From Pseudomonadota bacterium (lineage in GTDB: Bacteria; Bdellovibrionota; Bdellovibrionia; Bdellovibrionales; SG-bin7), in NCBI GenBank assembly GCA_034439715.1, contig JAWXAY010000080.1, positions 2,063 through 66,062 of the forward strand: DNA of 64,000 nt, written 5' to 3'. Numbering within the stretch: the first letter of the stretch is position 1; each line of letters starts with the position of its first letter. Below, piece by piece: positions 1 to 64,000 of this stretch. Under the pieces are notes generated by a model. That model did not search any database and had not been told where the DNA came from. It worked only from the letters and a program-made list of their open reading frames with translations. Both the position numbers and the translations under genes were made by a program.

Positions 1-721
1 CACCCCGAGCTAAGCGTGGAAGCAAATATTTTTTTTGTTCCTCTGTGCCATAATGTACGAGTAATTCTGCTGGCCCTAATGAGTTGGGTACCATTAATGT
101 AGTGCAGAGAGAAAGTGAGCGACTGCTGACCTTCGCCAAAACTTCACTATGGGCCATAGCTGTAAATCCCAGGCCGCCAAATTCCTTGGGAATAATCATT
201 CCAAAAAAACGCTCTTTTTTTATAAAATCCCATACTTCAGGAGGGAGGTCTCGTTTCTCCCACGCCTGCCAATCGTCAGCCATTTCACATAATTTTTCTA
301 CAGGTCCGTTAATAAAATCTTGCTCTTCCTTCGTTAGTTTCGGATAGGGTTCATTCATTAATTTTTTAAAATCAGGTTTACCGCTAAAGAGTTCACCTTC
401 GGCCCATACTGCTCCTGCGTCTAACGCTGTTTTTTCGGTCTCGGAAATATGCGGCACAAACTTCATGATCCTAAATAAATGCATGATCCAACGAGAAATT
501 AACTGGGCACGTAAAAAAGGAATGTTATAAATAATGGCCCAAACTAAGAATACCAATTGAACAGATTTAGGTGCGAGTAAGGTCGGGATGGCTAGGAATA
601 TTGTCCATAACCACAGAGGTGCTCCATAAAAACCCATTACCAGAATCGGTATAAAAAGAATGAATGTCGCCAAAAACAGGCTACCAGTGACTTCTTGTAG
701 CTGAATGTAAAACTCCTGCAT
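1..721 (-). CDS. fadE: Acyl-CoA dehydrogenase, FadE type, N-terminal part (gene continues past the window start)
   Basis: Absent from the ORF track because it runs off the edge. My manual translation of the minus strand from the ATG at 721 gives MQEFYIQLQEV..., two hydrophobic helices, then ETEKTALDAGAVWAEGELFSGKPDFKKL and PNSLGPAELLVHYGTEEQKKYLLPRLARG. This is colinear with the E. coli FadE N-terminus as I recall it. The 84..347 + ORF is its antisense shadow. Confidence 0.8.
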   Translation of the reverse strand, partial: MQEFYIQLQEVTGSLFLATFILFIPILVMGFYGAPLWLWTIFLAIPTLLAPKSVQLVFLVWAIIYNIPFLRAQLISRWIMHLFRIMKFVPHISETEKTALDAGAVWAEGELFSGKPDFKKLMNEPYPKLTKEEQDFINGPVEKLCEMADDWQAWEKRDLPPEVWDFIKKERFFGMIIPKEFGGLGFTAMAHSEVLAKVSSRSLSLCTTLMVPNSLGPAELLVHYGTEEQKKYLLPRLARG

Positions 722-730
722 AGGATACCT

Positions 731-2698
731 CTATAATTTAAATTTCTTTTTCAAATCCTTTAGTGCTTCTCTGCCTTTTTCATTGGCTTTTTCCTTGGCT
801 TTCTCTTGACCCTCTTTTTTGCCAGAATCTAGAGCTGACTTTTTTGATTCCTCGAGCTTGGCCTGTGCTTGCTGTTTTATTTTGTCGACTTCTGCTTTTT
901 TGCTGTCTATTTCCTTTTGAAATTTTGATTTGATCTCGTTAAACTGGGCATTCAATTTTTGTTTTTGCTGATTGATAGCGTCGTTGACAAATTTATTTAG
1001 TTTTTCTCGGGCCTCTTTGATTTTCAGGTCGATCTGTTTTTTAAAACCCTGCTCTATGGCTTCGGCTAGGTTTGAGCGAATCGACATATCAAGATCTTTT
1101 AGACTTCCTTTGACGGAGGCATCTAAAGTGACCACGGGAATTCCTGCCGCTACTCCTTTTAAGACCTCATCAACGATTTTATTTTTAGCTTCAATCTGAT
1201 AGCCAATTTCTGAAAAACTATTTTTTACGGTCATTTCTAATGACTCGCCAATTACCTGAGCTTTGATATCACTGCCGCCGCGAGCCTTTTCAAAACCAAA
1301 TTTTACGTCGGTAGAATTTGACAGAGATTTTTGTCCCACCGGGAAGGATCCTATTCGGGCCAAGAGAGTATCGACACCTTGATCCTTTGTACGGTCCAGT
1401 GTGAGTTGAGCCGAAAGACCTGTATACTGTTGTTTCGGAAAGTCACCTTTAATATTAACGGTAATGGGGAGGCCCAAGTGTTTGGGATCAGTCGTCACAT
1501 TCCTGACCTCTCCCAAAACATCTCCAGAAAAGCCAGCCTCTGTTGAAGTAGAACTTACCTTTGCTAGCTTTAACCAAAACAAGGGGTAAGACATAGGACG
1601 ACCAAACTGATAATTTTTACCCTTGGCTCTTTCGTGGGCCTCAAGTTTTTCTGCCGCTTTTTCTTCTTTGGATTTTTTGGGCGGCAAATACTTTTCGTAC
1701 TTCTTTTTGTAATTCTCTATCATGTTAACTTTTGAGAATATTTCAGGACCAAAAAGCACATTGGCGAGGTTTTTTGTATCGAGTTTAGGGATTTTTAGTC
1801 GAGCTTCAAGATCATCGATGTCGTCTTTTGCTATTTTTTCAAGATCTTTAATTGCGTCACCGTACTTATCGATGTCTCCAGTTAACAGACCACCGGTTGC
1901 TTTCAAATTTTCGAATTTATTTTCAATTTCTTTTGTTATCCTGCCGGCTTCTTTAAGTTGAGCGGCAAATTCCACAGGATTTTTTGTATTGAATTTCATG
2001 TCTTTGAGTTTTTGGCTTAAATCTTCAAACTCTTTGGGCTTGGGCAAGGATTCAAAGCGAGACTTCCATTCCTTTTCTTTTTCTTTAAGTTCTTTTTCTA
2101 GTTCCTTCGCTCTGATATTTGATTTTAATTGGTCAGCCACTAGGTTTACTTGCTCTTTACCGCCCTTATCTTCGATCATTGTGGCGACATCGCCAAGAAC
2201 GTTTCCCTCAAGCTTATCAGCAGCTCGACCTAGTGTTTTTTCAGCAAGTTTTTGTGCGGCTGATGGCTCGTCGCTCGCTTTGAGCGGAGGAGGAACCTTG
2301 CCTCTATTTTTTCGAGGGGTTTGAATTGCGATGTTATTAACAGAGGCTTCATCAATGACAATTTTTCCGCGCAGAAGGGCATCCCAAAGCATTTTAAACC
2401 GGACACTTTCGACCTGAACTCTATTGTTTATGGGATTTTCGGGATCGGTGAGTTGAATATTTTTGATATCAAGCGAAGCGTTCCAAAAACTAGTACGAAC
2501 AGAGCCGATGTTAGTTTCAGCTCCATTACCTGAAGAAAGCCCCATCTCAAGGCCTAGTCTAAAGTGAGTATCAAAAAATAAAACGAAATAAAGCCATACG
2601 GCAAAACAGACCAAAAAAAAGGGAATAATCGCTTCGAAGCGGATAGGCCCTTTTTGTTTTATTATCTTAACAGGTTCGCTTTTATTGATGTCGGTCAT
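731..2698 (-). CDS. Large envelope-associated protein of unknown function (AsmA-like N-terminus, coiled-coil; TIGR03545-like)
   Basis: 655-aa ORF with an N-terminal TM helix (IIPFFLVCFAVWLYFVLFF) and long K/E-rich coiled-coil stretches. From memory it resembles the uncharacterised TIGR03545 family, which is normally paired with a TIGR03546 gene, as here. Confidence 0.5.
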   Translation of the reverse strand: MTDINKSEPVKIIKQKGPIRFEAIIPFFLVCFAVWLYFVLFFDTHFRLGLEMGLSSGNGAETNIGSVRTSFWNASLDIKNIQLTDPENPINNRVQVESVRFKMLWDALLRGKIVIDEASVNNIAIQTPRKNRGKVPPPLKASDEPSAAQKLAEKTLGRAADKLEGNVLGDVATMIEDKGGKEQVNLVADQLKSNIRAKELEKELKEKEKEWKSRFESLPKPKEFEDLSQKLKDMKFNTKNPVEFAAQLKEAGRITKEIENKFENLKATGGLLTGDIDKYGDAIKDLEKIAKDDIDDLEARLKIPKLDTKNLANVLFGPEIFSKVNMIENYKKKYEKYLPPKKSKEEKAAEKLEAHERAKGKNYQFGRPMSYPLFWLKLAKVSSTSTEAGFSGDVLGEVRNVTTDPKHLGLPITVNIKGDFPKQQYTGLSAQLTLDRTKDQGVDTLLARIGSFPVGQKSLSNSTDVKFGFEKARGGSDIKAQVIGESLEMTVKNSFSEIGYQIEAKNKIVDEVLKGVAAGIPVVTLDASVKGSLKDLDMSIRSNLAEAIEQGFKKQIDLKIKEAREKLNKFVNDAINQQKQKLNAQFNEIKSKFQKEIDSKKAEVDKIKQQAQAKLEESKKSALDSGKKEGQEKAKEKANEKGREALKDLKKKFKL

Positions 2699-2718
2699 GG
2701 TTGTTGCCTCTTAAAATC

Positions 2719-3243
2719 TTAGCCATATAGTGAATCGTATTTATAGTACCATTGGTAGAGTGAAGTAGCCTTAATAGCGTTCCAAAACTTGGTTTGCTTA
2801 ATGTTTTCTAAAACTTTCTCACGATATTTAAAAATTAAAATCCTGGCAAAAATGAATACAAAGGGAGAACTAACAATGGCAACAACACCGGAGCCCATGA
2901 CGATGGTGTTATAAAATCTAGTCCAAGGCACGATCGGTAAATTATAAAGCGTCGTAAAAAGTTCTTTTAGTGACTCCAATTCTAAAACTTTCTGGCCAAT
3001 GAAATGAAATAGAGGGTCTAAAAGGTAAGCTGGGAACATAAAAAAGAATGCCGTAATCGTAGCGGCTCCGATTTGTATACGAAAAAAGAACATACACAAA
3101 ATCACCAAAACGGTTTGTAGAGAAAAGGCGGGAGTCATTCCTAAAATAAATCCACAGGCTACACCAGCCGCTATTTGATTCGTGCCAGTGTCAGAATTTA
3201 ATAGTTTTAAAAACGAAAAAATCTGTTTTAATAAAAATGTCAT
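2719..3243 (-). CDS. Small polytopic membrane protein (DUF2062/TIGR03546-like), partner of 731..2698
   Basis: 174-aa ORF with about 4 hydrophobic helices, 20 nt upstream of the 655-aa gene on the same strand. The pairing matches my recollection of TIGR03545/03546. Confidence 0.45.
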   Translation of the reverse strand: MTFLLKQIFSFLKLLNSDTGTNQIAAGVACGFILGMTPAFSLQTVLVILCMFFFRIQIGAATITAFFFMFPAYLLDPLFHFIGQKVLELESLKELFTTLYNLPIVPWTRFYNTIVMGSGVVAIVSSPFVFIFARILIFKYREKVLENIKQTKFWNAIKATSLYQWYYKYDSLYG

Positions 3244-3249
3244 TTGTGT

Positions 3250-4560
3250 TTAAGCCTTTACTATATTAGGTGCAGGTTCAAGATAGACACCGCGTGAGTC
3301 TACTATGAGTGCGGCGTTTTGTTTAATCATGGCGTAATCAAACTTGTCATGATTGGTCGCTAATAATACACAATCGTACTTTTTAATATTTTCTGGCGTT
3401 ATGGCCACACTCTTTAAATCAAAATAGTGCTCTCGCATTTTGGGGAACACGGGAATCAATGGGTCTGAGTAGTCAACGAGGGCACCTTTTGCTTTTAGAA
3501 TTTCCATAAGCTCAACCGAAGGAGACTCTCGCATATCGTCGATATTTTTTTTGTAGGCGATTCCTAATACTAAAACTTTAGAGCTTTTAAGTGATTTGGT
3601 GCGGTCGTTAAGTGCGGACATGACTTTATCTATGACCCAGTGGGGCATGTGAGTATTAACTTCTCCGGCAAGTTCGATAAAGCGGGTGTTGAGGCCAAAC
3701 TCTCGAGCCTTCCAGGTTAAGTAAAAGGGGTCAATGGGAATACAATGTCCACCCAGGCCGGGCCCGGGATAATAGGGCACAAAACCAAACGGTTTAGACG
3801 AAGCCGCACGAATGACTTCGTGAATGTCGAGACCCATTCGATCAGCCACGATTTTCATTTCGTTTACTAAACCAATATTGACAGCCCGGTGAATATTTTC
3901 AAGAAGCTTGGTCAGTTCCGCAGCGCGGGTAGAGCTTACAGGCACTACCTTATCTACGATTTCGCTATAAAGAGTAACGCCGGCTTTTTGACAGCTAGGT
4001 GTATATCCACCACAAACTTTAGGAATTGTTTTAGTTATAAAATTTGGATTTCCGGGATCTTCGCGCTCAGGGCTAAACACCAGAAAGAAATCCTCGCCCA
4101 CTTTTAAACCCTTTTTATCGATATAAGGTTTAAGGACTTCATCAGTGGTGCCCGGATAAGTGGTGGATTCAAGAGAGAGGATTTGATCTTTCCTGAGAAA
4201 GGGAGCGAGGGAATTCATGGTTTCAATAATAAAACTGATGTCAGGCTCTCGTTGTTTAGTAAGTGGTGTGGGGACACAAATAATGAGTGCATCGCAATCT
4301 TTTGCTTTCGAATAATCGCTAGTTGCCTTAAATCTGCCAGACCTTGCCATATTAGAAATATGAGATTCAGGGATGTGGGCGATATAGCTTTTGCCATCAT
4401 TAAGAGATTTTACTTTTTGGGAATCGATGTCTAGGCCATAGACATAGAAACCAACTTCAACAAGTCGGAGTGAAAGAGGAAGCCCTACATAGCCCAGGCC
4501 AACGACGCCAATTTTTGCTTCTTTCTTTTTTAATTTCTCAACAAGTATATCGAGCGACAT
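3250..4560 (-). CDS. wbpA: UDP-N-acetyl-D-glucosamine 6-dehydrogenase family nucleotide-sugar dehydrogenase (WbpA/TviB-like)
   Basis: 436 aa. Rossmann motif [13 protein letters not shown]. Long conserved block [41 protein letters not shown]...[21 protein letters not shown], typical of WbpA-type enzymes with a catalytic Cys in GGHCIP. Confidence 0.7.
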
Positions 4561-4656
4561 ATTTACCTTTCTAAACTAGTTCAGATAATACCGTATAAGG
4601 ATATGCGAAGATTATTGAAATTCCAGCATTTTTTTGAATTTACGCGGTTGTGAGCT

Positions 4657-5331
4657 TTAGGTATATTTTTGCGTTAGTGGTGATAAAATAAGCACAAACT
4701 CGGCCTTTTGATCTTTTACTTTTATGACTAATTCAGAGAGTTTTCCAAAAAGTGCTTTCTCTGTGCTTTGTGTTAGATCAAGTCCTAAAAAAGCATATCG
4801 ATTGGGCATCAAAACTGAAAGCTCGGTTGCTAACTTCTCTAATCTGTAAGGCGTATCCATTAAGATCTGAGCTTTGGGTTCTTTTGCGACCTGAATCAAG
4901 GCTTTTTGTCGCTCTTCTGTTTTTTGCGGTAAAAATCCCACGAAAAGAAAGGAGTCGAGTCGCATTCCTGAGAGACTAAGTGCTGTGGCAAGTGAGGACG
5001 GGCCAGGCAAGCTCGTGACGGGAATATTTTCTTTGCGGGCCAAGTTTACAAGTTCGGCCCCAGGATCACAAAATCCAGGAGTGCCGCAATCAGAAATCAG
5101 CGCTACGCTTTGGTCTCGGCACAGACTCGCTAGGGCCACGATATCTTTTTGGTTAGTGTGTTCGTTGAGAAGATGAGTTTCATTGGGGTCAAGCCTGTTC
5201 ATTTTTATAAATTTAGAAAGTTCGCGCTCTTCTTCGCCAATGATAACCTCGCACTTTTGCAATACTTCGAGGGCTCTAACAGTGATGTCTTTGGGGTGTC
5301 CAATAGGGGTTGCCACAACGTATAGAGGCAT
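4657..5331 (-). CDS. rsmI: Tetrapyrrole-methylase-fold SAM methyltransferase, RsmI-like (16S rRNA C1402 2'-O-methyltransferase family)
   Basis: 224 aa. Contains MPLYVVATPIGHPKDITVRALEVL, ALISDCGTPGFCDPG, LPGPSSLATALSLSGM and FLFVGFLPQK, colinear with RsmI motifs. The usual AEDTR motif is replaced by GEEERE. Confidence 0.6.
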   Translation of the reverse strand: MPLYVVATPIGHPKDITVRALEVLQKCEVIIGEEERELSKFIKMNRLDPNETHLLNEHTNQKDIVALASLCRDQSVALISDCGTPGFCDPGAELVNLARKENIPVTSLPGPSSLATALSLSGMRLDSFLFVGFLPQKTEERQKALIQVAKEPKAQILMDTPYRLEKLATELSVLMPNRYAFLGLDLTQSTEKALFGKLSELVIKVKDQKAEFVLILSPLTQKYT

Positions 5332-5334
5332 TCT

Positions 5335-6228
5335 TTAAACCCCCATTAGACTTTTGTCGAGCAAGTGAGTGGGTTTTACACTGCTAAGGCTAGTGAGAAG
5401 TGACTGTTTGATGTCGGGGATTTTAGCTTCTAACACGCGCAGCATTTTTTTAATAAGAATGCGTTTACTGTCAAATTGTTCATTAGAACCACAGGCGAGC
5501 GGGCACTGACAGCAAACGATCGGAAATTTTTTTTGGTAGGTAAATTGTTTGATGTCTTCTTCGAAACTGTAAACGAGCGGCCGAAAGACGGTAATTTGTT
5601 GTTTTTCTGTTTGTAAAACAGGGGCCATTGCCGCCATTTTGCCAATGTAAAAAATATTTAATAATAATGTCTCGATAAAATCATCTGCATGATGACCCAG
5701 GGCAATTTTATTACACTTGTGTTTTTCAGCAAGACCTGAGAGTGAACCTCGGCGCAAACGTGCGCAAAGGGAACAGGGCATGTCGCCAGGTTTGGTTTTT
5801 TCGGCAACGATGCTGGCGATGTCAAATTCTTCCATGGCGTACTCATAGCCTTGGGTTTTGACATAATCCTCGATGATATCTTGGCGGTAGCCGCGGTAAC
5901 CTTGGTCAATGTTGACGGCTACCACATCAAAATTGATCGGAGCTTTTTTGCGCAACTCATTTAAAACCCAGAGCATAACCCAAGAATCTTTGCCTCCCGA
6001 AATAGCGACAAGAATGCGGTCGCCCTCTTGGATCATATTAAATTCGGCGATGGCTTTACCAGTTTTATGCAGCAATTGTTTTTCTAATTTATAGAGAGAG
6101 ATTTCGGGCCTGGATTCAGCGGATGGCGAAACTGGTGCCATGACTGGAGTTTTACAAACATCAGCTTGGGATTCCGAAAAAACCTGGCTGATTTGCGACA
6201 ATAGTTCGAGTTGCGAGGGGACTTCCAT
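5335..6228 (-). CDS. ttcA: tRNA 2-thiocytidine(32) synthetase TtcA
   Basis: 297 aa. PP-loop SGGKDS, CSLCARLRRG and a C-terminal CCQCPLAC cysteine cluster, as in TtcA. Confidence 0.8.
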   Translation of the reverse strand: MEVPSQLELLSQISQVFSESQADVCKTPVMAPVSPSAESRPEISLYKLEKQLLHKTGKAIAEFNMIQEGDRILVAISGGKDSWVMLWVLNELRKKAPINFDVVAVNIDQGYRGYRQDIIEDYVKTQGYEYAMEEFDIASIVAEKTKPGDMPCSLCARLRRGSLSGLAEKHKCNKIALGHHADDFIETLLLNIFYIGKMAAMAPVLQTEKQQITVFRPLVYSFEEDIKQFTYQKKFPIVCCQCPLACGSNEQFDSKRILIKKMLRVLEAKIPDIKQSLLTSLSSVKPTHLLDKSLMGV

Positions 6229-6231
6229 ATT

Positions 6232-7332
6232 CTAAATGGCACTCAAGACGGCATCGATAATGTTTTTTTGCGTCTCCCAACTCATATCAGGGTACATCGG
6301 CAAACTAATCACACCACGAGCGGCGTCTTCACAATGAGGCAATCTAAATTTTTCTTTTACTTCTCGGTAGGCCTCTTGATGATGGATGGCGCGCGGATAG
6401 TGAATGGAAGTGGGAATACCCTTTTCTTTTAATTTATTTTGGAAGGCGGAGCGGTCTTCAACCCATAAGGTATACTGGGCATAAACGCTTTTAGCACCTT
6501 TCATAATAACTGGAGGATTCAATTTTTTCTCTTGTTTAATAAAGGCTTCTGTAAAACGCATTGCGATTTCATGGCGTTTATTAACTTCCCACGGAAAGCG
6601 TTTTAGTTTTTCGATGAGGATGGCGCATTGAAGGGTATCCATACGGCCATTGAGACCAATACGCACGTGTTCATAGCGAGAGGCATCTCCGTGAGTACGA
6701 ATTTGCTTTAAGATATTGGCTAAACTGTCGTCGCTTGTAAAAATCGCGCCACCGTCACCGTAACAGCCTAAGGGTTTGGCGGGAAAAAAACTCGTAGTCG
6801 AAACCGTTGTTAAATTTCCACTTTTTTTGCCATTGAGCTCGCCCCCAAAACTTTGAGCAGCATCCTCCATGACAGGAATTTTATGCTTTTCAGCGATTTT
6901 GTTAATAGCCGTACAGTCAGCGGGTTGACCGAAAAGTGAAACAGGAATGATGAGCTTTGTCTTTGGAGTAATAGCGGCTTCAAGTTTTAAAGGATCAAGA
7001 TTATAGGTTTTAGGATCAATATCGACAAAAATGGGAACAGCGTGCGCTAGTGAAATCATTTCAGCCGCAGCGAAAAAAGAAAAACCGGTGGTAATGACTT
7101 CGTCGCCAGGTTTAATCCCTAAGGCCATCATGACCATGAGGATTGCGTCGGTACCATTTCCACATGTTATTGTGTGCTTTATCCCTACGTAATCGGAGAG
7201 CGCTTTTTCGCATTCCGCAACTTCGGGCCCCATAATATACTGCCCATGATTCAGGACATTCTGAATTCGTTCGTTAATTGGTTTTTCGAGCGCCCTGTAT
7301 TGCGTTTTTAAGTCGATAAATGGAATATTCAT
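6232..7332 (-). CDS. wbpE: DegT/DnrJ/EryC1-family PLP aminotransferase, WbpE-like (UDP-2-acetamido-2-deoxy-3-oxo-glucuronate aminotransferase type)
   Basis: 366 aa. Near-colinear with my recollection of P. aeruginosa WbpE: IPFIDLKTQY, HGQYIMGPEV, GDEVITTGFSF, TSFFPAKPLGCYGDGGAIFT (PLP Lys retained), VYAQYTLWV. Confidence 0.7.
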   Translation of the reverse strand: MNIPFIDLKTQYRALEKPINERIQNVLNHGQYIMGPEVAECEKALSDYVGIKHTITCGNGTDAILMVMMALGIKPGDEVITTGFSFFAAAEMISLAHAVPIFVDIDPKTYNLDPLKLEAAITPKTKLIIPVSLFGQPADCTAINKIAEKHKIPVMEDAAQSFGGELNGKKSGNLTTVSTTSFFPAKPLGCYGDGGAIFTSDDSLANILKQIRTHGDASRYEHVRIGLNGRMDTLQCAILIEKLKRFPWEVNKRHEIAMRFTEAFIKQEKKLNPPVIMKGAKSVYAQYTLWVEDRSAFQNKLKEKGIPTSIHYPRAIHHQEAYREVKEKFRLPHCEDAARGVISLPMYPDMSWETQKNIIDAVLSAI

Positions 7333-7342
7333 AATTCGCTAA

Positions 7343-7371
7343 GATATATCGAAATTGGTGGGGGTGGTCAA
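7343..7371 (-). promoter_or_regulatory. Candidate sigma70-type promoter for the wbpE-like gene (TTGACC-17 nt-TATATC) ending 10 nt before the ATG
   Basis: The minus strand reads TTGACCACCCCCACCAATTTCGATATATCTTAGCGAATTATG. The -35 is at 7366..7371 and the -10 at 7343..7348. There is no Shine-Dalgarno before the ATG at 7332, so the transcript may be near-leaderless. Motif match only. Confidence 0.3.
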
Positions 7372-7407
7372 CCTATACGGATACTTGTTCGAGAGGGGCG
7401 ATGGGGC

Positions 7408-7698
7408 CTATCCGATTTTCTTCTTTTTGCGTTGTACTTCTTTAAATTCCGGCAGAGATTCATAGCCATTAGGGTAGAGCAGAATGCTGGGATGAACATC
7501 GAGAAAAGCAGCAATTTTAACAGCCAGCTTTGGGCCTACTTCACGACGGTTGTTTTCGATAGCACTTAAGTTCGCTTGTGATATCCCACAAGCCCAGGCC
7601 ATGTCATCTTGAACAATATCAAAATTAGCTCGAAATGCCTTGATGATATCTCCAGCTTTAGAGCCAGGAATTGCAATTAACTCTAGTGGTTTTTTCAT
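7408..7698 (-). CDS. XRE-family helix-turn-helix antitoxin (HigA-like)
   Basis: 96 aa. HTH_XRE core DMAWACGISQANLSAIENNRREVGPKLAVKIAAFLDV. Its start overlaps the toxin stop by 4 nt (7695..7698). Confidence 0.7.
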   Translation of the reverse strand: MKKPLELIAIPGSKAGDIIKAFRANFDIVQDDMAWACGISQANLSAIENNRREVGPKLAVKIAAFLDVHPSILLYPNGYESLPEFKEVQRKKKKIG

Positions 7699-8009
7699 TT
7701 TTTTATGTCCTTTCTATAGTTGTGGTCAGGGGTAATTCGTGCAATCTTAACCTTCACTATTTCATCAACAATCCGATAAATTATTCGTCCTCGGCGAGAA
7801 TAACAAGATGAACGATATCCTCTCCATTCATTTTCCAGCTCGTGATCATCCCACCGCTTTTGTCCTCGAACCGATTCAGGGCCACTCAAAGTAACTTGTC
7901 TAATCCAGGCACTAATCACCATTCGGTCATCATGGTTAACAACACCTTTTCGGATGTAGGCCTCCACCTCATCATGTGCCTTTTTAGATTCGAACTCTAC
8001 CCGCCACAT
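7695..8009 (-). CDS. RelE/ParE-superfamily type II toxin (toxin-first, HigB-like arrangement)
   Basis: 104 aa. C-terminal pattern WDDHELENEWRGYRSSCYSRRGRIIYRIVDEIVKVKIARITPDHNY is typical of RelE/ParE-fold toxins. It lies upstream of and is coupled to the XRE antitoxin. Confidence 0.65.
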   Translation of the reverse strand: MWRVEFESKKAHDEVEAYIRKGVVNHDDRMVISAWIRQVTLSGPESVRGQKRWDDHELENEWRGYRSSCYSRRGRIIYRIVDEIVKVKIARITPDHNYRKDIKK

Positions 8010-8017
8010 CGAGATCC

Positions 8018-8046
8018 AGAATAGTATATCATATTTGATATGTCAA
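8018..8046 (-). promoter_or_regulatory. Candidate TA promoter (TTGACA-17 nt-TATTCT) with an embedded inverted-repeat operator ATATCA-N4-TGATAT
   Basis: The minus strand reads TTGACATATCAAATATGATATACTATTCTGGATCTCGATG. The -35 is at 8041..8046, the -10 at 8018..8023 and the perfect 6-bp IR at 8026..8041 within the spacer. Only 8 nt separate the -10 from the toxin ATG (8009). Motif evidence only. Confidence 0.35.
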
Positions 8047-8064
8047 CAATGAAATGCGATTATC

Positions 8065-9255
8065 TCAGGAGATAAAGGTTCCTGCGTCTTTGCGAGAACT
8101 TTGACTAAACATCAAACTCACCTCAGTGCCCACGCCCTCTTTGCTTTTGATAGAAAGCTCGCCTCCCCAAGATTTAACTGTGCTTTGGGCATGCCAATAG
8201 CCAAGGCCTGATCCTGCGGGTTTGCCATAAGTATAGCCTTTGGTGCCTATCTTTGAGAGAACATCGGGGCTCATCCCATTGCCGTTATCTCTGATTTTAA
8301 TCGCAGCGACACCTTGGATATTATCTAAACTTACGGTTATCTTAGCTTTGGGATCTAGTTGATTGGGGAAAGATTCAGAAGCATTGTTTAATAGATTCGA
8401 GACGATGCGAAAAAAATCTGAACGTACACCGGAGATTTCGGGAGCCTGATTAATTGTTTCAAAATTAATAGGAACTTTTTGAGTCTCCCTTTTTTCATTA
8501 ACTATTTGCCCTACAATCTTAGCGATATCTATTTTTTCGAGAGGTGAGGCCTGCTCGGGGTTTTTGGCTTTTTGTAAGTCTAAAAAAACAGTTTCAGTTC
8601 GTTCGATTGTTAGATCTAAGAATTTCTTTAGGCTCTCCGGCAATTGTTTACTTTTCGCTATTGCACGTAATGCTGAAATTGGCGAAGCTATATCATGCTG
8701 GGTCTGGCTGGCCAGGTCCATGAGCCACTGGCGCTCAAACTCAACCCGAAGCGCGCGAGTTTCCTCTTGGCGATTTTTTCTTTGATAATAATAAACTAGG
8801 CCTAAAAAAAGTCCGAGCAAAATTACCCTTAAGATATTGTGACTAAATACCAGCCATGCATCTTTCTTGGCCTTAAATTCTAGGTGCCACTGATTATTAT
8901 TTAGACTTGCCAATTTACCACTGAGTAGTCCACTGGAATTTTCACACCCGTCGCGGTGGCTCGAGTCGTAAAAATATCTTTCTGACGGAGTCGTTTCTTT
9001 TAGAACCACACAATTGATCCAATTGGCAACCTCCATATCGCGTAGAGTTCTTGAGAGCTGATAGGAGTTAGCAAGATCGGCTTCATTTCGTAAAAGCGCC
9101 GTCACACTCTGCCATACTGCCTTTTGCTGGGAACGCTCAAAATAATAGAATGCGGCCTCGGTAGCGGTAAACGCTACAATGGCAGCAATGGTTGGCACCA
9201 ATAATCTCTTCAATATAAGAATCTGTTTGCAGGGCCTAAATGCCACGGTGTCCAT
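8065..9255 (-). CDS. Membrane sensor histidine kinase (no cognate response regulator in the window)
   Basis: 396 aa. Two TM helices flank a ~110-aa periplasmic loop. H-box HDIASPISALRAI, N-box NLLNNASES, G1 IRDNGNGM, G2 GSGLGYWHA. The true start may be the TTG at 9213, which forms a TTGA start/stop overlap with the upstream gene. Confidence 0.8.
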   Translation of the reverse strand: MDTVAFRPCKQILILKRLLVPTIAAIVAFTATEAAFYYFERSQQKAVWQSVTALLRNEADLANSYQLSRTLRDMEVANWINCVVLKETTPSERYFYDSSHRDGCENSSGLLSGKLASLNNNQWHLEFKAKKDAWLVFSHNILRVILLGLFLGLVYYYQRKNRQEETRALRVEFERQWLMDLASQTQHDIASPISALRAIAKSKQLPESLKKFLDLTIERTETVFLDLQKAKNPEQASPLEKIDIAKIVGQIVNEKRETQKVPINFETINQAPEISGVRSDFFRIVSNLLNNASESFPNQLDPKAKITVSLDNIQGVAAIKIRDNGNGMSPDVLSKIGTKGYTYGKPAGSGLGYWHAQSTVKSWGGELSIKSKEGVGTEVSLMFSQSSRKDAGTFIS

Positions 9256-10049
9256 CCTAAAAAAACCATTCGTGCTAAATAGAATATCTCAACCTGAGTT
9301 TCATTAAAAAAAGATATATGAGGCATCAGCCAATTTCTTTTTTGGCCCCTATCTAAAATAGAATTAGCTTCACCCGCATTCTTGGCAAAATGAAAAATAC
9401 GATTGTAGGGGAACCTGCTACTCGAGGGACTATTTCGGAATATCAAAAGATGACGAAAGGCCTCCAGCAGCGAGTGCTCCCATAGGTTTTCTCCCTCAAG
9501 AGAGGCCGTACTCCCAGGAAAAGCTCCATCTCCCGAAAATCCAACAACAAAGCCGACGTGTCCTAACACTAGTTTGCCTTCTAAGTAAAACGCCACTGAT
9601 TTTTTAAAAAAGCGAATATGCGAAAAGTGAGATACAAAATATTGACAGACGCCATCAAGCTCTGGGTTAAACATCTCGTCCATCGCATAGTCGTGATCGA
9701 TCCATTGGCTAAGTGCCCAGCGCTCTAGGGCTTCGAGTACAGATCGAAGAACGGTTCTGTTCCGATCAAACCCTGCCGCAAAGCCGCAGACTGTGGGGTG
9801 AGTATCAAGAGCCCATGCTTTATGAGACCCTTCATCTTTTTTAAATTTTTGGAATAGCGAGCGTTCAACAAATTCACACGCAGCAATTTTGCGGGCTTGA
9901 TCCAACTCGCGGCCAAAACCGCCTGAAAGTGGTAGCCCCGATTGGGTAGTTATGGTTACGTGCCAAGCTTTTTTACCCTCTGCAGTAGTTATAGGTGTTT
10001 CTTGAAAATCTTTGATCTCAGGATTTATTCTTTTTAGGGCTTCAACCAT
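9210..10049 (-). CDS. Compact YcaO-like protein (ATP/Mg-binding ExxER motifs present; much shorter than canonical YcaO)
   Basis: 279 aa. SGGFGRELDQARKIAACEFVERS and CGFAAGFDRNRTVLRSVLEALERW match the two signature YcaO motifs (G.G....A...A.E..ER and G.A.G........E..ER). They are only ~47 aa apart. No E1-like or dehydrogenase partner is present. Confidence 0.5.
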   Translation of the reverse strand: MVEALKRINPEIKDFQETPITTAEGKKAWHVTITTQSGLPLSGGFGRELDQARKIAACEFVERSLFQKFKKDEGSHKAWALDTHPTVCGFAAGFDRNRTVLRSVLEALERWALSQWIDHDYAMDEMFNPELDGVCQYFVSHFSHIRFFKKSVAFYLEGKLVLGHVGFVVGFSGDGAFPGSTASLEGENLWEHSLLEAFRHLLIFRNSPSSSRFPYNRIFHFAKNAGEANSILDRGQKRNWLMPHISFFNETQVEIFYLARMVFLGWTPWHLGPANRFLY

Positions 10050-10050
10050 A

Positions 10051-11631
10051 TTATTTAAACTTTATTTCGTCGAATCGCACTCTGGTAATCAAAGAGCTTA
10101 GGCTATTGGTATCGATATCGCTGCTCATCAGATACTGCCCGCCCACGTGAAAAAGAGGAATCAGCGCAGAGTCTTCGTGAATATATTTGTTAAAGCGATC
10201 AATCGTCTGCTGAATAGGTAGTTCAGTCATCTCATACTCTTTGGCGAGTGCACAAATACGACCCGAAGGGTCGGCAAACTTAGGACCTAATTTACTGCAA
10301 AAAAGCATATCGGCAATCCAACCCTCAAATCCGCCGCCAATTTCAGCGCCCACTCTTCTAATATCATAGGTTTTAGTGTCAGTGAAATCTTCCCAACTCA
10401 GGTCTTTAGAATTGAAAATTTCATATGGCCAATCCAAATCCTCGAAGGCCCCGCGTAGGGTGTCTTCAACTAGCGCCGTCATTGAGTCAACTGGCTTGGG
10501 GACGGAACGAATTTTAATTACATTGCCCGGTTTTTTTATGGCTTTGGAAGGAGTTGGCAGCGCTGCCAGTTCGCTAACCTGGTTAAAGTAAAAAAAATCG
10601 GCGGCATTAAAGGAGAAGTCTGAAAGATCTCTATCTTTAAACTTTTCTTTAACCTTATTTGAAAAGATTCTTCTCAAATCAAGATCATCAAATATTCGAT
10701 TTTTTCCTGTGCTAATACTAAGGGTCATCAACGTGCCGGGCATTTGGCGAACCATCGTAAAACCTTTAGGTATGACTTTGGGTTTATCGCTGGTTTCAAG
10801 AATAAAAGATGTTGAATTATCTTTGAGATCATCAACTGTTCCGTTGCGAATTTTAACCCGATCAGGAGTGTAGTCTGGGTTGAGTGGCCAGTCTTTTCTT
10901 TTTTCGAGGGTATAATGGCTGCCGGGCTCAAATTCAACCAAACGATAGGGCCCCGAAGATATAAACCGAGTTTTGTCTTTCCAAGCATCACCATTATAAT
11001 TGTCTTCACAAATAAAACCGAACGGCGCCATAGTCAGGTATTCTAAAAATCCGCTACGAAATTTTTCGGTAAACTCAAATATCAGTTTATTTTCTCTTGA
11101 TGAAATACCAAGTACGTTGCCATCGCCAGTTTTGCGAAACTCCCGATAGCCCTTTAATTTATTAAATACGGGTTGTTCTTGGTCTTTTGATAACCACTTA
11201 AGGCTGCGAATAAGGCTTTTTCGCATACCATCGGCCGTAATTAATTCGCCGTTTTCGCACTTAATACCTTCCCGTAGATCGAAGGTCCATAGGTTGCCGT
11301 CGTTATGCCAGGATTTTGCTAAAAAAGGCACAGGTCTTTCATCGCTATAGTAAACAACGAGGGTAGCGATCATCGGGGCTACCACTAGATTATTGCTGTA
11401 ATATTCAGAATCAAAAATAGAAGTCGACACCGGGTGTTTTAGGTTCTTGTATAAGAATGTAAGCGCATTATGCTTAGTAGCTTTCAATTTTGACTCCCAA
11501 AATTTATCATGGATTCTTGAATTAAATCCCTTTATTAGGTGCTGGGGCCAAATCCATAACAGGTACAGTGACAGTAATGCTGTCAGCAGTACTAAACCTA
11601 ATATTTTTGCCCTCTTGGTCTGCGGTAACAC
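10051..11631 (-). CDS. Family-5 (peptide/nickel type) solute-binding protein, N-terminally membrane-anchored, without ABC permease or ATPase genes
   Basis: 526 aa. GTG start preceded by GGAGG. N-terminal helix ILGLVLLTALLSLYLLWIW. SBP_bac_5-like block PFLAKSWHNDGNLWTFDLREGIKCENGELITADGMRKSLIRSLK. Confidence 0.7.
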   Translation of the reverse strand: MLPQTKRAKILGLVLLTALLSLYLLWIWPQHLIKGFNSRIHDKFWESKLKATKHNALTFLYKNLKHPVSTSIFDSEYYSNNLVVAPMIATLVVYYSDERPVPFLAKSWHNDGNLWTFDLREGIKCENGELITADGMRKSLIRSLKWLSKDQEQPVFNKLKGYREFRKTGDGNVLGISSRENKLIFEFTEKFRSGFLEYLTMAPFGFICEDNYNGDAWKDKTRFISSGPYRLVEFEPGSHYTLEKRKDWPLNPDYTPDRVKIRNGTVDDLKDNSTSFILETSDKPKVIPKGFTMVRQMPGTLMTLSISTGKNRIFDDLDLRRIFSNKVKEKFKDRDLSDFSFNAADFFYFNQVSELAALPTPSKAIKKPGNVIKIRSVPKPVDSMTALVEDTLRGAFEDLDWPYEIFNSKDLSWEDFTDTKTYDIRRVGAEIGGGFEGWIADMLFCSKLGPKFADPSGRICALAKEYEMTELPIQQTIDRFNKYIHEDSALIPLFHVGGQYLMSSDIDTNSLSSLITRVRFDEIKFK

Positions 11632-11809
11632 TTAGGAGATCCTCCCAGTTTAGATTAATTTTTGCCTGATTGTAAAAAGCTTGCTCCACCATTTCAAAAT
11701 TAATGCCATAGGTATCAGCGTTATAGCGATCGATGTACAGAGGGCCTATAGATTCGGCTTGTGCTAGATTTGCTAAAATGGCGGCACTGGTGAGTATAAG
11801 TTTTTGCAT
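11522..11809 (-). CDS. Small secreted protein of unknown function
   Basis: 95 aa. Strong SD (AGGAGG 4-5 nt before the ATG). Sec-type signal MQKLILTSAAILANLAQA/ES. Its 3' 110 nt overlap the SBP gene out of frame. Confidence 0.5.
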   Translation of the reverse strand: MQKLILTSAAILANLAQAESIGPLYIDRYNADTYGINFEMVEQAFYNQAKINLNWEDLLSVTADQEGKNIRFSTADSITVTVPVMDLAPAPNKGI

Positions 11810-12205
11810 TTTTCCTCCTGATGGGGTGGGGCTAAATCAATGAGAGCGACTATACCAAACCAGTCCGTCGTTTCATATGGGAGGAATGTAGTCGTGCAAA
11901 AGTTACTTTGTGTTAACACTTTCTGGCGCCCAGTTAGGGCCATCTGATTAGTTTAATTTGGGGTAGATATAAATTGTTTTTGTTTGGGCGTCGACAATGG
12001 CAATCGAACGTTAGAAAATCTTAGTTAAGTTGAGGCAGCCCCTTAAATCTAACTTGCTCAAGCTAAAAGCATCTCCCACCGACTAACACCCCGCAAAATC
12101 GCCTTGAGAAAAAGCAATTCCTTGTGAATACGCAGGGTTTTTAGTAATTCAAGTAACGCAATTACACTCTTAAAAAAAGCATGCAAATAGAAGGAAAAAT
12201 GCCCT

Positions 12206-13237
12206 ATGTCCAAAAACCTACTTGTTACTGGCGGCGCGGGATTTATTGGCAGTAATTTCGTACGAATGAGCGTGGGCGAGGGCCACAAGGTAGTAGTACT
12301 CGATTCCATGACCTACGCAGGTCACATGGAAAACCTCGAGGGCGTTAAGGGCCCGGGAAAATTTGAGTTTTATAAAGGTAGCATCACCGACAAAACCATC
12401 GTCGGCCAAATCCTGAAAGAACATAAAATCGATACCCTAGTAAATTTTGCGGCCGAGTCGCACGTTGATCGCTCGATCGACGGCCCATCGGTGTTTCTAG
12501 AGACCAATATTTCTGGCACCTACAATTTACTCGATTGCGCACTTGCTTATTTTAAGAGTCTTGGCGAAAGCCTTAAGCAAAGTTTTAGATACCTACAAAT
12601 TTCAACTGACGAAGTCTATGGTGCCCTCGGCGCCGAAGGTAAATTTTCTGAGACCACCTCATACGCTCCTAACTCACCGTATTCGGCCTCGAAAGCGTCG
12701 GGTGATCACTTGGTGCGTGCCTGGCATCACACGTTTGGTTTGCCAACGCTCACTACAAATTGCAGTAATAATTATGGGCCATATCAGTTTCCAGAAAAAT
12801 TAATTCCCACAATTATTCGCTGTGCACTAGCTGATAAACCGCTGCCTGTTTATGGCAATGGCGGCAACATTCGCGACTGGATTCAAGTTGAAGATCACTG
12901 TCGTGGAATTTGGTTGGCCCTTGAAAAAGGCAAGGTGGGTGAGACTTACTGTTTCGGCGGCAATGCCGAAAAAAATAATCTCGACGTTGTTAAGACAATT
13001 TGTCATGAAATGGATCGACTAAAACCCAGACACAACGGCCAGAAGTATGAGTCGCTAATTAGTTTTGTACCCGATCGCCTTGGTCATGATTGGCGCTACG
13101 CGATTGACGATACCAAAGCTCAAAAAGATTTGGGCTTTAAACGCAAGTATAATTTTGAGCAAGGATTAACCGAAACTATTAAGTGGTATCTCGGTAATCA
13201 GTTATGGATGAAAAAAGTTATGGAGAAATCCTCATGA
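12206..13237 (+). CDS. rfbB: dTDP-glucose 4,6-dehydratase
   Basis: 343 aa. [36 protein letters not shown] and [18 protein letters not shown] are all classic RfbB/RmlB motifs. Confidence 0.95.
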
Positions 13238-14109
13238 AGGGCATTGTTTTAGCAGGTGGCAGCGGCAGTAGGTTGTTCCCGTGCACAGCGACCATCAGTA
13301 AACAGATTTTACCAGTCTATGATAAACCTACAATTTATTATCCTCTCTCGATGCTCATGCTTGCCGGCATCAAAGATATTTTGGTTATCAGTTCACCACG
13401 AGATATCCCGATGATTCGTGATTTATTAAAAGATGGCTCTCAGTTTGGAATTAAACTGAGTTACCAAGAGCAGGCTCGGCCGGAAGGCATCGCACAAGCC
13501 TTCATTATTGGCGAGAAACACATCGGTCAAGATTCAGTTTGCATGGTTTTAGGTGACAACATTTTTTATGGACACCATTTAAGTCAGTTACTGCAAGATT
13601 CGGCAAAACTAAAAAAAGGTGCGACGGTTTTTGCCTATCACGTGACGGACCCAGAGCGCTACGGTGTGGTTGAGATTGATAAGTCAAATAAGGCAGTCAG
13701 CATTGAAGAAAAGCCAAAAAGTCCCAAGTCGAATTTGGCTGTCACTGGACTTTATTTTTACGATAACGAAGTAGTAAATATAGCAAAAAACCTTAAACCT
13801 TCGGCGCGAGGGGAGCTTGAGATTACAGACGTCAACAGAACATACTTGAGTAAAGGCGACCTCAATGTTGTACAAATGGGGCGTGGCGTGGCGTGGTTGG
13901 ATTCGGGCACACCTGACTCGCTTTTAGAGGCTGCCGAATTTGTAAAGACCATTGAAAAACGTCAAGGATTGAAAATTGCCTGTCTCGAAGAAATTGCATT
14001 TTTAATGGAGTTTATCAGCCTCAAAGAATTAGAAGCGACCGCTGAGAGCTTTCCAAAATGCAGTTACGGTGATTATTTAAAACATATTGTAAAGTTGCAA
14101 AGACTATAA
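13234..14109 (+). CDS. rfbA: Glucose-1-phosphate thymidylyltransferase
   Basis: [34 protein letters not shown] and GLYFYDN match RmlA. I take the ATG at 13234 (ATGA overlap with the rfbB stop) rather than the track start at 13204. Confidence 0.93.
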
Positions 14110-15651
14110 ATGACAAGTCAAAAGCATAAAGAACTCACTCAAGGAAAACTGCTAGCCAAGAACACGGTTATCAGCCTCATCGGCCAAGGTGCGCCGATGT
14201 TTATCGCATTGGTAGCAATTCCAATTTTGATTAAAAAAATGGGACTCGATCAATTTGGTCTGCTCTCACTTTTTTGGGTGGTGCTCGGTTATTTTAGTTT
14301 GTTTGATTTGGGACTCGGGCGAGTTATCGTAAAACTGGTATCAGAAAAATTGGGACAAAATGAAATTGGCGAGATACCGGCCATTGTGTGGACCGCGTTA
14401 CTCCTCACTTTACTCGTCAGCATTTTCGGTTCACTTATTATTTATTTATTGGCCCCTTTTTTAGTGCATGACGTATTTAAAATTCCCGAGGCACTTGAGG
14501 CTACATCTGTGCGCTGTTTTTATTTGCTGGCAATTGGCCTACCGGTAGTTACCATGACCGCCGGCATTCGCGGGATACTCGAGGCATTACAACGTTTTGA
14601 TATTACCAACGTTTTACAATTTTTTTTAGGAGTATTTAATTACCTGGGGCCACTGTTGGTGCTACCCTTCACCAACAATGTATTTTGGATCATCTTGGTT
14701 TTACTGGCTGGTCGATTTGTCACTTGTTTGCTGACATTGATTTCTTGTTTTTATGTGATGCCAGAACTGGCTACCGGAGCTAGGGTCAACAGGGTTCTCA
14801 TGAGACGAATCATTAAGTTTGGCTCATGGTTAACAGTCAGCAATGTCATAAGTCCCATTATGGTTTACTTAGACAGATTTATCGTAGGTGCGATGGTTTC
14901 GGTAACTGCAGTAGCCTATTACTCGACGCCCTATGAAATGGTAACTAGACTTTGGGTTATACCAGGAGCCATGATTCAGGTTTTGTTTCCAGCCTTGAGT
15001 ACTTGCTATCATGCTGATCGACCAAGATTAGTTCTGCTCTATGGTCGTGGAATTAAATTTACTCTTCTTACAATATTCCCCATAGTGCTCTTGATTATTG
15101 CCTTTTCTCACGAGGGCATCACGCTGTGGCTGGGAGCTGAATTCGCTCAAAATAGCGGCAATATTTTACAGATATTAGCTCTGGGTGTTTTGTTTAACAG
15201 CGTGGCACGCGTGCCATTTTCGCTGATTCAAAGTGCTGAGCGTCCGGATTTAACAGCCATTATCCATTTAGTTGAGCTTCCTTTGTATATTATTGCGCTT
15301 TGGTATTTTACCAAGACCCATGGCTTGACTGGTGCAGCGTTAGCTTGGGTCTTGCGAATGGGCCTTGATATGGTGTTGATGTTTGTCTTTGCCAACAGAG
15401 TACTGCCATTAGCTAAGCGCGAAAGTTATAATGGGTTAGGTTTTACGCTCGTTATCACGATTTTATGTGTGTTAGTGGCGCTTCCCCAGACGTTAGGATT
15501 AAAAATTATCTTATCCCTTGTTTCAATTATTGGGTTGTCAGTAGTTTTTTGGTTGGTAGTATTAAGTTCTGACGAAAAATTACTCTTTAAGCGTTGGTTA
15601 TCGCGTCTGCAGTTTAATAAGGCAATTGAAGTGGAGAGTTTAAGCAAATGA
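14110..15651 (+). CDS. wzx: Wzx-type oligosaccharide flippase (MOP superfamily polysaccharide biosynthesis protein)
   Basis: 513 aa, about 14 hydrophobic helices, N-terminal pattern typical of RfbX/Wzx. It starts immediately after the rfbA stop. Confidence 0.7.
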   Translation: MTSQKHKELTQGKLLAKNTVISLIGQGAPMFIALVAIPILIKKMGLDQFGLLSLFWVVLGYFSLFDLGLGRVIVKLVSEKLGQNEIGEIPAIVWTALLLTLLVSIFGSLIIYLLAPFLVHDVFKIPEALEATSVRCFYLLAIGLPVVTMTAGIRGILEALQRFDITNVLQFFLGVFNYLGPLLVLPFTNNVFWIILVLLAGRFVTCLLTLISCFYVMPELATGARVNRVLMRRIIKFGSWLTVSNVISPIMVYLDRFIVGAMVSVTAVAYYSTPYEMVTRLWVIPGAMIQVLFPALSTCYHADRPRLVLLYGRGIKFTLLTIFPIVLLIIAFSHEGITLWLGAEFAQNSGNILQILALGVLFNSVARVPFSLIQSAERPDLTAIIHLVELPLYIIALWYFTKTHGLTGAALAWVLRMGLDMVLMFVFANRVLPLAKRESYNGLGFTLVITILCVLVALPQTLGLKIILSLVSIIGLSVVFWLVVLSSDEKLLFKRWLSRLQFNKAIEVESLSK

Positions 15652-16544
15652 ACCGAGTCTGCGCCGTCATAGTAACCCACAATCCTGACCCTCGATTTAT
15701 AGAAAATGTTGAATTAATCGCAACTCAGGTAAATCAGATCATTATCGTGGACAACGGTTCGCACGAAGCCGGCCGCAGACTTGTCCAAATTGTCGAACGT
15801 TTAGAAAAAGTAAAGGTGGCCTACAATCCTGAAAATCTCGGAATAGCTGCGGGCCTAAATATTGGTTTTAAGAACGCCATCAAGGGCGGTTTTGATTGGG
15901 TACTAACGCTCGATCAAGACAGTCGCCCCGGTGCTAAAATGGTTGAGTCTCTCTTTGACGTCTACGATAAATGTCAGAATCAAAAGCAGATTGGTTTGTT
16001 AAGTGCGGTTGCGATCGAAGAGAGAATCCCCACAGAGATTTCAAAAGTTCCTTGTGTCAATTCCAATGGGCTTTATCATGATACCGAAGTCGTCATGAGT
16101 TCTGGCAGCTTGGTTAAGACCTCAGTGTTTTTAGAAGTTGGGGGTTTTGATGAAAGTCTTTTTATCTATTACGTCGATCATGACTATTGTTTTCGGATTT
16201 TAGCTGCAGGCTACAGGATTTTTCAAACCCCACTTGCGACTTTTTATCATAATACTGGCCTGATTTCTCGTCATAAGTTTTTACACCGGCACTTTTTTAC
16301 AAACAATTACAGTGAAAAAAAGCGCTACTATATTACTCGCAATCGCTTAGTGCTTTATCGAAAATATCTTTTGGCAAGGCCCAAGTGGGTATTCGACGAC
16401 ATGGTTCGATTTGCCAAAGAATTTATAAAGATACTTGTCGCCGAAGACAACAAAGTAGAAAAAATCTACTCTATAGGCAAAGGTATTACGCACAGTCTGC
16501 AAAACAGACTGGGGTCTTATGGCCACTCCAACGAATTACATTGA
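15648..16544 (+). CDS. Family 2 glycosyltransferase (rhamnosyltransferase-like)
   Basis: 298 aa. VCAVIVTHNP...IIIVDNGS...LDQDS. GT2 fold with a DxD-type motif. 4-nt overlap with wzx. Confidence 0.8.
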   Translation: MNRVCAVIVTHNPDPRFIENVELIATQVNQIIIVDNGSHEAGRRLVQIVERLEKVKVAYNPENLGIAAGLNIGFKNAIKGGFDWVLTLDQDSRPGAKMVESLFDVYDKCQNQKQIGLLSAVAIEERIPTEISKVPCVNSNGLYHDTEVVMSSGSLVKTSVFLEVGGFDESLFIYYVDHDYCFRILAAGYRIFQTPLATFYHNTGLISRHKFLHRHFFTNNYSEKKRYYITRNRLVLYRKYLLARPKWVFDDMVRFAKEFIKILVAEDNKVEKIYSIGKGITHSLQNRLGSYGHSNELH

Positions 16545-18336
16545 CCGATCTTTTTCAGACCATGAGTTTCAGCGCACGCTGATTCAATACTCGCTAAAGA
16601 TAAGCTATTTTTTTGATAAAATATTTAGGCCCAAAGCGCTTTATCAGTACGAGGCCTTGTTAGAAATTAATAGTTTAAACGCTGAGCAAAGATTGCAGAG
16701 TCTTAAAAGTTTAAAACAGCGCACTCTGATCAAATGGGCTTTTGTTCTGCATGCTTATTTTGATTCTTCGAGACTAATGAAAGAGTGGACTTACACTTTT
16801 TTTCTTTGGAGCAAATTTAGTGTAAAAAAAATAATTCGGCACAAAGACAAAGATTTTAAACTATGGATCGAAAAAATTGAGCCGCAAGAAATCGAAAAAA
16901 TACAATCGAGAAAAGTAAGTTTCTCGTACTTAGCTCTGACAGTTGAAAATCCAACTTTTGAGAGTTTGCTAAAATGCCTTGAAGAAAAGGCAGCAGATTA
17001 TGTGGTTCTTCAGCTTTCCGCAGGTCATGCCAGCGATAATTTGTATAAAGCGGTCGATATTTTTTTAGCTGAACATCCCGAAGCCGAAATTCTATTTGGT
17101 GACGAAGACACTCAAGAATTATCCGGTGAGCGAAAAGATCCCGAGTTTCGCTTTTCGTGGTGTATTGACCGATTTTATGCCGATGATTTTTTATCTCATT
17201 TTAGCATTTATAAGACGAGCTTTTTACTTAAAGTAATTCAGCAAAATAAAAACTCCTATGGCCCGCTTAAATATAATCTCCCGTTTCTTGCAATAGAAAG
17301 TGCCCAAAGCAAAGAAATTCGCCATTTACCATTTATATTATTTCATCGACTGAAAAAGTCGTCGAGATCTGAGCAGTATCAAGAAGCCGAACGAAATCTG
17401 CGTAAGAGTGCGCTTGACCAACACCTGCATAGGTTAAAAGAAATGGCAGAGGTAGAGGTCACAAAAAAGGGAATTCCTCGGGTAAAGTTCTTAGCTCCAA
17501 TAGAGCTGCCATTGGTTTCGTGTATTATTCCGATAAAAGACAAAGTAGAGCTTTTAAGAAATTTAATAAATGATTTGAAATATAAAACAGACTATCGAAA
17601 TCTCGAAATTATTGTGGTTGATAATAATAGCAAAGAATCAGCGACGCTTGAATACTTAAGCCAGTTAAAATACGAACCTGGCGTAAAGGTTGTGAGTTAC
17701 CCCAATGCCTTTAATTATTCAGCGATCAATAACTTAGGAGTAGGCAGTGCCACGGGTAAGGTGTTGGCCCTTTTAAACAACGATTTAGAGATTATAAATC
17801 CAGATTGGCTGGCCGAGATGGTAACGCATGCTTTAAGGCCCGGCGTTGGAATTGTAGGTGCAAAACTTTATTATAAAAATGGTTTTATACAACATGCCGG
17901 TGTGGGCGTCGGTGTTGGACCTATCTCGGGCCATCTTCACCGACAGAATCATCGAACCGAAAGTGGATACTGGAATCAGTTACTGTTTACACATACGGTG
18001 GGTGCGGTAACGGGCGCTTGCATGGTCATAAAAAAAGATCTTTATGATAAAGTTGGCGGATTTGACGAAATCAATTTAGCCGTAGCTTATAATGACGTGG
18101 ACCTCTGTTTACGCACACGAGAGCTGGGGTACCGGGTTGTTTGGACCCCTTTCGCTGAGCTTTATCATCTCGAGTCGGCAACAAGGCCCAATGATGCGCT
18201 ACCGGCACAAGTTGAGCGCTATTTAAAAGAAATTCAATATATGAAAGCTAAGTGGGGAAAGTACCTTAAAGATGACCCATTTTATAATATCAATCTCACT
18301 CGTGATTGGTTCGATTGTGAGCCGCGGAGAATTTAA
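16519..18336 (+). CDS. Two-domain glycosyltransferase (degenerate N-terminal GT2-like region plus C-terminal GT2 domain)
   Basis: 605 aa. C-terminal VSCIIPIKDK...IIVVDNNSKE...LNNDLE...ESATRP is typical of GT2. The N-terminal ~320 aa contain a GDEDT-type acidic motif. Confidence 0.7.
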   Translation: MATPTNYIDRSFSDHEFQRTLIQYSLKISYFFDKIFRPKALYQYEALLEINSLNAEQRLQSLKSLKQRTLIKWAFVLHAYFDSSRLMKEWTYTFFLWSKFSVKKIIRHKDKDFKLWIEKIEPQEIEKIQSRKVSFSYLALTVENPTFESLLKCLEEKAADYVVLQLSAGHASDNLYKAVDIFLAEHPEAEILFGDEDTQELSGERKDPEFRFSWCIDRFYADDFLSHFSIYKTSFLLKVIQQNKNSYGPLKYNLPFLAIESAQSKEIRHLPFILFHRLKKSSRSEQYQEAERNLRKSALDQHLHRLKEMAEVEVTKKGIPRVKFLAPIELPLVSCIIPIKDKVELLRNLINDLKYKTDYRNLEIIVVDNNSKESATLEYLSQLKYEPGVKVVSYPNAFNYSAINNLGVGSATGKVLALLNNDLEIINPDWLAEMVTHALRPGVGIVGAKLYYKNGFIQHAGVGVGVGPISGHLHRQNHRTESGYWNQLLFTHTVGAVTGACMVIKKDLYDKVGGFDEINLAVAYNDVDLCLRTRELGYRVVWTPFAELYHLESATRPNDALPAQVERYLKEIQYMKAKWGKYLKDDPFYNINLTRDWFDCEPRRI

Positions 18337-18338
18337 AC

Positions 18339-20519
18339 TCACCACGACTCCGAATAGGTTTTAGTAATTCTTTGAAACCTGCGGTGAAGGAAAAAGTATT
18401 CATTTGCCGGCTGATCGTCAGAAACTATCAAGGTTAAATCGTCTCCTAAAAAATCTTTCGGATTTAGTTCGTTAGCCACCATTTTTTCTAAAAGAGATAA
18501 AGCTGAAACTCCGGGATGCCACTCGATCATGTCCTGCAAGGCAGCCTCAGGCATTCGGAGCAGCAGCTCTGCTGCGCTCGGAACATTAATCGGCACGTTT
18601 GAAGCTAAGAAATGATAGCCGCTGTCTTTTATAGATCGAAAAAGTCGCACATAAGGAAATGAATTTAATAGGGACCTGGTAACCGCGTTCAGAATGCGAG
18701 TGTCTCCACCGGGAAACCATTGGGCGAGCATGCCATTTGGTGTAAGTCGAGTTTTAATTAATTCGTAAAATTCAGAGGAATATAACAGGCTAGATCCTGC
18801 CGCCTCTATTGGTGGGGGAGGATCGATGGTTACTAAGTCAAATTTTTCTTTTGTTCGAAGTAAAAATCGCCTGCCATCGTCAATAACAATTCGGCCTTTA
18901 GGGTGATTAAGGTACTGGGCGGCGTCGCTATGAAAATACGGAAAAACATCTCGTACAGAAGGTATTAATTCAACCGCAGCGGAGTTAATATTCCACGTTA
19001 AAAGGGACCTGAATGTTGTGCCCATACCAAAACAAATCACCAAAGTGTTTTTGGCGTCGTCAATTAATACTAAGGGAAAATGTGCCATAAATTTTGTGGC
19101 GGGTTCAAGCGAGGTTATGCCCACACCATTTACGAGAAGTTTTTTGTTCATATCTAAACCATGAGCGACTACAGTAGCTGTGTGATCTCTTTTGACGACG
19201 GCGGTGCCGTAATAAATGCCGTCCTCATAGCTATGGCTAACGAAATATCCAATTAAAAGAAATGCTATGCATGCCGTGCCAAGTCCCACTCTGAGAGACT
19301 TTTTTTTTACTGAATTTAATCGCATAAACGCCAGACAGACAATGGGGAGACTTAAAATCAACAATGTAACTTTGGTGCCGACCCAGGGGAGCAGAAAGTA
19401 GCCGGCGACCAGTGGTCCCAAGATTGAGCCCAAAATGTTGATGGCGTAAGCCTGTCCCATGAGCTTGGGGTCACCTAAAGAAAATCGATCCACAAGTTTT
19501 GGGGTTAGATATCCTAAAATAAAACAAAATGGAAAAATACTAGCAAGGGCAATGTTTGTAGTAGGGTGTAAATAGGGATCGCTCAATATGACCGGTAAGA
19601 TTGAGGTCGCCGCTGCTAGAAACACAAGTACACCATCAGAAAAAACAGTTTCCGCTTTATAGTGTCGGCGGAGCATAAAGGCCCCTAACCAAGTACCTAC
19701 CAAGTAAGTAGCCAAAATTTTGGCGAAAGCATATATCGTAGTGAGTGTGACGGGAGTAAAGGCGCGCACCCAGCCTACTTCCATCGCCATAGACACAAAT
19801 CCGGTGATAAAGAGGACAGAAAGTAGATACCACTTTGGTGTGACTTCGGCACCGGAACCCTTAATAACTACCCCTTCATTTTCTAGAGAAGAATAATCTT
19901 GCTTCTTAGTAGAGTAATAAATCGCCGCAAGGCCGATGGCAAAATTCACTATGGCGCCTACGATTAAAGTTTTATGAAAACCCAGTAATTCAATAAGAGC
20001 CATTGAAGTTAACCAAGTACCTAGAACTGCGCCGACTACATTTGCCATGTACAAAAAGCTAAAACTCGTGCGAGCATTTGGCACATTTCTCTTAATGTGA
20101 CCGATCATTAAAGGTAAGGTTGCACCCATCAAAATACACCATGGGAGTAAGGAGATACAAATGAGCATTGCGGACCAAAACAGGTAGGCGGCTGAATCAG
20201 AAGTTTCAAGTTTTAAGAGATAGTTGTTACTCCATGAAAACAAAGCGGGAACGACAAAGGCTCCCAGGCCTATACCAATTTCGGCTATGCCGTAGGTTTT
20301 GAGCAAAAAACCAGAGTCTGAGAGAGAAAGTTTTTCAAATTTTCCGCCGAAGACGGTGCCTAGCGCCAGTCCCAACATAAAAACTGAAATTACGACGGAA
20401 ACGATGGGGGTAATTACGCCAAAGTTAGCAAAGGCGAGTCTTAACCACACGATTTGGTAGAGAAGACCACAAAATCCTGATAAAAGAAAAAATAGGAAAA
20501 ATAGACGGCGTGTTGTCAT
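18339..20519 (-). CDS. Fused polytopic membrane domain / spermidine synthase-like (PABS) methyltransferase-fold protein
   Basis: 726 aa. The N-terminal ~430 aa hold 12 or more TM helices. The C-terminal region has LVICFGMGTTFRSLL, VELIPSV, VIDDGRRFL and FDLVTIDPPPP, resembling aminopropyltransferase fold motifs. Confidence 0.65.
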   Translation of the reverse strand: MTTRRLFFLFFLLSGFCGLLYQIVWLRLAFANFGVITPIVSVVISVFMLGLALGTVFGGKFEKLSLSDSGFLLKTYGIAEIGIGLGAFVVPALFSWSNNYLLKLETSDSAAYLFWSAMLICISLLPWCILMGATLPLMIGHIKRNVPNARTSFSFLYMANVVGAVLGTWLTSMALIELLGFHKTLIVGAIVNFAIGLAAIYYSTKKQDYSSLENEGVVIKGSGAEVTPKWYLLSVLFITGFVSMAMEVGWVRAFTPVTLTTIYAFAKILATYLVGTWLGAFMLRRHYKAETVFSDGVLVFLAAATSILPVILSDPYLHPTTNIALASIFPFCFILGYLTPKLVDRFSLGDPKLMGQAYAINILGSILGPLVAGYFLLPWVGTKVTLLILSLPIVCLAFMRLNSVKKKSLRVGLGTACIAFLLIGYFVSHSYEDGIYYGTAVVKRDHTATVVAHGLDMNKKLLVNGVGITSLEPATKFMAHFPLVLIDDAKNTLVICFGMGTTFRSLLTWNINSAAVELIPSVRDVFPYFHSDAAQYLNHPKGRIVIDDGRRFLLRTKEKFDLVTIDPPPPIEAAGSSLLYSSEFYELIKTRLTPNGMLAQWFPGGDTRILNAVTRSLLNSFPYVRLFRSIKDSGYHFLASNVPINVPSAAELLLRMPEAALQDMIEWHPGVSALSLLEKMVANELNPKDFLGDDLTLIVSDDQPANEYFFLHRRFQRITKTYSESW

Positions 20520-20618
20520 GTGGGGCCCCCTGAAACATTTGAAGTGTTAACTAAATTTAAGAGGTGTTCAAGTCAAGATAGCGCAGGGCATCATTCAATT
20601 GAAAGAGGATTTGAAAAC

Positions 20619-20659
20619 AGATTTTTAAATCTTGATCTCATGGGGCAAGCTGGATAAAT
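20619..20659 (+). promoter_or_regulatory. Candidate promoter of the 20694..29851 operon (TTGATC-16 nt-TGgATAAAT) abutted by the inverted repeat AGATTT-TT-AAATCT
   Basis: IR at 20619..20632, -35-like at 20632..20637, extended -10-like at 20651..20659. Short AT-rich motifs only, so support is weak. Confidence 0.25.
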
Positions 20660-20693
20660 TCAAAAAACTAAACTTCTAACAGGGGAATCTCTA

Positions 20694-21698
20694 GTGCAAA
20701 ATAATAGCTTGGCGCTATTGAAAAAGTCTTTTAAAAAAGCTTTACTAACTCGCCTCAGTGAACAAGCCGTACAAAAAGAATACTTCGATAACGAAATGAA
20801 AACTCCTGTTCACTTGAGCATCGGAGCTGAAGCCATTTCAGCTGGTGTGCAAGCTTGTCTACCAGAGCCGTTTCAAGCTTTCGGAACGTATCGCAATCAT
20901 GCTCTATACCTTTCTATCACTGAAGACACCGATACTTTTTTTGGTGAACTATTCGGTCGAGTGAGTGGATGTGCGCGTGGTAAAGCGGGATCTATGCATA
21001 TGTCAGCTCCTGAAAAAGGTCTCATCGCTACCTCCGCTGTGGTTGGTACAACAATACCATTGGCCGTCGGGGCGGCTGTTGCTAATCGGATTATGAAAAA
21101 AAATCAACAGGTCGTAGTTTTTTTTGGTGACGGCGCGGTTGAAGAAGGCGTGTTTTGGGAGAGCATTAACTTTGCCTGTTTGCAAAAGCTCCCGGTGTTG
21201 TTTGTCTGCGAAGACAATCATCTCGCCATACATAGCCATAAACATGCCCGGCAGGGATTTAAAGCTCTGGGAGACGTCGTTGCTGGCTTTGATTGTTATT
21301 ATGATTTCGGTGATGGTTCTGAGTTGACCGATGTTATCGAGAAAACACAAGGCATGTTAAACAAAATGCAAGCAAACTCTAAACCCGGTATTTTGCACTT
21401 CGAGTATTTTCGCTTTCTAGAACACGTTGGCCCAATGGAAGATTTTAAGTTTGGATACCGAGAAAAACCCGAAGCGGCTGAAGCCAAACATGATCCACTA
21501 ATCAAAGCCGAAAATAAATTGGTTTCAATGGGCGTAGATGCCCTTGAAATTGAGAGCTGGAAGTCAGAGTTTCTGTCCAAAATTAAACAGAGTATGGAAA
21601 AAGCGAGGAGAGCGCCATTCCCTGACCCATCGGAATTATTCACCGATGTGTTGACTGAGGAACCCGCGACCAGTAACTCCCAGGGTTTAAGTCATTAA
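20694..21698 (+). CDS. ThDP-dependent dehydrogenase E1 component, alpha subunit (PdhA/AcoA-like)
   Basis: 334 aa, GTG start. ThDP-binding motif GDGAVEEGVFWESINFACLQKLPVLFVCEDN (GDG-x26-N). Confidence 0.8.
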   Translation: MQNNSLALLKKSFKKALLTRLSEQAVQKEYFDNEMKTPVHLSIGAEAISAGVQACLPEPFQAFGTYRNHALYLSITEDTDTFFGELFGRVSGCARGKAGSMHMSAPEKGLIATSAVVGTTIPLAVGAAVANRIMKKNQQVVVFFGDGAVEEGVFWESINFACLQKLPVLFVCEDNHLAIHSHKHARQGFKALGDVVAGFDCYYDFGDGSELTDVIEKTQGMLNKMQANSKPGILHFEYFRFLEHVGPMEDFKFGYREKPEAAEAKHDPLIKAENKLVSMGVDALEIESWKSEFLSKIKQSMEKARRAPFPDPSELFTDVLTEEPATSNSQGLSH

Positions 21699-21710
21699 TC
21701 TGAGGTAAAT

Positions 21711-22883
21711 ATGAAGCTTTCCATGCCACTCATGAATAATAATATTACCCGTGAAGATCGGGATGTCTTGATAGAATTTTTAAAGGGTGACCCCATACTT
21801 ACACAATCGACCAACGTGAAGGCGTTTGAGAAAGAGTGGTCACAGTGGCTGGGAGTTAAGTACAGTGTGTTTGTTAATTCGGGATCATCCGCCAATTTTA
21901 TTACGATGAATGCCATCAAGCAGATTTATGGGCAGGGTGAAGTCATCGTGCCGACACTGACTTGGGTGTCAGATGTGGCCAGTGTTATAAATGCCGGACT
22001 AAAACCAGTATTTGTAGATATTAATGAGCGCCATTTAGGAATGGATTGCGACCAAATCTTATCTAAGATTACAAGCCAGACACGCGCTGTATTTTTGACT
22101 CACGTTTTAGGTTTCAATGCTCTTTCAGATAGGCTACTTAAAGAATTAGAGGCGCGTAAAATTCCTTTGATTGAAGATGTTTGCGAATCTCACGGCGCTA
22201 CCTTTAAAGGTAAAAAACTTGGCTCCTATGGCTTGGCTTCAAATTTTTCATTTTATTATGCCCACCACATGACCACAATTGAAGGTGGCATGATATGCAC
22301 CAATGATGAAAAAATTTACGAAGTTTCTCGCCTCTACCGTTCCCACGGCATGGTACGGGAAGCTACTTCAGAAGACATGAAAAATTCTTACATCAAAGAA
22401 AATCCAGAATTAAATCCCGAGTTTATTTTTGCCTATCCAGGATTTAATATGAGGAGCACAGAGATCAATGCCGTTCTTGGTCGGAACCAATTAAAAAGTT
22501 TGGATGCCAATAATGAAAAAAGAACGAAAAACTTTAAACTTTTTTTAAGTCTACTGGATGCAAAAAAATACCGAACTGATTTTGATATTGAGGGCAGCGT
22601 GAATTACGCGTTAACTTTAGTAATCAAAGACGGCAATCCTGAGAAAGCTCAAAAGGTGATGGCAAATTTGAAAGAGGCTGGCGTCGAGTTTCGCCGAGGC
22701 CTCTCGGGCGGCGGAAGCCAAATTCGTCAACCTTATTTGCGGGGCTATGTGGCTCCTGACGATTATAAAAAATTCCCGAAAACGGATTACGTGCATTTCT
22801 ATGGATTTTATATAGGTAACTTTCCGAGCTTGGAAGAGCAAAAAATTAATGATCTTTGTCAACTTCTTAATAGGACAATATAA
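21711..22883 (+). CDS. NDP-4-keto-6-deoxy-sugar 3-dehydratase of the ColD/E1 (DdhC)/SpnQ type (DegT fold with His in place of the PLP lysine)
   Basis: 390 aa. FSFYYAHHMTTIEGG (His185/His186, codons 22263..22268) aligns with ColD SFYSHHIATMEGG. The other two DegT paralogs in the window keep Lys (SFFPAKPLG, SFYPGKNLG). Confidence 0.7.
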   Translation: MKLSMPLMNNNITREDRDVLIEFLKGDPILTQSTNVKAFEKEWSQWLGVKYSVFVNSGSSANFITMNAIKQIYGQGEVIVPTLTWVSDVASVINAGLKPVFVDINERHLGMDCDQILSKITSQTRAVFLTHVLGFNALSDRLLKELEARKIPLIEDVCESHGATFKGKKLGSYGLASNFSFYYAHHMTTIEGGMICTNDEKIYEVSRLYRSHGMVREATSEDMKNSYIKENPELNPEFIFAYPGFNMRSTEINAVLGRNQLKSLDANNEKRTKNFKLFLSLLDAKKYRTDFDIEGSVNYALTLVIKDGNPEKAQKVMANLKEAGVEFRRGLSGGGSQIRQPYLRGYVAPDDYKKFPKTDYVHFYGFYIGNFPSLEEQKINDLCQLLNRTI

Positions 22884-22885
22884 AT

Positions 22886-23926
22886 ATGAAGCAAAACATG
22901 TTTTACCGAGATGCTTTAGCGCTGGCTCAAGAAAAAGAAATGGCCGCTGATCCAACAGTTTTTGTGTTTGGTTTAGATGTACCCGATCACAAACAAATTT
23001 TTGGCAGCACAAAAAATCTTCTCGAAAAATTTGGTAGCGAGCGATGTTTTGGCACTCCCTTATCTGAAGACGCCATGACCGGTGTGGCATTGGGCGCAGC
23101 CATTACCGGCATGCGACCTATTCATGTTCACATTCGGGCTGATTTTATGCTTCTGGGAATGAACCAAATTGCCAATATGATTTCAAGTATTAGGTATATG
23201 TCAGGCGGCAAACTTAAGGTTCCTTTGGTTATTCGCGCCGTGATCGGTCGGGGTTGGGGGCAGTCTGCCCAACATTCTAAATCCATGCATAGTTCGTTTG
23301 CGCATATTCCTGGACTTAAAGTCGTTATGCCTACAACTCCGCAAGATGCCTATAGTTTGCTTCGGGCTTCAGTTCGTGATGATAATCCAGTTATTTTTTT
23401 AGAGCACCGCTGGCTTTATGATATTTCTGGCGAGGTTGATGATTCTAAGTCTGATCAGCTTGGCAAGGCCATTGTCAGGCGTGAAGGTAAGGATGTGACT
23501 ATTATAGCGACTTCGTGGATGACCGTTGAGGCCCTACAGGCGGCCGAAATTCTGCAAAGAAAAAACATTAATGTCGAGGTCGTTGACGTTAGATCTATTG
23601 CTCCTGTTGATATGACGGCCCTCGAAAATTCGGTGAACAAAACTAAGAATTGTTTGGTGGCTGATTATGACTGGATATTTTGTGGATTTAGCGCAGAAGT
23701 GGCTGCTGAATTAAGTCATCGTTGTTTTGAAAGTCTGGAGCGGCCGATTGAGCGCATTGGCTTTGAACACGTGCCGTGCCCAACGACTCGTCCCTTAGAA
23801 AATATTTATTATCCTTCGGCTTTATCATTGGTTCGTCGAATTGAGAAAATGTTAGGTCTTGCGAAAACTGACGTGAGTCAGGACAAATTTTACACCTATG
23901 AAGAACGCTTCAGAGGTCCATTTTAA
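22886..23926 (+). CDS. ThDP-dependent dehydrogenase E1 component, beta subunit (transketolase-like Pyr and C-terminal domains)
   Basis: 346 aa. FGTPLSEDAMTGVALGAAITGMRPI and the PdhB/AcoB-like layout. It starts 3 nt after the dehydratase stop. Confidence 0.8.
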   Translation: MKQNMFYRDALALAQEKEMAADPTVFVFGLDVPDHKQIFGSTKNLLEKFGSERCFGTPLSEDAMTGVALGAAITGMRPIHVHIRADFMLLGMNQIANMISSIRYMSGGKLKVPLVIRAVIGRGWGQSAQHSKSMHSSFAHIPGLKVVMPTTPQDAYSLLRASVRDDNPVIFLEHRWLYDISGEVDDSKSDQLGKAIVRREGKDVTIIATSWMTVEALQAAEILQRKNINVEVVDVRSIAPVDMTALENSVNKTKNCLVADYDWIFCGFSAEVAAELSHRCFESLERPIERIGFEHVPCPTTRPLENIYYPSALSLVRRIEKMLGLAKTDVSQDKFYTYEERFRGPF

Positions 23927-23937
23927 TTGGAGGCAAT

Positions 23938-25473
23938 TTGGAAAAAACCGACGTATTATTAATTAATCCCAGCGCTCTAAGTAGTATCTACCAGTCGCTA
24001 AGTCATGACCTAGCGGCCATTGAGCCTCCGATCTGGGCTGCCTTGATTGCCAATCATTTACGAGCTCGCGGCAAATCTGTTCAGCTTATAGACGCCGAAG
24101 GAAATGGCATGACGGTAAAAGATACTGTCGGCGCCGTCGCAAATTTAGAGCCAAAACTAACTGTGATAGTAGTTTATGGCCAGCAGCCTTCAGCCTCAAC
24201 TCAAAATATGTATGCGGCCTCGTTACTCTGTAGTGAACTTAAGGCCACCTATCCAGAACGTAAAATTTTATTAGTTGGTGGCCATGTTTCAGCCTTAGCC
24301 GCCAGAACTCTCAGCGAAGAAAAAGCGGATTTCGTCTGTCGCGGTGAAGGCCCCTACACCATTGATGCCTTATTAGCTTCAGATATGAATGACACCGCTC
24401 AATTGGCAAAAGTACCGGGACTATTTTATCGTGAGGATGGAGTTACAAAACAGGGACCGCCTGCTACAAATATTGCACAAAATATGATGGCACATGAATT
24501 ACCGGGAATGGCGTTTGATTTATTGCCGATGAAAAACTATCGAGCCCACAACTGGCATGCGTTTGACCATATCAACGAAAGACAACCCTACGCCTCTATC
24601 TACACGAGTCTTGGCTGTCCTTTTAAATGTACCTTTTGTTGTATTAACGCCCCGTTTGGTGGGTCGAGCTTTAGATATTGGGACCCTGAGTTTATGATCA
24701 CTCAGTTTGATATCTTGGCCAATACTTATGGCGTTAAGAACGTCAAAATTGCTGATGAAATGTTCGTGATGAATCAAAATCATTTTTTAAAACTTTGTGG
24801 ACTTTTAAAAGAGCGCAATCACGGGTTTAATATCTGGGCGTATGCACGAGTCGATACAGTGAAACCACAATTTTTAGAGAGTCTAAAAGCGGCTGGAGTT
24901 AATTGGTTAGCGCTTGGTATAGAATCTGGTAGTAAGCACGTTCGTGACGGAGTTACTAAGGGGCGATTTGGCCAAGAAGATATCCACAAAATTGTTAAGC
25001 AGATTAAAGATGCTGGAATTCACGTGATCGGCAATTATATTTTTGGTCTGCCAGATGACAATTTAGAAACTATGCAAGAGACTTTAGACATGGCCCTTGA
25101 GCTTAATTGCGAAATGGGGAACTTCTACAGTGCTATGGCCTACCCCGGGTCAAAATTATACGACATTGCCATTGAAAATAAATGGGCGTTGCCGGACACC
25201 TGGCTCGGTTACTCACAACATGCGGTGGAGTCATTGCCACTTCCCACCAACTTTCTTAGTGCAGGAGACGTGTTAGCATTCAGAGATCGCGCCTTTGATA
25301 CTTATTTTAGTAATCCTAAATACTTAAATCTAGTCCAAGAAAAGTTCGGTACTGATACTTATAATCATATTCGTGAAATGACGAAATTGAAGCTTAAGAG
25401 AAAACACGCAACTGTGTTTCCGGCGGTAATAAAAACAGAAAGCGCCAGTTTATTTAGTGGGGGAATAGTATGA
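23938..25473 (+). CDS. B12-binding-domain radical SAM enzyme (class B type)
   Basis: 511 aa. N-terminal cobalamin-binding-like Rossmann region. CxxxCxxC cluster motif in YTSLGCPFKCTFCCI. Confidence 0.85.
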   Translation: MEKTDVLLINPSALSSIYQSLSHDLAAIEPPIWAALIANHLRARGKSVQLIDAEGNGMTVKDTVGAVANLEPKLTVIVVYGQQPSASTQNMYAASLLCSELKATYPERKILLVGGHVSALAARTLSEEKADFVCRGEGPYTIDALLASDMNDTAQLAKVPGLFYREDGVTKQGPPATNIAQNMMAHELPGMAFDLLPMKNYRAHNWHAFDHINERQPYASIYTSLGCPFKCTFCCINAPFGGSSFRYWDPEFMITQFDILANTYGVKNVKIADEMFVMNQNHFLKLCGLLKERNHGFNIWAYARVDTVKPQFLESLKAAGVNWLALGIESGSKHVRDGVTKGRFGQEDIHKIVKQIKDAGIHVIGNYIFGLPDDNLETMQETLDMALELNCEMGNFYSAMAYPGSKLYDIAIENKWALPDTWLGYSQHAVESLPLPTNFLSAGDVLAFRDRAFDTYFSNPKYLNLVQEKFGTDTYNHIREMTKLKLKRKHATVFPAVIKTESASLFSGGIV

Positions 25474-26402
25474 AAATTCTAGTAACTGGTGGAGCTGGGT
25501 ACATTGGTTCAACCTTGGTTCCTATGCTATTGACCCAAGGCAATCAAGTCACTGTGGTTGATAATTTTATGTATCAGCAGACTCCATTGTTAGAAGTTTG
25601 CGGTGATAGTAAACTTGAAATAGTCAGAGGCGATGCCCGCGATGAAAATTTAATGGCGAGTCTTGTGTCAAAGCATGACGTGATTTTGCCATTAGCCTGT
25701 CTCACTGGTGCGCCTATTTGTAAGAATGACCCCGTGGGCGCTACGACAATTAACCGTGATGCCGTGAGAATGCTGCATAAGCTGAAGTCAAAGCATCAAA
25801 TGATGTTATTCCCCTGTACTAATAGCGGCTATGGCGTTGGATCAAATGGCCTACACTGTGACGAAACAACTCCTATGAATCCGATTACCCTTTACGGAAA
25901 ATTAAAAGTGGAGATCGAAAAATACCTTCTAGATGCTGGCGATGTATTAACGTTTCGTTTGGCAACTGTATTTGGAGCAAGTCCTCGTATGCGTTTGGAT
26001 CTCTTGGTGAATGACTTTGTATATCGTGCCATTAATGATCGCGCGGTGGTATTGTTTGAGCCCCATTTTAAGCGAAACTACGTACACGTGCGAGATGTGG
26101 CTAGCGCGTTCATGCATTCTATTAAAAATTATGACAGTATGAAGGGCCAAGCTTATAATGTCGGGCTCAGCGACGCTAACTTAAGTAAACAAGAGCTTTG
26201 CGAGGCCATTCAGACGCAAATTCCTGGCTTCCAGTTTGTAGTTTCAGAAATTGGCGAGGACCCAGACAAACGAAATTATATCATTAGTAATTCTAAAATT
26301 GAAAAAACGGGTTTTAACGCTAAGGTGAGCTTGGCTGAAGGTGTTACCGAGCTTAAAAAGGTTTTTCAAATTTTAAAGAGATCGCAGTATTCTAACGTAT
26401 GA
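25470..26402 (+). CDS. NAD-dependent nucleotide-sugar epimerase/dehydratase/reductase (extended SDR)
   Basis: 310 aa. MKILVTGGAGYIGS, catalytic YGKLK. 4-nt overlaps on both sides. Confidence 0.75.
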   Translation: MKILVTGGAGYIGSTLVPMLLTQGNQVTVVDNFMYQQTPLLEVCGDSKLEIVRGDARDENLMASLVSKHDVILPLACLTGAPICKNDPVGATTINRDAVRMLHKLKSKHQMMLFPCTNSGYGVGSNGLHCDETTPMNPITLYGKLKVEIEKYLLDAGDVLTFRLATVFGASPRMRLDLLVNDFVYRAINDRAVVLFEPHFKRNYVHVRDVASAFMHSIKNYDSMKGQAYNVGLSDANLSKQELCEAIQTQIPGFQFVVSEIGEDPDKRNYIISNSKIEKTGFNAKVSLAEGVTELKKVFQILKRSQYSNV

Positions 26403-27355
26403 ATCCAAACTTATTTCAGCAATCTCGAATTTTTGTTACAGGACATTCAGGATTGTTGGGATCGTCTTTGGTGCGCGAACTAAAAAAACAGGGCTACTCT
26501 AATCTTATTACGGTTAGCAGAAGTGAGCTTGATCTCTGTGACCTTGGAAGTACTAAAAAGTTTTTACAAAAAATGAAACCCGATGCCGTCATATCTTGTG
26601 CCGCTAAAGTGGGTGGCATAAAGGCCAACTCCAATTACCCGGCTGAATTTATTCGCGACAATCTCCTCATTGAAACGTCTGTGATTGAAGCGAGCTATTC
26701 GGCGGGCGTCAGACAACTTGTTTTTGTGAGCAGCTCATGTGTTTACCCCAAAGATTGTCCCCAACCCATGAATGAAGGTTTTTTACAGGCCGGACCCGTC
26801 GAAGACACTAACTATGCTTACGCGCAAGCAAAGTTAGCTGGCATGAGTATGTGCCGGGCCTACTCAGAGCAGTATGGCTTAAGATATTTTTCTGTAATTC
26901 CTGCAAGTCTTTACGGGCCCAACGATAATTTTGACTTAGAGTCGAGTCATGTGCTGCCGGCTCTCATACATCGTTTTCATATTGCTAGAGAGCAGAACCA
27001 GCCAGAAATTAATTTATGGGGAAGCGGCAAGCCACGTCGAGAATTTATGTATGTCGATGATGGGGCTCGTGCGATCATTTTGGCACTTCAAAAATATTCG
27101 CAGCTTGAGGCGCTTAATATTGGTACCGGCGAGGATTGTGAAATTCGTGAGGTCGCAGAAATTATCAAGGGAGTAGTTGGTTATAAGGGTCAGATCAAAT
27201 TTGACAGTACAAAGGCTGACGGAATTTTGCGAAAGTTAGTGGACTCTACAAAAATATCGAACCTTGGTTTTAAAACGCAGATAAGCCTTTTAGAAGGTAT
27301 CAAAAGTACTTACGATTGGTTTTGTTTAGAGAAGCATGTCAGAGGTAAAAGTTAG
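26399..27355 (+). CDS. GDP-L-fucose synthase-like 3,5-epimerase/4-reductase (Fcl/WcaG family)
   Basis: 318 aa. IFVTGHSGLLGS, AAKVGGIKANSNYPAEFI, SSCVYPK, YAYAQAKLAG and the other Fcl-family hallmarks. The real substrate may be a heptose or deoxyhexose derivative. Confidence 0.75.
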   Translation: MNPNLFQQSRIFVTGHSGLLGSSLVRELKKQGYSNLITVSRSELDLCDLGSTKKFLQKMKPDAVISCAAKVGGIKANSNYPAEFIRDNLLIETSVIEASYSAGVRQLVFVSSSCVYPKDCPQPMNEGFLQAGPVEDTNYAYAQAKLAGMSMCRAYSEQYGLRYFSVIPASLYGPNDNFDLESSHVLPALIHRFHIAREQNQPEINLWGSGKPRREFMYVDDGARAIILALQKYSQLEALNIGTGEDCEIREVAEIIKGVVGYKGQIKFDSTKADGILRKLVDSTKISNLGFKTQISLLEGIKSTYDWFCLEKHVRGKS

Positions 27356-27364
27356 GAGATTTAA

Positions 27365-27952
27365 GTGGTAAATAATATTAGGGAAACTCTTCAAGCAAGT
27401 ATTGATATCAGAAAAGCAATGATATCTGACGATAAAATATTAGCCGCAATTGAGTCTTCAGTGCGAGAATTAACGGCGTGCTTTAATCAAGATGGCGGTT
27501 TACTTTTGGTCGGAAATGGCGGCAGCGCTGCCGATGCCCAGCATTTGGCAGCTGAGTTTGTGGGACGTTTTTATTACGATAGACCGCCTTTAAGGGCCGA
27601 AGCACTTTCGACTAACACCAGCGATCTCACCTGCATCGGAAATGACTATAGTTTTGAAGATATTTTTTCGCGTGCTGTGCAGGGCAAGGGCCGCAAGGGC
27701 GACGTGTTAATGGCAATTTCGACCTCCGGTAACTCTCCCAATGTAGTTAAAGCGGCCGAGGCTGCACGAAAAAAGGGTATGAGGGTTATATCATTAACAG
27801 GGTCTTCCGGCGGAAAGCTTTTAGAAATAAGTGATGTTATCATGAGAGTGCCATCTAAAGATATTCCGCGAATTCAAGAGTGCCACATAACTATTGGTCA
27901 TATTATTTGTGAGCTGGTAGAAGCGGCATTGTTCCCTAATCCAAAGAAGTAA
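27365..27952 (+). CDS. gmhA: D-sedoheptulose-7-phosphate isomerase (SIS domain)
   Basis: 195 aa, GTG start. GNGGSAADAQHLAAEFVGRF, GNDYSFEDIFSRAV, ISTSGNSPNV. Confidence 0.8.
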   Translation: MVNNIRETLQASIDIRKAMISDDKILAAIESSVRELTACFNQDGGLLLVGNGGSAADAQHLAAEFVGRFYYDRPPLRAEALSTNTSDLTCIGNDYSFEDIFSRAVQGKGRKGDVLMAISTSGNSPNVVKAAEAARKKGMRVISLTGSSGGKLLEISDVIMRVPSKDIPRIQECHITIGHIICELVEAALFPNPKK

Positions 27953-27954
27953 AT

Positions 27955-28665
27955 ATGAATTTCCCTGTACTCATTCTAGCTGGTGGTTTTGGCACAAGAC
28001 TTAAATCTGCAATCGGCGATATTCCAAAACCAATAGCTCCTGTTGGCGATAAAACCTTTTTGTATTTTTTAATAAGTAATCTCTATAGGCAAAGTGTGCG
28101 CGAAATCGTTTTTAGTCTTCACTTTAAAGCTGAGTTAGTAATTGCAGAGGTAAAAAAGATGAGTTTGCCTCAAGATTTAAAATTAAAGTTTGTCACAGAA
28201 TCGGAGCCCATGGGCACAGGTGGTGCGATAAAGTTTTGCTGGGAGAGCTGTTCAAATTCCGAGGGTTTGATAGTTGTAAATGGCGATACCTATTTGTCTT
28301 CAGGGATTCAAGAAATTGAAGGGAATAACTTTCGAGATGCTGTGATAGGCTTAACTTTTATCGAAAATACCTTTCGTTATGGCTGCGTCGACCTCGACGA
28401 TAATGAGTTGGTAGTGGCATTTACTGAGAAATCACATAATAAATCTGGTTGGATTAATAATGGCTTGTACCGGCTTCCGGCACACTTACTTAATACTTTG
28501 CCGCAAGGAAAGTATTCTTTAGAAACTAATATTTTCCCGAAATGGTGCCTAGAGGGAAAAATCAAAGGCTTAAAATTAGATGGGGAGTTTATTGATATAG
28601 GGGTACCTGAGGACTATCAAAATTTTCAGAAAAACCTTAAGCAATTCACCAATGCAAACATTTGA
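27955..28665 (+). CDS. Sugar-1-phosphate nucleotidyltransferase (HddC-like heptose-1-phosphate guanylyltransferase candidate)
   Basis: 236 aa. ILAGGFGTRLKSAIGDIPKPIAPV, directly after gmhA. Confidence 0.6.
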   Translation: MNFPVLILAGGFGTRLKSAIGDIPKPIAPVGDKTFLYFLISNLYRQSVREIVFSLHFKAELVIAEVKKMSLPQDLKLKFVTESEPMGTGGAIKFCWESCSNSEGLIVVNGDTYLSSGIQEIEGNNFRDAVIGLTFIENTFRYGCVDLDDNELVVAFTEKSHNKSGWINNGLYRLPAHLLNTLPQGKYSLETNIFPKWCLEGKIKGLKLDGEFIDIGVPEDYQNFQKNLKQFTNANI

Positions 28666-29851
28666 CTTTGCTATTATTGGCGGCGGAGTTATTGGCCTGA
28701 CTCTGGCCAGATCTTTAAAAAAGAAATATCCCACTCAAAGTATCGCTGTTCTCGAAAAAGAACCCAACTTAGGCGCACATTCTAGCGGTCGTAACAGCGG
28801 GGTCATTCATGCTGGATTCTACTATACGGCCGATAGCCTAAAAGCTAAGTTTACTCGCGAGGGCAATAAAAGACTGCACAGCTACTGCAAAGAGCGCCGT
28901 TTAAAAATTCGTGAGTGTGGAAAACTTGTTGTCACACGTAACGAGCAAGAAGAGGCGGACCTAGATGAACTCTATCGTCGGGGTGAACATAATCAGGTGC
29001 CTTTAGAGTTGATTAGCCGAGATGAGGCCTACAAAATTGAGCCAAGAGTTAAAACCCTAAGACGAGCGCTCTGGTCGCCGACCACGGCCTCTATCGACCC
29101 CCATGAAGTATTACATGCTTTACAAAAAGATTGCCTGCAATCGGGCATTGAAATCTTATTTGGCACGGCTTACCGCGGACGGGATAACGACAAAATTAAA
29201 ACAAGTAAGGGTGATATTGCAGTTGGTTATACTATAAATGCCGCCGGACTTTATGCCGATCGAATAGCTCGCGATTTTGGTTTTTCTAAAGATTATAGGA
29301 TTTTGCCTTTTAAAGGTCTTTATATTTATTCTAATGAGCCAGCGAACTCTTTTAAAACCAATATTTATCCTGTGCCTAATTTGAAAAATCCCTTTTTAGG
29401 AGTTCATTTTACCGTAACAGTTGATGGTCATGTGAAAATTGGACCGACCGCTATTCCTGCGCTTTGGCGCGAACAGTATGGTTTTTTTGAAAACTTTCAA
29501 ATGGGAGAGTTCTGCGAGGTGGTTTTTCGCGAGATGGGATTATTTTTTAGCGCCGATTTCGATTTTAGGGGTTTAGCGCTTGAAGAGATAAAAAAGTATT
29601 CTCGCAAGTATATGGTGAAATTAGCTTCTGAGTTAGCTGAAGGTGTTGACTCAAAAAATTATCTAAAATGGGGAAAGCCCGGTATTCGCGCGCAACTCTA
29701 CAATATTAAAATCAAAAAATTAGAAATGGATTTTATTTTTGAGGGTGATAAGAAATCGTTTCATGTGCTAAACGCCGTGTCGCCTGGATTTACAGCCTCA
29801 ATGCCGTTTGCCGATTATTTAGTAGACCGGCTGACCGAACTGGCGAATTAG
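28652..29851 (+). CDS. FAD-dependent oxidoreductase, L-2-hydroxyglutarate oxidase (LhgO)-like
   Basis: 399 aa. FDFAIIGGGVIGL dinucleotide fold, SSGRNSGVIHAGFYY. Last gene of the operon, with a 14-nt overlap. Confidence 0.6.
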   Translation: MQTFDFAIIGGGVIGLTLARSLKKKYPTQSIAVLEKEPNLGAHSSGRNSGVIHAGFYYTADSLKAKFTREGNKRLHSYCKERRLKIRECGKLVVTRNEQEEADLDELYRRGEHNQVPLELISRDEAYKIEPRVKTLRRALWSPTTASIDPHEVLHALQKDCLQSGIEILFGTAYRGRDNDKIKTSKGDIAVGYTINAAGLYADRIARDFGFSKDYRILPFKGLYIYSNEPANSFKTNIYPVPNLKNPFLGVHFTVTVDGHVKIGPTAIPALWREQYGFFENFQMGEFCEVVFREMGLFFSADFDFRGLALEEIKKYSRKYMVKLASELAEGVDSKNYLKWGKPGIRAQLYNIKIKKLEMDFIFEGDKKSFHVLNAVSPGFTASMPFADYLVDRLTELAN

Positions 29852-29868
29852 CGCGATTAAATTTAATT

Positions 29869-31356
29869 TTAACGAATGCCATATAGTTGCTTTCTAATAA
29901 AGGCGAGAACGCCCATTGGCAAATATTGTTTTAGCGAACTTACCGGCAACAATCCCAGAAAACTGTGTATGACGCGCTTTATGAATAGTCCAGATAACCG
30001 TGTATAGGAAATATTCATAAGTTCCCGCTCTAGGCGTTCCATGTTCTTGGACAAATTAACTTCGTGTTGAGCGCTTAAGAAGAATCTTGTCTGAAGAGGG
30101 TCTGGGGGTTTTGCGTTGTCCTCAAACCCCGCCTTTTCTTCAAAAGAGGCAGGCTTTATTTTATGGGATACAACTGTTATCGCCCCGCGGGTTTTCGATT
30201 TCGTAAGCCCAAAGCGCTCAGCAAAAAATGAAATACGTTTTTCGTGAGTGTGGTGTTCGTTGAGAATCTCGGCGGCACTCAAAACCAGGCGCTTTCTCAA
30301 TGAATTGTCATTTATGAGCGCGCGAGAATATTCGTAAGCTTCTGCCATGTTGGAGTAGTATAGAGCGGCCACGTTGTGAGGAAAAACCTCAGCACACTTT
30401 TGGTTTTTCTCAGAAAGAATAGCTGCCCCATGCACGGCGCTATCAAAGATTCTAAAGTTAGGACCCCCATTTTTATTCTGGCTATGAAATATGTTTAAAT
30501 TAATTTTAAATTGGCGTAATAGATGAGACATCTGCTCGTGAGTGCAAACATTTGCATAGGAGTAATTTTTTAATAATTCTGGAGCGACTCCCCAAAGATA
30601 AAATAACCAGTCGTAGCCTCCACATACCTGTAAGTCAAAATCCGTCAATGCCGACAAAATGCGTGCCCTTTTGATTCCAGAGAATGCATTTTTTAAATCT
30701 TTTGATCTTACAATTTGGCCCTTCTCAGTTAACCAAAGCTCTTCCAAGCTCGGTTCTGAAAAAATAGCTTCATACAGTTGTCGGCCAAAATAAAATTCTT
30801 TATTTGAAGATCGATATAGACCAGCCTTAGCGAGCTCAATATAATTGCAGGCCCAAAGTGTACCTAAATGAACTATGTCTCGCGGCCGATCTATTTCAGT
30901 ATATAGACTCTCAGCCTTTGCACCCACGCTAGAAAATGGCAGCCACTGCATTTTTTGATTGAGCGTACGGCTACTCTCAAAGTCGATACAGGCAGAAAAA
31001 ATATCGGTTAACTTACTATTTGTTACCGATTGCGGATTCAAGAGATCAGGAGAATCCCAGTACCAAGTAACAGCAGGTACGGATTTTTTCTCTAAATAAC
31101 CCATGGTCTCGGCAGTAAGCCCGGCGGCATTAAGTGAGATGACGAGATCAGGTGCCAACTGTTCCAATCCTTTTGAAAACTTATAAGCGTCATGGAGATT
31201 TTTGAAATCAAAGTCATTACATTGAAAATAACCAACATCAAAACCGAAGTCCGCAATGGCATTGATGAATGAATGACGCGTGGCATCCACAGATCGTCCG
31301 TCATTCATGTATGACTCAGAAAGAACAGCAATACGGGGCATTTGTTTATTAATCAA
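29869..31356 (-). CDS. CgeB-like / GT1-type glycosyltransferase-family protein (uncertain)
   Basis: 495 aa. N-terminal RIAVLSESYMNDG...DLVISLNAAG...VTWYWDSPD resembles DUF3880/CgeB-type proteins as I recall them. No firm catalytic motif was identified. Confidence 0.35.
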   Translation of the reverse strand: MINKQMPRIAVLSESYMNDGRSVDATRHSFINAIADFGFDVGYFQCNDFDFKNLHDAYKFSKGLEQLAPDLVISLNAAGLTAETMGYLEKKSVPAVTWYWDSPDLLNPQSVTNSKLTDIFSACIDFESSRTLNQKMQWLPFSSVGAKAESLYTEIDRPRDIVHLGTLWACNYIELAKAGLYRSSNKEFYFGRQLYEAIFSEPSLEELWLTEKGQIVRSKDLKNAFSGIKRARILSALTDFDLQVCGGYDWLFYLWGVAPELLKNYSYANVCTHEQMSHLLRQFKINLNIFHSQNKNGGPNFRIFDSAVHGAAILSEKNQKCAEVFPHNVAALYYSNMAEAYEYSRALINDNSLRKRLVLSAAEILNEHHTHEKRISFFAERFGLTKSKTRGAITVVSHKIKPASFEEKAGFEDNAKPPDPLQTRFFLSAQHEVNLSKNMERLERELMNISYTRLSGLFIKRVIHSFLGLLPVSSLKQYLPMGVLAFIRKQLYGIR

Positions 31357-31403
31357 TAAGCACCTTTGGTCGCAGTTCGGGAGAAGTTATCATTGTACAT
31401 TCT

Positions 31404-32780
31404 TTGATGGGTAAAGTAATAAATTGTATCTTTATGAAGGTCAATTTGAGTTTTTTATCAGGCATGTTGGTCCCTAAAATCTTAACTGCTTTTGCAGCTA
31501 TTTTTTTTGTAACCTTTTTTGCGGCTTCGACAAAGGAAGGTCTGCCTGCTCAGTTGGATTTCACCTCTAAGACTGATGAAGTTGTTAGTTATTTTGGTGG
31601 GGATGTCCAATATTACATGGAGCAAGCTCGTGATTGGTTAGAAAATGGAAAGTTTGGGACCTGGCATGTGAGTATTTTTCCTCCAGGTACAGCAATTGTT
31701 TGGTCGGGGATAATCAAATATTCAGGTGAGAAAAATTTTCTATATGGTTCGATGCTGGTGACTGTTTTTCTGTGGGCAGTGGCATTGACTTTGATGTTTT
31801 TTGCTTTGAGTTCTTTGAGGCCATGGTGGTTAAGATTCCTTGCGACGATAGGGATCTGGTTTTTTTCTTCATTTCGGGATTGGTCTCTTGGGGTTGGTTT
31901 AGCTTTTTCAGAATCCAAGGCTACACCTTTGTTTATAGCGGCTCTTGCCTGTGCCTTCTTGGGACTTAAAAATAGAGCGCTATCTGGCATTTTAGGCGGC
32001 GTTATATTTATGACTCTCGCCACCTACGCAAGAGTATACTTTGATACGCTGGGAATATTTATTTATGGGGCTCTTTTTGTTTGTGGTATGGCAGCCCTGT
32101 ATTTCAAAGTTCAAAAAAATGAGTCCAGCAAAAAGCTAATACTCAGCATGTTGGTGGCACTGCCATTATTTTTCTGCTTATTGTTTCCATGGAAATGGCG
32201 CAATATGCGTGATCCTCAGGTGGGTAAGTTTGCCATGGCGCCCGCCCATCAGCACATGACTTTTTATAATCTGTGGCTAACAGATGAGAAGTTGCCTGAA
32301 TTTATAATCGGTGGAAATAGCGCCTGTCATGCTCAGCCCGAAACCTGTGAAAAACTAGATCAAGCTGATCTAAAAACTCTTACAGATGACGTAAGACGTA
32401 ACCTTGCACTTGGCGCTCTCGTGAGAAATCCCTTAAGTTGGTATTGGCATCGAGCAAAAGTTTTCTCAAAATTTTGGGTAGATCAGAGTTGGAACCCCAG
32501 CTCTTGGTTAATGGCTACTGAGGGAATTATTGTTTTTTCATTTGTGCTTTATAGTTTGTGGATCATATTTAGGGGAGTCAGGGCGAGGAAAAATGAATTG
32601 ATCGATTGGGCCGCTTACTCTATTGGTGCCGCTTTCTTTTTGCACAGCTGGATTATGTTTACATTTGCAGGAATGGATTATAGGCATTCATTGCCACTCA
32701 GGCTCTTCTTCTATTATTTTCCGTTTCTCATTTTATCCCTTAAACTTAGAAAGCCCTCGCCCATCAAGGTACCTGCGTGA
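31404..32780 (+). CDS. Polytopic membrane protein, possible GT-C-type glycosyltransferase or polymerase
   Basis: 458 aa, about 10 or more TM helices. First loop has a GGDVQYYMEQARDW acidic/aromatic motif reminiscent of GT-C enzymes. The start is uncertain (alternative ATG at 31434). Confidence 0.35.
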   Translation: MMGKVINCIFMKVNLSFLSGMLVPKILTAFAAIFFVTFFAASTKEGLPAQLDFTSKTDEVVSYFGGDVQYYMEQARDWLENGKFGTWHVSIFPPGTAIVWSGIIKYSGEKNFLYGSMLVTVFLWAVALTLMFFALSSLRPWWLRFLATIGIWFFSSFRDWSLGVGLAFSESKATPLFIAALACAFLGLKNRALSGILGGVIFMTLATYARVYFDTLGIFIYGALFVCGMAALYFKVQKNESSKKLILSMLVALPLFFCLLFPWKWRNMRDPQVGKFAMAPAHQHMTFYNLWLTDEKLPEFIIGGNSACHAQPETCEKLDQADLKTLTDDVRRNLALGALVRNPLSWYWHRAKVFSKFWVDQSWNPSSWLMATEGIIVFSFVLYSLWIIFRGVRARKNELIDWAAYSIGAAFFLHSWIMFTFAGMDYRHSLPLRLFFYYFPFLILSLKLRKPSPIKVPA

Positions 32781-33397
32781 AGCCACAGTCATTCACTCAC
32801 ATAGAAACTACAGAGAAAGTGGTTGCCCTGACTTTCGATGATGGGCCCTATCTACCTTATACTCCACAAGTGCTGTCGATTTTAGAAAAGTACGATGCGA
32901 AAGCCACGTTTTATTTTCAAGGTACCCATATCGAAGAAAATTTTGACTGTGCGGTTCGCGCTCATCAATTGGGTCATGAATTAGGAAATCACTCTTACTC
33001 TCATAGGTCATTTAGGAAGAGACCACCGACGTCATTGTATCGAGAGATCGTACGAACAGATAAATTGCTTGAAAAAATTGGTGTCGACTATCAGACAACT
33101 TTTCGTCCTCCCTTTGGCGAAGTAACCTTTATGTTGGGAATTATACTTTGGAAGCTCAATAAAAAGGTTATTTATTACAGTGTGGTCCCTAAGGAACATG
33201 AGCTTATAACTCCTGAGAATATACATGATTATTGTGTAAAAAATGTATTTCCCGGCTCAGTGATTGTACTTCACGATGGTGGCAAGAATCGTGAAAACAC
33301 AGTATTGGCCGTCGAAATGATTGTTAAAACTCTCACAGAAAAGGGCTACTCCTTTAAAACCATCTCAGATTTATTTGGTTTCGGAAACGGTCATTAG
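32777..33397 (+). CDS. Polysaccharide deacetylase (NodB/CE4 family)
   Basis: 206 aa. VALTFDDGP, GHELGNHSYSH, FRPPFG. Confidence 0.8.
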   Translation: MKPQSFTHIETTEKVVALTFDDGPYLPYTPQVLSILEKYDAKATFYFQGTHIEENFDCAVRAHQLGHELGNHSYSHRSFRKRPPTSLYREIVRTDKLLEKIGVDYQTTFRPPFGEVTFMLGIILWKLNKKVIYYSVVPKEHELITPENIHDYCVKNVFPGSVIVLHDGGKNRENTVLAVEMIVKTLTEKGYSFKTISDLFGFGNGH

Positions 33398-33494
33398 TCC
33401 TCCTCAAGATTTGGTATAAGTTAAAAACTTTCTTGCTCTATAGGCTAATCGAAGGCCCACTTGACTCGATAAGACCACAACTCTCCCGATATCT

Positions 33495-34010
33495 TCACTT
33501 TCGTAAATTAAGAAAAGCCAAAATCGCATTAACGTGACTATTAAAATCAGTGTGATCAATATTATTCTGAATAATGAGGTCAGGGTTTTTTGGTTCTTCT
33601 GCCGCAAGATCAAAACCCACGACGTCTTTCATGGTGCCCTTTTCAAAAGAGCTATAGAGGTTTCGGGCATTGCGATTTTTTAAAACTTCCTTATCAACTT
33701 GAATTAAGACCTCGGTATACCCTATGAAATTTTTGCGATTCCACTCATGTATCTCCGAAAAAAGCGACATTGTAGAAACCACTACCCAAAAATTTTGAGC
33801 GTCAAGCGCTTTCGCAAATCGACATATTCGATAGGCGTTCGTCAGTCTGCTTTGATAATCATGCTTAATCTGAGGATCCCCAACGATCTCTCGCACCAAA
33901 TCGCCATCGACACTTACTACTGTTAAGTTTCGATTTCTCATTTCTCCGACCAAAGCCTTAGCAATCGTGGTTTTTCCTGCGCCAGAGAGTCCTGTTATCC
34001 AAATGACCAT
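33495..34010 (-). CDS. APS-kinase-fold kinase, Cj1415-like (candidate cytidine diphosphoramidate 3'-kinase)
   Basis: 171 aa. P-loop ITGLSGAGKTT and VDGD. No cysD/N/H nearby. Last gene of the operon matching cj1418c-cj1415c. Confidence 0.65.
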   Translation of the reverse strand: MVIWITGLSGAGKTTIAKALVGEMRNRNLTVVSVDGDLVREIVGDPQIKHDYQSRLTNAYRICRFAKALDAQNFWVVVSTMSLFSEIHEWNRKNFIGYTEVLIQVDKEVLKNRNARNLYSSFEKGTMKDVVGFDLAAEEPKNPDLIIQNNIDHTDFNSHVNAILAFLNLRK

Positions 34011-34012
34011 GA

Positions 34013-34960
34013 CTAAAATGCCTTTTCGAAATGTTTAATAAATTCTGCGAAAAGATTTTTCGGCAGATGATTGATGCCTGCAGCACCAGCCCGACCTCCG
34101 CCTGTTTCATAGCGAGAACAAAGCTCGACGGCGCCACTGGCGGATACTAGCGGGGCTCTTACGGAAACCATAAATCCATCTTGCCCGTTGTCTACGGCCA
34201 CACAGTGCGCGATTGAAGGTTCTTGTTGTGCTAAATAGTGACCCACCTCTCCTATCACGCGTTGAGCCCAGGGCTGATGAGGCAAAACCAATGTATTATT
34301 AAAGGGAATATGGAGCTGCAAGGCTTTTTCGAGGTCCTGCTGCCTTCTTAAAAAGAGCTCCCTACACAAGGTGTCTTGTTTAATGAAATCAAGAGGGTTT
34401 GCGAATTTTGCAATTCTCTTCCACAATTCTGAAGGATTAATGTAGAGGTCTTCAATTTTTAAGCCATAAGAATTGTAATTGAGGGCTTGGCCAAGTTCGG
34501 TTAGCAGAGTGATGTCGTTTTTAGCTAGTTTTGCTTTTACGCAAATATCAATAGCTGTTTGATGAATATTGTCACCGAATAGTCCAACAGCGGCCCACAA
34601 TTGATGTTGCTCATTTAAAAACTGGTTGACGATCCAAGATGTATTTACACTTGATGAAGTATCGATCCAGCATTGGAGGTTCTCATGAATTAGTAAGGTG
34701 TCAGATTTGCTTTTGTGATGGTCAAACCACCGAACATGGCAACCTTGTGATAAAAGTTTCTCTAAGGCCAAATGATTTTTTTCGATTTCAATATCAAGTA
34801 CAGTCACGGATGTAGACTTAACATCAGATATATTTTTAAGCAAAAGGGTGTCTCGCTTTACACCGGTGACAAGAACTGGCGGCTGAGCGAGTTCTTCAGC
34901 TAAACAGAGCTGTTGGAGAGCGCAGATCCCATCGGCATCACCATTAAAAACGAAAATCAT
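34013..34960 (-). CDS. DHH/DHHA1-family phosphoesterase
   Basis: 315 aa. Motif I FNGDADGICA, motif II VLDIEI, motif III WFDHHKS (D80-H81-H82), motif IV GLFGDN, and DHHA1 motif ETGGGRAGAAGI. Confidence 0.75.
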   Translation of the reverse strand: MIFVFNGDADGICALQQLCLAEELAQPPVLVTGVKRDTLLLKNISDVKSTSVTVLDIEIEKNHLALEKLLSQGCHVRWFDHHKSKSDTLLIHENLQCWIDTSSSVNTSWIVNQFLNEQHQLWAAVGLFGDNIHQTAIDICVKAKLAKNDITLLTELGQALNYNSYGLKIEDLYINPSELWKRIAKFANPLDFIKQDTLCRELFLRRQQDLEKALQLHIPFNNTLVLPHQPWAQRVIGEVGHYLAQQEPSIAHCVAVDNGQDGFMVSVRAPLVSASGAVELCSRYETGGGRAGAAGINHLPKNLFAEFIKHFEKAF

Positions 34961-35696
34961 GAGACCATCCTGAAGTACTTAAAAGCTGCTCACACACACT
35001 TAAGTCTTTCTTACTATCAATTTCACACCACTTGCCTTCGACACCAACTGTATTAATTGTCGCACCACTCTGTAAAAGTAAGTTAAGCAGACTTGTCATG
35101 TCTAATTTGTTTCTCTTTATGGGATCAAGTTGAGTGAGTTGCTGAGTTATTTTTTTCCAGCCAGAAGGGTTGATCAGCAGAAGTCCCATATATTGACCCT
35201 GGATATCCGAAAAATTTTGGGTTTTTTTTCCGATTTCAATTAATTTACCGTTTGTGTTCATTATGAAGGACTCGGCATCTGAAAGCGGATTTTCAAAACG
35301 TTTTTCCCAAAGCTGTAACCACAAGCGATCGTAAGAGATCACAATATCCCCAGAACTATTCATGAGTTGTTTAACTATACTGGGATGGTAAACAATATCA
35401 GAGTAACTCACTAAGCAAGTTTCGTTTTCTAACCACTCGCTGGCACACACCAGTGACTGAACCATATTGGTTTGTTCCCAGTCGGAATTGATAAAGGCTC
35501 GATCTGCGTAAGGGGCCAACATGTCTGCGCGATATCCTGTGACAATTCCAATTTGAGAAACAACTGAAGTTCTTAAGGATTGAATTTGCCATTCTAAAAG
35601 AGTTCTTCCTAAAAGCTGTACTAAGCATTTTGGATTATTCTCGGTCAATTGGTTTAGACGTGCCCCTCTGCCAGCGGCAAGGATTATCGCTTTCAC
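34944..35696 (-). CDS. LicC-type nucleotidyltransferase, Cj1416-like (candidate CTP:phosphoramidate cytidylyltransferase)
   Basis: 250 aa. MKAIILAAGRGARL...PKCLV. Position in the operon equals that of cj1416c. Confidence 0.65.
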   Translation of the reverse strand: MKAIILAAGRGARLNQLTENNPKCLVQLLGRTLLEWQIQSLRTSVVSQIGIVTGYRADMLAPYADRAFINSDWEQTNMVQSLVCASEWLENETCLVSYSDIVYHPSIVKQLMNSSGDIVISYDRLWLQLWEKRFENPLSDAESFIMNTNGKLIEIGKKTQNFSDIQGQYMGLLLINPSGWKKITQQLTQLDPIKRNKLDMTSLLNLLLQSGATINTVGVEGKWCEIDSKKDLSVCEQLLSTSGWSHDFRF

Positions 35697-36358
35697 TGTT
35701 CTCCTTTCAACGCAAAGAAGGAGCGAATTAATTTGTGGCTCAAGTCAGGGTTTTTTTCTTTACGCTCAGGATGCCACTGAATTCCACCGACCCTATGCTG
35801 TTTATGAATAAGGCCTTCGACCCACTCGCCATCAGTAGTGAGGGCAATGGGCTCTAGTCCATCAGCCAGCTCGTCTTTTCTGACTCCAAAATTGTGAAAC
35901 GAGTTTACCTCATATTCTTGATCAAGGCCTTTTGGCACAAACTCACTTTGAGTTAATTGAATCAGGTGCTCTTTGCCCACATGGAGGTTGGAATTATGAG
36001 GACGAACTTCTCTACCGTAATAATTTTGAATAACCTGTAAACCACGGCAAATGCCAAAAACAGGAATTTTTTTTTGAATGGCAAAATTTAAAATTGAGTT
36101 TTCAGTTTCGTCTCGCCGAGGTGCGGAACCTAAATCATTTCCTCCAGTTAGTATGACGCTATCGATATCCCATTTTTGCAAATAGCCAACGATATCTGAA
36201 CCCAGATTCGGTAGGAGTAACCAGGAAATCTCGGGTAAGGTTTTTGACATAAACTGGTACCAGTCATGAGAAATAGCATCACGTTCTTCGAAATACTTTT
36301 CGGCATTGGCAATCCTTAGGCTCAGTCCTAATCTTTTAGCCCCCAGTTCATTAACCAT
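35693..36358 (-). CDS. Class I glutamine amidotransferase / peptidase C26 gamma-glutamyl hydrolase, Cj1417-like
   Basis: 221 aa. Nucleophile elbow FGICRGLQVI and GIQWHPE. Confidence 0.7.
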   Translation of the reverse strand: MVNELGAKRLGLSLRIANAEKYFEERDAISHDWYQFMSKTLPEISWLLLPNLGSDIVGYLQKWDIDSVILTGGNDLGSAPRRDETENSILNFAIQKKIPVFGICRGLQVIQNYYGREVRPHNSNLHVGKEHLIQLTQSEFVPKGLDQEYEVNSFHNFGVRKDELADGLEPIALTTDGEWVEGLIHKQHRVGGIQWHPERKEKNPDLSHKLIRSFFALKGEQ

Positions 36359-38750
36359 AGACGGGCCTCACTATTCGATCTCGGCAATTGAGCTCTACAT
36401 AAGGGACCTCTAAGAGCTGATCAAAAGTTAATTCTCCGCAGCCAATAGCTGCTGGCAAGCCATACTCAGTGCAGCGGATTGCCATATGGGAATTCGCTCC
36501 CCCAAACTTAGTAATCAAACCTGCAATCTTTCGTGTAAAAATCCAATCAAATCCCGGATCGGCATTCTCAATACAGACAATTTTATCTTGCAGATCGGTT
36601 TTCATTTCGGATTGGGCATTTAAAAAAAGGACGGGACGTTCGATGCGGCTATTAGTAATAAAGTTAGGTGCGCTTCTGTGCACGGGGACTACATCGAGGT
36701 CTTTATATCCTCGAATCAGGTAGCCTAAACGAAGGTGACTTAGTTGGTTTTCAAATTCAAGCGATTGTTCGACGAGTGTTTTAACATGGTTTTGCTTTTC
36801 CCCGTTAGAGATGGGCAAGGCCTGAATGTTTAAAATATCTTCGAGAGGTAAATGAGAGAGCAGATCTCTACTTAAATTGAGAGACTCTCCCCATTTGGCA
36901 ATACATTCTATGGCGTCCGAAAGATTTTTGCTGAAAATGAATTTAGAATATTCTCGGCCGATTATGGATGCTTTTGCATATTCGAGGAAAGTTTTAGTGG
37001 AAATATTTAGCTCCAAGGTGTCCAGCTCGGATTGTAGTAAAACGCACTCGTTAGGGCTAAGTTCTACCTCATGAAGTTCAGCTGAGGTAGAAAGTCCCAG
37101 TGAGGAGCTACCAGAGAAGAAATCTTTTCTTTGGTCATATCTTAAGGAGAGGATGTCATAGGTGCCTGGTCGAAGGTGTCCATACTTTTGTAAGAAAGCT
37201 TGCTCAGTTAATTCAATATTTGAAAGTTTTTTTAGGTCTTTCGAAAGGGAGGTTGTTATAGTGTTCCAAGATCTTTTTATTTCATTCAATTTTTCTAACG
37301 ATAATATTTTCTTAGAGACCGCAGACTGAAGTAGCGATTCGGCAATAAAGGCATGCCGTGCAACGATAGCGAAGGGACGAGATCCCAATTCTATGCATTC
37401 ACTCAGAAGGTTTTCGGCGACTTCGAGTTCCTTTAGATTGTTCCACCTAGAGGCGAGAGGCATAAGCTGTTTGGATTTAAGTGTTTCAATGTTTTGCAGG
37501 GCTTCGAAGAGGCTTCCGGTATCACTGGGGCAGACGCAGGCTTGTGTCAATGTCTTAAGCCGCTGTTTAAAGTGTTGGAGTTCTGACTCTGTCAATAGCC
37601 CGGGATAGCGCCTCTGAAATTCTATATCAAAATCAAAAGTTAGAATCGAAAATGCGATTTGAAATTCAACTTTGTCATGCAGTTCAGGATGCTTTCCAAG
37701 ACGGTAAAGCCCAGCGTTAACTAACTTTTCTGCAACTCCATCGTTGAGGCCAGCTGGCAGAAGAGAATTAAAGCTGTTTCTAACATCAATATAGGGATGA
37801 CTTCCTAAAATAACCATCAGCTTTTCACTTTGTATGGGCCGATAGCCCATCTTTGCTCTTGCTTCGCGCCAGACTCGGTCAGTAATTATTTTTTTATATA
37901 GAGAGATCGCAAGCGGTCGGGGGCAGGTCCCAATAATCTCCGCCGGATTCCAGTCTGGCATCTGTCCTAAAATAGTTGAGTCGCCCAAAACCGTTACCTT
38001 TTTTTGTGAGATTTGAGCGAAGGATTTTTTGGCCTCTAAAAGAGAAGCGTGAACGGTTTTATTTAAGGTCGCCCAGGTTTTTTCAGTTGATAAAATTCGT
38101 ACTTGGACCAAATAAATTTGACCGTTTTTTGTTTGAGCAAACTCGAGATCGAGTGGCACGTGGCCACAAATGCTTTCAATCTCTCGAGTAAATTCAATCC
38201 ATTTTTTGACTCGTTCAGAGTCTATCATCGCCAAGTCAGTGTCTCTAAAAATTAACACCATTTTACTAACGCCGACTCCTCCTGTTACTGAGTCGGTTTT
38301 TCCGGACTCGTCATCATAATTAATGACGTAGTAGGGGGCCCCGTTGGTCATGAGGTGGGTAGTAATAACTCCACTAACGGCAACTTGGTTTAGCATGGGC
38401 TGAATCAGGACCTGATCTTTAGTATTTCGCGATGTGTAGGAGCCAATCACCTGTGCAATTGCCGAGTGAATTTGATCTGCGTTTTGAGTTTGAATATCCA
38501 GACAGGACAAAAAAGCCCCAGCCATTGACTGTGATTTTGTATCTTCGCAAGCGGCACTACTACGAACGATCAATGACGGGTATCTCGAGAATTTTTCTTG
38601 TATCTCTTGAACCAATCCCTCAGAGGAACTCAACCAGTTTTCGACACTAAAGTAATATAGATCGAGTATAGTAGAGCGTTTAACTTGGGGCTTTAACTGC
38701 TCCAGAGTCTCTGACTTTGTGCCAAAAATAAATTTGGTATGTAATTCCAT
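36351..38750 (-). CDS. PEP-utilising-family enzyme with a C-terminal swivel phosphohistidine domain, Cj1418-like (candidate L-glutamine kinase)
   Basis: 799 aa. GGANSHMAIRCTEYGLPAAIGCG with His755 (codon 36486..36488) lies 44 aa from the C-terminus. No PEP/pyruvate TIM barrel follows, unlike PpsA/PPDK. The N-terminal ATP-grasp-like region contains LIVRSSAACED. Confidence 0.65.
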   Translation of the reverse strand: MELHTKFIFGTKSETLEQLKPQVKRSTILDLYYFSVENWLSSSEGLVQEIQEKFSRYPSLIVRSSAACEDTKSQSMAGAFLSCLDIQTQNADQIHSAIAQVIGSYTSRNTKDQVLIQPMLNQVAVSGVITTHLMTNGAPYYVINYDDESGKTDSVTGGVGVSKMVLIFRDTDLAMIDSERVKKWIEFTREIESICGHVPLDLEFAQTKNGQIYLVQVRILSTEKTWATLNKTVHASLLEAKKSFAQISQKKVTVLGDSTILGQMPDWNPAEIIGTCPRPLAISLYKKIITDRVWREARAKMGYRPIQSEKLMVILGSHPYIDVRNSFNSLLPAGLNDGVAEKLVNAGLYRLGKHPELHDKVEFQIAFSILTFDFDIEFQRRYPGLLTESELQHFKQRLKTLTQACVCPSDTGSLFEALQNIETLKSKQLMPLASRWNNLKELEVAENLLSECIELGSRPFAIVARHAFIAESLLQSAVSKKILSLEKLNEIKRSWNTITTSLSKDLKKLSNIELTEQAFLQKYGHLRPGTYDILSLRYDQRKDFFSGSSSLGLSTSAELHEVELSPNECVLLQSELDTLELNISTKTFLEYAKASIIGREYSKFIFSKNLSDAIECIAKWGESLNLSRDLLSHLPLEDILNIQALPISNGEKQNHVKTLVEQSLEFENQLSHLRLGYLIRGYKDLDVVPVHRSAPNFITNSRIERPVLFLNAQSEMKTDLQDKIVCIENADPGFDWIFTRKIAGLITKFGGANSHMAIRCTEYGLPAAIGCGELTFDQLLEVPYVELNCRDRIVRPVYG

Positions 38751-38766
38751 AATATGCTAGAAATTA

Positions 38767-40110
38767 GTGACATTGCGCCTAAAACTCAACCTTTCTCATC
38801 TATATTTCTATCTTAGAAGCCCAGTTAGGACGCTTTACTGGCGTGCCATAAAGTTAAAGGATCAAATTTATTGGCCCAGCGTAGAGTTAAAGAATCGAAT
38901 TTATTGGTCGCTCTACGATAGTAAACACTTGAGTGTGCTCATCGATGCCGTTAGGCGGCCTAAGATTTACCTACAAGTTGTAATAAGTTCGCTCAGGGTC
39001 ATTTTTAGAGGAAAAAAACTCGTCCTTATTTATTTACTATATCGAGGACATCAGAGCTGGGTTGACGGAGTCGTCCAAAAATTGGCTAAAGATCCCAAAT
39101 TTGGAGTAATTATTTTTACTCACGATGCTGCTTTGCCCAAAAGTCAGGGTAAGAATATTAAAGTCTTTTTTTTGGATTCCTCAAAACCTTTTCGGGGACT
39201 AAATCTCCTGCCAGCCGTATTTGCCGATTTGTATCTAACGCCAACCTCCGTCACAGGAAACAACGCGGCATTTATCTACCCCAAAGTTCATTTTTTTCAC
39301 TCTCTGGTGAGCGTTCACTTTGTTTATGAGAATGACACCTTCAGTGACTATCAGTTTATCTATTGTGCGGGCCAGCATCACATCGAAGAAATGAAAGAGT
39401 GGTTTGCAGACCGAAATCTGAAGAATAAATGTCTGATCCCCGGGGGGTACCCTAAGCTAGATTCGCTTTTGGCTAAAAGATCCCAGCTGGTGAAAACTCG
39501 GACAGACGGCATTAAGAATACTGTAATTTTTGCACCGACTCTTTTGAGTAAGAAGAGCGAAAAATTTTCGGCTCTTTTGGTCGACGGAAAGCAAATCATT
39601 AAATTACTTTTGGAAAGTGGATATCAAGTTACGTTTAGACCGCATCCCTTAAATTTGGAGAAAACAGATCCCTATGCTTCGCTGGTAGAGGGATTAATCG
39701 AAGAATTCCAATCGCATGCTCGATTTACTTTGGACCGGTCTGTAGATTATTTTGAATCCTATGAAAATTCCGACTTGATGATTACTGATATTTCGGGAAC
39801 GGGTTTTACTTACGGTTTAGGCTTTGAAAGGCCTGTAGTGTTTGTTTCTCCCAACGAAGGTGAGCACTCACCTCAAAAAGGAGTTGAGTTTCTTTGCCGG
39901 AAAGATATCGGAAAAGTTGTTGAGGATGTTCAGTGTTTACCTAAGGTCTGCCGCGAGATTCTTGATAATTTTGAGAGTTATCAAAAAAACCTGCTGGAGT
40001 TTCGTAGCAAATTTATTTTTAATGTTGGCGAAAGTGATGATTATTTTATGAAGAATATATCGTACATAATCACCGGAAAGAAACATCCTGACTGGACATA
40101 TATTGACTAG
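38767..40110 (+). CDS. CDP-glycerol glycerophosphotransferase (TagB/TagF) family protein
   Basis: 447 aa, GTG start (uncertain). GGYPKLDSLL, VIFAPTLL, FRPHPL and SDLMITDISGTGFTYGLGFERPVVF match Glyphos_transf motifs. The N-terminus carries an 11-aa repeat. Confidence 0.7.
   Translation: MTLRLKLNLSHLYFYLRSPVRTLYWRAIKLKDQIYWPSVELKNRIYWSLYDSKHLSVLIDAVRRPKIYLQVVISSLRVIFRGKKLVLIYLLYRGHQSWVDGVVQKLAKDPKFGVIIFTHDAALPKSQGKNIKVFFLDSSKPFRGLNLLPAVFADLYLTPTSVTGNNAAFIYPKVHFFHSLVSVHFVYENDTFSDYQFIYCAGQHHIEEMKEWFADRNLKNKCLIPGGYPKLDSLLAKRSQLVKTRTDGIKNTVIFAPTLLSKKSEKFSALLVDGKQIIKLLLESGYQVTFRPHPLNLEKTDPYASLVEGLIEEFQSHARFTLDRSVDYFESYENSDLMITDISGTGFTYGLGFERPVVFVSPNEGEHSPQKGVEFLCRKDIGKVVEDVQCLPKVCREILDNFESYQKNLLEFRSKFIFNVGESDDYFMKNISYIITGKKHPDWTYID
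38852..38907 (+). repeat. Imperfect direct repeat, 2 x 23 bp with 33-bp period (AGTTAAAGGATCAAATTTATTGG / AGTTAAAGAATCGAATTTATTGG)
   Basis: Read directly from the sequence: 21/23 identical, copies at 38852..38874 and 38885..38907. It lies in the 5' end of the TagF-like ORF, ~100 bp from the divergent Cj1418-like start. Confidence 0.6.
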
Positions 40111-40112
40111 TC

Positions 40113-40883
40113 TTATTTTAGCTGAACCGTCCAAGAACGAGTTCGATAGGGCACTTTTACAAAATCGAAATCTTTAATTTCGTTTTCGATCATGTTCAAT
40201 ATTTGTTGAAATTTCTCGGGACCAGCCTGTGCTTGGATATCGTTTACTGACCTCCATGCTCCTAGATAGCGAGGTTTTTCCATCTGAACCTCATGTTGGG
40301 ATTCAATGAATAAAACATCTTTGAAGTCGCCAGTCGAAGTTAAATTGCTCTCGATGTCCTTTGTGTAGGATTTTGCGCCAGAAGAAACACGCTTTAGCTC
40401 TGGCAACATCTCATGAATTTTATCTTCAATTTTTAAATGCAGGGTACTTTTGTCTAAGTCTCTTGGGTTCCAGAGAGCAGTGAAAAATCCCTTTGGTTTT
40501 AAAATTCGTTTGAATTCTTTTAAAGCCAGAGCCGCATTTGTCCAGTGAAATGAAGAAGCCATCAAAACCCAATCTACAGAATGGTCTAATAGTCCGGTTT
40601 TTTCTCCGGTACCCTTTGACCAAATAAATTGAGAGTTTCCAGAAAACAAATATTGTCCCTCGGCTCTCATGGCATCATTGGGTTCAACCGCAAAACCTGT
40701 CAGCCCAATCTCAGACAGGTTTTCTGTTAGTTTACCGGTTCCTGCACCGACATCCGCCACAACGACACTTGTTTTATTAACGGACTGTTTTACGTATGCT
40801 TGTAAAGCCTTCAGCGTCGACAGAGAATAGCCAGTACGATGAATATACTCTTTTGCCAGCTGACTAAAATCGCCTAATTCCAT
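40113..40883 (-). CDS. Class I SAM-dependent methyltransferase (Methyltransf_11 type)
   Basis: 256 aa. SAM motif VVADVGAGTGKLTENL. Last gene of the wzm-wzt-MT operon. Confidence 0.75.
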   Translation of the reverse strand: MELGDFSQLAKEYIHRTGYSLSTLKALQAYVKQSVNKTSVVVADVGAGTGKLTENLSEIGLTGFAVEPNDAMRAEGQYLFSGNSQFIWSKGTGEKTGLLDHSVDWVLMASSFHWTNAALALKEFKRILKPKGFFTALWNPRDLDKSTLHLKIEDKIHEMLPELKRVSSGAKSYTKDIESNLTSTGDFKDVLFIESQHEVQMEKPRYLGAWRSVNDIQAQAGPEKFQQILNMIENEIKDFDFVKVPYRTRSWTVQLK

Positions 40884-40899
40884 TTGCCCTCAATACTGA

Positions 40900-41682
40900 T
40901 CATGGATGTCCCAGGTGAGAAATGAGAGGCCCCGTATTATCGAAAGATGTTAAATACTTGTTTGTTCCCAACAAGGGTGGACCATCATATACCTTTTGAT
41001 GGTTATCTATTACGATACAGCGAGAACAATAGCTATTAACGTCATCAGCGCTATGAGTGACTAAAATAATAGTAGTGCCGAGTGCATGGAGAGTCTTTAT
41101 TTTTTCAATACATTTTCTTTGAAAACCGACATCACCTACGGCCAATACTTCGTCAAAAAGCAAAATTTCAGCTTCCATGTGTACGGCAATAGAAAACCCG
41201 AGTCTTACCAACATGCCGCTTGAATATTTTTTGACTGGGAGATAAATCATTTCACCCAATTCAGAAAACTCGATTATATCATTTAAATACTGGAGTGTTT
41301 TTTTTCGACCAAAACCTAAGATGGCGGCGTTAAGAAAAATATTATTATAACCGCTCAATTCAAATTGAAATCCAGCACCCAACTCAAGCAAAGGAGCAAG
41401 AGCGCTTGAGACCTTAATATTGCCTGAGTCCGGATGGTAAATTCCGGAAATAAGTTTTAAGATTGTACTTTTTCCGGCGCCATTCCTACCCATGATTCCA
41501 ACAAATTCACCTTTTGCGATATTAAAGCTTACATCTTTTAAAACAGTAAATTCATGGGTCGTACCAAAATCAAATTTGAATTTTAGTGCATTGACAAGAA
41601 TGGACTTTAAATCGGTCGGCCTGTCTTCGGAATAGCGGAATTTTTTTGACACGTTTTCTACTGAGATTACGGATTCATTCAT
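40900..41682 (-). CDS. wzt: Polysaccharide/teichoic-acid-type ABC exporter ATP-binding protein (Wzt/TagH/KpsT family), no C-terminal carbohydrate-binding extension
   Basis: 260 aa. Walker A GRNGAGKST, signature YSSGMLVRLGF, Walker B ILLFDE. Confidence 0.8.
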   Translation of the reverse strand: MNESVISVENVSKKFRYSEDRPTDLKSILVNALKFKFDFGTTHEFTVLKDVSFNIAKGEFVGIMGRNGAGKSTILKLISGIYHPDSGNIKVSSALAPLLELGAGFQFELSGYNNIFLNAAILGFGRKKTLQYLNDIIEFSELGEMIYLPVKKYSSGMLVRLGFSIAVHMEAEILLFDEVLAVGDVGFQRKCIEKIKTLHALGTTIILVTHSADDVNSYCSRCIVIDNHQKVYDGPPLLGTNKYLTSFDNTGPLISHLGHP

Positions 41683-42482
41683 ATGATTTCAGCCAACTTT
41701 CTACCCTGCCGATCAAAAAAATAAAGCCCCATAAAAAAAATGGCAAGAGTCCAAAGGCTGGCAGTAACGAAATATTCAGTTGGCGCGATCCTATTATCCA
41801 TTACCAAATCGCGAAAAATAATAAACGGCGTAGCTATAGGATTAGCAAAAACTATCCAACTTAATTTGGTGGGTATCAAGTTTTGGCTGTAGACAATGGG
41901 TGTTGCGTAAAACCAAACTTGAAGTATCAATCCGAGCAAGTGCTTTAGATCTTGAAAATGTATGAATGCCACAGAAAGAAATAAAGAAATGCCATATCCT
42001 ATTAGAAAGAAACAAATTAAAGGAAATATAATTAAAATCAGACTCCAATCAAAAGTTCCGCCGGTTAAAAGATTCGAAAGCAAGATAACAGGTAGAGCTA
42101 TGAGAAAAGTAATGAAATTTGTAACGGTCACGACCAGAGGAAAAACATTTAAGGGTAGGGGAACCTTACTAATCAGACCTGAGTTAGCCCGAATTGATTC
42201 TAAACCGTCCATAATCGTTTGCGAGAAAAATGTCCAAGGCAGCACGCCGGCAATAATGAAGGCCGAGTAACGAGGAACAGAGATTTTCACGATAACCTGA
42301 AAGACAAGATAGTACATTGCCGCCGTTGCCATCGGTATTAGGAGGGACCAGGCAATTCCCAAGAAAGATTGACGATATTTCAGTTTAAGATTTCGCGAGA
42401 TTAAATTATAAACCAGAAACTTATGCTTTGCACAAAAGGCATCGGTTTTGATCCAGGGGATTAGCATTTGCGCTTGAGTCAT
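41679..42482 (-). CDS. wzm: ABC-2-type polysaccharide exporter permease (Wzm/TagG/KpsM family)
   Basis: 267 aa, 6 TM helices, N-terminal LKLKYRQSFLGIAWSLL motif. 4-nt overlap with wzt. Confidence 0.8.
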   Translation of the reverse strand: MTQAQMLIPWIKTDAFCAKHKFLVYNLISRNLKLKYRQSFLGIAWSLLIPMATAAMYYLVFQVIVKISVPRYSAFIIAGVLPWTFFSQTIMDGLESIRANSGLISKVPLPLNVFPLVVTVTNFITFLIALPVILLSNLLTGGTFDWSLILIIFPLICFFLIGYGISLFLSVAFIHFQDLKHLLGLILQVWFYATPIVYSQNLIPTKLSWIVFANPIATPFIIFRDLVMDNRIAPTEYFVTASLWTLAIFFMGLYFFDRQGRKLAEII

Positions 42483-42544
42483 CGATTCCTCGTGACCAAT
42501 TTAATAGTTGCTGAATTTTTGTTTGTCCACTACTTGGTGTAGAG

Positions 42545-43861
42545 ATGGCCACATTTTCAATCATTTTAGCGACTTTCAATTCTGAAAAATTTATCCATGA
42601 ATGCATTCAAAGCATATTGAGTCAGGTTTTTACCGATTTTGAACTTTTGATTGTGGATGACGGTTCTACCGATGGCACTCCGAGGTACCTGGAAGAATTG
42701 GCCAAGAGCGATCAAAGAATTCAAGTATATCGCAATGTTAAGAACAGGGGAATGGGCTACAATTATCGCTTTCTTTTAGAAAAATGTAGCGGGGAATTGA
42801 TCGCCCAAATCGGACACGACGATTGTTGGCATCAAAACTATCTTTTGGAAGCCGCAAAATGCTTAAAAAATAGGCCAAACTTCGTAGCGTCAGTAGCAAA
42901 AACACGGCTTATAAACGATCAGGGAACGGTTATTGAAAATAAACTTTTTTTGCACGATCAGATTGAGAGTAATAATCAGCAAAAACTGGTTTTACAGCTC
43001 TATCAGGGCAATTTTATTTGCGCCAGCGCTGTTGTGTTTCAGAAAAAATTTCTCGTAGATAGCTTACCACTAGTTGATTTGGATCAATTTCAGGATTGGA
43101 TGACATGGCTTGTGTTGGCTTTAAAAGGGCCGTTCTATTTTGGCAGTGAGCAGCTGGTTTCGTATCGGGTGCACCAGAACAATCTAAGCCTCTCGGGCAG
43201 GAGTAGGGCTTTGTCGCGACTGGAGTGTAACTGGCTTCGGCCTTTGTTTTTGAAATCAAAAGAATTGTCTCAGTTTGTACTAGCTCAACCCGATCCCGAT
43301 GCTTTTTTATTTAGTCTTTTTGCACAAGTCGACAAAAGTATAAATGTCGACAGAGTCGAAGAGGTGACGGCGGTTTTTCAGTCCATTAAGGAGCAAGAGG
43401 TCTCACTTGGCGAATTACCATCTTACAGGGCCACTATGGGCATGTTTTATTGGTACTTTGGAGCCTTGAAAAAATCATCGCTTTATTTCACTGATGGCCA
43501 AACTTCAAACTCTTGGGTCAATTTGCTATCATCATTAAATTGGAAAACCCTGTTAGTGTTCAAAAAAGAAGCAACAGCAGAAATACCACGCTTTTTTATT
43601 AAATTTAAAAATATTGGACCCTGTTTTTGGGTGCAAATTCGCTTGAGAAATGCACCCCTACCGATTATACCCTTCACTTTGGTTCGGAACACAAGACACT
43701 CGTATTTGGAATCTTTAGAACGGTTTATTGCAGGGCAGCAATATTTTAATTTTGCTCGAATCGTAAAATTTTTTAAAGGGAAATTTAAGAAATGTTTGAT
43801 ACCGAACGGGTTGAGAAGCTACCCAAAGAAGACAACCGACTTGGAACTTGGGAGCTGCTAA
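42545..43861 (+). CDS. Family 2 glycosyltransferase with an uncharacterised C-terminal extension
   Basis: 438 aa. FSIILATFNSEKFI...LLIVDDGSTDGT...GHDD. Confidence 0.75.
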   Translation: MATFSIILATFNSEKFIHECIQSILSQVFTDFELLIVDDGSTDGTPRYLEELAKSDQRIQVYRNVKNRGMGYNYRFLLEKCSGELIAQIGHDDCWHQNYLLEAAKCLKNRPNFVASVAKTRLINDQGTVIENKLFLHDQIESNNQQKLVLQLYQGNFICASAVVFQKKFLVDSLPLVDLDQFQDWMTWLVLALKGPFYFGSEQLVSYRVHQNNLSLSGRSRALSRLECNWLRPLFLKSKELSQFVLAQPDPDAFLFSLFAQVDKSINVDRVEEVTAVFQSIKEQEVSLGELPSYRATMGMFYWYFGALKKSSLYFTDGQTSNSWVNLLSSLNWKTLLVFKKEATAEIPRFFIKFKNIGPCFWVQIRLRNAPLPIIPFTLVRNTRHSYLESLERFIAGQQYFNFARIVKFFKGKFKKCLIPNGLRSYPKKTTDLELGSC

Positions 43862-44244
43862 AGTTTGTTAGCAAAGGCGATGACCGGGGCGAGCTTGTTG
43901 CCATTCAGAATAGTTCTGAGATCCCGTTTGATATCAAGAGAGTCTATTATTTAGTTAACACTAAGGCAGGCGTAATTCGTGGATTGCACGCGCATAGCAA
44001 CTTAGACCAGGTCCTAATTGCTATTTCGGGTTCTTGTCGGGTCAGCGTCGATAATTCACAAAAAAAAGAAGAATTTTTGTTGGATGACTGCCGAGTTGGT
44101 TTGAGAATTCGAAATTACGTGTGGCGAGAAATGTTTGAATTTTCCCAAAACTGTGTGCTTTTAGTATTAGCAAATAGATTTTATGATCCCAACGATTATA
44201 TTCGAGATTATGGAATCTTTTTAAACAAAGCTCGAGGACTTTAG
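43792..44244 (+). CDS. fdtA: WxcM-like cupin: dTDP-4-keto-6-deoxyglucose 3,4-ketoisomerase (FdtA/QdtA type)
   Basis: 150 aa. DDRGELVAIQ...IPFDIKRVYYL...RGLHAH. The track start overlaps the GT2 gene by 70 nt, so the true start is uncertain. Confidence 0.65.
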   Translation: MFDTERVEKLPKEDNRLGTWELLKFVSKGDDRGELVAIQNSSEIPFDIKRVYYLVNTKAGVIRGLHAHSNLDQVLIAISGSCRVSVDNSQKKEEFLLDDCRVGLRIRNYVWREMFEFSQNCVLLVLANRFYDPNDYIRDYGIFLNKARGL

Positions 44245-44252
44245 TTTGATGT

Positions 44253-45353
44253 ATGGAAATTAACTTCCCGTTTGTGGACTTAGCTCTAGTGCACGGTGAT
44301 TTGCGGCCGCAAATCCTCAAGACGTTGAGTGACGTCTATGAGCGACGCGTTTACATTTGTGGATCTGAACTTGAGCAATTTGAAATCGAGTGGGCAAAGT
44401 ATTGCGGAGTCAAATATGCCATTGGGGTTTCTAATGGTTTAGACGCGCTCGCATTAATATTAAAAGCACTTGAGATTGGACCTGGCGATGAAGTAATTCT
44501 GCCCGCCAATACTTTTATCGCCACGGCCCTCGCAGTTTCACAGGTAGGCGCCACGCCAGTACTTGTGGATGTGGACGAGGCGAGCTTTAACTTGTCCTTA
44601 TCCGAAGTAGAAAAAAGTATTACTAAAAAAACTAAGGCTATCATTCCCGTGCATCTCTATGGCCGATTAGCAGATATGAAAGGTCTTGTTGAAATTTCGA
44701 ACCTAAATAAAATTTGGTTAATCGAAGACGCGGCTCAAGCGCATGGTGCCGAAGTCGACAAAATTAGGGCGGGAGCCTTTGGCATTGCAGGGGCGTTTTC
44801 GTTTTATCCCGGTAAAAATTTGGGGGCTTTAGGTGACGGAGGTGGTGTCGTTACCAACGATGAAGCTCTAGCAAAAAAGATTAGAAAACTGAGAAATTAT
44901 GGCTCTGAGACTAAATATTACCATGACCTAAAAGGGAGTAATGCGCGACTTGATGAGATCCAAGCCGCAGTGCTGAGAGTAAAATTAAATTATTTAGAAA
45001 GCTGGAATAGCTTACGCCGTGAGATGGCTAGTGTTTATCAACAGGCGCTGGCAGATACGCCGTTGGTATTGCCACTAGCTAGTAAAGCCAATGAAAACGT
45101 TTGGCACCTCTATGTTGTTAAAACAAAAAATCGCAAAGAAGTTCAAGAAACTCTCTTAGAGAGTGGCATTCAATCGTCTATCCATTACCCAGTGCCTATT
45201 CATCTTCAGAGGGCATTTTCAGACTTAAATAAAGGACTAGGCAGTTTTCCGGTGTCGGAGAGGTTGGCAAATGAAATTCTCAGTTTGCCATTTTGGATAG
45301 GTCTGAATGTAAGTAATTGTGCAAAGGCTATTAAAAAATCTTTGAAATATTAG
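44253..45353 (+). CDS. fdtB: DegT-family aminotransferase (dTDP-3-keto-6-deoxyhexose 3-aminotransferase, FdtB/QdtB type)
   Basis: 366 aa. PLP Lys retained in FSFYPGKNLGALGDGGGV. It sits between the ketoisomerase and the acetyltransferase. Confidence 0.7.
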   Translation: MEINFPFVDLALVHGDLRPQILKTLSDVYERRVYICGSELEQFEIEWAKYCGVKYAIGVSNGLDALALILKALEIGPGDEVILPANTFIATALAVSQVGATPVLVDVDEASFNLSLSEVEKSITKKTKAIIPVHLYGRLADMKGLVEISNLNKIWLIEDAAQAHGAEVDKIRAGAFGIAGAFSFYPGKNLGALGDGGGVVTNDEALAKKIRKLRNYGSETKYYHDLKGSNARLDEIQAAVLRVKLNYLESWNSLRREMASVYQQALADTPLVLPLASKANENVWHLYVVKTKNRKEVQETLLESGIQSSIHYPVPIHLQRAFSDLNKGLGSFPVSERLANEILSLPFWIGLNVSNCAKAIKKSLKY

Positions 45354-45364
45354 GGAGTGTTCGC

Positions 45365-45886
45365 TTGGCAGATATTGAAAATACGAGTTCGGTTCCCACA
45401 TTTTTCTCGCATCCTCAAGCCTTGATTGAAGAGGGCGCACGCATTGGTGCTGGAACCAGAGTGTGGGCCTTTTCTCACATACTTTCGAAAGTTACGATCG
45501 GTAGAGATTGTAATATCTGTGATCACACCTTTGTTGAAAGCGGCGTAGTGATAGGTGATAGAGTGACAGTCAAGTGTGGCGTATACATTTGGCAGGGAGT
45601 TACTCTAGAAAACGATGTTTTCATTGGCCCAAACGCCACCTTTACTAACGATGAGTTTCCTAGAAGTAAAAAATATCCCACTGAGTTTTCAAAAACCCTG
45701 GTTAAAAATGGCGCGAGTATCGGCGCCAATGCTACATTACTGCCGGGAATAACTATCGGCGAGTTTGCCATGATCGGAGCGGGGTCTGTGGTAACAAAGG
45801 ATGTTCCTGCCTACGCAGTGGTTTGTGGTAATCCGGCTAAATTGATTCGCTACTCTCAATGCCCTTCGAATTCGCAGAATGCATGA
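45365..45886 (+). CDS. fdtC: Left-handed beta-helix N-acetyltransferase (FdtC/QdtC type)
   Basis: 173 aa, TTG start. Hexapeptide repeats (IGAGTRVW, IGRDCNI, IGDRVTV, IGPNATF, IGANATL, IGAGSVV). Confidence 0.7.
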   Translation: MADIENTSSVPTFFSHPQALIEEGARIGAGTRVWAFSHILSKVTIGRDCNICDHTFVESGVVIGDRVTVKCGVYIWQGVTLENDVFIGPNATFTNDEFPRSKKYPTEFSKTLVKNGASIGANATLLPGITIGEFAMIGAGSVVTKDVPAYAVVCGNPAKLIRYSQCPSNSQNA

Positions 45887-46410
45887 TATTTATATCCGGC
45901 CTTTTTGAGTTTTTCTCCGCCTTTTAGCTCGGGGAGGTCAACCAGGAAACAAATCTCAACAATCTCTGCTCCCAACTTTTCAATTAAAGAAATTGCACCC
46001 AATGCTGTTCCGCCAGTGGCCAAAAGATCGTCAATCAGTAAAACTTTTTGACCTTTTTGAATAGCGTCTTTTTGGATCTCGATAGTATCTGAGCCGTATT
46101 CCAAGTCGTAGTTATGAGAAACAATGTCCCCAGGGAGCTTGCCTTTTTTTCTGACGGGCACGAATCCCTTGTTCATAGCATAGGCGAAGGCAGAGCCTAT
46201 TATAAACCCTCGGGCTTCAATTCCGGCTACGATGTCAAATTCGTAGGAGCTGTAGCGGTCCTTCATTTTATCAATAGAATACCTTAATCCCTTGGCATTT
46301 CCTATGAGCGTAGAAATATCCCGAAAAAGAATTCCTTTTTTGGGATGGTCAGGAATGGTGCGAATCATTGACTTAATTATTGAATCAGTAGGCATTTTAA
46401 TGTCTCCCAT
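45856..46410 (-). CDS. apt: Adenine phosphoribosyltransferase
   Basis: 184 aa. IPDHPKKGILFRDISTL and PRPP motif VLLIDDLLATGGT. The likely start is the ATG at 46395. Convergent 31-nt overlap with fdtC. Confidence 0.9.
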   Translation of the reverse strand: MGDIKMPTDSIIKSMIRTIPDHPKKGILFRDISTLIGNAKGLRYSIDKMKDRYSSYEFDIVAGIEARGFIIGSAFAYAMNKGFVPVRKKGKLPGDIVSHNYDLEYGSDTIEIQKDAIQKGQKVLLIDDLLATGGTALGAISLIEKLGAEIVEICFLVDLPELKGGEKLKKAGYKYHAFCEFEGH

Positions 46411-46484
46411 TTAAAACGAAGTCTGAAACTTCCACTATGTGGATTAGCGGGTCAAGCTATTCTTAACAATCTCCAAGTGATCGT

Positions 46485-46510
46485 TTGACAAACACAATTG
46501 ACAAACACAA
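46485..46510 (+). repeat. Perfect tandem duplication of the 13-mer TTGACAAACACAA, followed by a degenerate third unit TTGATAAAG
   Basis: Read directly: 46485..46497 and 46498..46510 are identical, and a partial unit sits at 46511..46519. It lies 14 nt upstream of the ATG at 46533 in a divergent intergenic region. Each unit carries a -35 consensus hexamer. Confidence 0.7.
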
Positions 46511-46532
46511 TTGATAAAGTTTAGAAATTCTA

Positions 46533-48227
46533 ATGACTGCTTGGGGCATTAATAAATTGCTTTCTAAACATGGATTCATGGCGATCGCGATCTTTGCGAG
46601 TATTGTGGCTTTTTTCGCTCTGACGTGGGACCTAAGGCCCTTTCCTATAAATGCGGGAGTGGACGATGCCAAGTACGTCAAAGACGCATTAGAAATTGTA
46701 AATGGCAACTGGCTTGGCGCCTATGACAACCTGACTCTTAGCAAAAGACCTTTTTTTGGCATAGTTCAGGCGGCAAGAATTCACTTGGGCATTCCGTATA
46801 CTACCTTTGAGTTTAGTTTTCATATTTTTTGTATGTTGGCATTTTTATGGGCCCTAATAAATCTTGGATTTAATAAATATTTTTCTTTATTTTCTTATTT
46901 TCTAATTCTTTTTATGCCACAGTTTTATGATTTTCAAACTAGCAGAGTGAGTAGGGATCTATTCAACACGGATCTTCAAATATTAATTTTTTCTTTAAGT
47001 TTTGTTTTAGCATTAGCTTTCGATAAAATTCAGAGCACACGTAACAAGGGTTTTCTTGTTTTCTCCCTCTGCCTTTTATTGTCTTTGCATTATGGCACCC
47101 GCGAGGAATCATTTCTGATTTGGCCGGGCCTCTTGATACTACTGATTGGTCATGTCCAGCGCTATGGTCCAACACCGCTGTTTAAAAAATGGCGCTATGG
47201 AATGTCACTTTGTTTATTTTTTCTGTCGGTAGTTACAACTACGAATTTCTTGTGGCAACTTAAAAACTACTCGAAATACGGTCTATTTATAACTATTGAA
47301 CACGAGGCAGGGTCATTTTCTAGAGCTATAGGTGCTTTAGCCAGTATTAAGGAAGAAACGGAACCCTCGCGGCTATTAATTGATCGAAACGAACGATTAA
47401 AGCTGGCGAAGCTAAGCCCCACTTTTGCCAAGGTGTATTCCTCTTTCGACAATCCCGACGCCGATCCGTCAGAGCGTTGCCAAAAGGAAGGCCACTGCGA
47501 AGGTTACGACTATTCTCACCAAATTTTCGCATTTCGTGATTTGTTACCCAAAATGGGAGTGGGAAATAATGCCCGAGAGGCGGAGTTATTCTATCGCAGT
47601 TTTGCGCGAGAAGTTGAAGACCTTTGCGTGAGCGGTTCGCTCAAATGTGTGCTGCCCCTTCGCGCCACCATGTTGCCCTCTTTTTCTATGGCGATGCTTC
47701 CGCGATTTAGTGACATCTTGGCCCAGCATATAAGAGAAATTTTCGAAAGTTCTACGGTCGGTTATAGCTACTGGGAAAACCCTTTTACTGCCGATGACCA
47801 AGTTAAGTTTGAAAAAATGACTCTTCAAAAAGTATTTTTACTCAAAGACAACAAGCTGATATTGGGCGAACTGCCGACACCGATAGAAAATATAAATAAC
47901 CAGATTAATAGGCGACAACGGTTAGCGGCTCTCTACAGTATTTTTACAAAAATATTTATAACGTTGGGAGTGGTGGTAATTGTTTTTGGTTTATTTTTTG
48001 GATTATTTAAAAATGTTGTGATTGGATATATTCTAGCGGCAGCGCTAGTTACCATTATTTTAAGAGTGCTGGCTATCACTTCGATTGGGGCCGTAGATAG
48101 CCAAATGGCAAATGCCTATCTTTATCCTATTTATCCTGTCGTGATTTGGTTCTTTTTAATTGCTGTATATGAAGTGGTAAGTTCACAAAAGTTCTTTAGC
48201 AAGAGCCTCAAACGCCCCAACCTTTAA
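46533..48227 (+). CDS. Polytopic membrane protein, GT-C-like (possible periplasmic glycosyltransferase)
   Basis: 564 aa. About 9 N-terminal TM helices, a ~200-aa soluble region and C-terminal TM helices. The first loop has a GVDDAKYVKDA acidic motif as in GT-C enzymes. Confidence 0.4.
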   Translation: MTAWGINKLLSKHGFMAIAIFASIVAFFALTWDLRPFPINAGVDDAKYVKDALEIVNGNWLGAYDNLTLSKRPFFGIVQAARIHLGIPYTTFEFSFHIFCMLAFLWALINLGFNKYFSLFSYFLILFMPQFYDFQTSRVSRDLFNTDLQILIFSLSFVLALAFDKIQSTRNKGFLVFSLCLLLSLHYGTREESFLIWPGLLILLIGHVQRYGPTPLFKKWRYGMSLCLFFLSVVTTTNFLWQLKNYSKYGLFITIEHEAGSFSRAIGALASIKEETEPSRLLIDRNERLKLAKLSPTFAKVYSSFDNPDADPSERCQKEGHCEGYDYSHQIFAFRDLLPKMGVGNNAREAELFYRSFAREVEDLCVSGSLKCVLPLRATMLPSFSMAMLPRFSDILAQHIREIFESSTVGYSYWENPFTADDQVKFEKMTLQKVFLLKDNKLILGELPTPIENINNQINRRQRLAALYSIFTKIFITLGVVVIVFGLFFGLFKNVVIGYILAAALVTIILRVLAITSIGAVDSQMANAYLYPIYPVVIWFFLIAVYEVVSSQKFFSKSLKRPNL

Positions 48228-49292
48228 ATCCACACTGATTTTGACGATTTGACGAGAGGGGTCTTTTAACAGCCAGAGTTTGATCGAAACCGGTTTTTTA
48301 TGGGATTCATTGGGCTTTACATTTAGCTCAAGAAGCGTGGTGGGCCTTGTGCCGACGGGTAAAAGTAAAACCTCGTCTTTCGACGTCCTTAGGTTTACCT
48401 TTAAAAGGTGTTCATGATCAGCCAAATTAAAACTTTTTTCTTGGCCTAAACTTAATGGTAAAGTTCGCAGGAAGAACAAGGCCGATCCGGCCAACTGAGA
48501 GTTTTCTATAAAATTACTTTCGCTTTTTTTATTGGTTCTTCGGCCCCCGCGCTCGACAGCGTTCTCCCAGTACCTGGCCTTGCCGTTTAGCTCGCTTAGC
48601 ATATAGAGACTGCCATAACGAGTGGTTTCGTCATAAATTACACTCATGGCCAGGGGTTGCCATGAGCCCAGTTCGACATATGTTGTAATGACATCGTTGA
48701 TGCGAAAAAGTTTAAAGGACTCCGAAGACTTTAATTGGACTCTCAATTCGAGTGCTAATTTACCCCTAATTTTGATAAGACGAGAAACCTCAAGTGTCAA
48801 TTCGCCAGCAGAGAGGCCCAAGTAGGACATTTGCAAAACTGATTTCTCACCTAAGCGAAACGGGAGATTTCCCTGAGATGTAGCCACCTTTTGTTCGGTA
48901 GCAGTAAGCTCTTGAATCTGGGCCAATTTGTCAAATTCATCATTTTTATCAAAGCCCGCAGCTCGTGCCAGTTCCTGTTCGCTACCAATATTTTTACTGA
49001 CCAAGGCATCAAAAATACCAACTCCCAGTTCTCCGGTATAGGTAAAGCGATGGTTGCCCTGGTACAAATTTCTAAAGCCATTTTTGAATGTACCACCGAG
49101 TTCTTTTGTTTCTGGGTGATAATAAACAGTATCGAAATGGTCGCCTTCGACCGCTTGAATAGTTTCGCTGGCACTCATTACTTTTATGGCAACATCTTTT
49201 TTAGCGAAATGGGCAAATGCTAAATAGAAAATATTTAAGAAAATTAGAACTAAAAGAAAAAGTTTTGTTTTTCTGTTCCAGCCGAACAACAT
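48183..49292 (-). CDS. Signal-anchored beta-rich protein, DUF3108-like
   Basis: 369 aa. N-terminal anchor LFLLVLIFLNIFYLAFA. The YLGLSAGELTLEV...WLLKD...KISVDLKVGAFEA pattern resembles DUF3108 as I recall it. Convergent 45-nt overlap with 46533..48227. Confidence 0.35.
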   Translation of the reverse strand: MLFGWNRKTKLFLLVLIFLNIFYLAFAHFAKKDVAIKVMSASETIQAVEGDHFDTVYYHPETKELGGTFKNGFRNLYQGNHRFTYTGELGVGIFDALVSKNIGSEQELARAAGFDKNDEFDKLAQIQELTATEQKVATSQGNLPFRLGEKSVLQMSYLGLSAGELTLEVSRLIKIRGKLALELRVQLKSSESFKLFRINDVITTYVELGSWQPLAMSVIYDETTRYGSLYMLSELNGKARYWENAVERGGRRTNKKSESNFIENSQLAGSALFFLRTLPLSLGQEKSFNLADHEHLLKVNLRTSKDEVLLLPVGTRPTTLLELNVKPNESHKKPVSIKLWLLKDPSRQIVKISVDLKVGAFEALAKELL

Positions 49293-49294
49293 TT

Positions 49295-50035
49295 TTAAAG
49301 CGACGTTTTTTGGGCTTCGAGACTTTTCTTGTAGCGCCAGCTAAAAACCTCAGAAATAAACTGATAGTAGTAAGCCGCGCCCCATTGTAAAATCTGTAAC
49401 TTTCTCTCGCCACCGATTCGAGGTGGTTCATCGCCAGGAATTTCGGCAATCTTTAGGCCAGCCTTGGCAGCTCGGACTGAAAGTAGTGGTTCCCAACTTA
49501 TTTTTGTATGAAACAATGTTTCTGGAATTTTATACGAGCTGTCTTTGTCGAGGTCTAATTCGTAGGCCATGTTTTTTCGGTAACCGCGGTAAATGACCAT
49601 GGCATCCGTATATCGCGCATTGTGCAATACGTTTACAGTCTTGGTAAATAGCCAATTACCGAAGCTCGTAATGAGATCATCGTCTTCACTTTTCGCTGAT
49701 CCTAGATAGCGCGACACTATTACCATGTCATAGCCTTCTGTCATTTTATGAATCAAATCAGGCAAAAGCTCTGGGATAGAATTGCCGTCGGGGCTAAAGG
49801 TGATGACATAATCACCGGTAATGAGAGGCCAGACTTCTGTGTACGCATGGCGAAATCCCTTTTGTTTTTGTATATACACTTCGTAGCCATTTTCACGCGA
49901 CCACTCAATTGTGCCGTCGGTGGACCCCCCATCGAGCACAAGAATTTGATGAAACAAATCTCGGGGAATTTTAGGCATTATGGCTTTCATGCCAATTACT
50001 TCATTCAGAGTGGGTACAAGAAGTGTAATTTTCAT
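49295..50035 (-). CDS. Family 2 glycosyltransferase (polyprenyl-phosphate sugar synthase-like, Dpm1/GtrB/ArnC type)
   Basis: 246 aa. KITLLVPTLNE...VLDGGSTDGT...SPDG. Confidence 0.7.
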   Translation of the reverse strand: MKITLLVPTLNEVIGMKAIMPKIPRDLFHQILVLDGGSTDGTIEWSRENGYEVYIQKQKGFRHAYTEVWPLITGDYVITFSPDGNSIPELLPDLIHKMTEGYDMVIVSRYLGSAKSEDDDLITSFGNWLFTKTVNVLHNARYTDAMVIYRGYRKNMAYELDLDKDSSYKIPETLFHTKISWEPLLSVRAAKAGLKIAEIPGDEPPRIGGERKLQILQWGAAYYYQFISEVFSWRYKKSLEAQKTSL

Positions 50036-50149
50036 ATTTTCCTTTACAGTTAGAAAGAACTCTTTTACTTCCTAAACTTTTATGAAACTATCAATGTTAT
50101 TGTTAAACAGAAAATAATGCCACGCATTAATAATGAAGTGAGGTAATCC

Positions 50150-51208
50150 ATGATCATCAGCCAGACGCCTTTTCGTATTTCCTTTTTTGGCGGTGGTACA
50201 GACTACCCCCTTTGGTTTCGCGAACATGGCGGCGCAGTTCTGGCCACTACGATCGATAAATATTGTTACCTTAGTTGTCGCTACCTCCCTCCCTTTTTCG
50301 CTCATAAACATCGAATTGTTTACTCGGTTATTGAAAATGTGAAAGAGATTGAAGATATCAAGCACCCTGCCGTGAGAGAAGTAGTCAAATATTTAGGCAT
50401 TCGCGATGGTTTAGAAGTGCATCACGATGGAGACTTGCCTGCTCGTTCAGGATTAGGCTCAAGTTCTTCGTTTACCGTCGGACTGCTCAATACGCTTTAT
50501 GCGCTTCATGGCAAACTGACTTCAAAGGCCCAATTAGCCAAGCTCGCCATACATATTGAACAAAACATTATTAAAGAAACAGTTGGTTCACAAGATCAGA
50601 TTTCGGCGGCATTTGGCGGATTTAATATCATTAAATTTAATAGAGATGATAGTTTTCAAGTCGATCCCGTAATTATTACGAAAGAGCGTAAAGAAGAGCT
50701 TGAAAGTCATTTAATGTTATTTTTTACAGGAATATCCCGTACTGCTGAGACCGTTGCGCAAAGTAAACTAAAGAATTTTGAAAAGAAGACGTCGCAACTT
50801 TCAACGATGTTTCAGATGGTGCAAGAAGCCCAAAGTATTTTAGAGAGCTCTCGTGTGTCCATTTGCGAAATCGGCGAGATGTTGCATGAGGGGTGGCTCC
50901 TGAAGCAGGAGTTGTCAGATAAAGTTTCGAATAAATTTGTAAGTGATATGTATACCTCGGCTCTCGAGTCAGGTGCCATTGGTGGCAAACTATTAGGTGC
51001 CGGCGGCGGGGGTTTTATGTTGCTTTTTGTTCCGCCCGAGCGTCAGGAACAAGTGCGACAGCGCTTGCGCGGCCTCATTGAGGTGAATTTTAAGTTTGAA
51101 AACCAGGGTAGCCGAATTACGCTTTACGATCCCAACTTAGGTAACAGTGTTGAAACGCTAAAGGCTGCGGCATCGATACAATTACCTTCACCTGATCAGC
51201 TAATGTAG
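50150..51208 (+). CDS. GHMP-family sugar kinase (HddA-like D-glycero-alpha-D-manno-heptose-7-phosphate kinase candidate)
   Basis: 352 aa. N-terminal TPFRISFFGGGTDYP, GHMP motif II PARSGLGSSSSF, motif III KLLGAGGGGF. Confidence 0.55.
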   Translation: MIISQTPFRISFFGGGTDYPLWFREHGGAVLATTIDKYCYLSCRYLPPFFAHKHRIVYSVIENVKEIEDIKHPAVREVVKYLGIRDGLEVHHDGDLPARSGLGSSSSFTVGLLNTLYALHGKLTSKAQLAKLAIHIEQNIIKETVGSQDQISAAFGGFNIIKFNRDDSFQVDPVIITKERKEELESHLMLFFTGISRTAETVAQSKLKNFEKKTSQLSTMFQMVQEAQSILESSRVSICEIGEMLHEGWLLKQELSDKVSNKFVSDMYTSALESGAIGGKLLGAGGGGFMLLFVPPERQEQVRQRLRGLIEVNFKFENQGSRITLYDPNLGNSVETLKAAASIQLPSPDQLM

Positions 51209-51221
51209 GCCAGTTTAAGAT

Positions 51222-52244
51222 TTATAAATCCAAATATTGCTTACAGCCAATATATTCTGTGACTAGGTGTCTTGGTGACACGTCAAAGGCAGGATTATAA
51301 ACCTGGCTCGACGGATGCCCCTCTGCACCTATTACTTCTTTCGGGTCTCTTTGTTCGACGGGAATATTTTTGCCATTAGGACAATTGGGATCAACCGTTG
51401 TTGATGGTGCCACAACATAAAAAGGAATTTTGTGAACCGATGCCATGGTGGCGACGGTGAACGTACCAATCTTATTGGCAAAGTCGCCATTTTTCGCAAT
51501 ACGATCAGCCCCCACAAAAATTTTCTGAATTTTACCGAGGCTCATCAGAAACCCCGCCATATTATCGCAGATTAAAGTAAAAGGAATGCCGTGCCTATGG
51601 AGTTCCCAGGAGGTCAGCCTAGCGCCCTGAAGCAAGGGTCTGGTTTCATCCACATATACATGAATTTTTTTACCTTGATCATGAGCTGTTTTAATGACAC
51701 CTACCGCGGTGCCAATGCCAGCTGTGGCGAGTCCTCCGGCATTACAGTGGGTGAGGACTGTATCACCATCATTAATAAATTTTGCACCCTCAAGACCCAT
51801 CTCTAGACATAATCTAACATCTTCTTCAAATATTTCTGTGGCTTTAGCGACAAGATTTGCGACCGATGGGGTTGGCACTTTCAAAAGTGGTAGCATACGA
51901 TCAACAGCATTCATTAAATTAACTGCAGTAGGGCGAGCCCCTCGCAGGGTCATGGCCGATTTTAAAAGTTCGTCACGTGAAACATCTTTTTTAGCGTAAT
52001 CGGCGATGGCCAGCGCTGCTGCGACGCCAATGAGTGGGGCACCGCGAACCTTAAGACTGCGAATGTAATTAGACATTTGATAGGGGTCACTGACCTCAAG
52101 CCACACCTCGCGGTGGGGCAAAAGCTCTTGGTCTAAAATTGTAAGTTTCTGTTGGTTAATTTTGAGGCCGAGGGAGTTTAATTCTTTAAATAACACGATC
52201 GTTACCTCCATCAATTGAAATTTGCGCGCCCGTTGTTTTACCAA
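51222..52244 (-). CDS. MtnA / eIF-2B-family sugar-1-phosphate isomerase (methylthioribose-1-phosphate isomerase-like)
   Basis: 340 aa. LDQELLP, RGAPLIGVAAA, RPTAVNL, CNAGGLATAG, VDETRPLLQGARLT and GADRIAKNGD match MtnA motifs. The start is more likely the ATG at 52211 or the GTG at 52196. All candidate starts overlap the upstream stop. Confidence 0.7.
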   Translation of the reverse strand: MVKQRARKFQLMEVTIVLFKELNSLGLKINQQKLTILDQELLPHREVWLEVSDPYQMSNYIRSLKVRGAPLIGVAAALAIADYAKKDVSRDELLKSAMTLRGARPTAVNLMNAVDRMLPLLKVPTPSVANLVAKATEIFEEDVRLCLEMGLEGAKFINDGDTVLTHCNAGGLATAGIGTAVGVIKTAHDQGKKIHVYVDETRPLLQGARLTSWELHRHGIPFTLICDNMAGFLMSLGKIQKIFVGADRIAKNGDFANKIGTFTVATMASVHKIPFYVVAPSTTVDPNCPNGKNIPVEQRDPKEVIGAEGHPSSQVYNPAFDVSPRHLVTEYIGCKQYLDL

Positions 52245-54168
52245 ATAACGGACCGGCCATTGCTATCACCAAGCCGGCAACATCTTTTGAAGAAACTTCG
52301 GTCTGTAGCAGATTCTTTGTTTTGTATTGTTCCACTGTCATACCATAGTGACGGGCGCGATTTTCTAAAACTTCTTTGGTCCAAACACCTGTATCAAATA
52401 CGGCGTCGGGATGAAGAATATTGACTCTGATTCCTTGCGGAGCGAGTTCTAAGGCCGCGACGCGAGCGAGCTGAGTAAGTCCTGCCTTAGACACTGAGTA
52501 GGCGGAGGCGCCGGGTCCAGGTGCGAGCACGTTTTTAGAGGCCATAATTACGACTGCTGGGTCAAATCCATTTTTTAAAAAGGGGATAGCACTACTGAGT
52601 ACACGAAAGTGGCTGGTGAGATTCACGTCGATTGTTTTTGCCCATGTGGCCTCATCTAAATCTTCTATTTTTATGCCAGGTGGAAAAGTTCCCGCATTAC
52701 TAACTAAAATGTCTAAGCCGCCATACGTTCTTATGCATTCCGCTATAGAATTTTTCACTTGTTCGGTGCTAGTTACGTCACACATCAGACCCCTGAATTC
52801 AGGTTTCAGAAACATTTTAGAAATTTCAGGGTTAGTGTCGAGCGCTACGACACAGGCGCCTTCTTTAAGAAAATTTTCTACACAGGCTTTGCCAATTCCG
52901 CTAGCTGCCCCTGTAACGAGCGCCACCTTGCCTTGAAGCACAGGGAGTAGTGATGATTTTTTTATTTTAGCCTGTTCTAATTCCCAATATTCGACTTCAA
53001 AAAGATTTTTTTCGTCTAGCGGTTGCCACTGCCCCAAAGCTTCGCCCCATTGCACCGCTTTCTGAGTGTGTCTTGCGATATCACAAATCACTTGCGTGGT
53101 CTTATAGGCCGGGGCCGCCGTGATAACGCCGTAACCTGGCCAAACTAGCCAACGGGGCGTGGGGTTTAGCATGGTGAGGTTGCCAGTTGTCTGGCGCTTA
53201 AAATAACTTTGATATTTTTCGCTGTAGGCTTCGAGCTCCGTTTCAATTTTATCTTTATGTATAAGAGGAAAGGGTTTGGTGTGGATGACATGGTCGGGGG
53301 TCACAGTGCCGCGGCAAGCGACGTCGTCTATATTTTTTAAGTTCGAAAAACCCACGGCCTCGGGGGATTTATCCCAAGTCAAAACGAGAGAAGTTTTGGC
53401 TCTACTACCTAGCACTTTACGGATTTGCGCGAGTTCTAAAAGGTTTTCTTTTGCCTCGCCACGGGCAATCTTATTACCACCGCTTTTTTCTATGTAATTT
53501 TCGGCAAGGCTTACTACTTTAATCATATTCTCGTAGGCCAACTTGGCATCATTTGCGAAAGTAAACACGCCGTGATTTAATAAAATTAGAGAATCAATTT
53601 TTGACCAATCGATATCTTGAGTTAATTCAAAAATTTTTCGAGCCAAAATAAATCCAGGCATGACATAGGGAATGATAACGGTGCGATCTCCATAGATCTC
53701 ATGAATTCTTTTTTCGCCATCAGGATGATTGGTAATAGTAACCACGGCGTCAGCATGTGTATGATCGACGTACTTAAAGGGAATCAGCGAATGCAAGATA
53801 GCTTCTATCGAAGGACCAGGGGCTGATGGGTCTGTCATTGCGATTTTTTGTTCACGAACCATATCGCTATCACTTAATTTTTCTAAACGAGCCAGTTTAT
53901 GTAAGACTTCCATTCGCACAGGCGCAAATCCCTGTGGCTCGATAGTCTTAAGATCCCAACCACTCCCTTTGACATAAAGAATATCCTCTCTGTCGCCAAA
54001 AATATTTGACTGAGATATCTTTACCGAAGTATTGCCACCACCGTGCAAAACTAAGCTGGGTTCCTGTCCCAAAAGTCTTGAGGTGTAGACGCGTAGCTTT
54101 AAAGGGTCGTTATCAGTGGCAATAACATCTTGCTGATTCCAGCGGCTCTGCATGGCTATGCTCCTCAT
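52186..54168 (-). CDS. Bifunctional class II aldolase/adducin-domain protein fused to a short-chain dehydrogenase
   Basis: 660 aa. N-terminal LVLHGGGNTS...YVKGSGWDL...HTHADAV (metal-binding His). C-terminal SDR with ALVTGAASGIGKA and YSVSKAG. Confidence 0.75.
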   Translation of the reverse strand: MRSIAMQSRWNQQDVIATDNDPLKLRVYTSRLLGQEPSLVLHGGGNTSVKISQSNIFGDREDILYVKGSGWDLKTIEPQGFAPVRMEVLHKLARLEKLSDSDMVREQKIAMTDPSAPGPSIEAILHSLIPFKYVDHTHADAVVTITNHPDGEKRIHEIYGDRTVIIPYVMPGFILARKIFELTQDIDWSKIDSLILLNHGVFTFANDAKLAYENMIKVVSLAENYIEKSGGNKIARGEAKENLLELAQIRKVLGSRAKTSLVLTWDKSPEAVGFSNLKNIDDVACRGTVTPDHVIHTKPFPLIHKDKIETELEAYSEKYQSYFKRQTTGNLTMLNPTPRWLVWPGYGVITAAPAYKTTQVICDIARHTQKAVQWGEALGQWQPLDEKNLFEVEYWELEQAKIKKSSLLPVLQGKVALVTGAASGIGKACVENFLKEGACVVALDTNPEISKMFLKPEFRGLMCDVTSTEQVKNSIAECIRTYGGLDILVSNAGTFPPGIKIEDLDEATWAKTIDVNLTSHFRVLSSAIPFLKNGFDPAVVIMASKNVLAPGPGASAYSVSKAGLTQLARVAALELAPQGIRVNILHPDAVFDTGVWTKEVLENRARHYGMTVEQYKTKNLLQTEVSSKDVAGLVIAMAGPLFGKTTGAQISIDGGNDRVI

Positions 54169-54240
54169 TCATCTCTACAATTGATTTTTGGCCATTAATG
54201 AGTATAACAAAAGCTAAGGCTTAGCAAGAAAGAGGCAACA

Positions 54241-55092
54241 ATGTCCACCCTAAAATCCCTAGACTCACCAGTCACGTTAAAACTTCCCGACCAATCCATA
54301 ACTTGGGGAGACTGTAGTAGCTGGGTATTGTTTGCGGGACCTGACATAATTGAAGATGAGGGTTTAGTCCTCGAGGTGGGAATGGAGTTAAAGCGTCTCA
54401 CACAAGAGTTAGGCATACCATGGATATTAAAGTGCTCCTACGATAAGGCCAATCGGCAATCCAGCGATAATTTTCGTGGACCAGGGGTTAGTAAGGCACT
54501 TGCAAACTTAGGAAAAATTAAATCTAAAATAGGCTGTGCGCTTTTAACCGATGTTCACGAAACCACTCAAGTCGATGCCGCTGCCGAAGTCGCCGATGTC
54601 TTGCAAGTTCCGGCATTTTTATGTCGACAAACAGACTTAGTAGTTAAGATCGCGCAAACTAAGAAGGTAATGCATATTAAGAAGGGCCAGTTTATGGCGC
54701 CTTGGGACATGGGTGCCATTGTAAAAAAAGCGCAGAAAGCCGGTAACGAAAAAATATTGCTTTGTGAACGAGGCGTGAGTTTTGGTTACAACCGACTGAT
54801 TAATGACATGACCGGTTTGGTTGAAATGCGCGCGATCGGCAAACCTGTGATCATGGATATCACACACTCGACGCAATTGCCGGGCGCCACAGGAACCAGC
54901 AGTGGTGGCCGCCGTGAAATGTCGCCCGCATTGGCGCGTGCAGCTATGGCAGTTGGTGTGGATGGAATATTTTTAGAAACTCATCCAGATCCTGATAAAG
55001 CGTTATGTGATGGCCCGACGTCACTGGCACTTAAGGACATTCCTGAGCTTTTGAAAAGTCTCAACAAAATTTGGAAGACGCATTTTAATTAA
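54241..55092 (+). CDS. kdsA: 3-deoxy-8-phosphooctulonate (Kdo-8-P) synthase
   Basis: 283 aa. FAGPDIIE, KCSYDKANRQS, LQVPAFLCRQTDL, KKGQFMAPW, DITHSTQLPG. Confidence 0.9.
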   Translation: MSTLKSLDSPVTLKLPDQSITWGDCSSWVLFAGPDIIEDEGLVLEVGMELKRLTQELGIPWILKCSYDKANRQSSDNFRGPGVSKALANLGKIKSKIGCALLTDVHETTQVDAAAEVADVLQVPAFLCRQTDLVVKIAQTKKVMHIKKGQFMAPWDMGAIVKKAQKAGNEKILLCERGVSFGYNRLINDMTGLVEMRAIGKPVIMDITHSTQLPGATGTSSGGRREMSPALARAAMAVGVDGIFLETHPDPDKALCDGPTSLALKDIPELLKSLNKIWKTHFN

Positions 55093-55919
55093 AAAAACTT
55101 CTCGGCGCAATAGCGGGCGGACTCAGCAATAAATCCACTAATTTTTTTATCCGGAATCAACCGCGTAGCCACATGTTCAGAGTGGCTAATTCTTAAAGTC
55201 GGTACAAACCTAATTGACAAGCCTAATTTGCGGCAAGTCTCTGCTACAAATATTTCCTCACCATAGAGAAAGACACCATGTTGTAGGTGACCGCCAGCCT
55301 CAAAATAAGATCTATGAAAAATTAAAAAAGCCCCGTGAGCTGAGTAGATATCCTGAGCGCCTAAGTTGGTAGTTACTTTCTTAAGCCTATTTTTAATTTG
55401 AGCACGCCCTATAGACAGCAGATGATAAACCGTCGACGTTAAGTAGTTACTAAAAATGTATTTATAAGTGTGCATGCGTAGGGATGTTGGCCGCTCCAAC
55501 ATGTGGGGGTTCTGATTCTGGCCCGATAACAAAGACGTAATGGTGGGAGCAAAAACAGCCGCATTACTAAGACTCAAAATTTTTGCTATAAACTCGGGGT
55601 CTTGAATGCGAATGTCGGGATTGGAAACTATAACAAACTCAGGTAAGGAGTAATTTTTTAAATACACTTCTACGGCCCGATGTGCGGCGCCAAAATAACC
55701 AAGATTGGTTTCGGGCTTTATAATCTCAAGCGAAATTGGAAGCGCTTTTAGCGCTTCCAATTTGCTATCGTCCTGAGGCGCATTGTTGACCACGAAAACA
55801 TCCAATACCGATTTTTTACTCTGTTGGCTTAGGTCTTCAACCAATGTCTTGGTTTCAGCAAAACTATTATAGTTTACGCAAATAAATAAAATTTTAGGAT
55901 TTAACATAGGTGGGTCCAT
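55089..55919 (-). CDS. Family 2 glycosyltransferase (rhamnosyltransferase-like)
   Basis: 276 aa. ILFICVNYNS...VFVVNNAPQD...SNPD. Convergent 4-nt overlap with kdsA. Confidence 0.75.
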   Translation of the reverse strand: MDPPMLNPKILFICVNYNSFAETKTLVEDLSQQSKKSVLDVFVVNNAPQDDSKLEALKALPISLEIIKPETNLGYFGAAHRAVEVYLKNYSLPEFVIVSNPDIRIQDPEFIAKILSLSNAAVFAPTITSLLSGQNQNPHMLERPTSLRMHTYKYIFSNYLTSTVYHLLSIGRAQIKNRLKKVTTNLGAQDIYSAHGAFLIFHRSYFEAGGHLQHGVFLYGEEIFVAETCRKLGLSIRFVPTLRISHSEHVATRLIPDKKISGFIAESARYCAEKFF

Positions 55920-57165
55920 GAATTCGCCAGTAGTAGATCCCTAAAGTTAGCGCGAAAATCAGCATGAGTTGATGATTGATTTCAGCGTCTTTAAAAGTAC
56001 ATTCACCTATGCCTCCAAACTGGAGCGCCACTTGCGCTCCCATCGAGCCCAGTACAAAGGATCTCTGCCAAGATTCCTCGTGGCGAAGTTTTTGCCACAG
56101 ACGCCAGGAATAAATAAAAAGCGAAATACAAAAAACAAAAAATGCTAATGTGCCAACGAGTCCTGTGCCCGACAAAAATTGAAAGAAATTATTGTGAGCA
56201 TGGCCGCCAAAGCCATCAGTGATACCTAGCTTTTTATAATAATCATGAACAATACGTTCATTTTCCCAATAACCAACACCGAGAATCGGGTAGTCTTTAA
56301 ATATCGCGTAGTTAGCTTTCCACATGGTGACGCGTTCAGTATTGCTGGCATAATTAGGATTAAACAAAGTCAAAAATCGATTTTTTATAGCGGGATTAAA
56401 GGCGACCCCTAGGCCCACTACAATTGCGATTATTAAAACTGTCGCGAAAAAAACTCTTCGTTTGAAAAAGAAGGCGCAAGCGAGAATACCAAATATCCCG
56501 CCCATCCAGCCACTGCGAGTAAAAGTTGAAAGAATAGCAAGCCCAACCAAAGTAGCTGTGACGCCCGCTACGCGACGCATTTTTTTATCTTTTTTATTCG
56601 CGAGAATAAAAAAAGCAAACGGCAGAGATAAGAAAACCCCGAAGGAGTTGGCAAAGGTCATAGAAGAATTGAACATGCCGATAGAGCGATGGGCTGGCAG
56701 AGGTTCGGTTTGGCCGGTAAACTCAATACGAATATTGGTTTCGTGTAGGAGATCTATGCCAGTAAAATGTTGAAACAACGCGTAAGCTGAAACTAAACAA
56801 GCCACAGAAAAAACGAGGTAGATGATTTTTTCAAACTGATTGCCATTTGTTAAAAGTAAAGCGTAGCGAAGACCGATAAACAGGAGTACCCATCTGCCGC
56901 GGCCCACAATATCCCAATAATTAAAAGGTGGGGGAGTGTTTATGAGAGGTGCGATAATAACGACTCCCAAAAATACCAAAGCCGCCATATCTGCGAGAGT
57001 GAAAAAGCGCAAAACCTTTGTGGTTGCAAGGTCTCGACGTTCGGTAAACAGAAGGACGCAGGTCAAAAAAAATGTTAGCCAACCAAAGAGTTCCATGCCG
57101 GCCATACTCGTTAATAGCGACACGGCATAAAAAATAAGCGTATAAGGTATGATCTTTTTGAGCAT
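55894..57165 (-). CDS. O-antigen ligase/polymerase family membrane protein (Wzy_C domain; WaaL-like)
   Basis: 423 aa, about 11 TM helices. LSTFTRSGWMG and GGHAHNNFFQFLSGTGLVG are typical Wzy_C motifs. Ligase versus polymerase cannot be distinguished from sequence alone. Confidence 0.7.
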   Translation of the reverse strand: MLKKIIPYTLIFYAVSLLTSMAGMELFGWLTFFLTCVLLFTERRDLATTKVLRFFTLADMAALVFLGVVIIAPLINTPPPFNYWDIVGRGRWVLLFIGLRYALLLTNGNQFEKIIYLVFSVACLVSAYALFQHFTGIDLLHETNIRIEFTGQTEPLPAHRSIGMFNSSMTFANSFGVFLSLPFAFFILANKKDKKMRRVAGVTATLVGLAILSTFTRSGWMGGIFGILACAFFFKRRVFFATVLIIAIVVGLGVAFNPAIKNRFLTLFNPNYASNTERVTMWKANYAIFKDYPILGVGYWENERIVHDYYKKLGITDGFGGHAHNNFFQFLSGTGLVGTLAFFVFCISLFIYSWRLWQKLRHEESWQRSFVLGSMGAQVALQFGGIGECTFKDAEINHQLMLIFALTLGIYYWRIHGPTYVKS

Positions 57166-57217
57166 TTTCCTTTACCATTATGTGGAATTTATGATTAATT
57201 ACAATGGCTAAAACACT

Positions 57218-58111
57218 ATGAAAGACGAAAAAATTAAGATAATGATAACTGGCGGAACGGGGCAGGTTGCAAGGGCCCTAAGCAATGCTTTCGGGCCCAG
57301 TGCGGTCCAATCAGGGCGTGATCTCTTTGATTTTTCGCAGCCTCAGCATCTCAAAAAAAAACTCGACGAATTACAACCAACTTTAATTCTTAATGCCGCG
57401 GCTTATACCCAAGTGGATAAGGCTGAAAGTGAATCTGAGTTGGCATTTTTAATTAATGCCGAATCTCCCAAAGTAATAGCGGAATGGTGTGCAATAAATA
57501 GGGCCCGATTAGTTCACTACTCAACTGACTATGTTTATCCCGGAGCTGGTATTAAACCTTGGCGTGAGGACGATGGTGTGGGGTCGCTTAACGTCTATGG
57601 AACCTCAAAAGCCAAGGGCGATAAATATATTGAAGATTCAAAGTGTAATTATTTAATTTTTCGCACCAGTTGGATTTATGCTTCTCATGGCAAGAACTTT
57701 TTAAATACAATTTTAAGACTCGCTCAAGAAAAAGAGATGCTCAAAGTGGTGAATGATCAAATAGGCGCGCCTACATTTGCCGGAGACATTGGCGCTGCTA
57801 CATTTAAGATTTACCAAGCTGCAATTCAAGCTAAAAGCTTTCCATCAGGGATATATCACCTGTGCAACGAGGGAGTGGCCTCTTGGTTTGAATTCGCTAC
57901 CGCTATTTTGGCAGAGGCAGAGAGTTTAGGGTTCAAATTGAAACTAAAAGAGATATTGCCAATTTCTAGTGAGGAATACCCCACGTCTGCAGTGAGACCA
58001 AAAAATTCGCGTCTTGAAATGACAAAGTTAAAAAATACATTCAATATGGAAATGCCATCTTGGCAGAATGCTTTAAAAAGGTGTCTTAAGGAAAAACTAA
58101 AGGAAAGATAA
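57218..58111 (+). CDS. rfbD: dTDP-4-dehydrorhamnose reductase
   Basis: 297 aa. IMITGGTGQVA, AAAYTQVDKAE, YGTSKAKGD, RTSWIY. Confidence 0.9.
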   Translation: MKDEKIKIMITGGTGQVARALSNAFGPSAVQSGRDLFDFSQPQHLKKKLDELQPTLILNAAAYTQVDKAESESELAFLINAESPKVIAEWCAINRARLVHYSTDYVYPGAGIKPWREDDGVGSLNVYGTSKAKGDKYIEDSKCNYLIFRTSWIYASHGKNFLNTILRLAQEKEMLKVVNDQIGAPTFAGDIGAATFKIYQAAIQAKSFPSGIYHLCNEGVASWFEFATAILAEAESLGFKLKLKEILPISSEEYPTSAVRPKNSRLEMTKLKNTFNMEMPSWQNALKRCLKEKLKER

Positions 58112-58126
58112 CGAGGAAAGATAATA

Positions 58127-58696
58127 GTGAAGATCACAGATCTAGAAATTGAAGGAATAAAACTTATCGAACTAAAGGCTCACCATGACGCCCGCGGCTT
58201 TTTTATAGAGCGATTTAATTTTGAAATTTTTAAAAAGCAGGGTTTGCCGACAAATTTTAAGCAGGATAATCATTCCCGCTCGCGGCCCAAAGTTATTAGA
58301 GGTTTGCACTTTCAGCATAATGAACCCCAGGGTAAACTAGTGGGTGTGATCCGGGGGAAAATTTGGGATGTGGCCGTTGACTTGCGTCAGAACTCTAAAA
58401 CTTTTGGTAAATATGTCTCGGTTGAGCTTTCTGAAGAAAACCAGCGCGTACTTTGGCTCCCAGCCGGTTTTGCTCATGGATTTTGTGTACTAGGCGAAAG
58501 TGAAGCCGATGTGCTCTACAAAGTAGACGTGCCCTACAACGCCAAAGGCGAGTTTGGTATTAAATGGAATGACTCCCAATTAAATATTCCCTGGCCGATC
58601 GCGAACCCTATTGTTTCAGAAAAAGATCAAGTTTTGGCGTCCTTTGCTGATTATAAGGAGTCCTCATTAGCCAACCAATCCTGGTGGAAAAAATAG
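58127..58696 (+). CDS. rfbC: dTDP-4-dehydrorhamnose 3,5-epimerase
   Basis: 189 aa, GTG start. HHDARGFF, SRSRPKVIRGLHFQ, KLVGVIRGKIWDVAVDLR, PAGFAHGF. Confidence 0.9.
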   Translation: MKITDLEIEGIKLIELKAHHDARGFFIERFNFEIFKKQGLPTNFKQDNHSRSRPKVIRGLHFQHNEPQGKLVGVIRGKIWDVAVDLRQNSKTFGKYVSVELSEENQRVLWLPAGFAHGFCVLGESEADVLYKVDVPYNAKGEFGIKWNDSQLNIPWPIANPIVSEKDQVLASFADYKESSLANQSWWKK

Positions 58697-58735
58697 CTTT
58701 GACAATCCTCGTCCCTCTAGGGGAAAAGAGGCTGT

Positions 58736-60628
58736 ATGATAGGTATTTTTAAACGTCCCGCAAGAGTTTCTCTCGGCCACATTCTGCCTGACTCGGTTAT
58801 TATTATTGCGAGTTTGTACCTAAGCCTCTATTTGCGTCTGGGCATTAGCGAAATTCCAGAACATATCGTTACATTTCATCAATATTTACCGATTATTCTC
58901 GCCATTCGCCTCAGTGTAAATTGGGTGTTCGGCGTATACGAAATTATGTGGAGATACATATCAGCAAGAGACGCCATCACGTTGGCCAAGGCTACAGTGA
59001 CATCGTCAGCCATAGTTATTACCATTAGTTTTTTTATTTTTGATCGTTTGGGCCAGATGCCACGTACGATTTACATTATTGATTTTCTCTTGGTGACGAT
59101 AGGGCTGCTCGGGATTCGCATTCACCGACGAATCAGGTATGAAGCGCGGGGACAGAAAGCCAAAGGCGGCCAGAGAACTTTGATTTTCGGTGCAGGAACC
59201 CAAGGCCGCACTTTAGCCAGTCGTTTTGTTTCGGATCCTGGCGCGCAGATTGAATTAGTTGGTTTTATTGACGATGACCCTCAAAAAATTGGTATCAAAA
59301 TAGAGGGCCGTCCGGTCTTAGGCACTATTGAAGATCTTGAAGAAATTCTTAAGGATAAACAAATTGAACAAGTTGTTATGGCCTTTGACGGTTTGGGGGG
59401 AGAAGTCCTTAGACGTATTTTGCAAATCTGCTACTCCCACGGTATAAGACCCAAGTTGTTAACTAGCCTGAGAGCTTCGGCGCAAGCCCCGGCAGTCGAG
59501 CTTTACCGAGAGGTTTCACTCAATGACTTGCTCAATCGAGCCTCTCATGAGATGGATCTAGAAAGTATTAGCGGGTTGATAAAAAACAAATGTATTCTCG
59601 TGACCGGTGCCGGCGGCTCCATTGGTAGCGAGATCGCGCGTCAGGTTTTTTCGCACAATCCCCAAAAGTTACTTCTCATGGATAACAGTGAGTTTAATTT
59701 GTTCAATATTGATAAAGACCTTCGCCTGCTTTCAAATAGCGTTTCTAAAATTTATCCGCTTTTAGCTGACATCAAAGACGAGCGCACTGTTGAGCAAATT
59801 ATTGCGACCCATAAACCGCAGATTGTGTTCCATGCTGCCGCTTACAAACACGTGCATTTGGTAGAAGACAATCCCAATTCCTCAATACTAAATAATATTT
59901 GGGGAACGTTGGCTCTAGTTAGGCAAGCTCAAAGGCAAGGGGTTGAAACCTTGGTCATGATCTCAACCGATAAAGCCGTTAACCCTGTGGGAATTATGGG
60001 TGCGACAAAGCGAGTTTGCGAATTGATTGTGACGGCGGCAGCGCTCGAATCAGGTAAGAGGTTTTGTTCAGTGAGATTTGGCAATGTCTTAGGTAGTAGT
60101 GGGAGTTTGATCCCGACATTGCAACAGCAGATTCGAGAGGGTGGTCCCGTCACCATCACGCATAAAGATATGACTCGATTTTTTATGTTAATCCCAGAGG
60201 CCGTCTCTTTAGTTTTAAAGGCCTCAACAATTGCACGCCCAGGAGACATCAATGTTTTAAAAATGGGTGAACCTGTTAAAATACTAGATATCGCCCGCAG
60301 TTTGATGACACTCATGGGCGTTAATGAGGAAAAGGTACCTATTGTTTTTACGGGACTTCGTCCGGGCGAAAAACTTTTTGAGGAGTTATATATTCGTGGG
60401 GACGAACTCAAGAGTGAACATCCTGATATCTTAATTCTCCCAAATGGGGATTCTCACCTGCAAAATGGCTCTGAAGAAAGTAAAAAGCTCATGAGCGCCG
60501 TAGAAGCTAATATCAAACTTGCCAGCGATGGCGCGCAAGAGGTTGTTAACCATTTGCATGAACTGGTGAAAAAATATTCTAGCCCACACACCAAAAAGGC
60601 CAAACCAATGGAAAAGGTATTTCACTAA
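58736..60628 (+). CDS. Membrane-anchored polysaccharide biosynthesis protein CapD/WbpM/PglF family (UDP-GlcNAc 4,6-dehydratase type)
   Basis: 630 aa. 4 N-terminal TM helices, then an SDR domain with VTGAGGSIGSE, AAYKHV, STDKAVNP and MGATKR. Confidence 0.85.
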   Translation: MIGIFKRPARVSLGHILPDSVIIIASLYLSLYLRLGISEIPEHIVTFHQYLPIILAIRLSVNWVFGVYEIMWRYISARDAITLAKATVTSSAIVITISFFIFDRLGQMPRTIYIIDFLLVTIGLLGIRIHRRIRYEARGQKAKGGQRTLIFGAGTQGRTLASRFVSDPGAQIELVGFIDDDPQKIGIKIEGRPVLGTIEDLEEILKDKQIEQVVMAFDGLGGEVLRRILQICYSHGIRPKLLTSLRASAQAPAVELYREVSLNDLLNRASHEMDLESISGLIKNKCILVTGAGGSIGSEIARQVFSHNPQKLLLMDNSEFNLFNIDKDLRLLSNSVSKIYPLLADIKDERTVEQIIATHKPQIVFHAAAYKHVHLVEDNPNSSILNNIWGTLALVRQAQRQGVETLVMISTDKAVNPVGIMGATKRVCELIVTAAALESGKRFCSVRFGNVLGSSGSLIPTLQQQIREGGPVTITHKDMTRFFMLIPEAVSLVLKASTIARPGDINVLKMGEPVKILDIARSLMTLMGVNEEKVPIVFTGLRPGEKLFEELYIRGDELKSEHPDILILPNGDSHLQNGSEESKKLMSAVEANIKLASDGAQEVVNHLHELVKKYSSPHTKKAKPMEKVFH

Positions 60629-61348
60629 ATGAAAGTATTGTTAGATCCCGCGGTTCTCGTCACTTTTTCTCTTTTTCTGATGAGTTTAAAAATTAACTCG
60701 AAAAAATTAAAAATCACAGTAGCGCTGATGGCGCTAACCCTTTTTTTGCCAATATCAGAAATATTGATTTCTAATTTAGAAAATAAACATCCACTGCCAC
60801 TAGTGTTACCTCGGGCCGAGGCGGCAGTGGTTTTTGGTGGGGGCTTTTTGGGCTTTAATCAAAGGACGAATCAATATGTGTACGGCAGTGCTTTTGAGCG
60901 CTTCGGCGAGGCCGTTCGTTTAGTTCAGGAACACAAAATTAAATATTTAATTTTTACTGGCGTGACACCTAATCTTCACGCCGGATATTTATCAGAGGCT
61001 GATTCCGTGTATCGATTAGCGAGGGAATGGGGCCTTAGACCAGAACAGATAAAACTTGATCACAACGCAGTAAATACCTTTGAAAATGGTAAAGCTGTAA
61101 AAAAGATTTTAGAAGAATTAGGCGTTACCGAATTTTTATTGGTTACCAGCGCCAGTCACATGACCCGCTCTTTTCAGGTATTGAAACGCTTGGGGTTAAA
61201 TCCCTATGCCTATCCTGTGGACTATCAGGTTGGCGACCGAGATTTCTGGAACCCAAATGGTTTTGGGCTCAACAAATGGCTCTTACTAAAAACTTATTTA
61301 CATGAGGTCGTGGGATTTTTATATTATAAATGTCGAGATTACATCTAA
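60629..61348 (+). CDS. DUF218 (YdcF/ElyC/SanA family) protein
   Basis: 239 aa. N-terminal TM helices, AAVVFGGG, VTSASHMTRS. Confidence 0.65.
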   Translation: MKVLLDPAVLVTFSLFLMSLKINSKKLKITVALMALTLFLPISEILISNLENKHPLPLVLPRAEAAVVFGGGFLGFNQRTNQYVYGSAFERFGEAVRLVQEHKIKYLIFTGVTPNLHAGYLSEADSVYRLAREWGLRPEQIKLDHNAVNTFENGKAVKKILEELGVTEFLLVTSASHMTRSFQVLKRLGLNPYAYPVDYQVGDRDFWNPNGFGLNKWLLLKTYLHEVVGFLYYKCRDYI

Positions 61349-61367
61349 AGAAACGATTGAGGTTAAT

Positions 61368-62138
61368 ATGAATGAAAAAATAAATGAAAAAATATCAGTG
61401 ACGGGCGGGTTAAGAACGGATGCCGAAAAAAATGAAGCTTCTTTAAATAAAAAATGCTTTGAGCAAAATCTGACGCCCTGGGAAGAAAAAATGGCTAACT
61501 TTCCAAAATATGTTCGCCGCCAAAATTTGACACGCTTTTTGGCCCTCTACGAGATTTTTAAAAAAGTTTTACCGGTTAAGGGATCGGTCATTGAGTGCGG
61601 CGTAAATCATGGATTTGGAGTCATGACCTGGGCTAAGCTCAGTGCGATTTTAGAACCAGTAAATTTAACTCGTAGAATTTATGGCTTTGATACCTTTGCC
61701 GGCTTTCCGACAATTGGCGAGAGGGATCGCTCGCAAACCAGTGCCCACGTCAAAGAAGGAGATCTTTTTGCGAACTCACTTGAAGAGATCACAGAACTTT
61801 GCAAAATTAACGATTCCACAAGATTTTTAGGTCATGTGCCAAAAGTAAAATTGGTCAAAGGTGACGCCACCAAAACAATTCCCCAGTTTATAGAGGAGCA
61901 CCCCCATCTAATGGTAAGTCTTTTGTTTTTAGATTTTGATCTTTACGATCCTACAATGACTGCCTTGAAATATTTCGTGCCTCGCATGCCAAGGGGTTCT
62001 GTTTTGGCCTTCGATGAACTCGACAACCCACTTTGGCCAGGCGAAACACAAGCCATGCTTGAGTACTTTGGTGAGCGAAAAATTAAAATAGAGCGCTTTG
62101 AATTCGATCCGTACATTGGCTTTGCCGTGCTAGAGTAG
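61368..62138 (+). CDS. TylF/MycF-like class I SAM-dependent (sugar O-)methyltransferase
   Basis: I take the ATG at 61368 (GAGG SD 5 nt upstream, located after the DUF218 stop) instead of the track start at 61302. Motifs VIECGVNHGFG, FDTFAGFP and LDFDLYDPT resemble macrocin-O-methyltransferase-family proteins. Confidence 0.6.
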   Translation: MNEKINEKISVTGGLRTDAEKNEASLNKKCFEQNLTPWEEKMANFPKYVRRQNLTRFLALYEIFKKVLPVKGSVIECGVNHGFGVMTWAKLSAILEPVNLTRRIYGFDTFAGFPTIGERDRSQTSAHVKEGDLFANSLEEITELCKINDSTRFLGHVPKVKLVKGDATKTIPQFIEEHPHLMVSLLFLDFDLYDPTMTALKYFVPRMPRGSVLAFDELDNPLWPGETQAMLEYFGERKIKIERFEFDPYIGFAVLE

Positions 62139-62864
62139 CTCTTCTACAATTTGGTCTGTTCCCGGTGGGGGATAAGGTTCTAACTCTTTTTTTCTGAGAA
62201 TCGTCTCAAGAGTCTTTGGTTCAGCGCCGAGGTGCCGGGCGATCTGGTAAACTCCGGCCAACGATTTCTTGCGATCCACCAGAGTTAAAACCGTTAGTCC
62301 AATTATTTTTAAATCTAGAGCTAAAGAAATATTTTTTGTGTATAGAAGTGCCAGGCGACTCTTCCAGGGACGTATGAGGCGATTGTAATCTAAGTCAGGA
62401 TTTTTACTAGATTTCAAAATTTGACCTTCGTCCGCAAAAACGATTGAAGCCAGATCAGAAATTCCAGGTTTTACTTCGAGGAGTGATTGCTCGACTGAGG
62501 TATAAAGTTCGGTGCCATGTCTGCTGACCTGGGGCCTAGGGCCGACCACACTCATGTCGCCGATTAAGACGTTCCAGAGTTGAGTGATCTCATCCAATTT
62601 TAAACGACGTACAATATGTCCAATTGGAGTAATGCGGTTATCTTGGTCACTGGTTGAATTGACACCCGTCTTATTCGCGCCTATCGACATAGACCGAAAC
62701 TTAATCATGTCGAAGGGTTTGCCATTTTTTCCTACTCTTTTGGCAATGTAGAATGGAGAATGAAAGTCCTGCAACCAAATGGCCAAAGCGGTTGGTAGTA
62801 GCACGGGAGAAAATACCACAAGGCCTATTGACGAGGCCAGGACATCGAAGAACCGTTTGCTCAC
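62130..62864 (-). CDS. Initiating phosphoglycosyltransferase (bacterial sugar transferase family; PglC/WbaP C-terminal-domain type)
   Basis: KRFFDVLASSIGLVVFSPVL, KFRSM, VVGPRP. I favour the GTG at 62864 (GTGA overlap with the transketolase stop). The track ORF extends to 62915. Confidence 0.85.
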   Translation of the reverse strand: MSKRFFDVLASSIGLVVFSPVLLPTALAIWLQDFHSPFYIAKRVGKNGKPFDMIKFRSMSIGANKTGVNSTSDQDNRITPIGHIVRRLKLDEITQLWNVLIGDMSVVGPRPQVSRHGTELYTSVEQSLLEVKPGISDLASIVFADEGQILKSSKNPDLDYNRLIRPWKSRLALLYTKNISLALDLKIIGLTVLTLVDRKKSLAGVYQIARHLGAEPKTLETILRKKELEPYPPPGTDQIVEELL

Positions 62865-63784
62865 AAGTGTTCCCTCATAGTGGCAACGACTTTTTCGCTG
62901 GTAACTCCGGCCCATTTACACAGGTATTCTCCGTGACCCATTACTTCGGGGAACTTATCAGGAAAGGCGATTTTTCTAAGAGTACCTTTGAAGTTCATTT
63001 CTAACAGCGCTTCAGAAATAATCGTTCCGAGTCCGCCAATGACTGAGTGCTCTTCTACGGTGAAAAGACATTCATAATTTTGAATTAAACTTTGAATGCA
63101 CTCTCGATCTATTGGTTTTAAGGTCGGAAAACTATAAACACCGACCTTAGTTTGATTTTCTCTTTCTAAAATGTCTGCGGCCAATACAGCAGTCTTAAGT
63201 GCACTGCCATAAGAAAGAATAGCCTGCTTTTTGCCAGCGCGGACTTCAATAGCACGGCCCAATGAAATATTTGTGAGTGGCTTTGTGTAAATGTCATCGG
63301 CCTTGCCCTTTACAAGTCGAAGATAGACAGGAGTTTTGCTGTTAATGATATGGGGTAAAAGTACACGAAGTTCAGAAATGTCAGCGGGACAGACAACAGT
63401 CATATTGGGAAAGGCTCGCATAAGGCCAATATCTTCAAGCGCAAAGTGAGTGAGACCCTCCATTCCGTAACCTACGCCAGCACCGACGCCGACAATTTTT
63501 ACTCTCGAATTATGACCGCTGACATCTACTCGAATTTGATCCATGGCTCTAGAAGTGACAAACGGTACCATTGAATAAACGAAAACATTGGCTCCAGCAA
63601 GTGACATTCCCGCTGCGACACTCACCATATTGGCTTCAGCCACTCCGATATTCATAAATTGCTCAGGGCAAGATTCTCTAAATTTATCAAAAAGAGTAAA
63701 GCCGAGGTCAGCAGTGATTATATGAATTGTAGGATCTTGTTTTGCATAATCTAAAAGTGAGCTAACGAATTGACCTCTAAACAT
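62861..63784 (-). CDS. Split transketolase, C-terminal (Pyr + C-terminal domain) subunit
   Basis: 307 aa. GVAEANMVSVAAGMSLAG, VGYGMEGLTHFALEDI, EEHSVIGGLG. Confidence 0.8.
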   Translation of the reverse strand: MFRGQFVSSLLDYAKQDPTIHIITADLGFTLFDKFRESCPEQFMNIGVAEANMVSVAAGMSLAGANVFVYSMVPFVTSRAMDQIRVDVSGHNSRVKIVGVGAGVGYGMEGLTHFALEDIGLMRAFPNMTVVCPADISELRVLLPHIINSKTPVYLRLVKGKADDIYTKPLTNISLGRAIEVRAGKKQAILSYGSALKTAVLAADILERENQTKVGVYSFPTLKPIDRECIQSLIQNYECLFTVEEHSVIGGLGTIISEALLEMNFKGTLRKIAFPDKFPEVMGHGEYLCKWAGVTSEKVVATMREHL

Positions 63785-64000
63785 GTGCCCTCAATTCTGC
63801 TTTGGCATCGGCGAGTTCTTTTTCGTTGGGACAGCGATAGTGCCAGAGAAGTTTATTTTCCATGAATGAAACGCCTTTACCCTTAATGGTATGGGCTATT
63901 AAAACTGTCGGCCTATCCAAAACGCTCTCAGCTTTTTTAAGGTGTTCAACAATTTCACTCGGGTTATGTCCGTCGACTTCATAGGCGTTCCAACCAAAGG
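63777..64000 (-). CDS. Split transketolase, N-terminal (ThDP-binding) subunit, 3' end only
   Basis: My manual translation of the minus strand gives ...WNAYEVDGHNPSEIVEHLKKAESVLDRPTVLIAHTIKGKGVSFMENKLLWHYRCPNEKELADAKAELRAHV*, with the stop at 63777..63779. This overlaps the next gene's start by 8 nt. The gene runs off the window and is not in the ORF track. Confidence 0.7.
   Translation of the reverse strand, partial: FGWNAYEVDGHNPSEIVEHLKKAESVLDRPTVLIAHTIKGKGVSFMENKLLWHYRCPNEKELADAKAELRAHV

What the first reader, a model, noticed from the sequence alone, without database searches (positions are those of the whole stretch)
38767..42482. TagF-family transferase, methyltransferase and Wzm/Wzt exporter flank the phosphoramidate operon: candidate transfer, O-methylation and possible chain-end cap
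A TagB/TagF-family gene lies divergent from the Cj1418-like gene (GGYPKLD, FAPT, RPHP, ITDISG motifs). This family transfers a phospho-group from CDP-activated donors and releases CMP. That chemistry suits a cytidine diphosphoramidate-type donor. It is not, as far as I can tell, the family of the known Campylobacter MeOPN transferases, so it may be a non-orthologous transferase. Convergent with it is the operon wzm-wzt-SAM methyltransferase. In ABC-transporter-dependent O-antigen systems (E. coli O8/O9a WbdD), methyl or methyl-phosphate caps at the non-reducing end terminate chains. An O-methyl phosphoramidate cap would be an undescribed variant. One caveat weakens the cap idea: this Wzt is only 260 aa and lacks the C-terminal cap-binding module.
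Basis: inference. Interest (0 to 1): 0.6.

Follow-up and report, generated by a model that had tools for sequence, protein, structure and literature searches.

The report
Likely phosphoramidate transferase of TagF type
A divergent TagF-like enzyme and a methyltransferase beside a Campylobacter-type phosphoramidate operon are most likely the missing transfer and methylation steps, and the same pairing recurs in many unrelated bacteria, pointing to phosphorus-nitrogen sugar decorations far beyond Campylobacter.

Summary
In detail: 38767-40110(+) encodes a 447-aa TagF-like GT-B protein carrying all four quoted motifs. Convergent with it is the operon wzm (41679-42482), wzt (40900-41682) and SAM methyltransferase (40113-40883).

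The transferase idea is well supported by gene context. All 7 informative contexts of close homologues (21-41% identity) place the gene in or beside an operon with the Cj1418- and Cj1417-like genes, mostly also Cj1416- and Cj1415-like genes. Divergent TagF-like genes lie within 0-3.3 kb of the glutamine-kinase gene in 19 of 80 genomes from many phyla.

The methyltransferase belongs to a family that sits inside such operons in 16 loci. It is therefore the pathway methyltransferase, not a WbdD-like terminator.

The cap idea is not supported here. Wzt is 260 aa with no Wzt_C domain. However, Wzt_C-bearing Wzt proteins occur in two related loci.

I could not test the claim that this family differs from Campylobacter Cj1421/Cj1422, because no Campylobacter sequence was reachable.

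In passing: a DHH-type phosphoesterase gene (window) and a CysQ-type gene (relative) sit in these operons, suggesting recycling of 3',5'-CDP.

The parts
38767..40110 (+). TagF-like GT-B phosphotransferase (447 aa). Proposed phosphoramidate transferase. Residues 9-80 are modelled as helices rich in W, Y, K and R.
   Evidence: PF04464 E 1e-15. AF2 pLDDT 87 with top Foldseek hits to TagF. A broad family profile hits TagF at E 2e-16. Conserved operon context.
39298..39306 (+). HSL motif. H178 is nearly invariant and S179 and L180 are invariant in the close family.
   Evidence: Alignment A3. H178 does not fall in the TagF H444 column in the profile alignment.
39442..39462 (+). GGYPKLD motif (residues 226-232).
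   Evidence: It aligns with TagF 'IGYPRND'.
39529..39540 (+). FAPT motif (residues 255-258).
   Evidence: It aligns with TagF 'YAPTW'.
39637..39648 (+). RPHP motif. H293 aligns with the essential TagF H584.
39781..39798 (+). ITDISG motif (residues 339-344).
   Evidence: It aligns with TagF 'ITDYSS'.
40113..40883 (-). SAM-dependent methyltransferase (256 aa) of the 'MT-A' family. Proposed O-methylation of the phosphoramidate.
   Evidence: Methyltransf_11 E 6e-14. It is 33-51% identical over its full length to methyltransferases inside phosphoramidate operons, mostly between the cytidylyltransferase and kinase genes, in 16 loci.
40900..41682 (-). Wzt/TagH-type ABC ATPase (260 aa) with no C-terminal carbohydrate-binding module.
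   Evidence: ABC_tran only. The best NCBIfam hits are teichoic-acid and galactan exporter ATPases, all below their cutoffs. Wzt_C is seen only in relatives L073 and L074.
41679..42482 (-). Wzm ABC-2 permease (267 aa).
   Evidence: ABC2_membrane. The best NCBIfam hit is the galactan Wzm/RfbD model, below its cutoff.
36351..38750 (-). Cj1418-like L-glutamine kinase (799 aa), first gene of the phosphoramidate operon, divergent from the TagF-like gene.
   Evidence: NF004508 883 bits. PPDK_N and PEP-utilizers domains.
35693..36358 (-). Cj1417-like gamma-glutamyl-CDP-amidate hydrolase (221 aa).
   Evidence: GATase domain. The best NCBIfam hit is NF045546 at 115 bits, below its cutoff of 250.
34944..35696 (-). 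Cj1416-like cytidylyltransferase (250 aa).
   Evidence: NTP_transf_3. Conserved order GlnK-Hyd-CTase in about 60 loci.
34013..34960 (-). DHH/DHHA1-like phosphoesterase (315 aa) inside the operon. Proposed 3'-phosphatase for the by-product 3',5'-CDP.
   Evidence: Weak hits to DHH (E 1e-3) and DHHA1 (E 2e-3) in the right order. An unrelated CysQ-type Inositol_P gene sits inside the operon in L087 and within about 6 kb of the glutamine-kinase gene in L023 and L026.
33495..34010 (-). Cj1415-like cytidine diphosphoramidate kinase (171 aa).
   Evidence: APS_kinase. NF004041 167 bits against a cutoff of 127.
42545..43861 (+). GT2 glycosyltransferase (438 aa), divergent from wzm.
   Evidence: Glycos_transf_2 E 4e-27.
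43792..45886 (+). FdtA-like isomerase (43792-44244), DegT aminotransferase (44253-45353) and hexapeptide acyltransferase (45365-45886). Together these make a 3-acylamino-3,6-dideoxyhexose, a candidate acceptor sugar.
   Evidence: FdtA- and DegT-type genes lie directly upstream of the TagF-like gene in L002 and L003 and near it in other loci, often with a hexapeptide acyltransferase gene.

Best explanation
The region encodes the last steps of an O-methyl-phosphoramidate (MeOPN)-type decoration of a glycan that is exported by an ABC transporter.

Step 1 (inferred from family matches and from the published Campylobacter pathway). The divergent operon makes cytidine diphosphoramidate and its 3'-phosphorylated form from glutamine, ATP and CTP, using the Cj1418-, Cj1416-, Cj1417- and Cj1415-like enzymes.

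Step 2 (inferred from fold, motifs and conserved context). The TagF-like protein works like TagF. An acceptor sugar hydroxyl attacks the terminal phosphorus of the CDP-linked donor, and CMP or 3'-phospho-CMP leaves. Here the group on that phosphorus is NH2 instead of glycerol, so the product is a sugar phosphoramidate.

Step 3 (inferred). The MT-A methyltransferase O-methylates the phosphoramidate. This could happen on the CDP donor before transfer, as FtaC does for CDP-threonine in C. difficile, or on the glycan afterwards.

Step 4 (inferred). The DHH protein removes the 3'-phosphate from the nucleotide by-product.

Step 5 (inferred). All of this happens at the cytoplasmic face of the membrane on the lipid-linked glycan, which probably contains a 3-acetamido-3,6-dideoxyhexose. 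Wzm/Wzt then export the finished glycan.

The decoration is more likely a side-group on repeat units than a chain-end cap.
For: Family and fold: PF04464 match, confident AF2 model, TagF as best structural match. A profile of the phosphoramidate-linked TagF-like proteins hits TagF (E 2e-16), Cps3D and TarL by sequence, and H293 aligns with the essential TagF H584.

Context of close relatives: the family is rare, with 23 hits among 5.8 billion proteins. All 7 informative contexts (L001, L002, L003, L084, L086, L087 and the window) place it in or beside an operon with the glutamine-kinase and hydrolase genes, mostly also the kinase, cytidylyltransferase and methyltransferase genes.

Context of distant relatives: among 80 genomes anchored on the glutamine kinase alone, 19 carry a TagF-like ORF within 0-3.3 kb. 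The figure is 14 of 43 for loci with full flanks. Across all 83 loci analysed, 21 of 25 such ORFs are co-oriented with the glutamine-kinase gene and 10 of 22 loci have one directly next to the Cj1415-like kinase gene. The organisms include Pseudomonas, Aeromonas, Alteromonas, Desulfovibrio, Planctomycetota, Cyanobacteria and Anaerolineales.

Methyltransferase: the window has exactly one MT-A gene, 33-51% identical to methyltransferases inside these operons.

No rival donor pathway: among the roughly 40 window ORFs scanned with Pfam (about 10.0-55.1 kb), none has a TagD-type (CTP_transf_like) domain or looks like a TarI/TarJ CDP-ribitol pair.

Precedent: the TagF-like FtaD transfers phospho-N-methylthreonine from a CDP donor to GlcNAc in vitro (bioRxiv 10.64898/2026.02.12.704994).

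By-product handling: two unrelated phosphatase families known for pAp hydrolysis (DHH-type in the window, CysQ-type in L087) are embedded in these operons.
Against: There is no biochemical evidence, and guilt by association cannot fix the donor.

About two thirds of glutamine-kinase loci with full flanks have no TagF-like gene nearby. Seven have a sulfatase-family protein instead, so TagF-like proteins are not the universal partner.

TagF's catalytic base H444 aligns with Ser161, not with a histidine. The catalytic machinery therefore differs from TagF, or the alignment is off by one strand.

In this window the TagF-like and methyltransferase genes lie outside the phosphoramidate operon, one divergent and one in the exporter operon.

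The hydrolase scores below its NCBIfam cutoff, and the DHH assignment rests on weak Pfam hits.
Confidence: 0.65

Rival explanations
1. The TagF-like protein is an ordinary CDP-alditol phosphotransferase that uses, for example, CDP-glycerol or CDP-ribitol. It adds a teichoic-acid-like phosphodiester to the same glycan, and the phosphoramidate is transferred by some other, unidentified enzyme.
For: This is the default activity of PF04464 and matches the NCBI name of the identical protein. C. jejuni capsule loci carry a true TagF-like glycerophosphotransferase beside the MeOPN genes (HS1.09). Many glutamine-kinase loci lack any TagF-like gene.
Against: Among the roughly 40 window ORFs scanned, none looks like TagD, TarI or TarJ. 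The TagF-like gene is embedded in the phosphoramidate operon, often directly next to the Cj1415-like kinase gene, in phylogenetically distant genomes. The subfamily is so divergent that neither the single sequence nor its close-family profile finds TagF in the PDB. The TagF H444 column is not conserved.
Confidence: 0.13
2. The methyl phosphoramidate is added only to the non-reducing end of the chain and terminates polymerisation, as the methyl-phosphate cap does in E. coli O9a.
For: The methyltransferase is co-transcribed with wzm and wzt. Methyl phosphoramidate is the amide analogue of the O9a methyl-phosphate cap (established knowledge). In L073 and L074 the Wzt proteins closest to this one carry a Wzt_C cap-binding domain and lie next to the glutamine-kinase gene. 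L084 has an operon wzm, wzt (457 aa), two methyltransferases, TagF-like.
Against: The window's Wzt is 260 aa with no Wzt_C domain. There is no WbdD-like kinase/methyltransferase/coiled-coil terminator. The methyltransferase belongs to the family found inside phosphoramidate operons whether or not an exporter is present. The same TagF-like and phosphoramidate module occurs in many loci with flippase-like (Wzx-type) genes. In Campylobacter, MeOPN decorates internal residues.
Confidence: 0.1
3. The TagF-like protein uses an earlier CDP intermediate, such as CDP-L-glutamine. It would transfer phosphoglutamine, as FtaD transfers phosphothreonine, so the final group would not be a simple phosphoramidate.
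For: FtaD shows that TagF-like enzymes accept CDP-amino-acid donors. CDP-L-glutamine is an obligatory intermediate of the pathway (published Campylobacter pathway, cited).
Against: The hydrolase that destroys CDP-glutamine and the 3'-kinase that acts on the diphosphoramidate are both retained in the window and in most TagF-containing loci. The TagF-like gene is most often adjacent to the kinase gene.
Confidence: 0.07

Closest known systems
Campylobacter jejuni MeOPN pathway (Cj1415-Cj1418 synthesis, Cj1419/Cj1420 methyltransferases, Cj1421/Cj1422 transferases) on a capsule exported by the KpsMT ABC transporter
   Same: The window has four synthesis genes with matching families, a SAM methyltransferase, a candidate transferase next to the cluster, an ABC-2-type exporter and heptose-pathway genes.
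   Different: The organism is a Pseudomonadota MAG, not Campylobacter. There is one methyltransferase instead of two, and it sits in the exporter operon. There is one 447-aa candidate transferase instead of phase-variable proteins of 592-642 aa. An extra DHH phosphoesterase gene lies inside the operon. The exporter is Wzm/Wzt rather than KpsMT. I could not determine whether the transferase is homologous to Cj1421/Cj1422.
TagF / TarL / Cps3D / Cps1B (TagF-like CDP-glycerol or CDP-ribitol phosphotransferases, GT-B fold)
   Same: The fold, the Pfam family and the motifs GYPxxD, APT, RxHP and TDxSx are shared. The histidine equivalent to TagF H584 is present. The expected chemistry is also shared: hydroxyl attack on the beta-phosphorus of a CDP donor with release of CMP.
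   Different: The proposed action is a single modification, not polymerisation. The proposed donor carries NH2 (or a methyl ester) rather than an alditol. TagF H444 aligns with a serine. The family is too divergent for direct sequence detection of TagF.
Clostridioides difficile FtaD (CD0244) with FtaC, in flagellin Type A glycan modification
   Same: A TagF-like enzyme decorates a sugar with a non-alditol phospho-group from a CDP donor. It is paired with a SAM methyltransferase and a dedicated cytidylyltransferase.
   Different: The FtaD donor is CDP-N-methylthreonine and the acceptor is GlcNAc on flagellin. Its methyltransferase is an N-methyltransferase. Here the donor would be a diphosphoramidate and the acceptor a polysaccharide.
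E. coli O8/O9a WbdD with Wzt carbohydrate-binding module (chain-terminating methyl or methyl-phosphate cap)
   Same: Both use a Wzm/Wzt exporter, and both involve a methylated phospho-group that is chemically similar.
   Different: The window has no Wzt_C module and no WbdD-like multidomain terminator. The methyltransferase is a 256-aa single-domain protein of the phosphoramidate-operon family.

Membership tests
TagF-like CDP-alcohol phosphotransferases (PF04464, GT-B) | Match to PF04464 above the gathering score | tested here: met
   58 bits against a cutoff of 22.1, E 1e-15, residues 213-417.
TagF-like CDP-alcohol phosphotransferases (PF04464, GT-B) | Two-Rossmann GT-B fold closest to TagF | tested here: met
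   AF2 pLDDT 87, pTM 0.83. Foldseek top 7 hits are TagF chains at E 2e-13 to 9e-12, followed by Cps3D and Cps1B.
TagF-like CDP-alcohol phosphotransferases (PF04464, GT-B) | Histidine equivalent to TagF H584 (pyrophosphate-binding; one of the two essential histidines) | tested here: met
   RPHP H293 aligns with TagF RMH(584)Y in the profile alignment and is nearly invariant in the close family.
TagF-like CDP-alcohol phosphotransferases (PF04464, GT-B) | Histidine equivalent to TagF H444 (catalytic base) | tested here: inconclusive
   In the profile alignment (my reading of the partly legible HMMER posterior line: about 0.7-0.8) H444 falls on Ser161 (LTPTS). A nearly invariant H178 (HSL) lies 17 residues downstream. 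No structural superposition was available.
TagF-like CDP-alcohol phosphotransferases (PF04464, GT-B) | Use of CDP-glycerol or CDP-ribitol, with a cognate TagD or TarI/TarJ gene | tested here: not met
   No such gene is among the roughly 40 window ORFs scanned. The rest of the genome was not visible, and donor use itself cannot be tested here.
Campylobacter-type MeOPN system | L-glutamine kinase (Cj1418 type) | tested here: met
   NF004508 883 bits against a cutoff of 501, full length.
Campylobacter-type MeOPN system | Cj1415-, Cj1416- and Cj1417-type enzymes in one cluster | tested here: met
   NF004041 167 bits against 127. NTP_transf_3. GATase whose best hit is NF045546 at 115 bits, below its cutoff of 250. 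The gene order is conserved in about 60 loci.
Campylobacter-type MeOPN system | Transferase homologous to Cj1421/Cj1422 | not testable with these tools
   No Campylobacter sequence was obtained. The genome scan returned the best 80 of at least 585 loci, none from Campylobacter. Profile searches gave no named Campylobacter hit. afdb50 was unavailable.
Campylobacter-type MeOPN system | Methyltransferase homologous to Cj1419/Cj1420 | not testable with these tools
   No direct comparison was possible. Indirectly, the window's methyltransferase belongs to the family embedded in 16 phosphoramidate operons.
Campylobacter-type MeOPN system | A P-N group actually present on the glycan | not testable with these tools
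   This needs 31P NMR or mass spectrometry.
O8/O9a-type capped, ABC-transporter-dependent O-antigen | Wzt with a C-terminal cap-binding module (Wzt_C, PF14524) | tested here: not met
   The window's Wzt is 260 aa with ABC_tran only. Wzt_C is present in relatives L073 and L074.
O8/O9a-type capped, ABC-transporter-dependent O-antigen | WbdD-like terminator (kinase and/or methyltransferase with a coiled-coil ruler) | tested here: not met
   The only methyltransferase is a 256-aa single-domain protein. No kinase/methyltransferase fusion is among the ORFs scanned between about 10.0 and 55.1 kb.
O8/O9a-type capped, ABC-transporter-dependent O-antigen | Wzm/Wzt ABC-2 exporter | tested here: met

The most novel reading that the evidence does not exclude
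A divergent clade of TagF-like enzymes is the previously unrecognised transferase for phosphoramidate (P-N) groups. These enzymes would use (3'-phospho-)cytidine diphosphoramidate in place of CDP-glycerol. MeOPN-like glycan decorations, described so far only in Campylobacter, would then be made by hundreds of species across bacterial phyla and some archaea. Variants would include a methyltransferase form, a form with formyltransferase-like and 195-aa unknown proteins, and alternative sulfatase-family transferases. A dedicated phosphatase of DHH or CysQ type would recycle the by-product 3',5'-CDP.
Probability: 0.5. Interest if true: 0.7.

Novelty: new variant of a known kind. Interest (0 to 1): 0.55.

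Why it matters
The transfer step of MeOPN biosynthesis has not been reconstituted. In 2025 the Raushel laboratory still listed it as future work (PMC12409886). The papers I could read describe the modification and its glutamine kinase as Campylobacter-specific.

This work supplies a compact, soluble-looking 447-aa candidate transferase with a confident model, a defined partner methyltransferase and a candidate acceptor sugar pathway. Together these make the step directly testable.

The comparative result also changes the picture of how rare P-N glycans are. At least 585 species carry the kinase, and about a quarter to a third of the sampled loci pair it with a TagF-like gene. It also widens the known donor range of the TagF family. 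MeOPN is a phage receptor and a serum-resistance factor in Campylobacter, so relatives elsewhere may matter for phage-host and immune interactions.

Tried and rejected
1. Getting Cj1421/Cj1422 for a direct comparison failed by every route.
- PDB sequence searches with the window's Cj1416-, Cj1417- and Cj1418-like proteins returned no Campylobacter chains.
- The single genome-contig scan, anchored on a glutamine-kinase alignment, returned the best 80 of at least 585 loci, none from Campylobacter.
- The third protein search, with a profile of the 600-700-aa TagF-like class, gave 30 hits; the two that carry names are Desulfovibrio MAG proteins and the rest are unnamed.
- The exhaustive representative search gave 340 clusters. 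The AT-rich hits I looked up were unnamed metagenome clusters of 1-3 members.
- afdb50 was not available.
- Several key Raushel papers are not in the library.

2. I suspected that the roughly 600-aa proteins without Pfam hits near the operon were Cj1421-like transferases. One group is TIGR04331 'LIC12162 family transferase'. I judge these more likely to be nonulosonate transferases, so I set them aside. Other groups were ABC transporters, AsnB-like proteins or unrelated.

3. Promoter and terminator scans of 33.0-46.5 kb were no better than shuffled sequence and gave no operon boundaries.

4. A simple hydrophobic-moment scan of the N-terminal helices did not show strong amphipathicity. Membrane association is therefore only an analogy with TagF.

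5. Direct sequence detection of TagF with the single protein or the close-family profile failed. Only the broad profile A7 succeeded.

6. The PDB sequence search for the DHH protein gave only a marginal RecJ DHHA1 hit at E 0.39.

Full report
**1. What is in the sequence**

The finding's coordinates hold four genes:
- a 447-aa ORF at 38767-40110 (+);
- on the opposite strand, converging on it, wzm (41679-42482);
- wzt (40900-41682);
- a SAM-dependent methyltransferase (40113-40883).

The quoted motifs are all present in the first ORF: GGYPKLD at residues 226-232, FAPT at 255-258, RPHP at 291-294 and ITDISG at 339-344.

Pfam assigns the C-terminal half to PF04464 (Glyphos_transf) at E 1e-15, above the gathering score. 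NCBIfam has no model for it. The identical protein is on record from a Pseudomonadota MAG under the generic name 'CDP-glycerol glycerophosphotransferase family protein'.

An AlphaFold2 model built on 22 homologues is confident (pLDDT 87, pTM 0.83). Its best matches among solved structures are the teichoic-acid polymerase TagF (E 2e-13), then the TagF-like capsule polymerases Cps3D and Cps1B, and only then generic GT-B enzymes.

- Cj1418-like glutamine kinase (883 bits on NF004508);
- an amidotransferase whose best hit is gamma-glutamyl-CDP-amidate hydrolase (below that model's cutoff);
- an NTP transferase;
- an APS-kinase-like protein (above its cutoff);
- one extra gene, a DHH/DHHA1-like phosphoesterase.

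**2. Is the TagF-like protein tied to the phosphoramidate pathway?**

The family is rare. A search of 5.8 billion proteins gave 23 hits.

I looked up the genomic context of seven of them, at 21-41% identity. One contig was too short to say anything. In the other six the gene lies in or beside an operon with the glutamine-kinase and hydrolase genes. Most also carry the Cj1415-like kinase gene, one or two methyltransferase genes and the cytidylyltransferase gene. The typical order is TagF-like, kinase, methyltransferase, glutamine kinase, hydrolase, cytidylyltransferase.

I then ran an independent test that does not start from the TagF-like protein. I anchored a scan of one genome per species on the glutamine kinase alone.
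- At least 585 species carry it, and the best 80 loci were fetched.
- I added the three contexts already fetched (L001-L003), giving 83 loci. I called their ORFs, clustered them, and searched them with an iterated profile.
- 19 of the 80 genome loci contain a TagF-like ORF within 0-3.3 kb of the kinase gene. For loci with full 10-kb flanks the figure is 14 of 43.
- Across the 83 loci, 21 of 25 such ORFs are co-oriented with the kinase gene. In 10 of 22 loci the ORF is directly next to the Cj1415-like kinase gene.

The carriers include Pseudomonas, Aeromonas, Alteromonas, Castellaniella, Desulfovibrio, Planctomycetota, Phycisphaerae, Cyanobacteria, Anaerolineales and Syntrophomonadaceae.

These partner proteins are extremely diverse. 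Mean column identity is 13%. There is a short class of 340-440 aa and a long class of 600-880 aa, including three tandem paralogues in one Desulfovibrio locus.

They are nevertheless homologous to each other and to TagF. A profile of the long class finds short-class members at E 1e-9 to 1e-11 in an exhaustive search. A profile of all classes hits TagF (2e-16), Cps3D (1.4e-14) and TarL (2.2e-12) by sequence.

A TagF-type gene is expected in only a small fraction of random 20-kb windows (my estimate, not computed). Repeated in-operon placement across phyla is therefore strong evidence of a functional link.

**3. The methyltransferase**

The window has exactly one member of a methyltransferase family I call MT-A. 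It is 33-51% identical over its full length to methyltransferases that sit inside phosphoramidate operons, mostly between the cytidylyltransferase and kinase genes, in 16 loci. Two loci have two paralogues, as C. jejuni has Cj1419 and Cj1420.

So although this gene is co-transcribed with wzm and wzt here, it is the pathway's methyltransferase. It is not a WbdD-like terminator.

**4. Mechanism proposed**

TagF-family enzymes let an acceptor hydroxyl attack the beta-phosphorus of a CDP-linked donor, and CMP leaves (established for TagF, TarL and Cps3D). The Campylobacter pathway ends in cytidine diphosphoramidate and its 3'-phosphate (published work cited). The same attack on that donor gives a sugar phosphoramidate plus CMP or 3',5'-CDP.

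A TagF-like enzyme that uses a non-alditol CDP donor to decorate a sugar now has an in-vitro precedent. C. difficile FtaD transfers phospho-N-methylthreonine, and its partner methyltransferase FtaC acts on the CDP donor before transfer.

Two details differ from TagF in the profile alignment:
- H293 (RPHP) aligns with the essential H584.
- The catalytic base H444 aligns with Ser161, while a nearly invariant H178 lies 17 residues later.

Either the base has moved or that stretch is misaligned. I could not superpose coordinates to decide.

The likely acceptor glycan contains a 3-acylamino-3,6-dideoxyhexose. FdtA-like, DegT and hexapeptide acyltransferase genes follow at 43792-45886. FdtA- and DegT-type genes lie directly upstream of the TagF-like gene in L002 and L003 and near it in other loci. 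RmlA and RmlB are at 12206-14109.

**5. The cap idea**

The window's Wzt is 260 aa with only the ABC domain. There is no WbdD-like multidomain protein, and the methyltransferase is accounted for as above.

The TagF-like and phosphoramidate module also occurs in many loci with flippase-like genes of about 520 aa. I read these as Wzx-type by analogy and did not scan them. In Campylobacter, MeOPN sits on internal residues. So a side-group is more likely than a chain-end cap in this window.

The idea is not dead for the wider family. The two Wzt proteins most similar to this one among the fetched loci (L073 and L074, 40-43% identity) do carry a Wzt_C domain just above Pfam's cutoff, and they lie beside the glutamine-kinase gene. 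L084 has an operon of wzm, wzt (457 aa), two methyltransferases and a TagF-like gene.

**6. What could not be settled**

No Cj1421/Cj1422 sequence was reachable. The papers I could read give no fold for them. They are called 'sugar transferases' or 'MeOPN transferases' of 592-642 aa and are listed separately from the 1095-aa TagF-like HS1.09.

TagF-like proteins are the commonest partner of this pathway elsewhere. A long class of about 600 aa without Pfam hits exists, including three tandem paralogues in a Desulfovibrio locus. I therefore think it more likely than not that Cj1421/Cj1422 are remote members of the same superfamily. This is inference, not a result.

If that is right, the finding is a new, compact member of a known functional class. 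If it is wrong, it is a case of non-orthologous displacement.

**7. Other partners**

About two thirds of full-flank loci have no TagF-like gene nearby. Seven loci carry a sulfatase-family (alkaline-phosphatase superfamily) protein of 576-614 aa inside the operon, never together with a TagF-like gene. That pattern suggests alternative transferases.

Many loci replace the methyltransferase with a formyltransferase-like protein plus a conserved 195-aa protein of unknown function. That hints at chemically different end products.

**8. Verdict**

The best explanation is a TagF-type phosphoramidate transferase plus the pathway's O-methyltransferase, feeding a glycan exported by Wzm/Wzt. I give this a confidence of about 0.65.

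In the literature I could search, no paper links TagF-like enzymes to phosphoramidate transfer or describes these clusters outside Campylobacter, apart from a Borg preprint.

Noticed in passing
window 34013-34960 (-); L087 12563-13159; L023 about 3388-3576; L026 about 18582-18929: A DHH/DHHA1-like phosphoesterase gene sits inside the window's phosphoramidate operon. In L087 an unrelated CysQ-type (Inositol_P) gene sits inside the operon, between the hydrolase and cytidylyltransferase genes. CysQ-like genes also lie about 6 kb from the glutamine-kinase gene in L023 and L026. Both protein families include pAp 3'-phosphatases. This suggests recycling of 3',5'-CDP left after transfer from the 3'-phosphorylated donor.
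   Followed up: partly
L004-L083 (genome-contig scan): The Cj1418-type glutamine kinase is called Campylobacter-specific in reviews. It is nevertheless found in at least 585 species representatives across many bacterial phyla and in archaea (Methanosarcinales, Woesearchaeota). More than 4159 protein clusters match at E<=1e-20.
   Followed up: partly
e.g. L008 8200-10000, L021, L018, L076, L030, L047: In 28 loci a 240-aa Formyl_trans_N-like protein lies between the kinase and glutamine-kinase genes. In 18 loci a conserved 195-aa protein with no Pfam match does so. These often stand in place of the SAM methyltransferase, so a different end product than MeOPN is possible.
   Followed up: no
L026 16430-18202, L048 5201-6958, L053 13691-15475, L066 14664-16394, L072 6349-8172, L079 13652-15496, L083 6229-8013: Sulfatase-family (alkaline-phosphatase superfamily) proteins of 576-614 aa are embedded in phosphoramidate operons in 7 loci, never together with a TagF-like gene. 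They are a possible alternative transferase.
   Followed up: partly
L036 3685-9594 (Desulfovibrio MAG): Three tandem paralogues (490, 605 and 613 aa; the longest is 51-54% identical to the other two) of a long TagF-like class lie divergent from the glutamine-kinase gene. They have no Pfam hit and lack the RxHP histidine. The arrangement recalls the multiple MeOPN transferases of about 600 aa in C. jejuni.
   Followed up: partly
L073 6174-7466, L074 7735-9006, L084 3911-9152: Wzt proteins with a Wzt_C cap-binding domain (L073, L074), or with an unassigned 200-aa C-terminal extension (L084), lie next to phosphoramidate genes. L084 has the operon wzm, wzt, two methyltransferases, TagF-like.
   Followed up: partly
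window 38767-39000 and alignment A3 columns 1-100: The N-terminus of the TagF-like family carries one to three copies of a basic and aromatic motif, roughly 'KNAIYWK'. These are modelled as long helices. They may form a membrane-interface anchor, but a simple hydrophobic-moment scan was not striking.
   Followed up: partly
window 12206-29851: A second glycan gene set lies upstream. It has RmlB/RmlA, a Wzx-type flippase (14110-15651), GT2 genes, TPP-dependent E1 alpha- and beta-like subunits flanking a DegT aminotransferase (20694-23926), a B12-binding radical SAM enzyme (23938-25473), two epimerase/reductases, an FAD oxidoreductase and a 726-aa protein with a spermine-synthase-like domain (18339-20519). 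This suggests an unusual, possibly C-branched or C-methylated, sugar.
   Followed up: no
window 27365-28665 and 50150-51208: Heptose-activation-type genes are present: a SIS isomerase, a nucleotidyltransferase and a GHMP kinase. The same kinds of genes accompany MeOPN in C. jejuni capsule loci.
   Followed up: no
L028 6916-8718, L060 4536-6356, L064 8070-9989: Proteins of 600-640 aa just upstream of the glutamine-kinase gene belong to TIGR04331 'LIC12162 family transferase'. They show a faint TagF-like C-terminal resemblance (TDYxST motif). I judge them probably nonulosonate transferases.
   Followed up: partly
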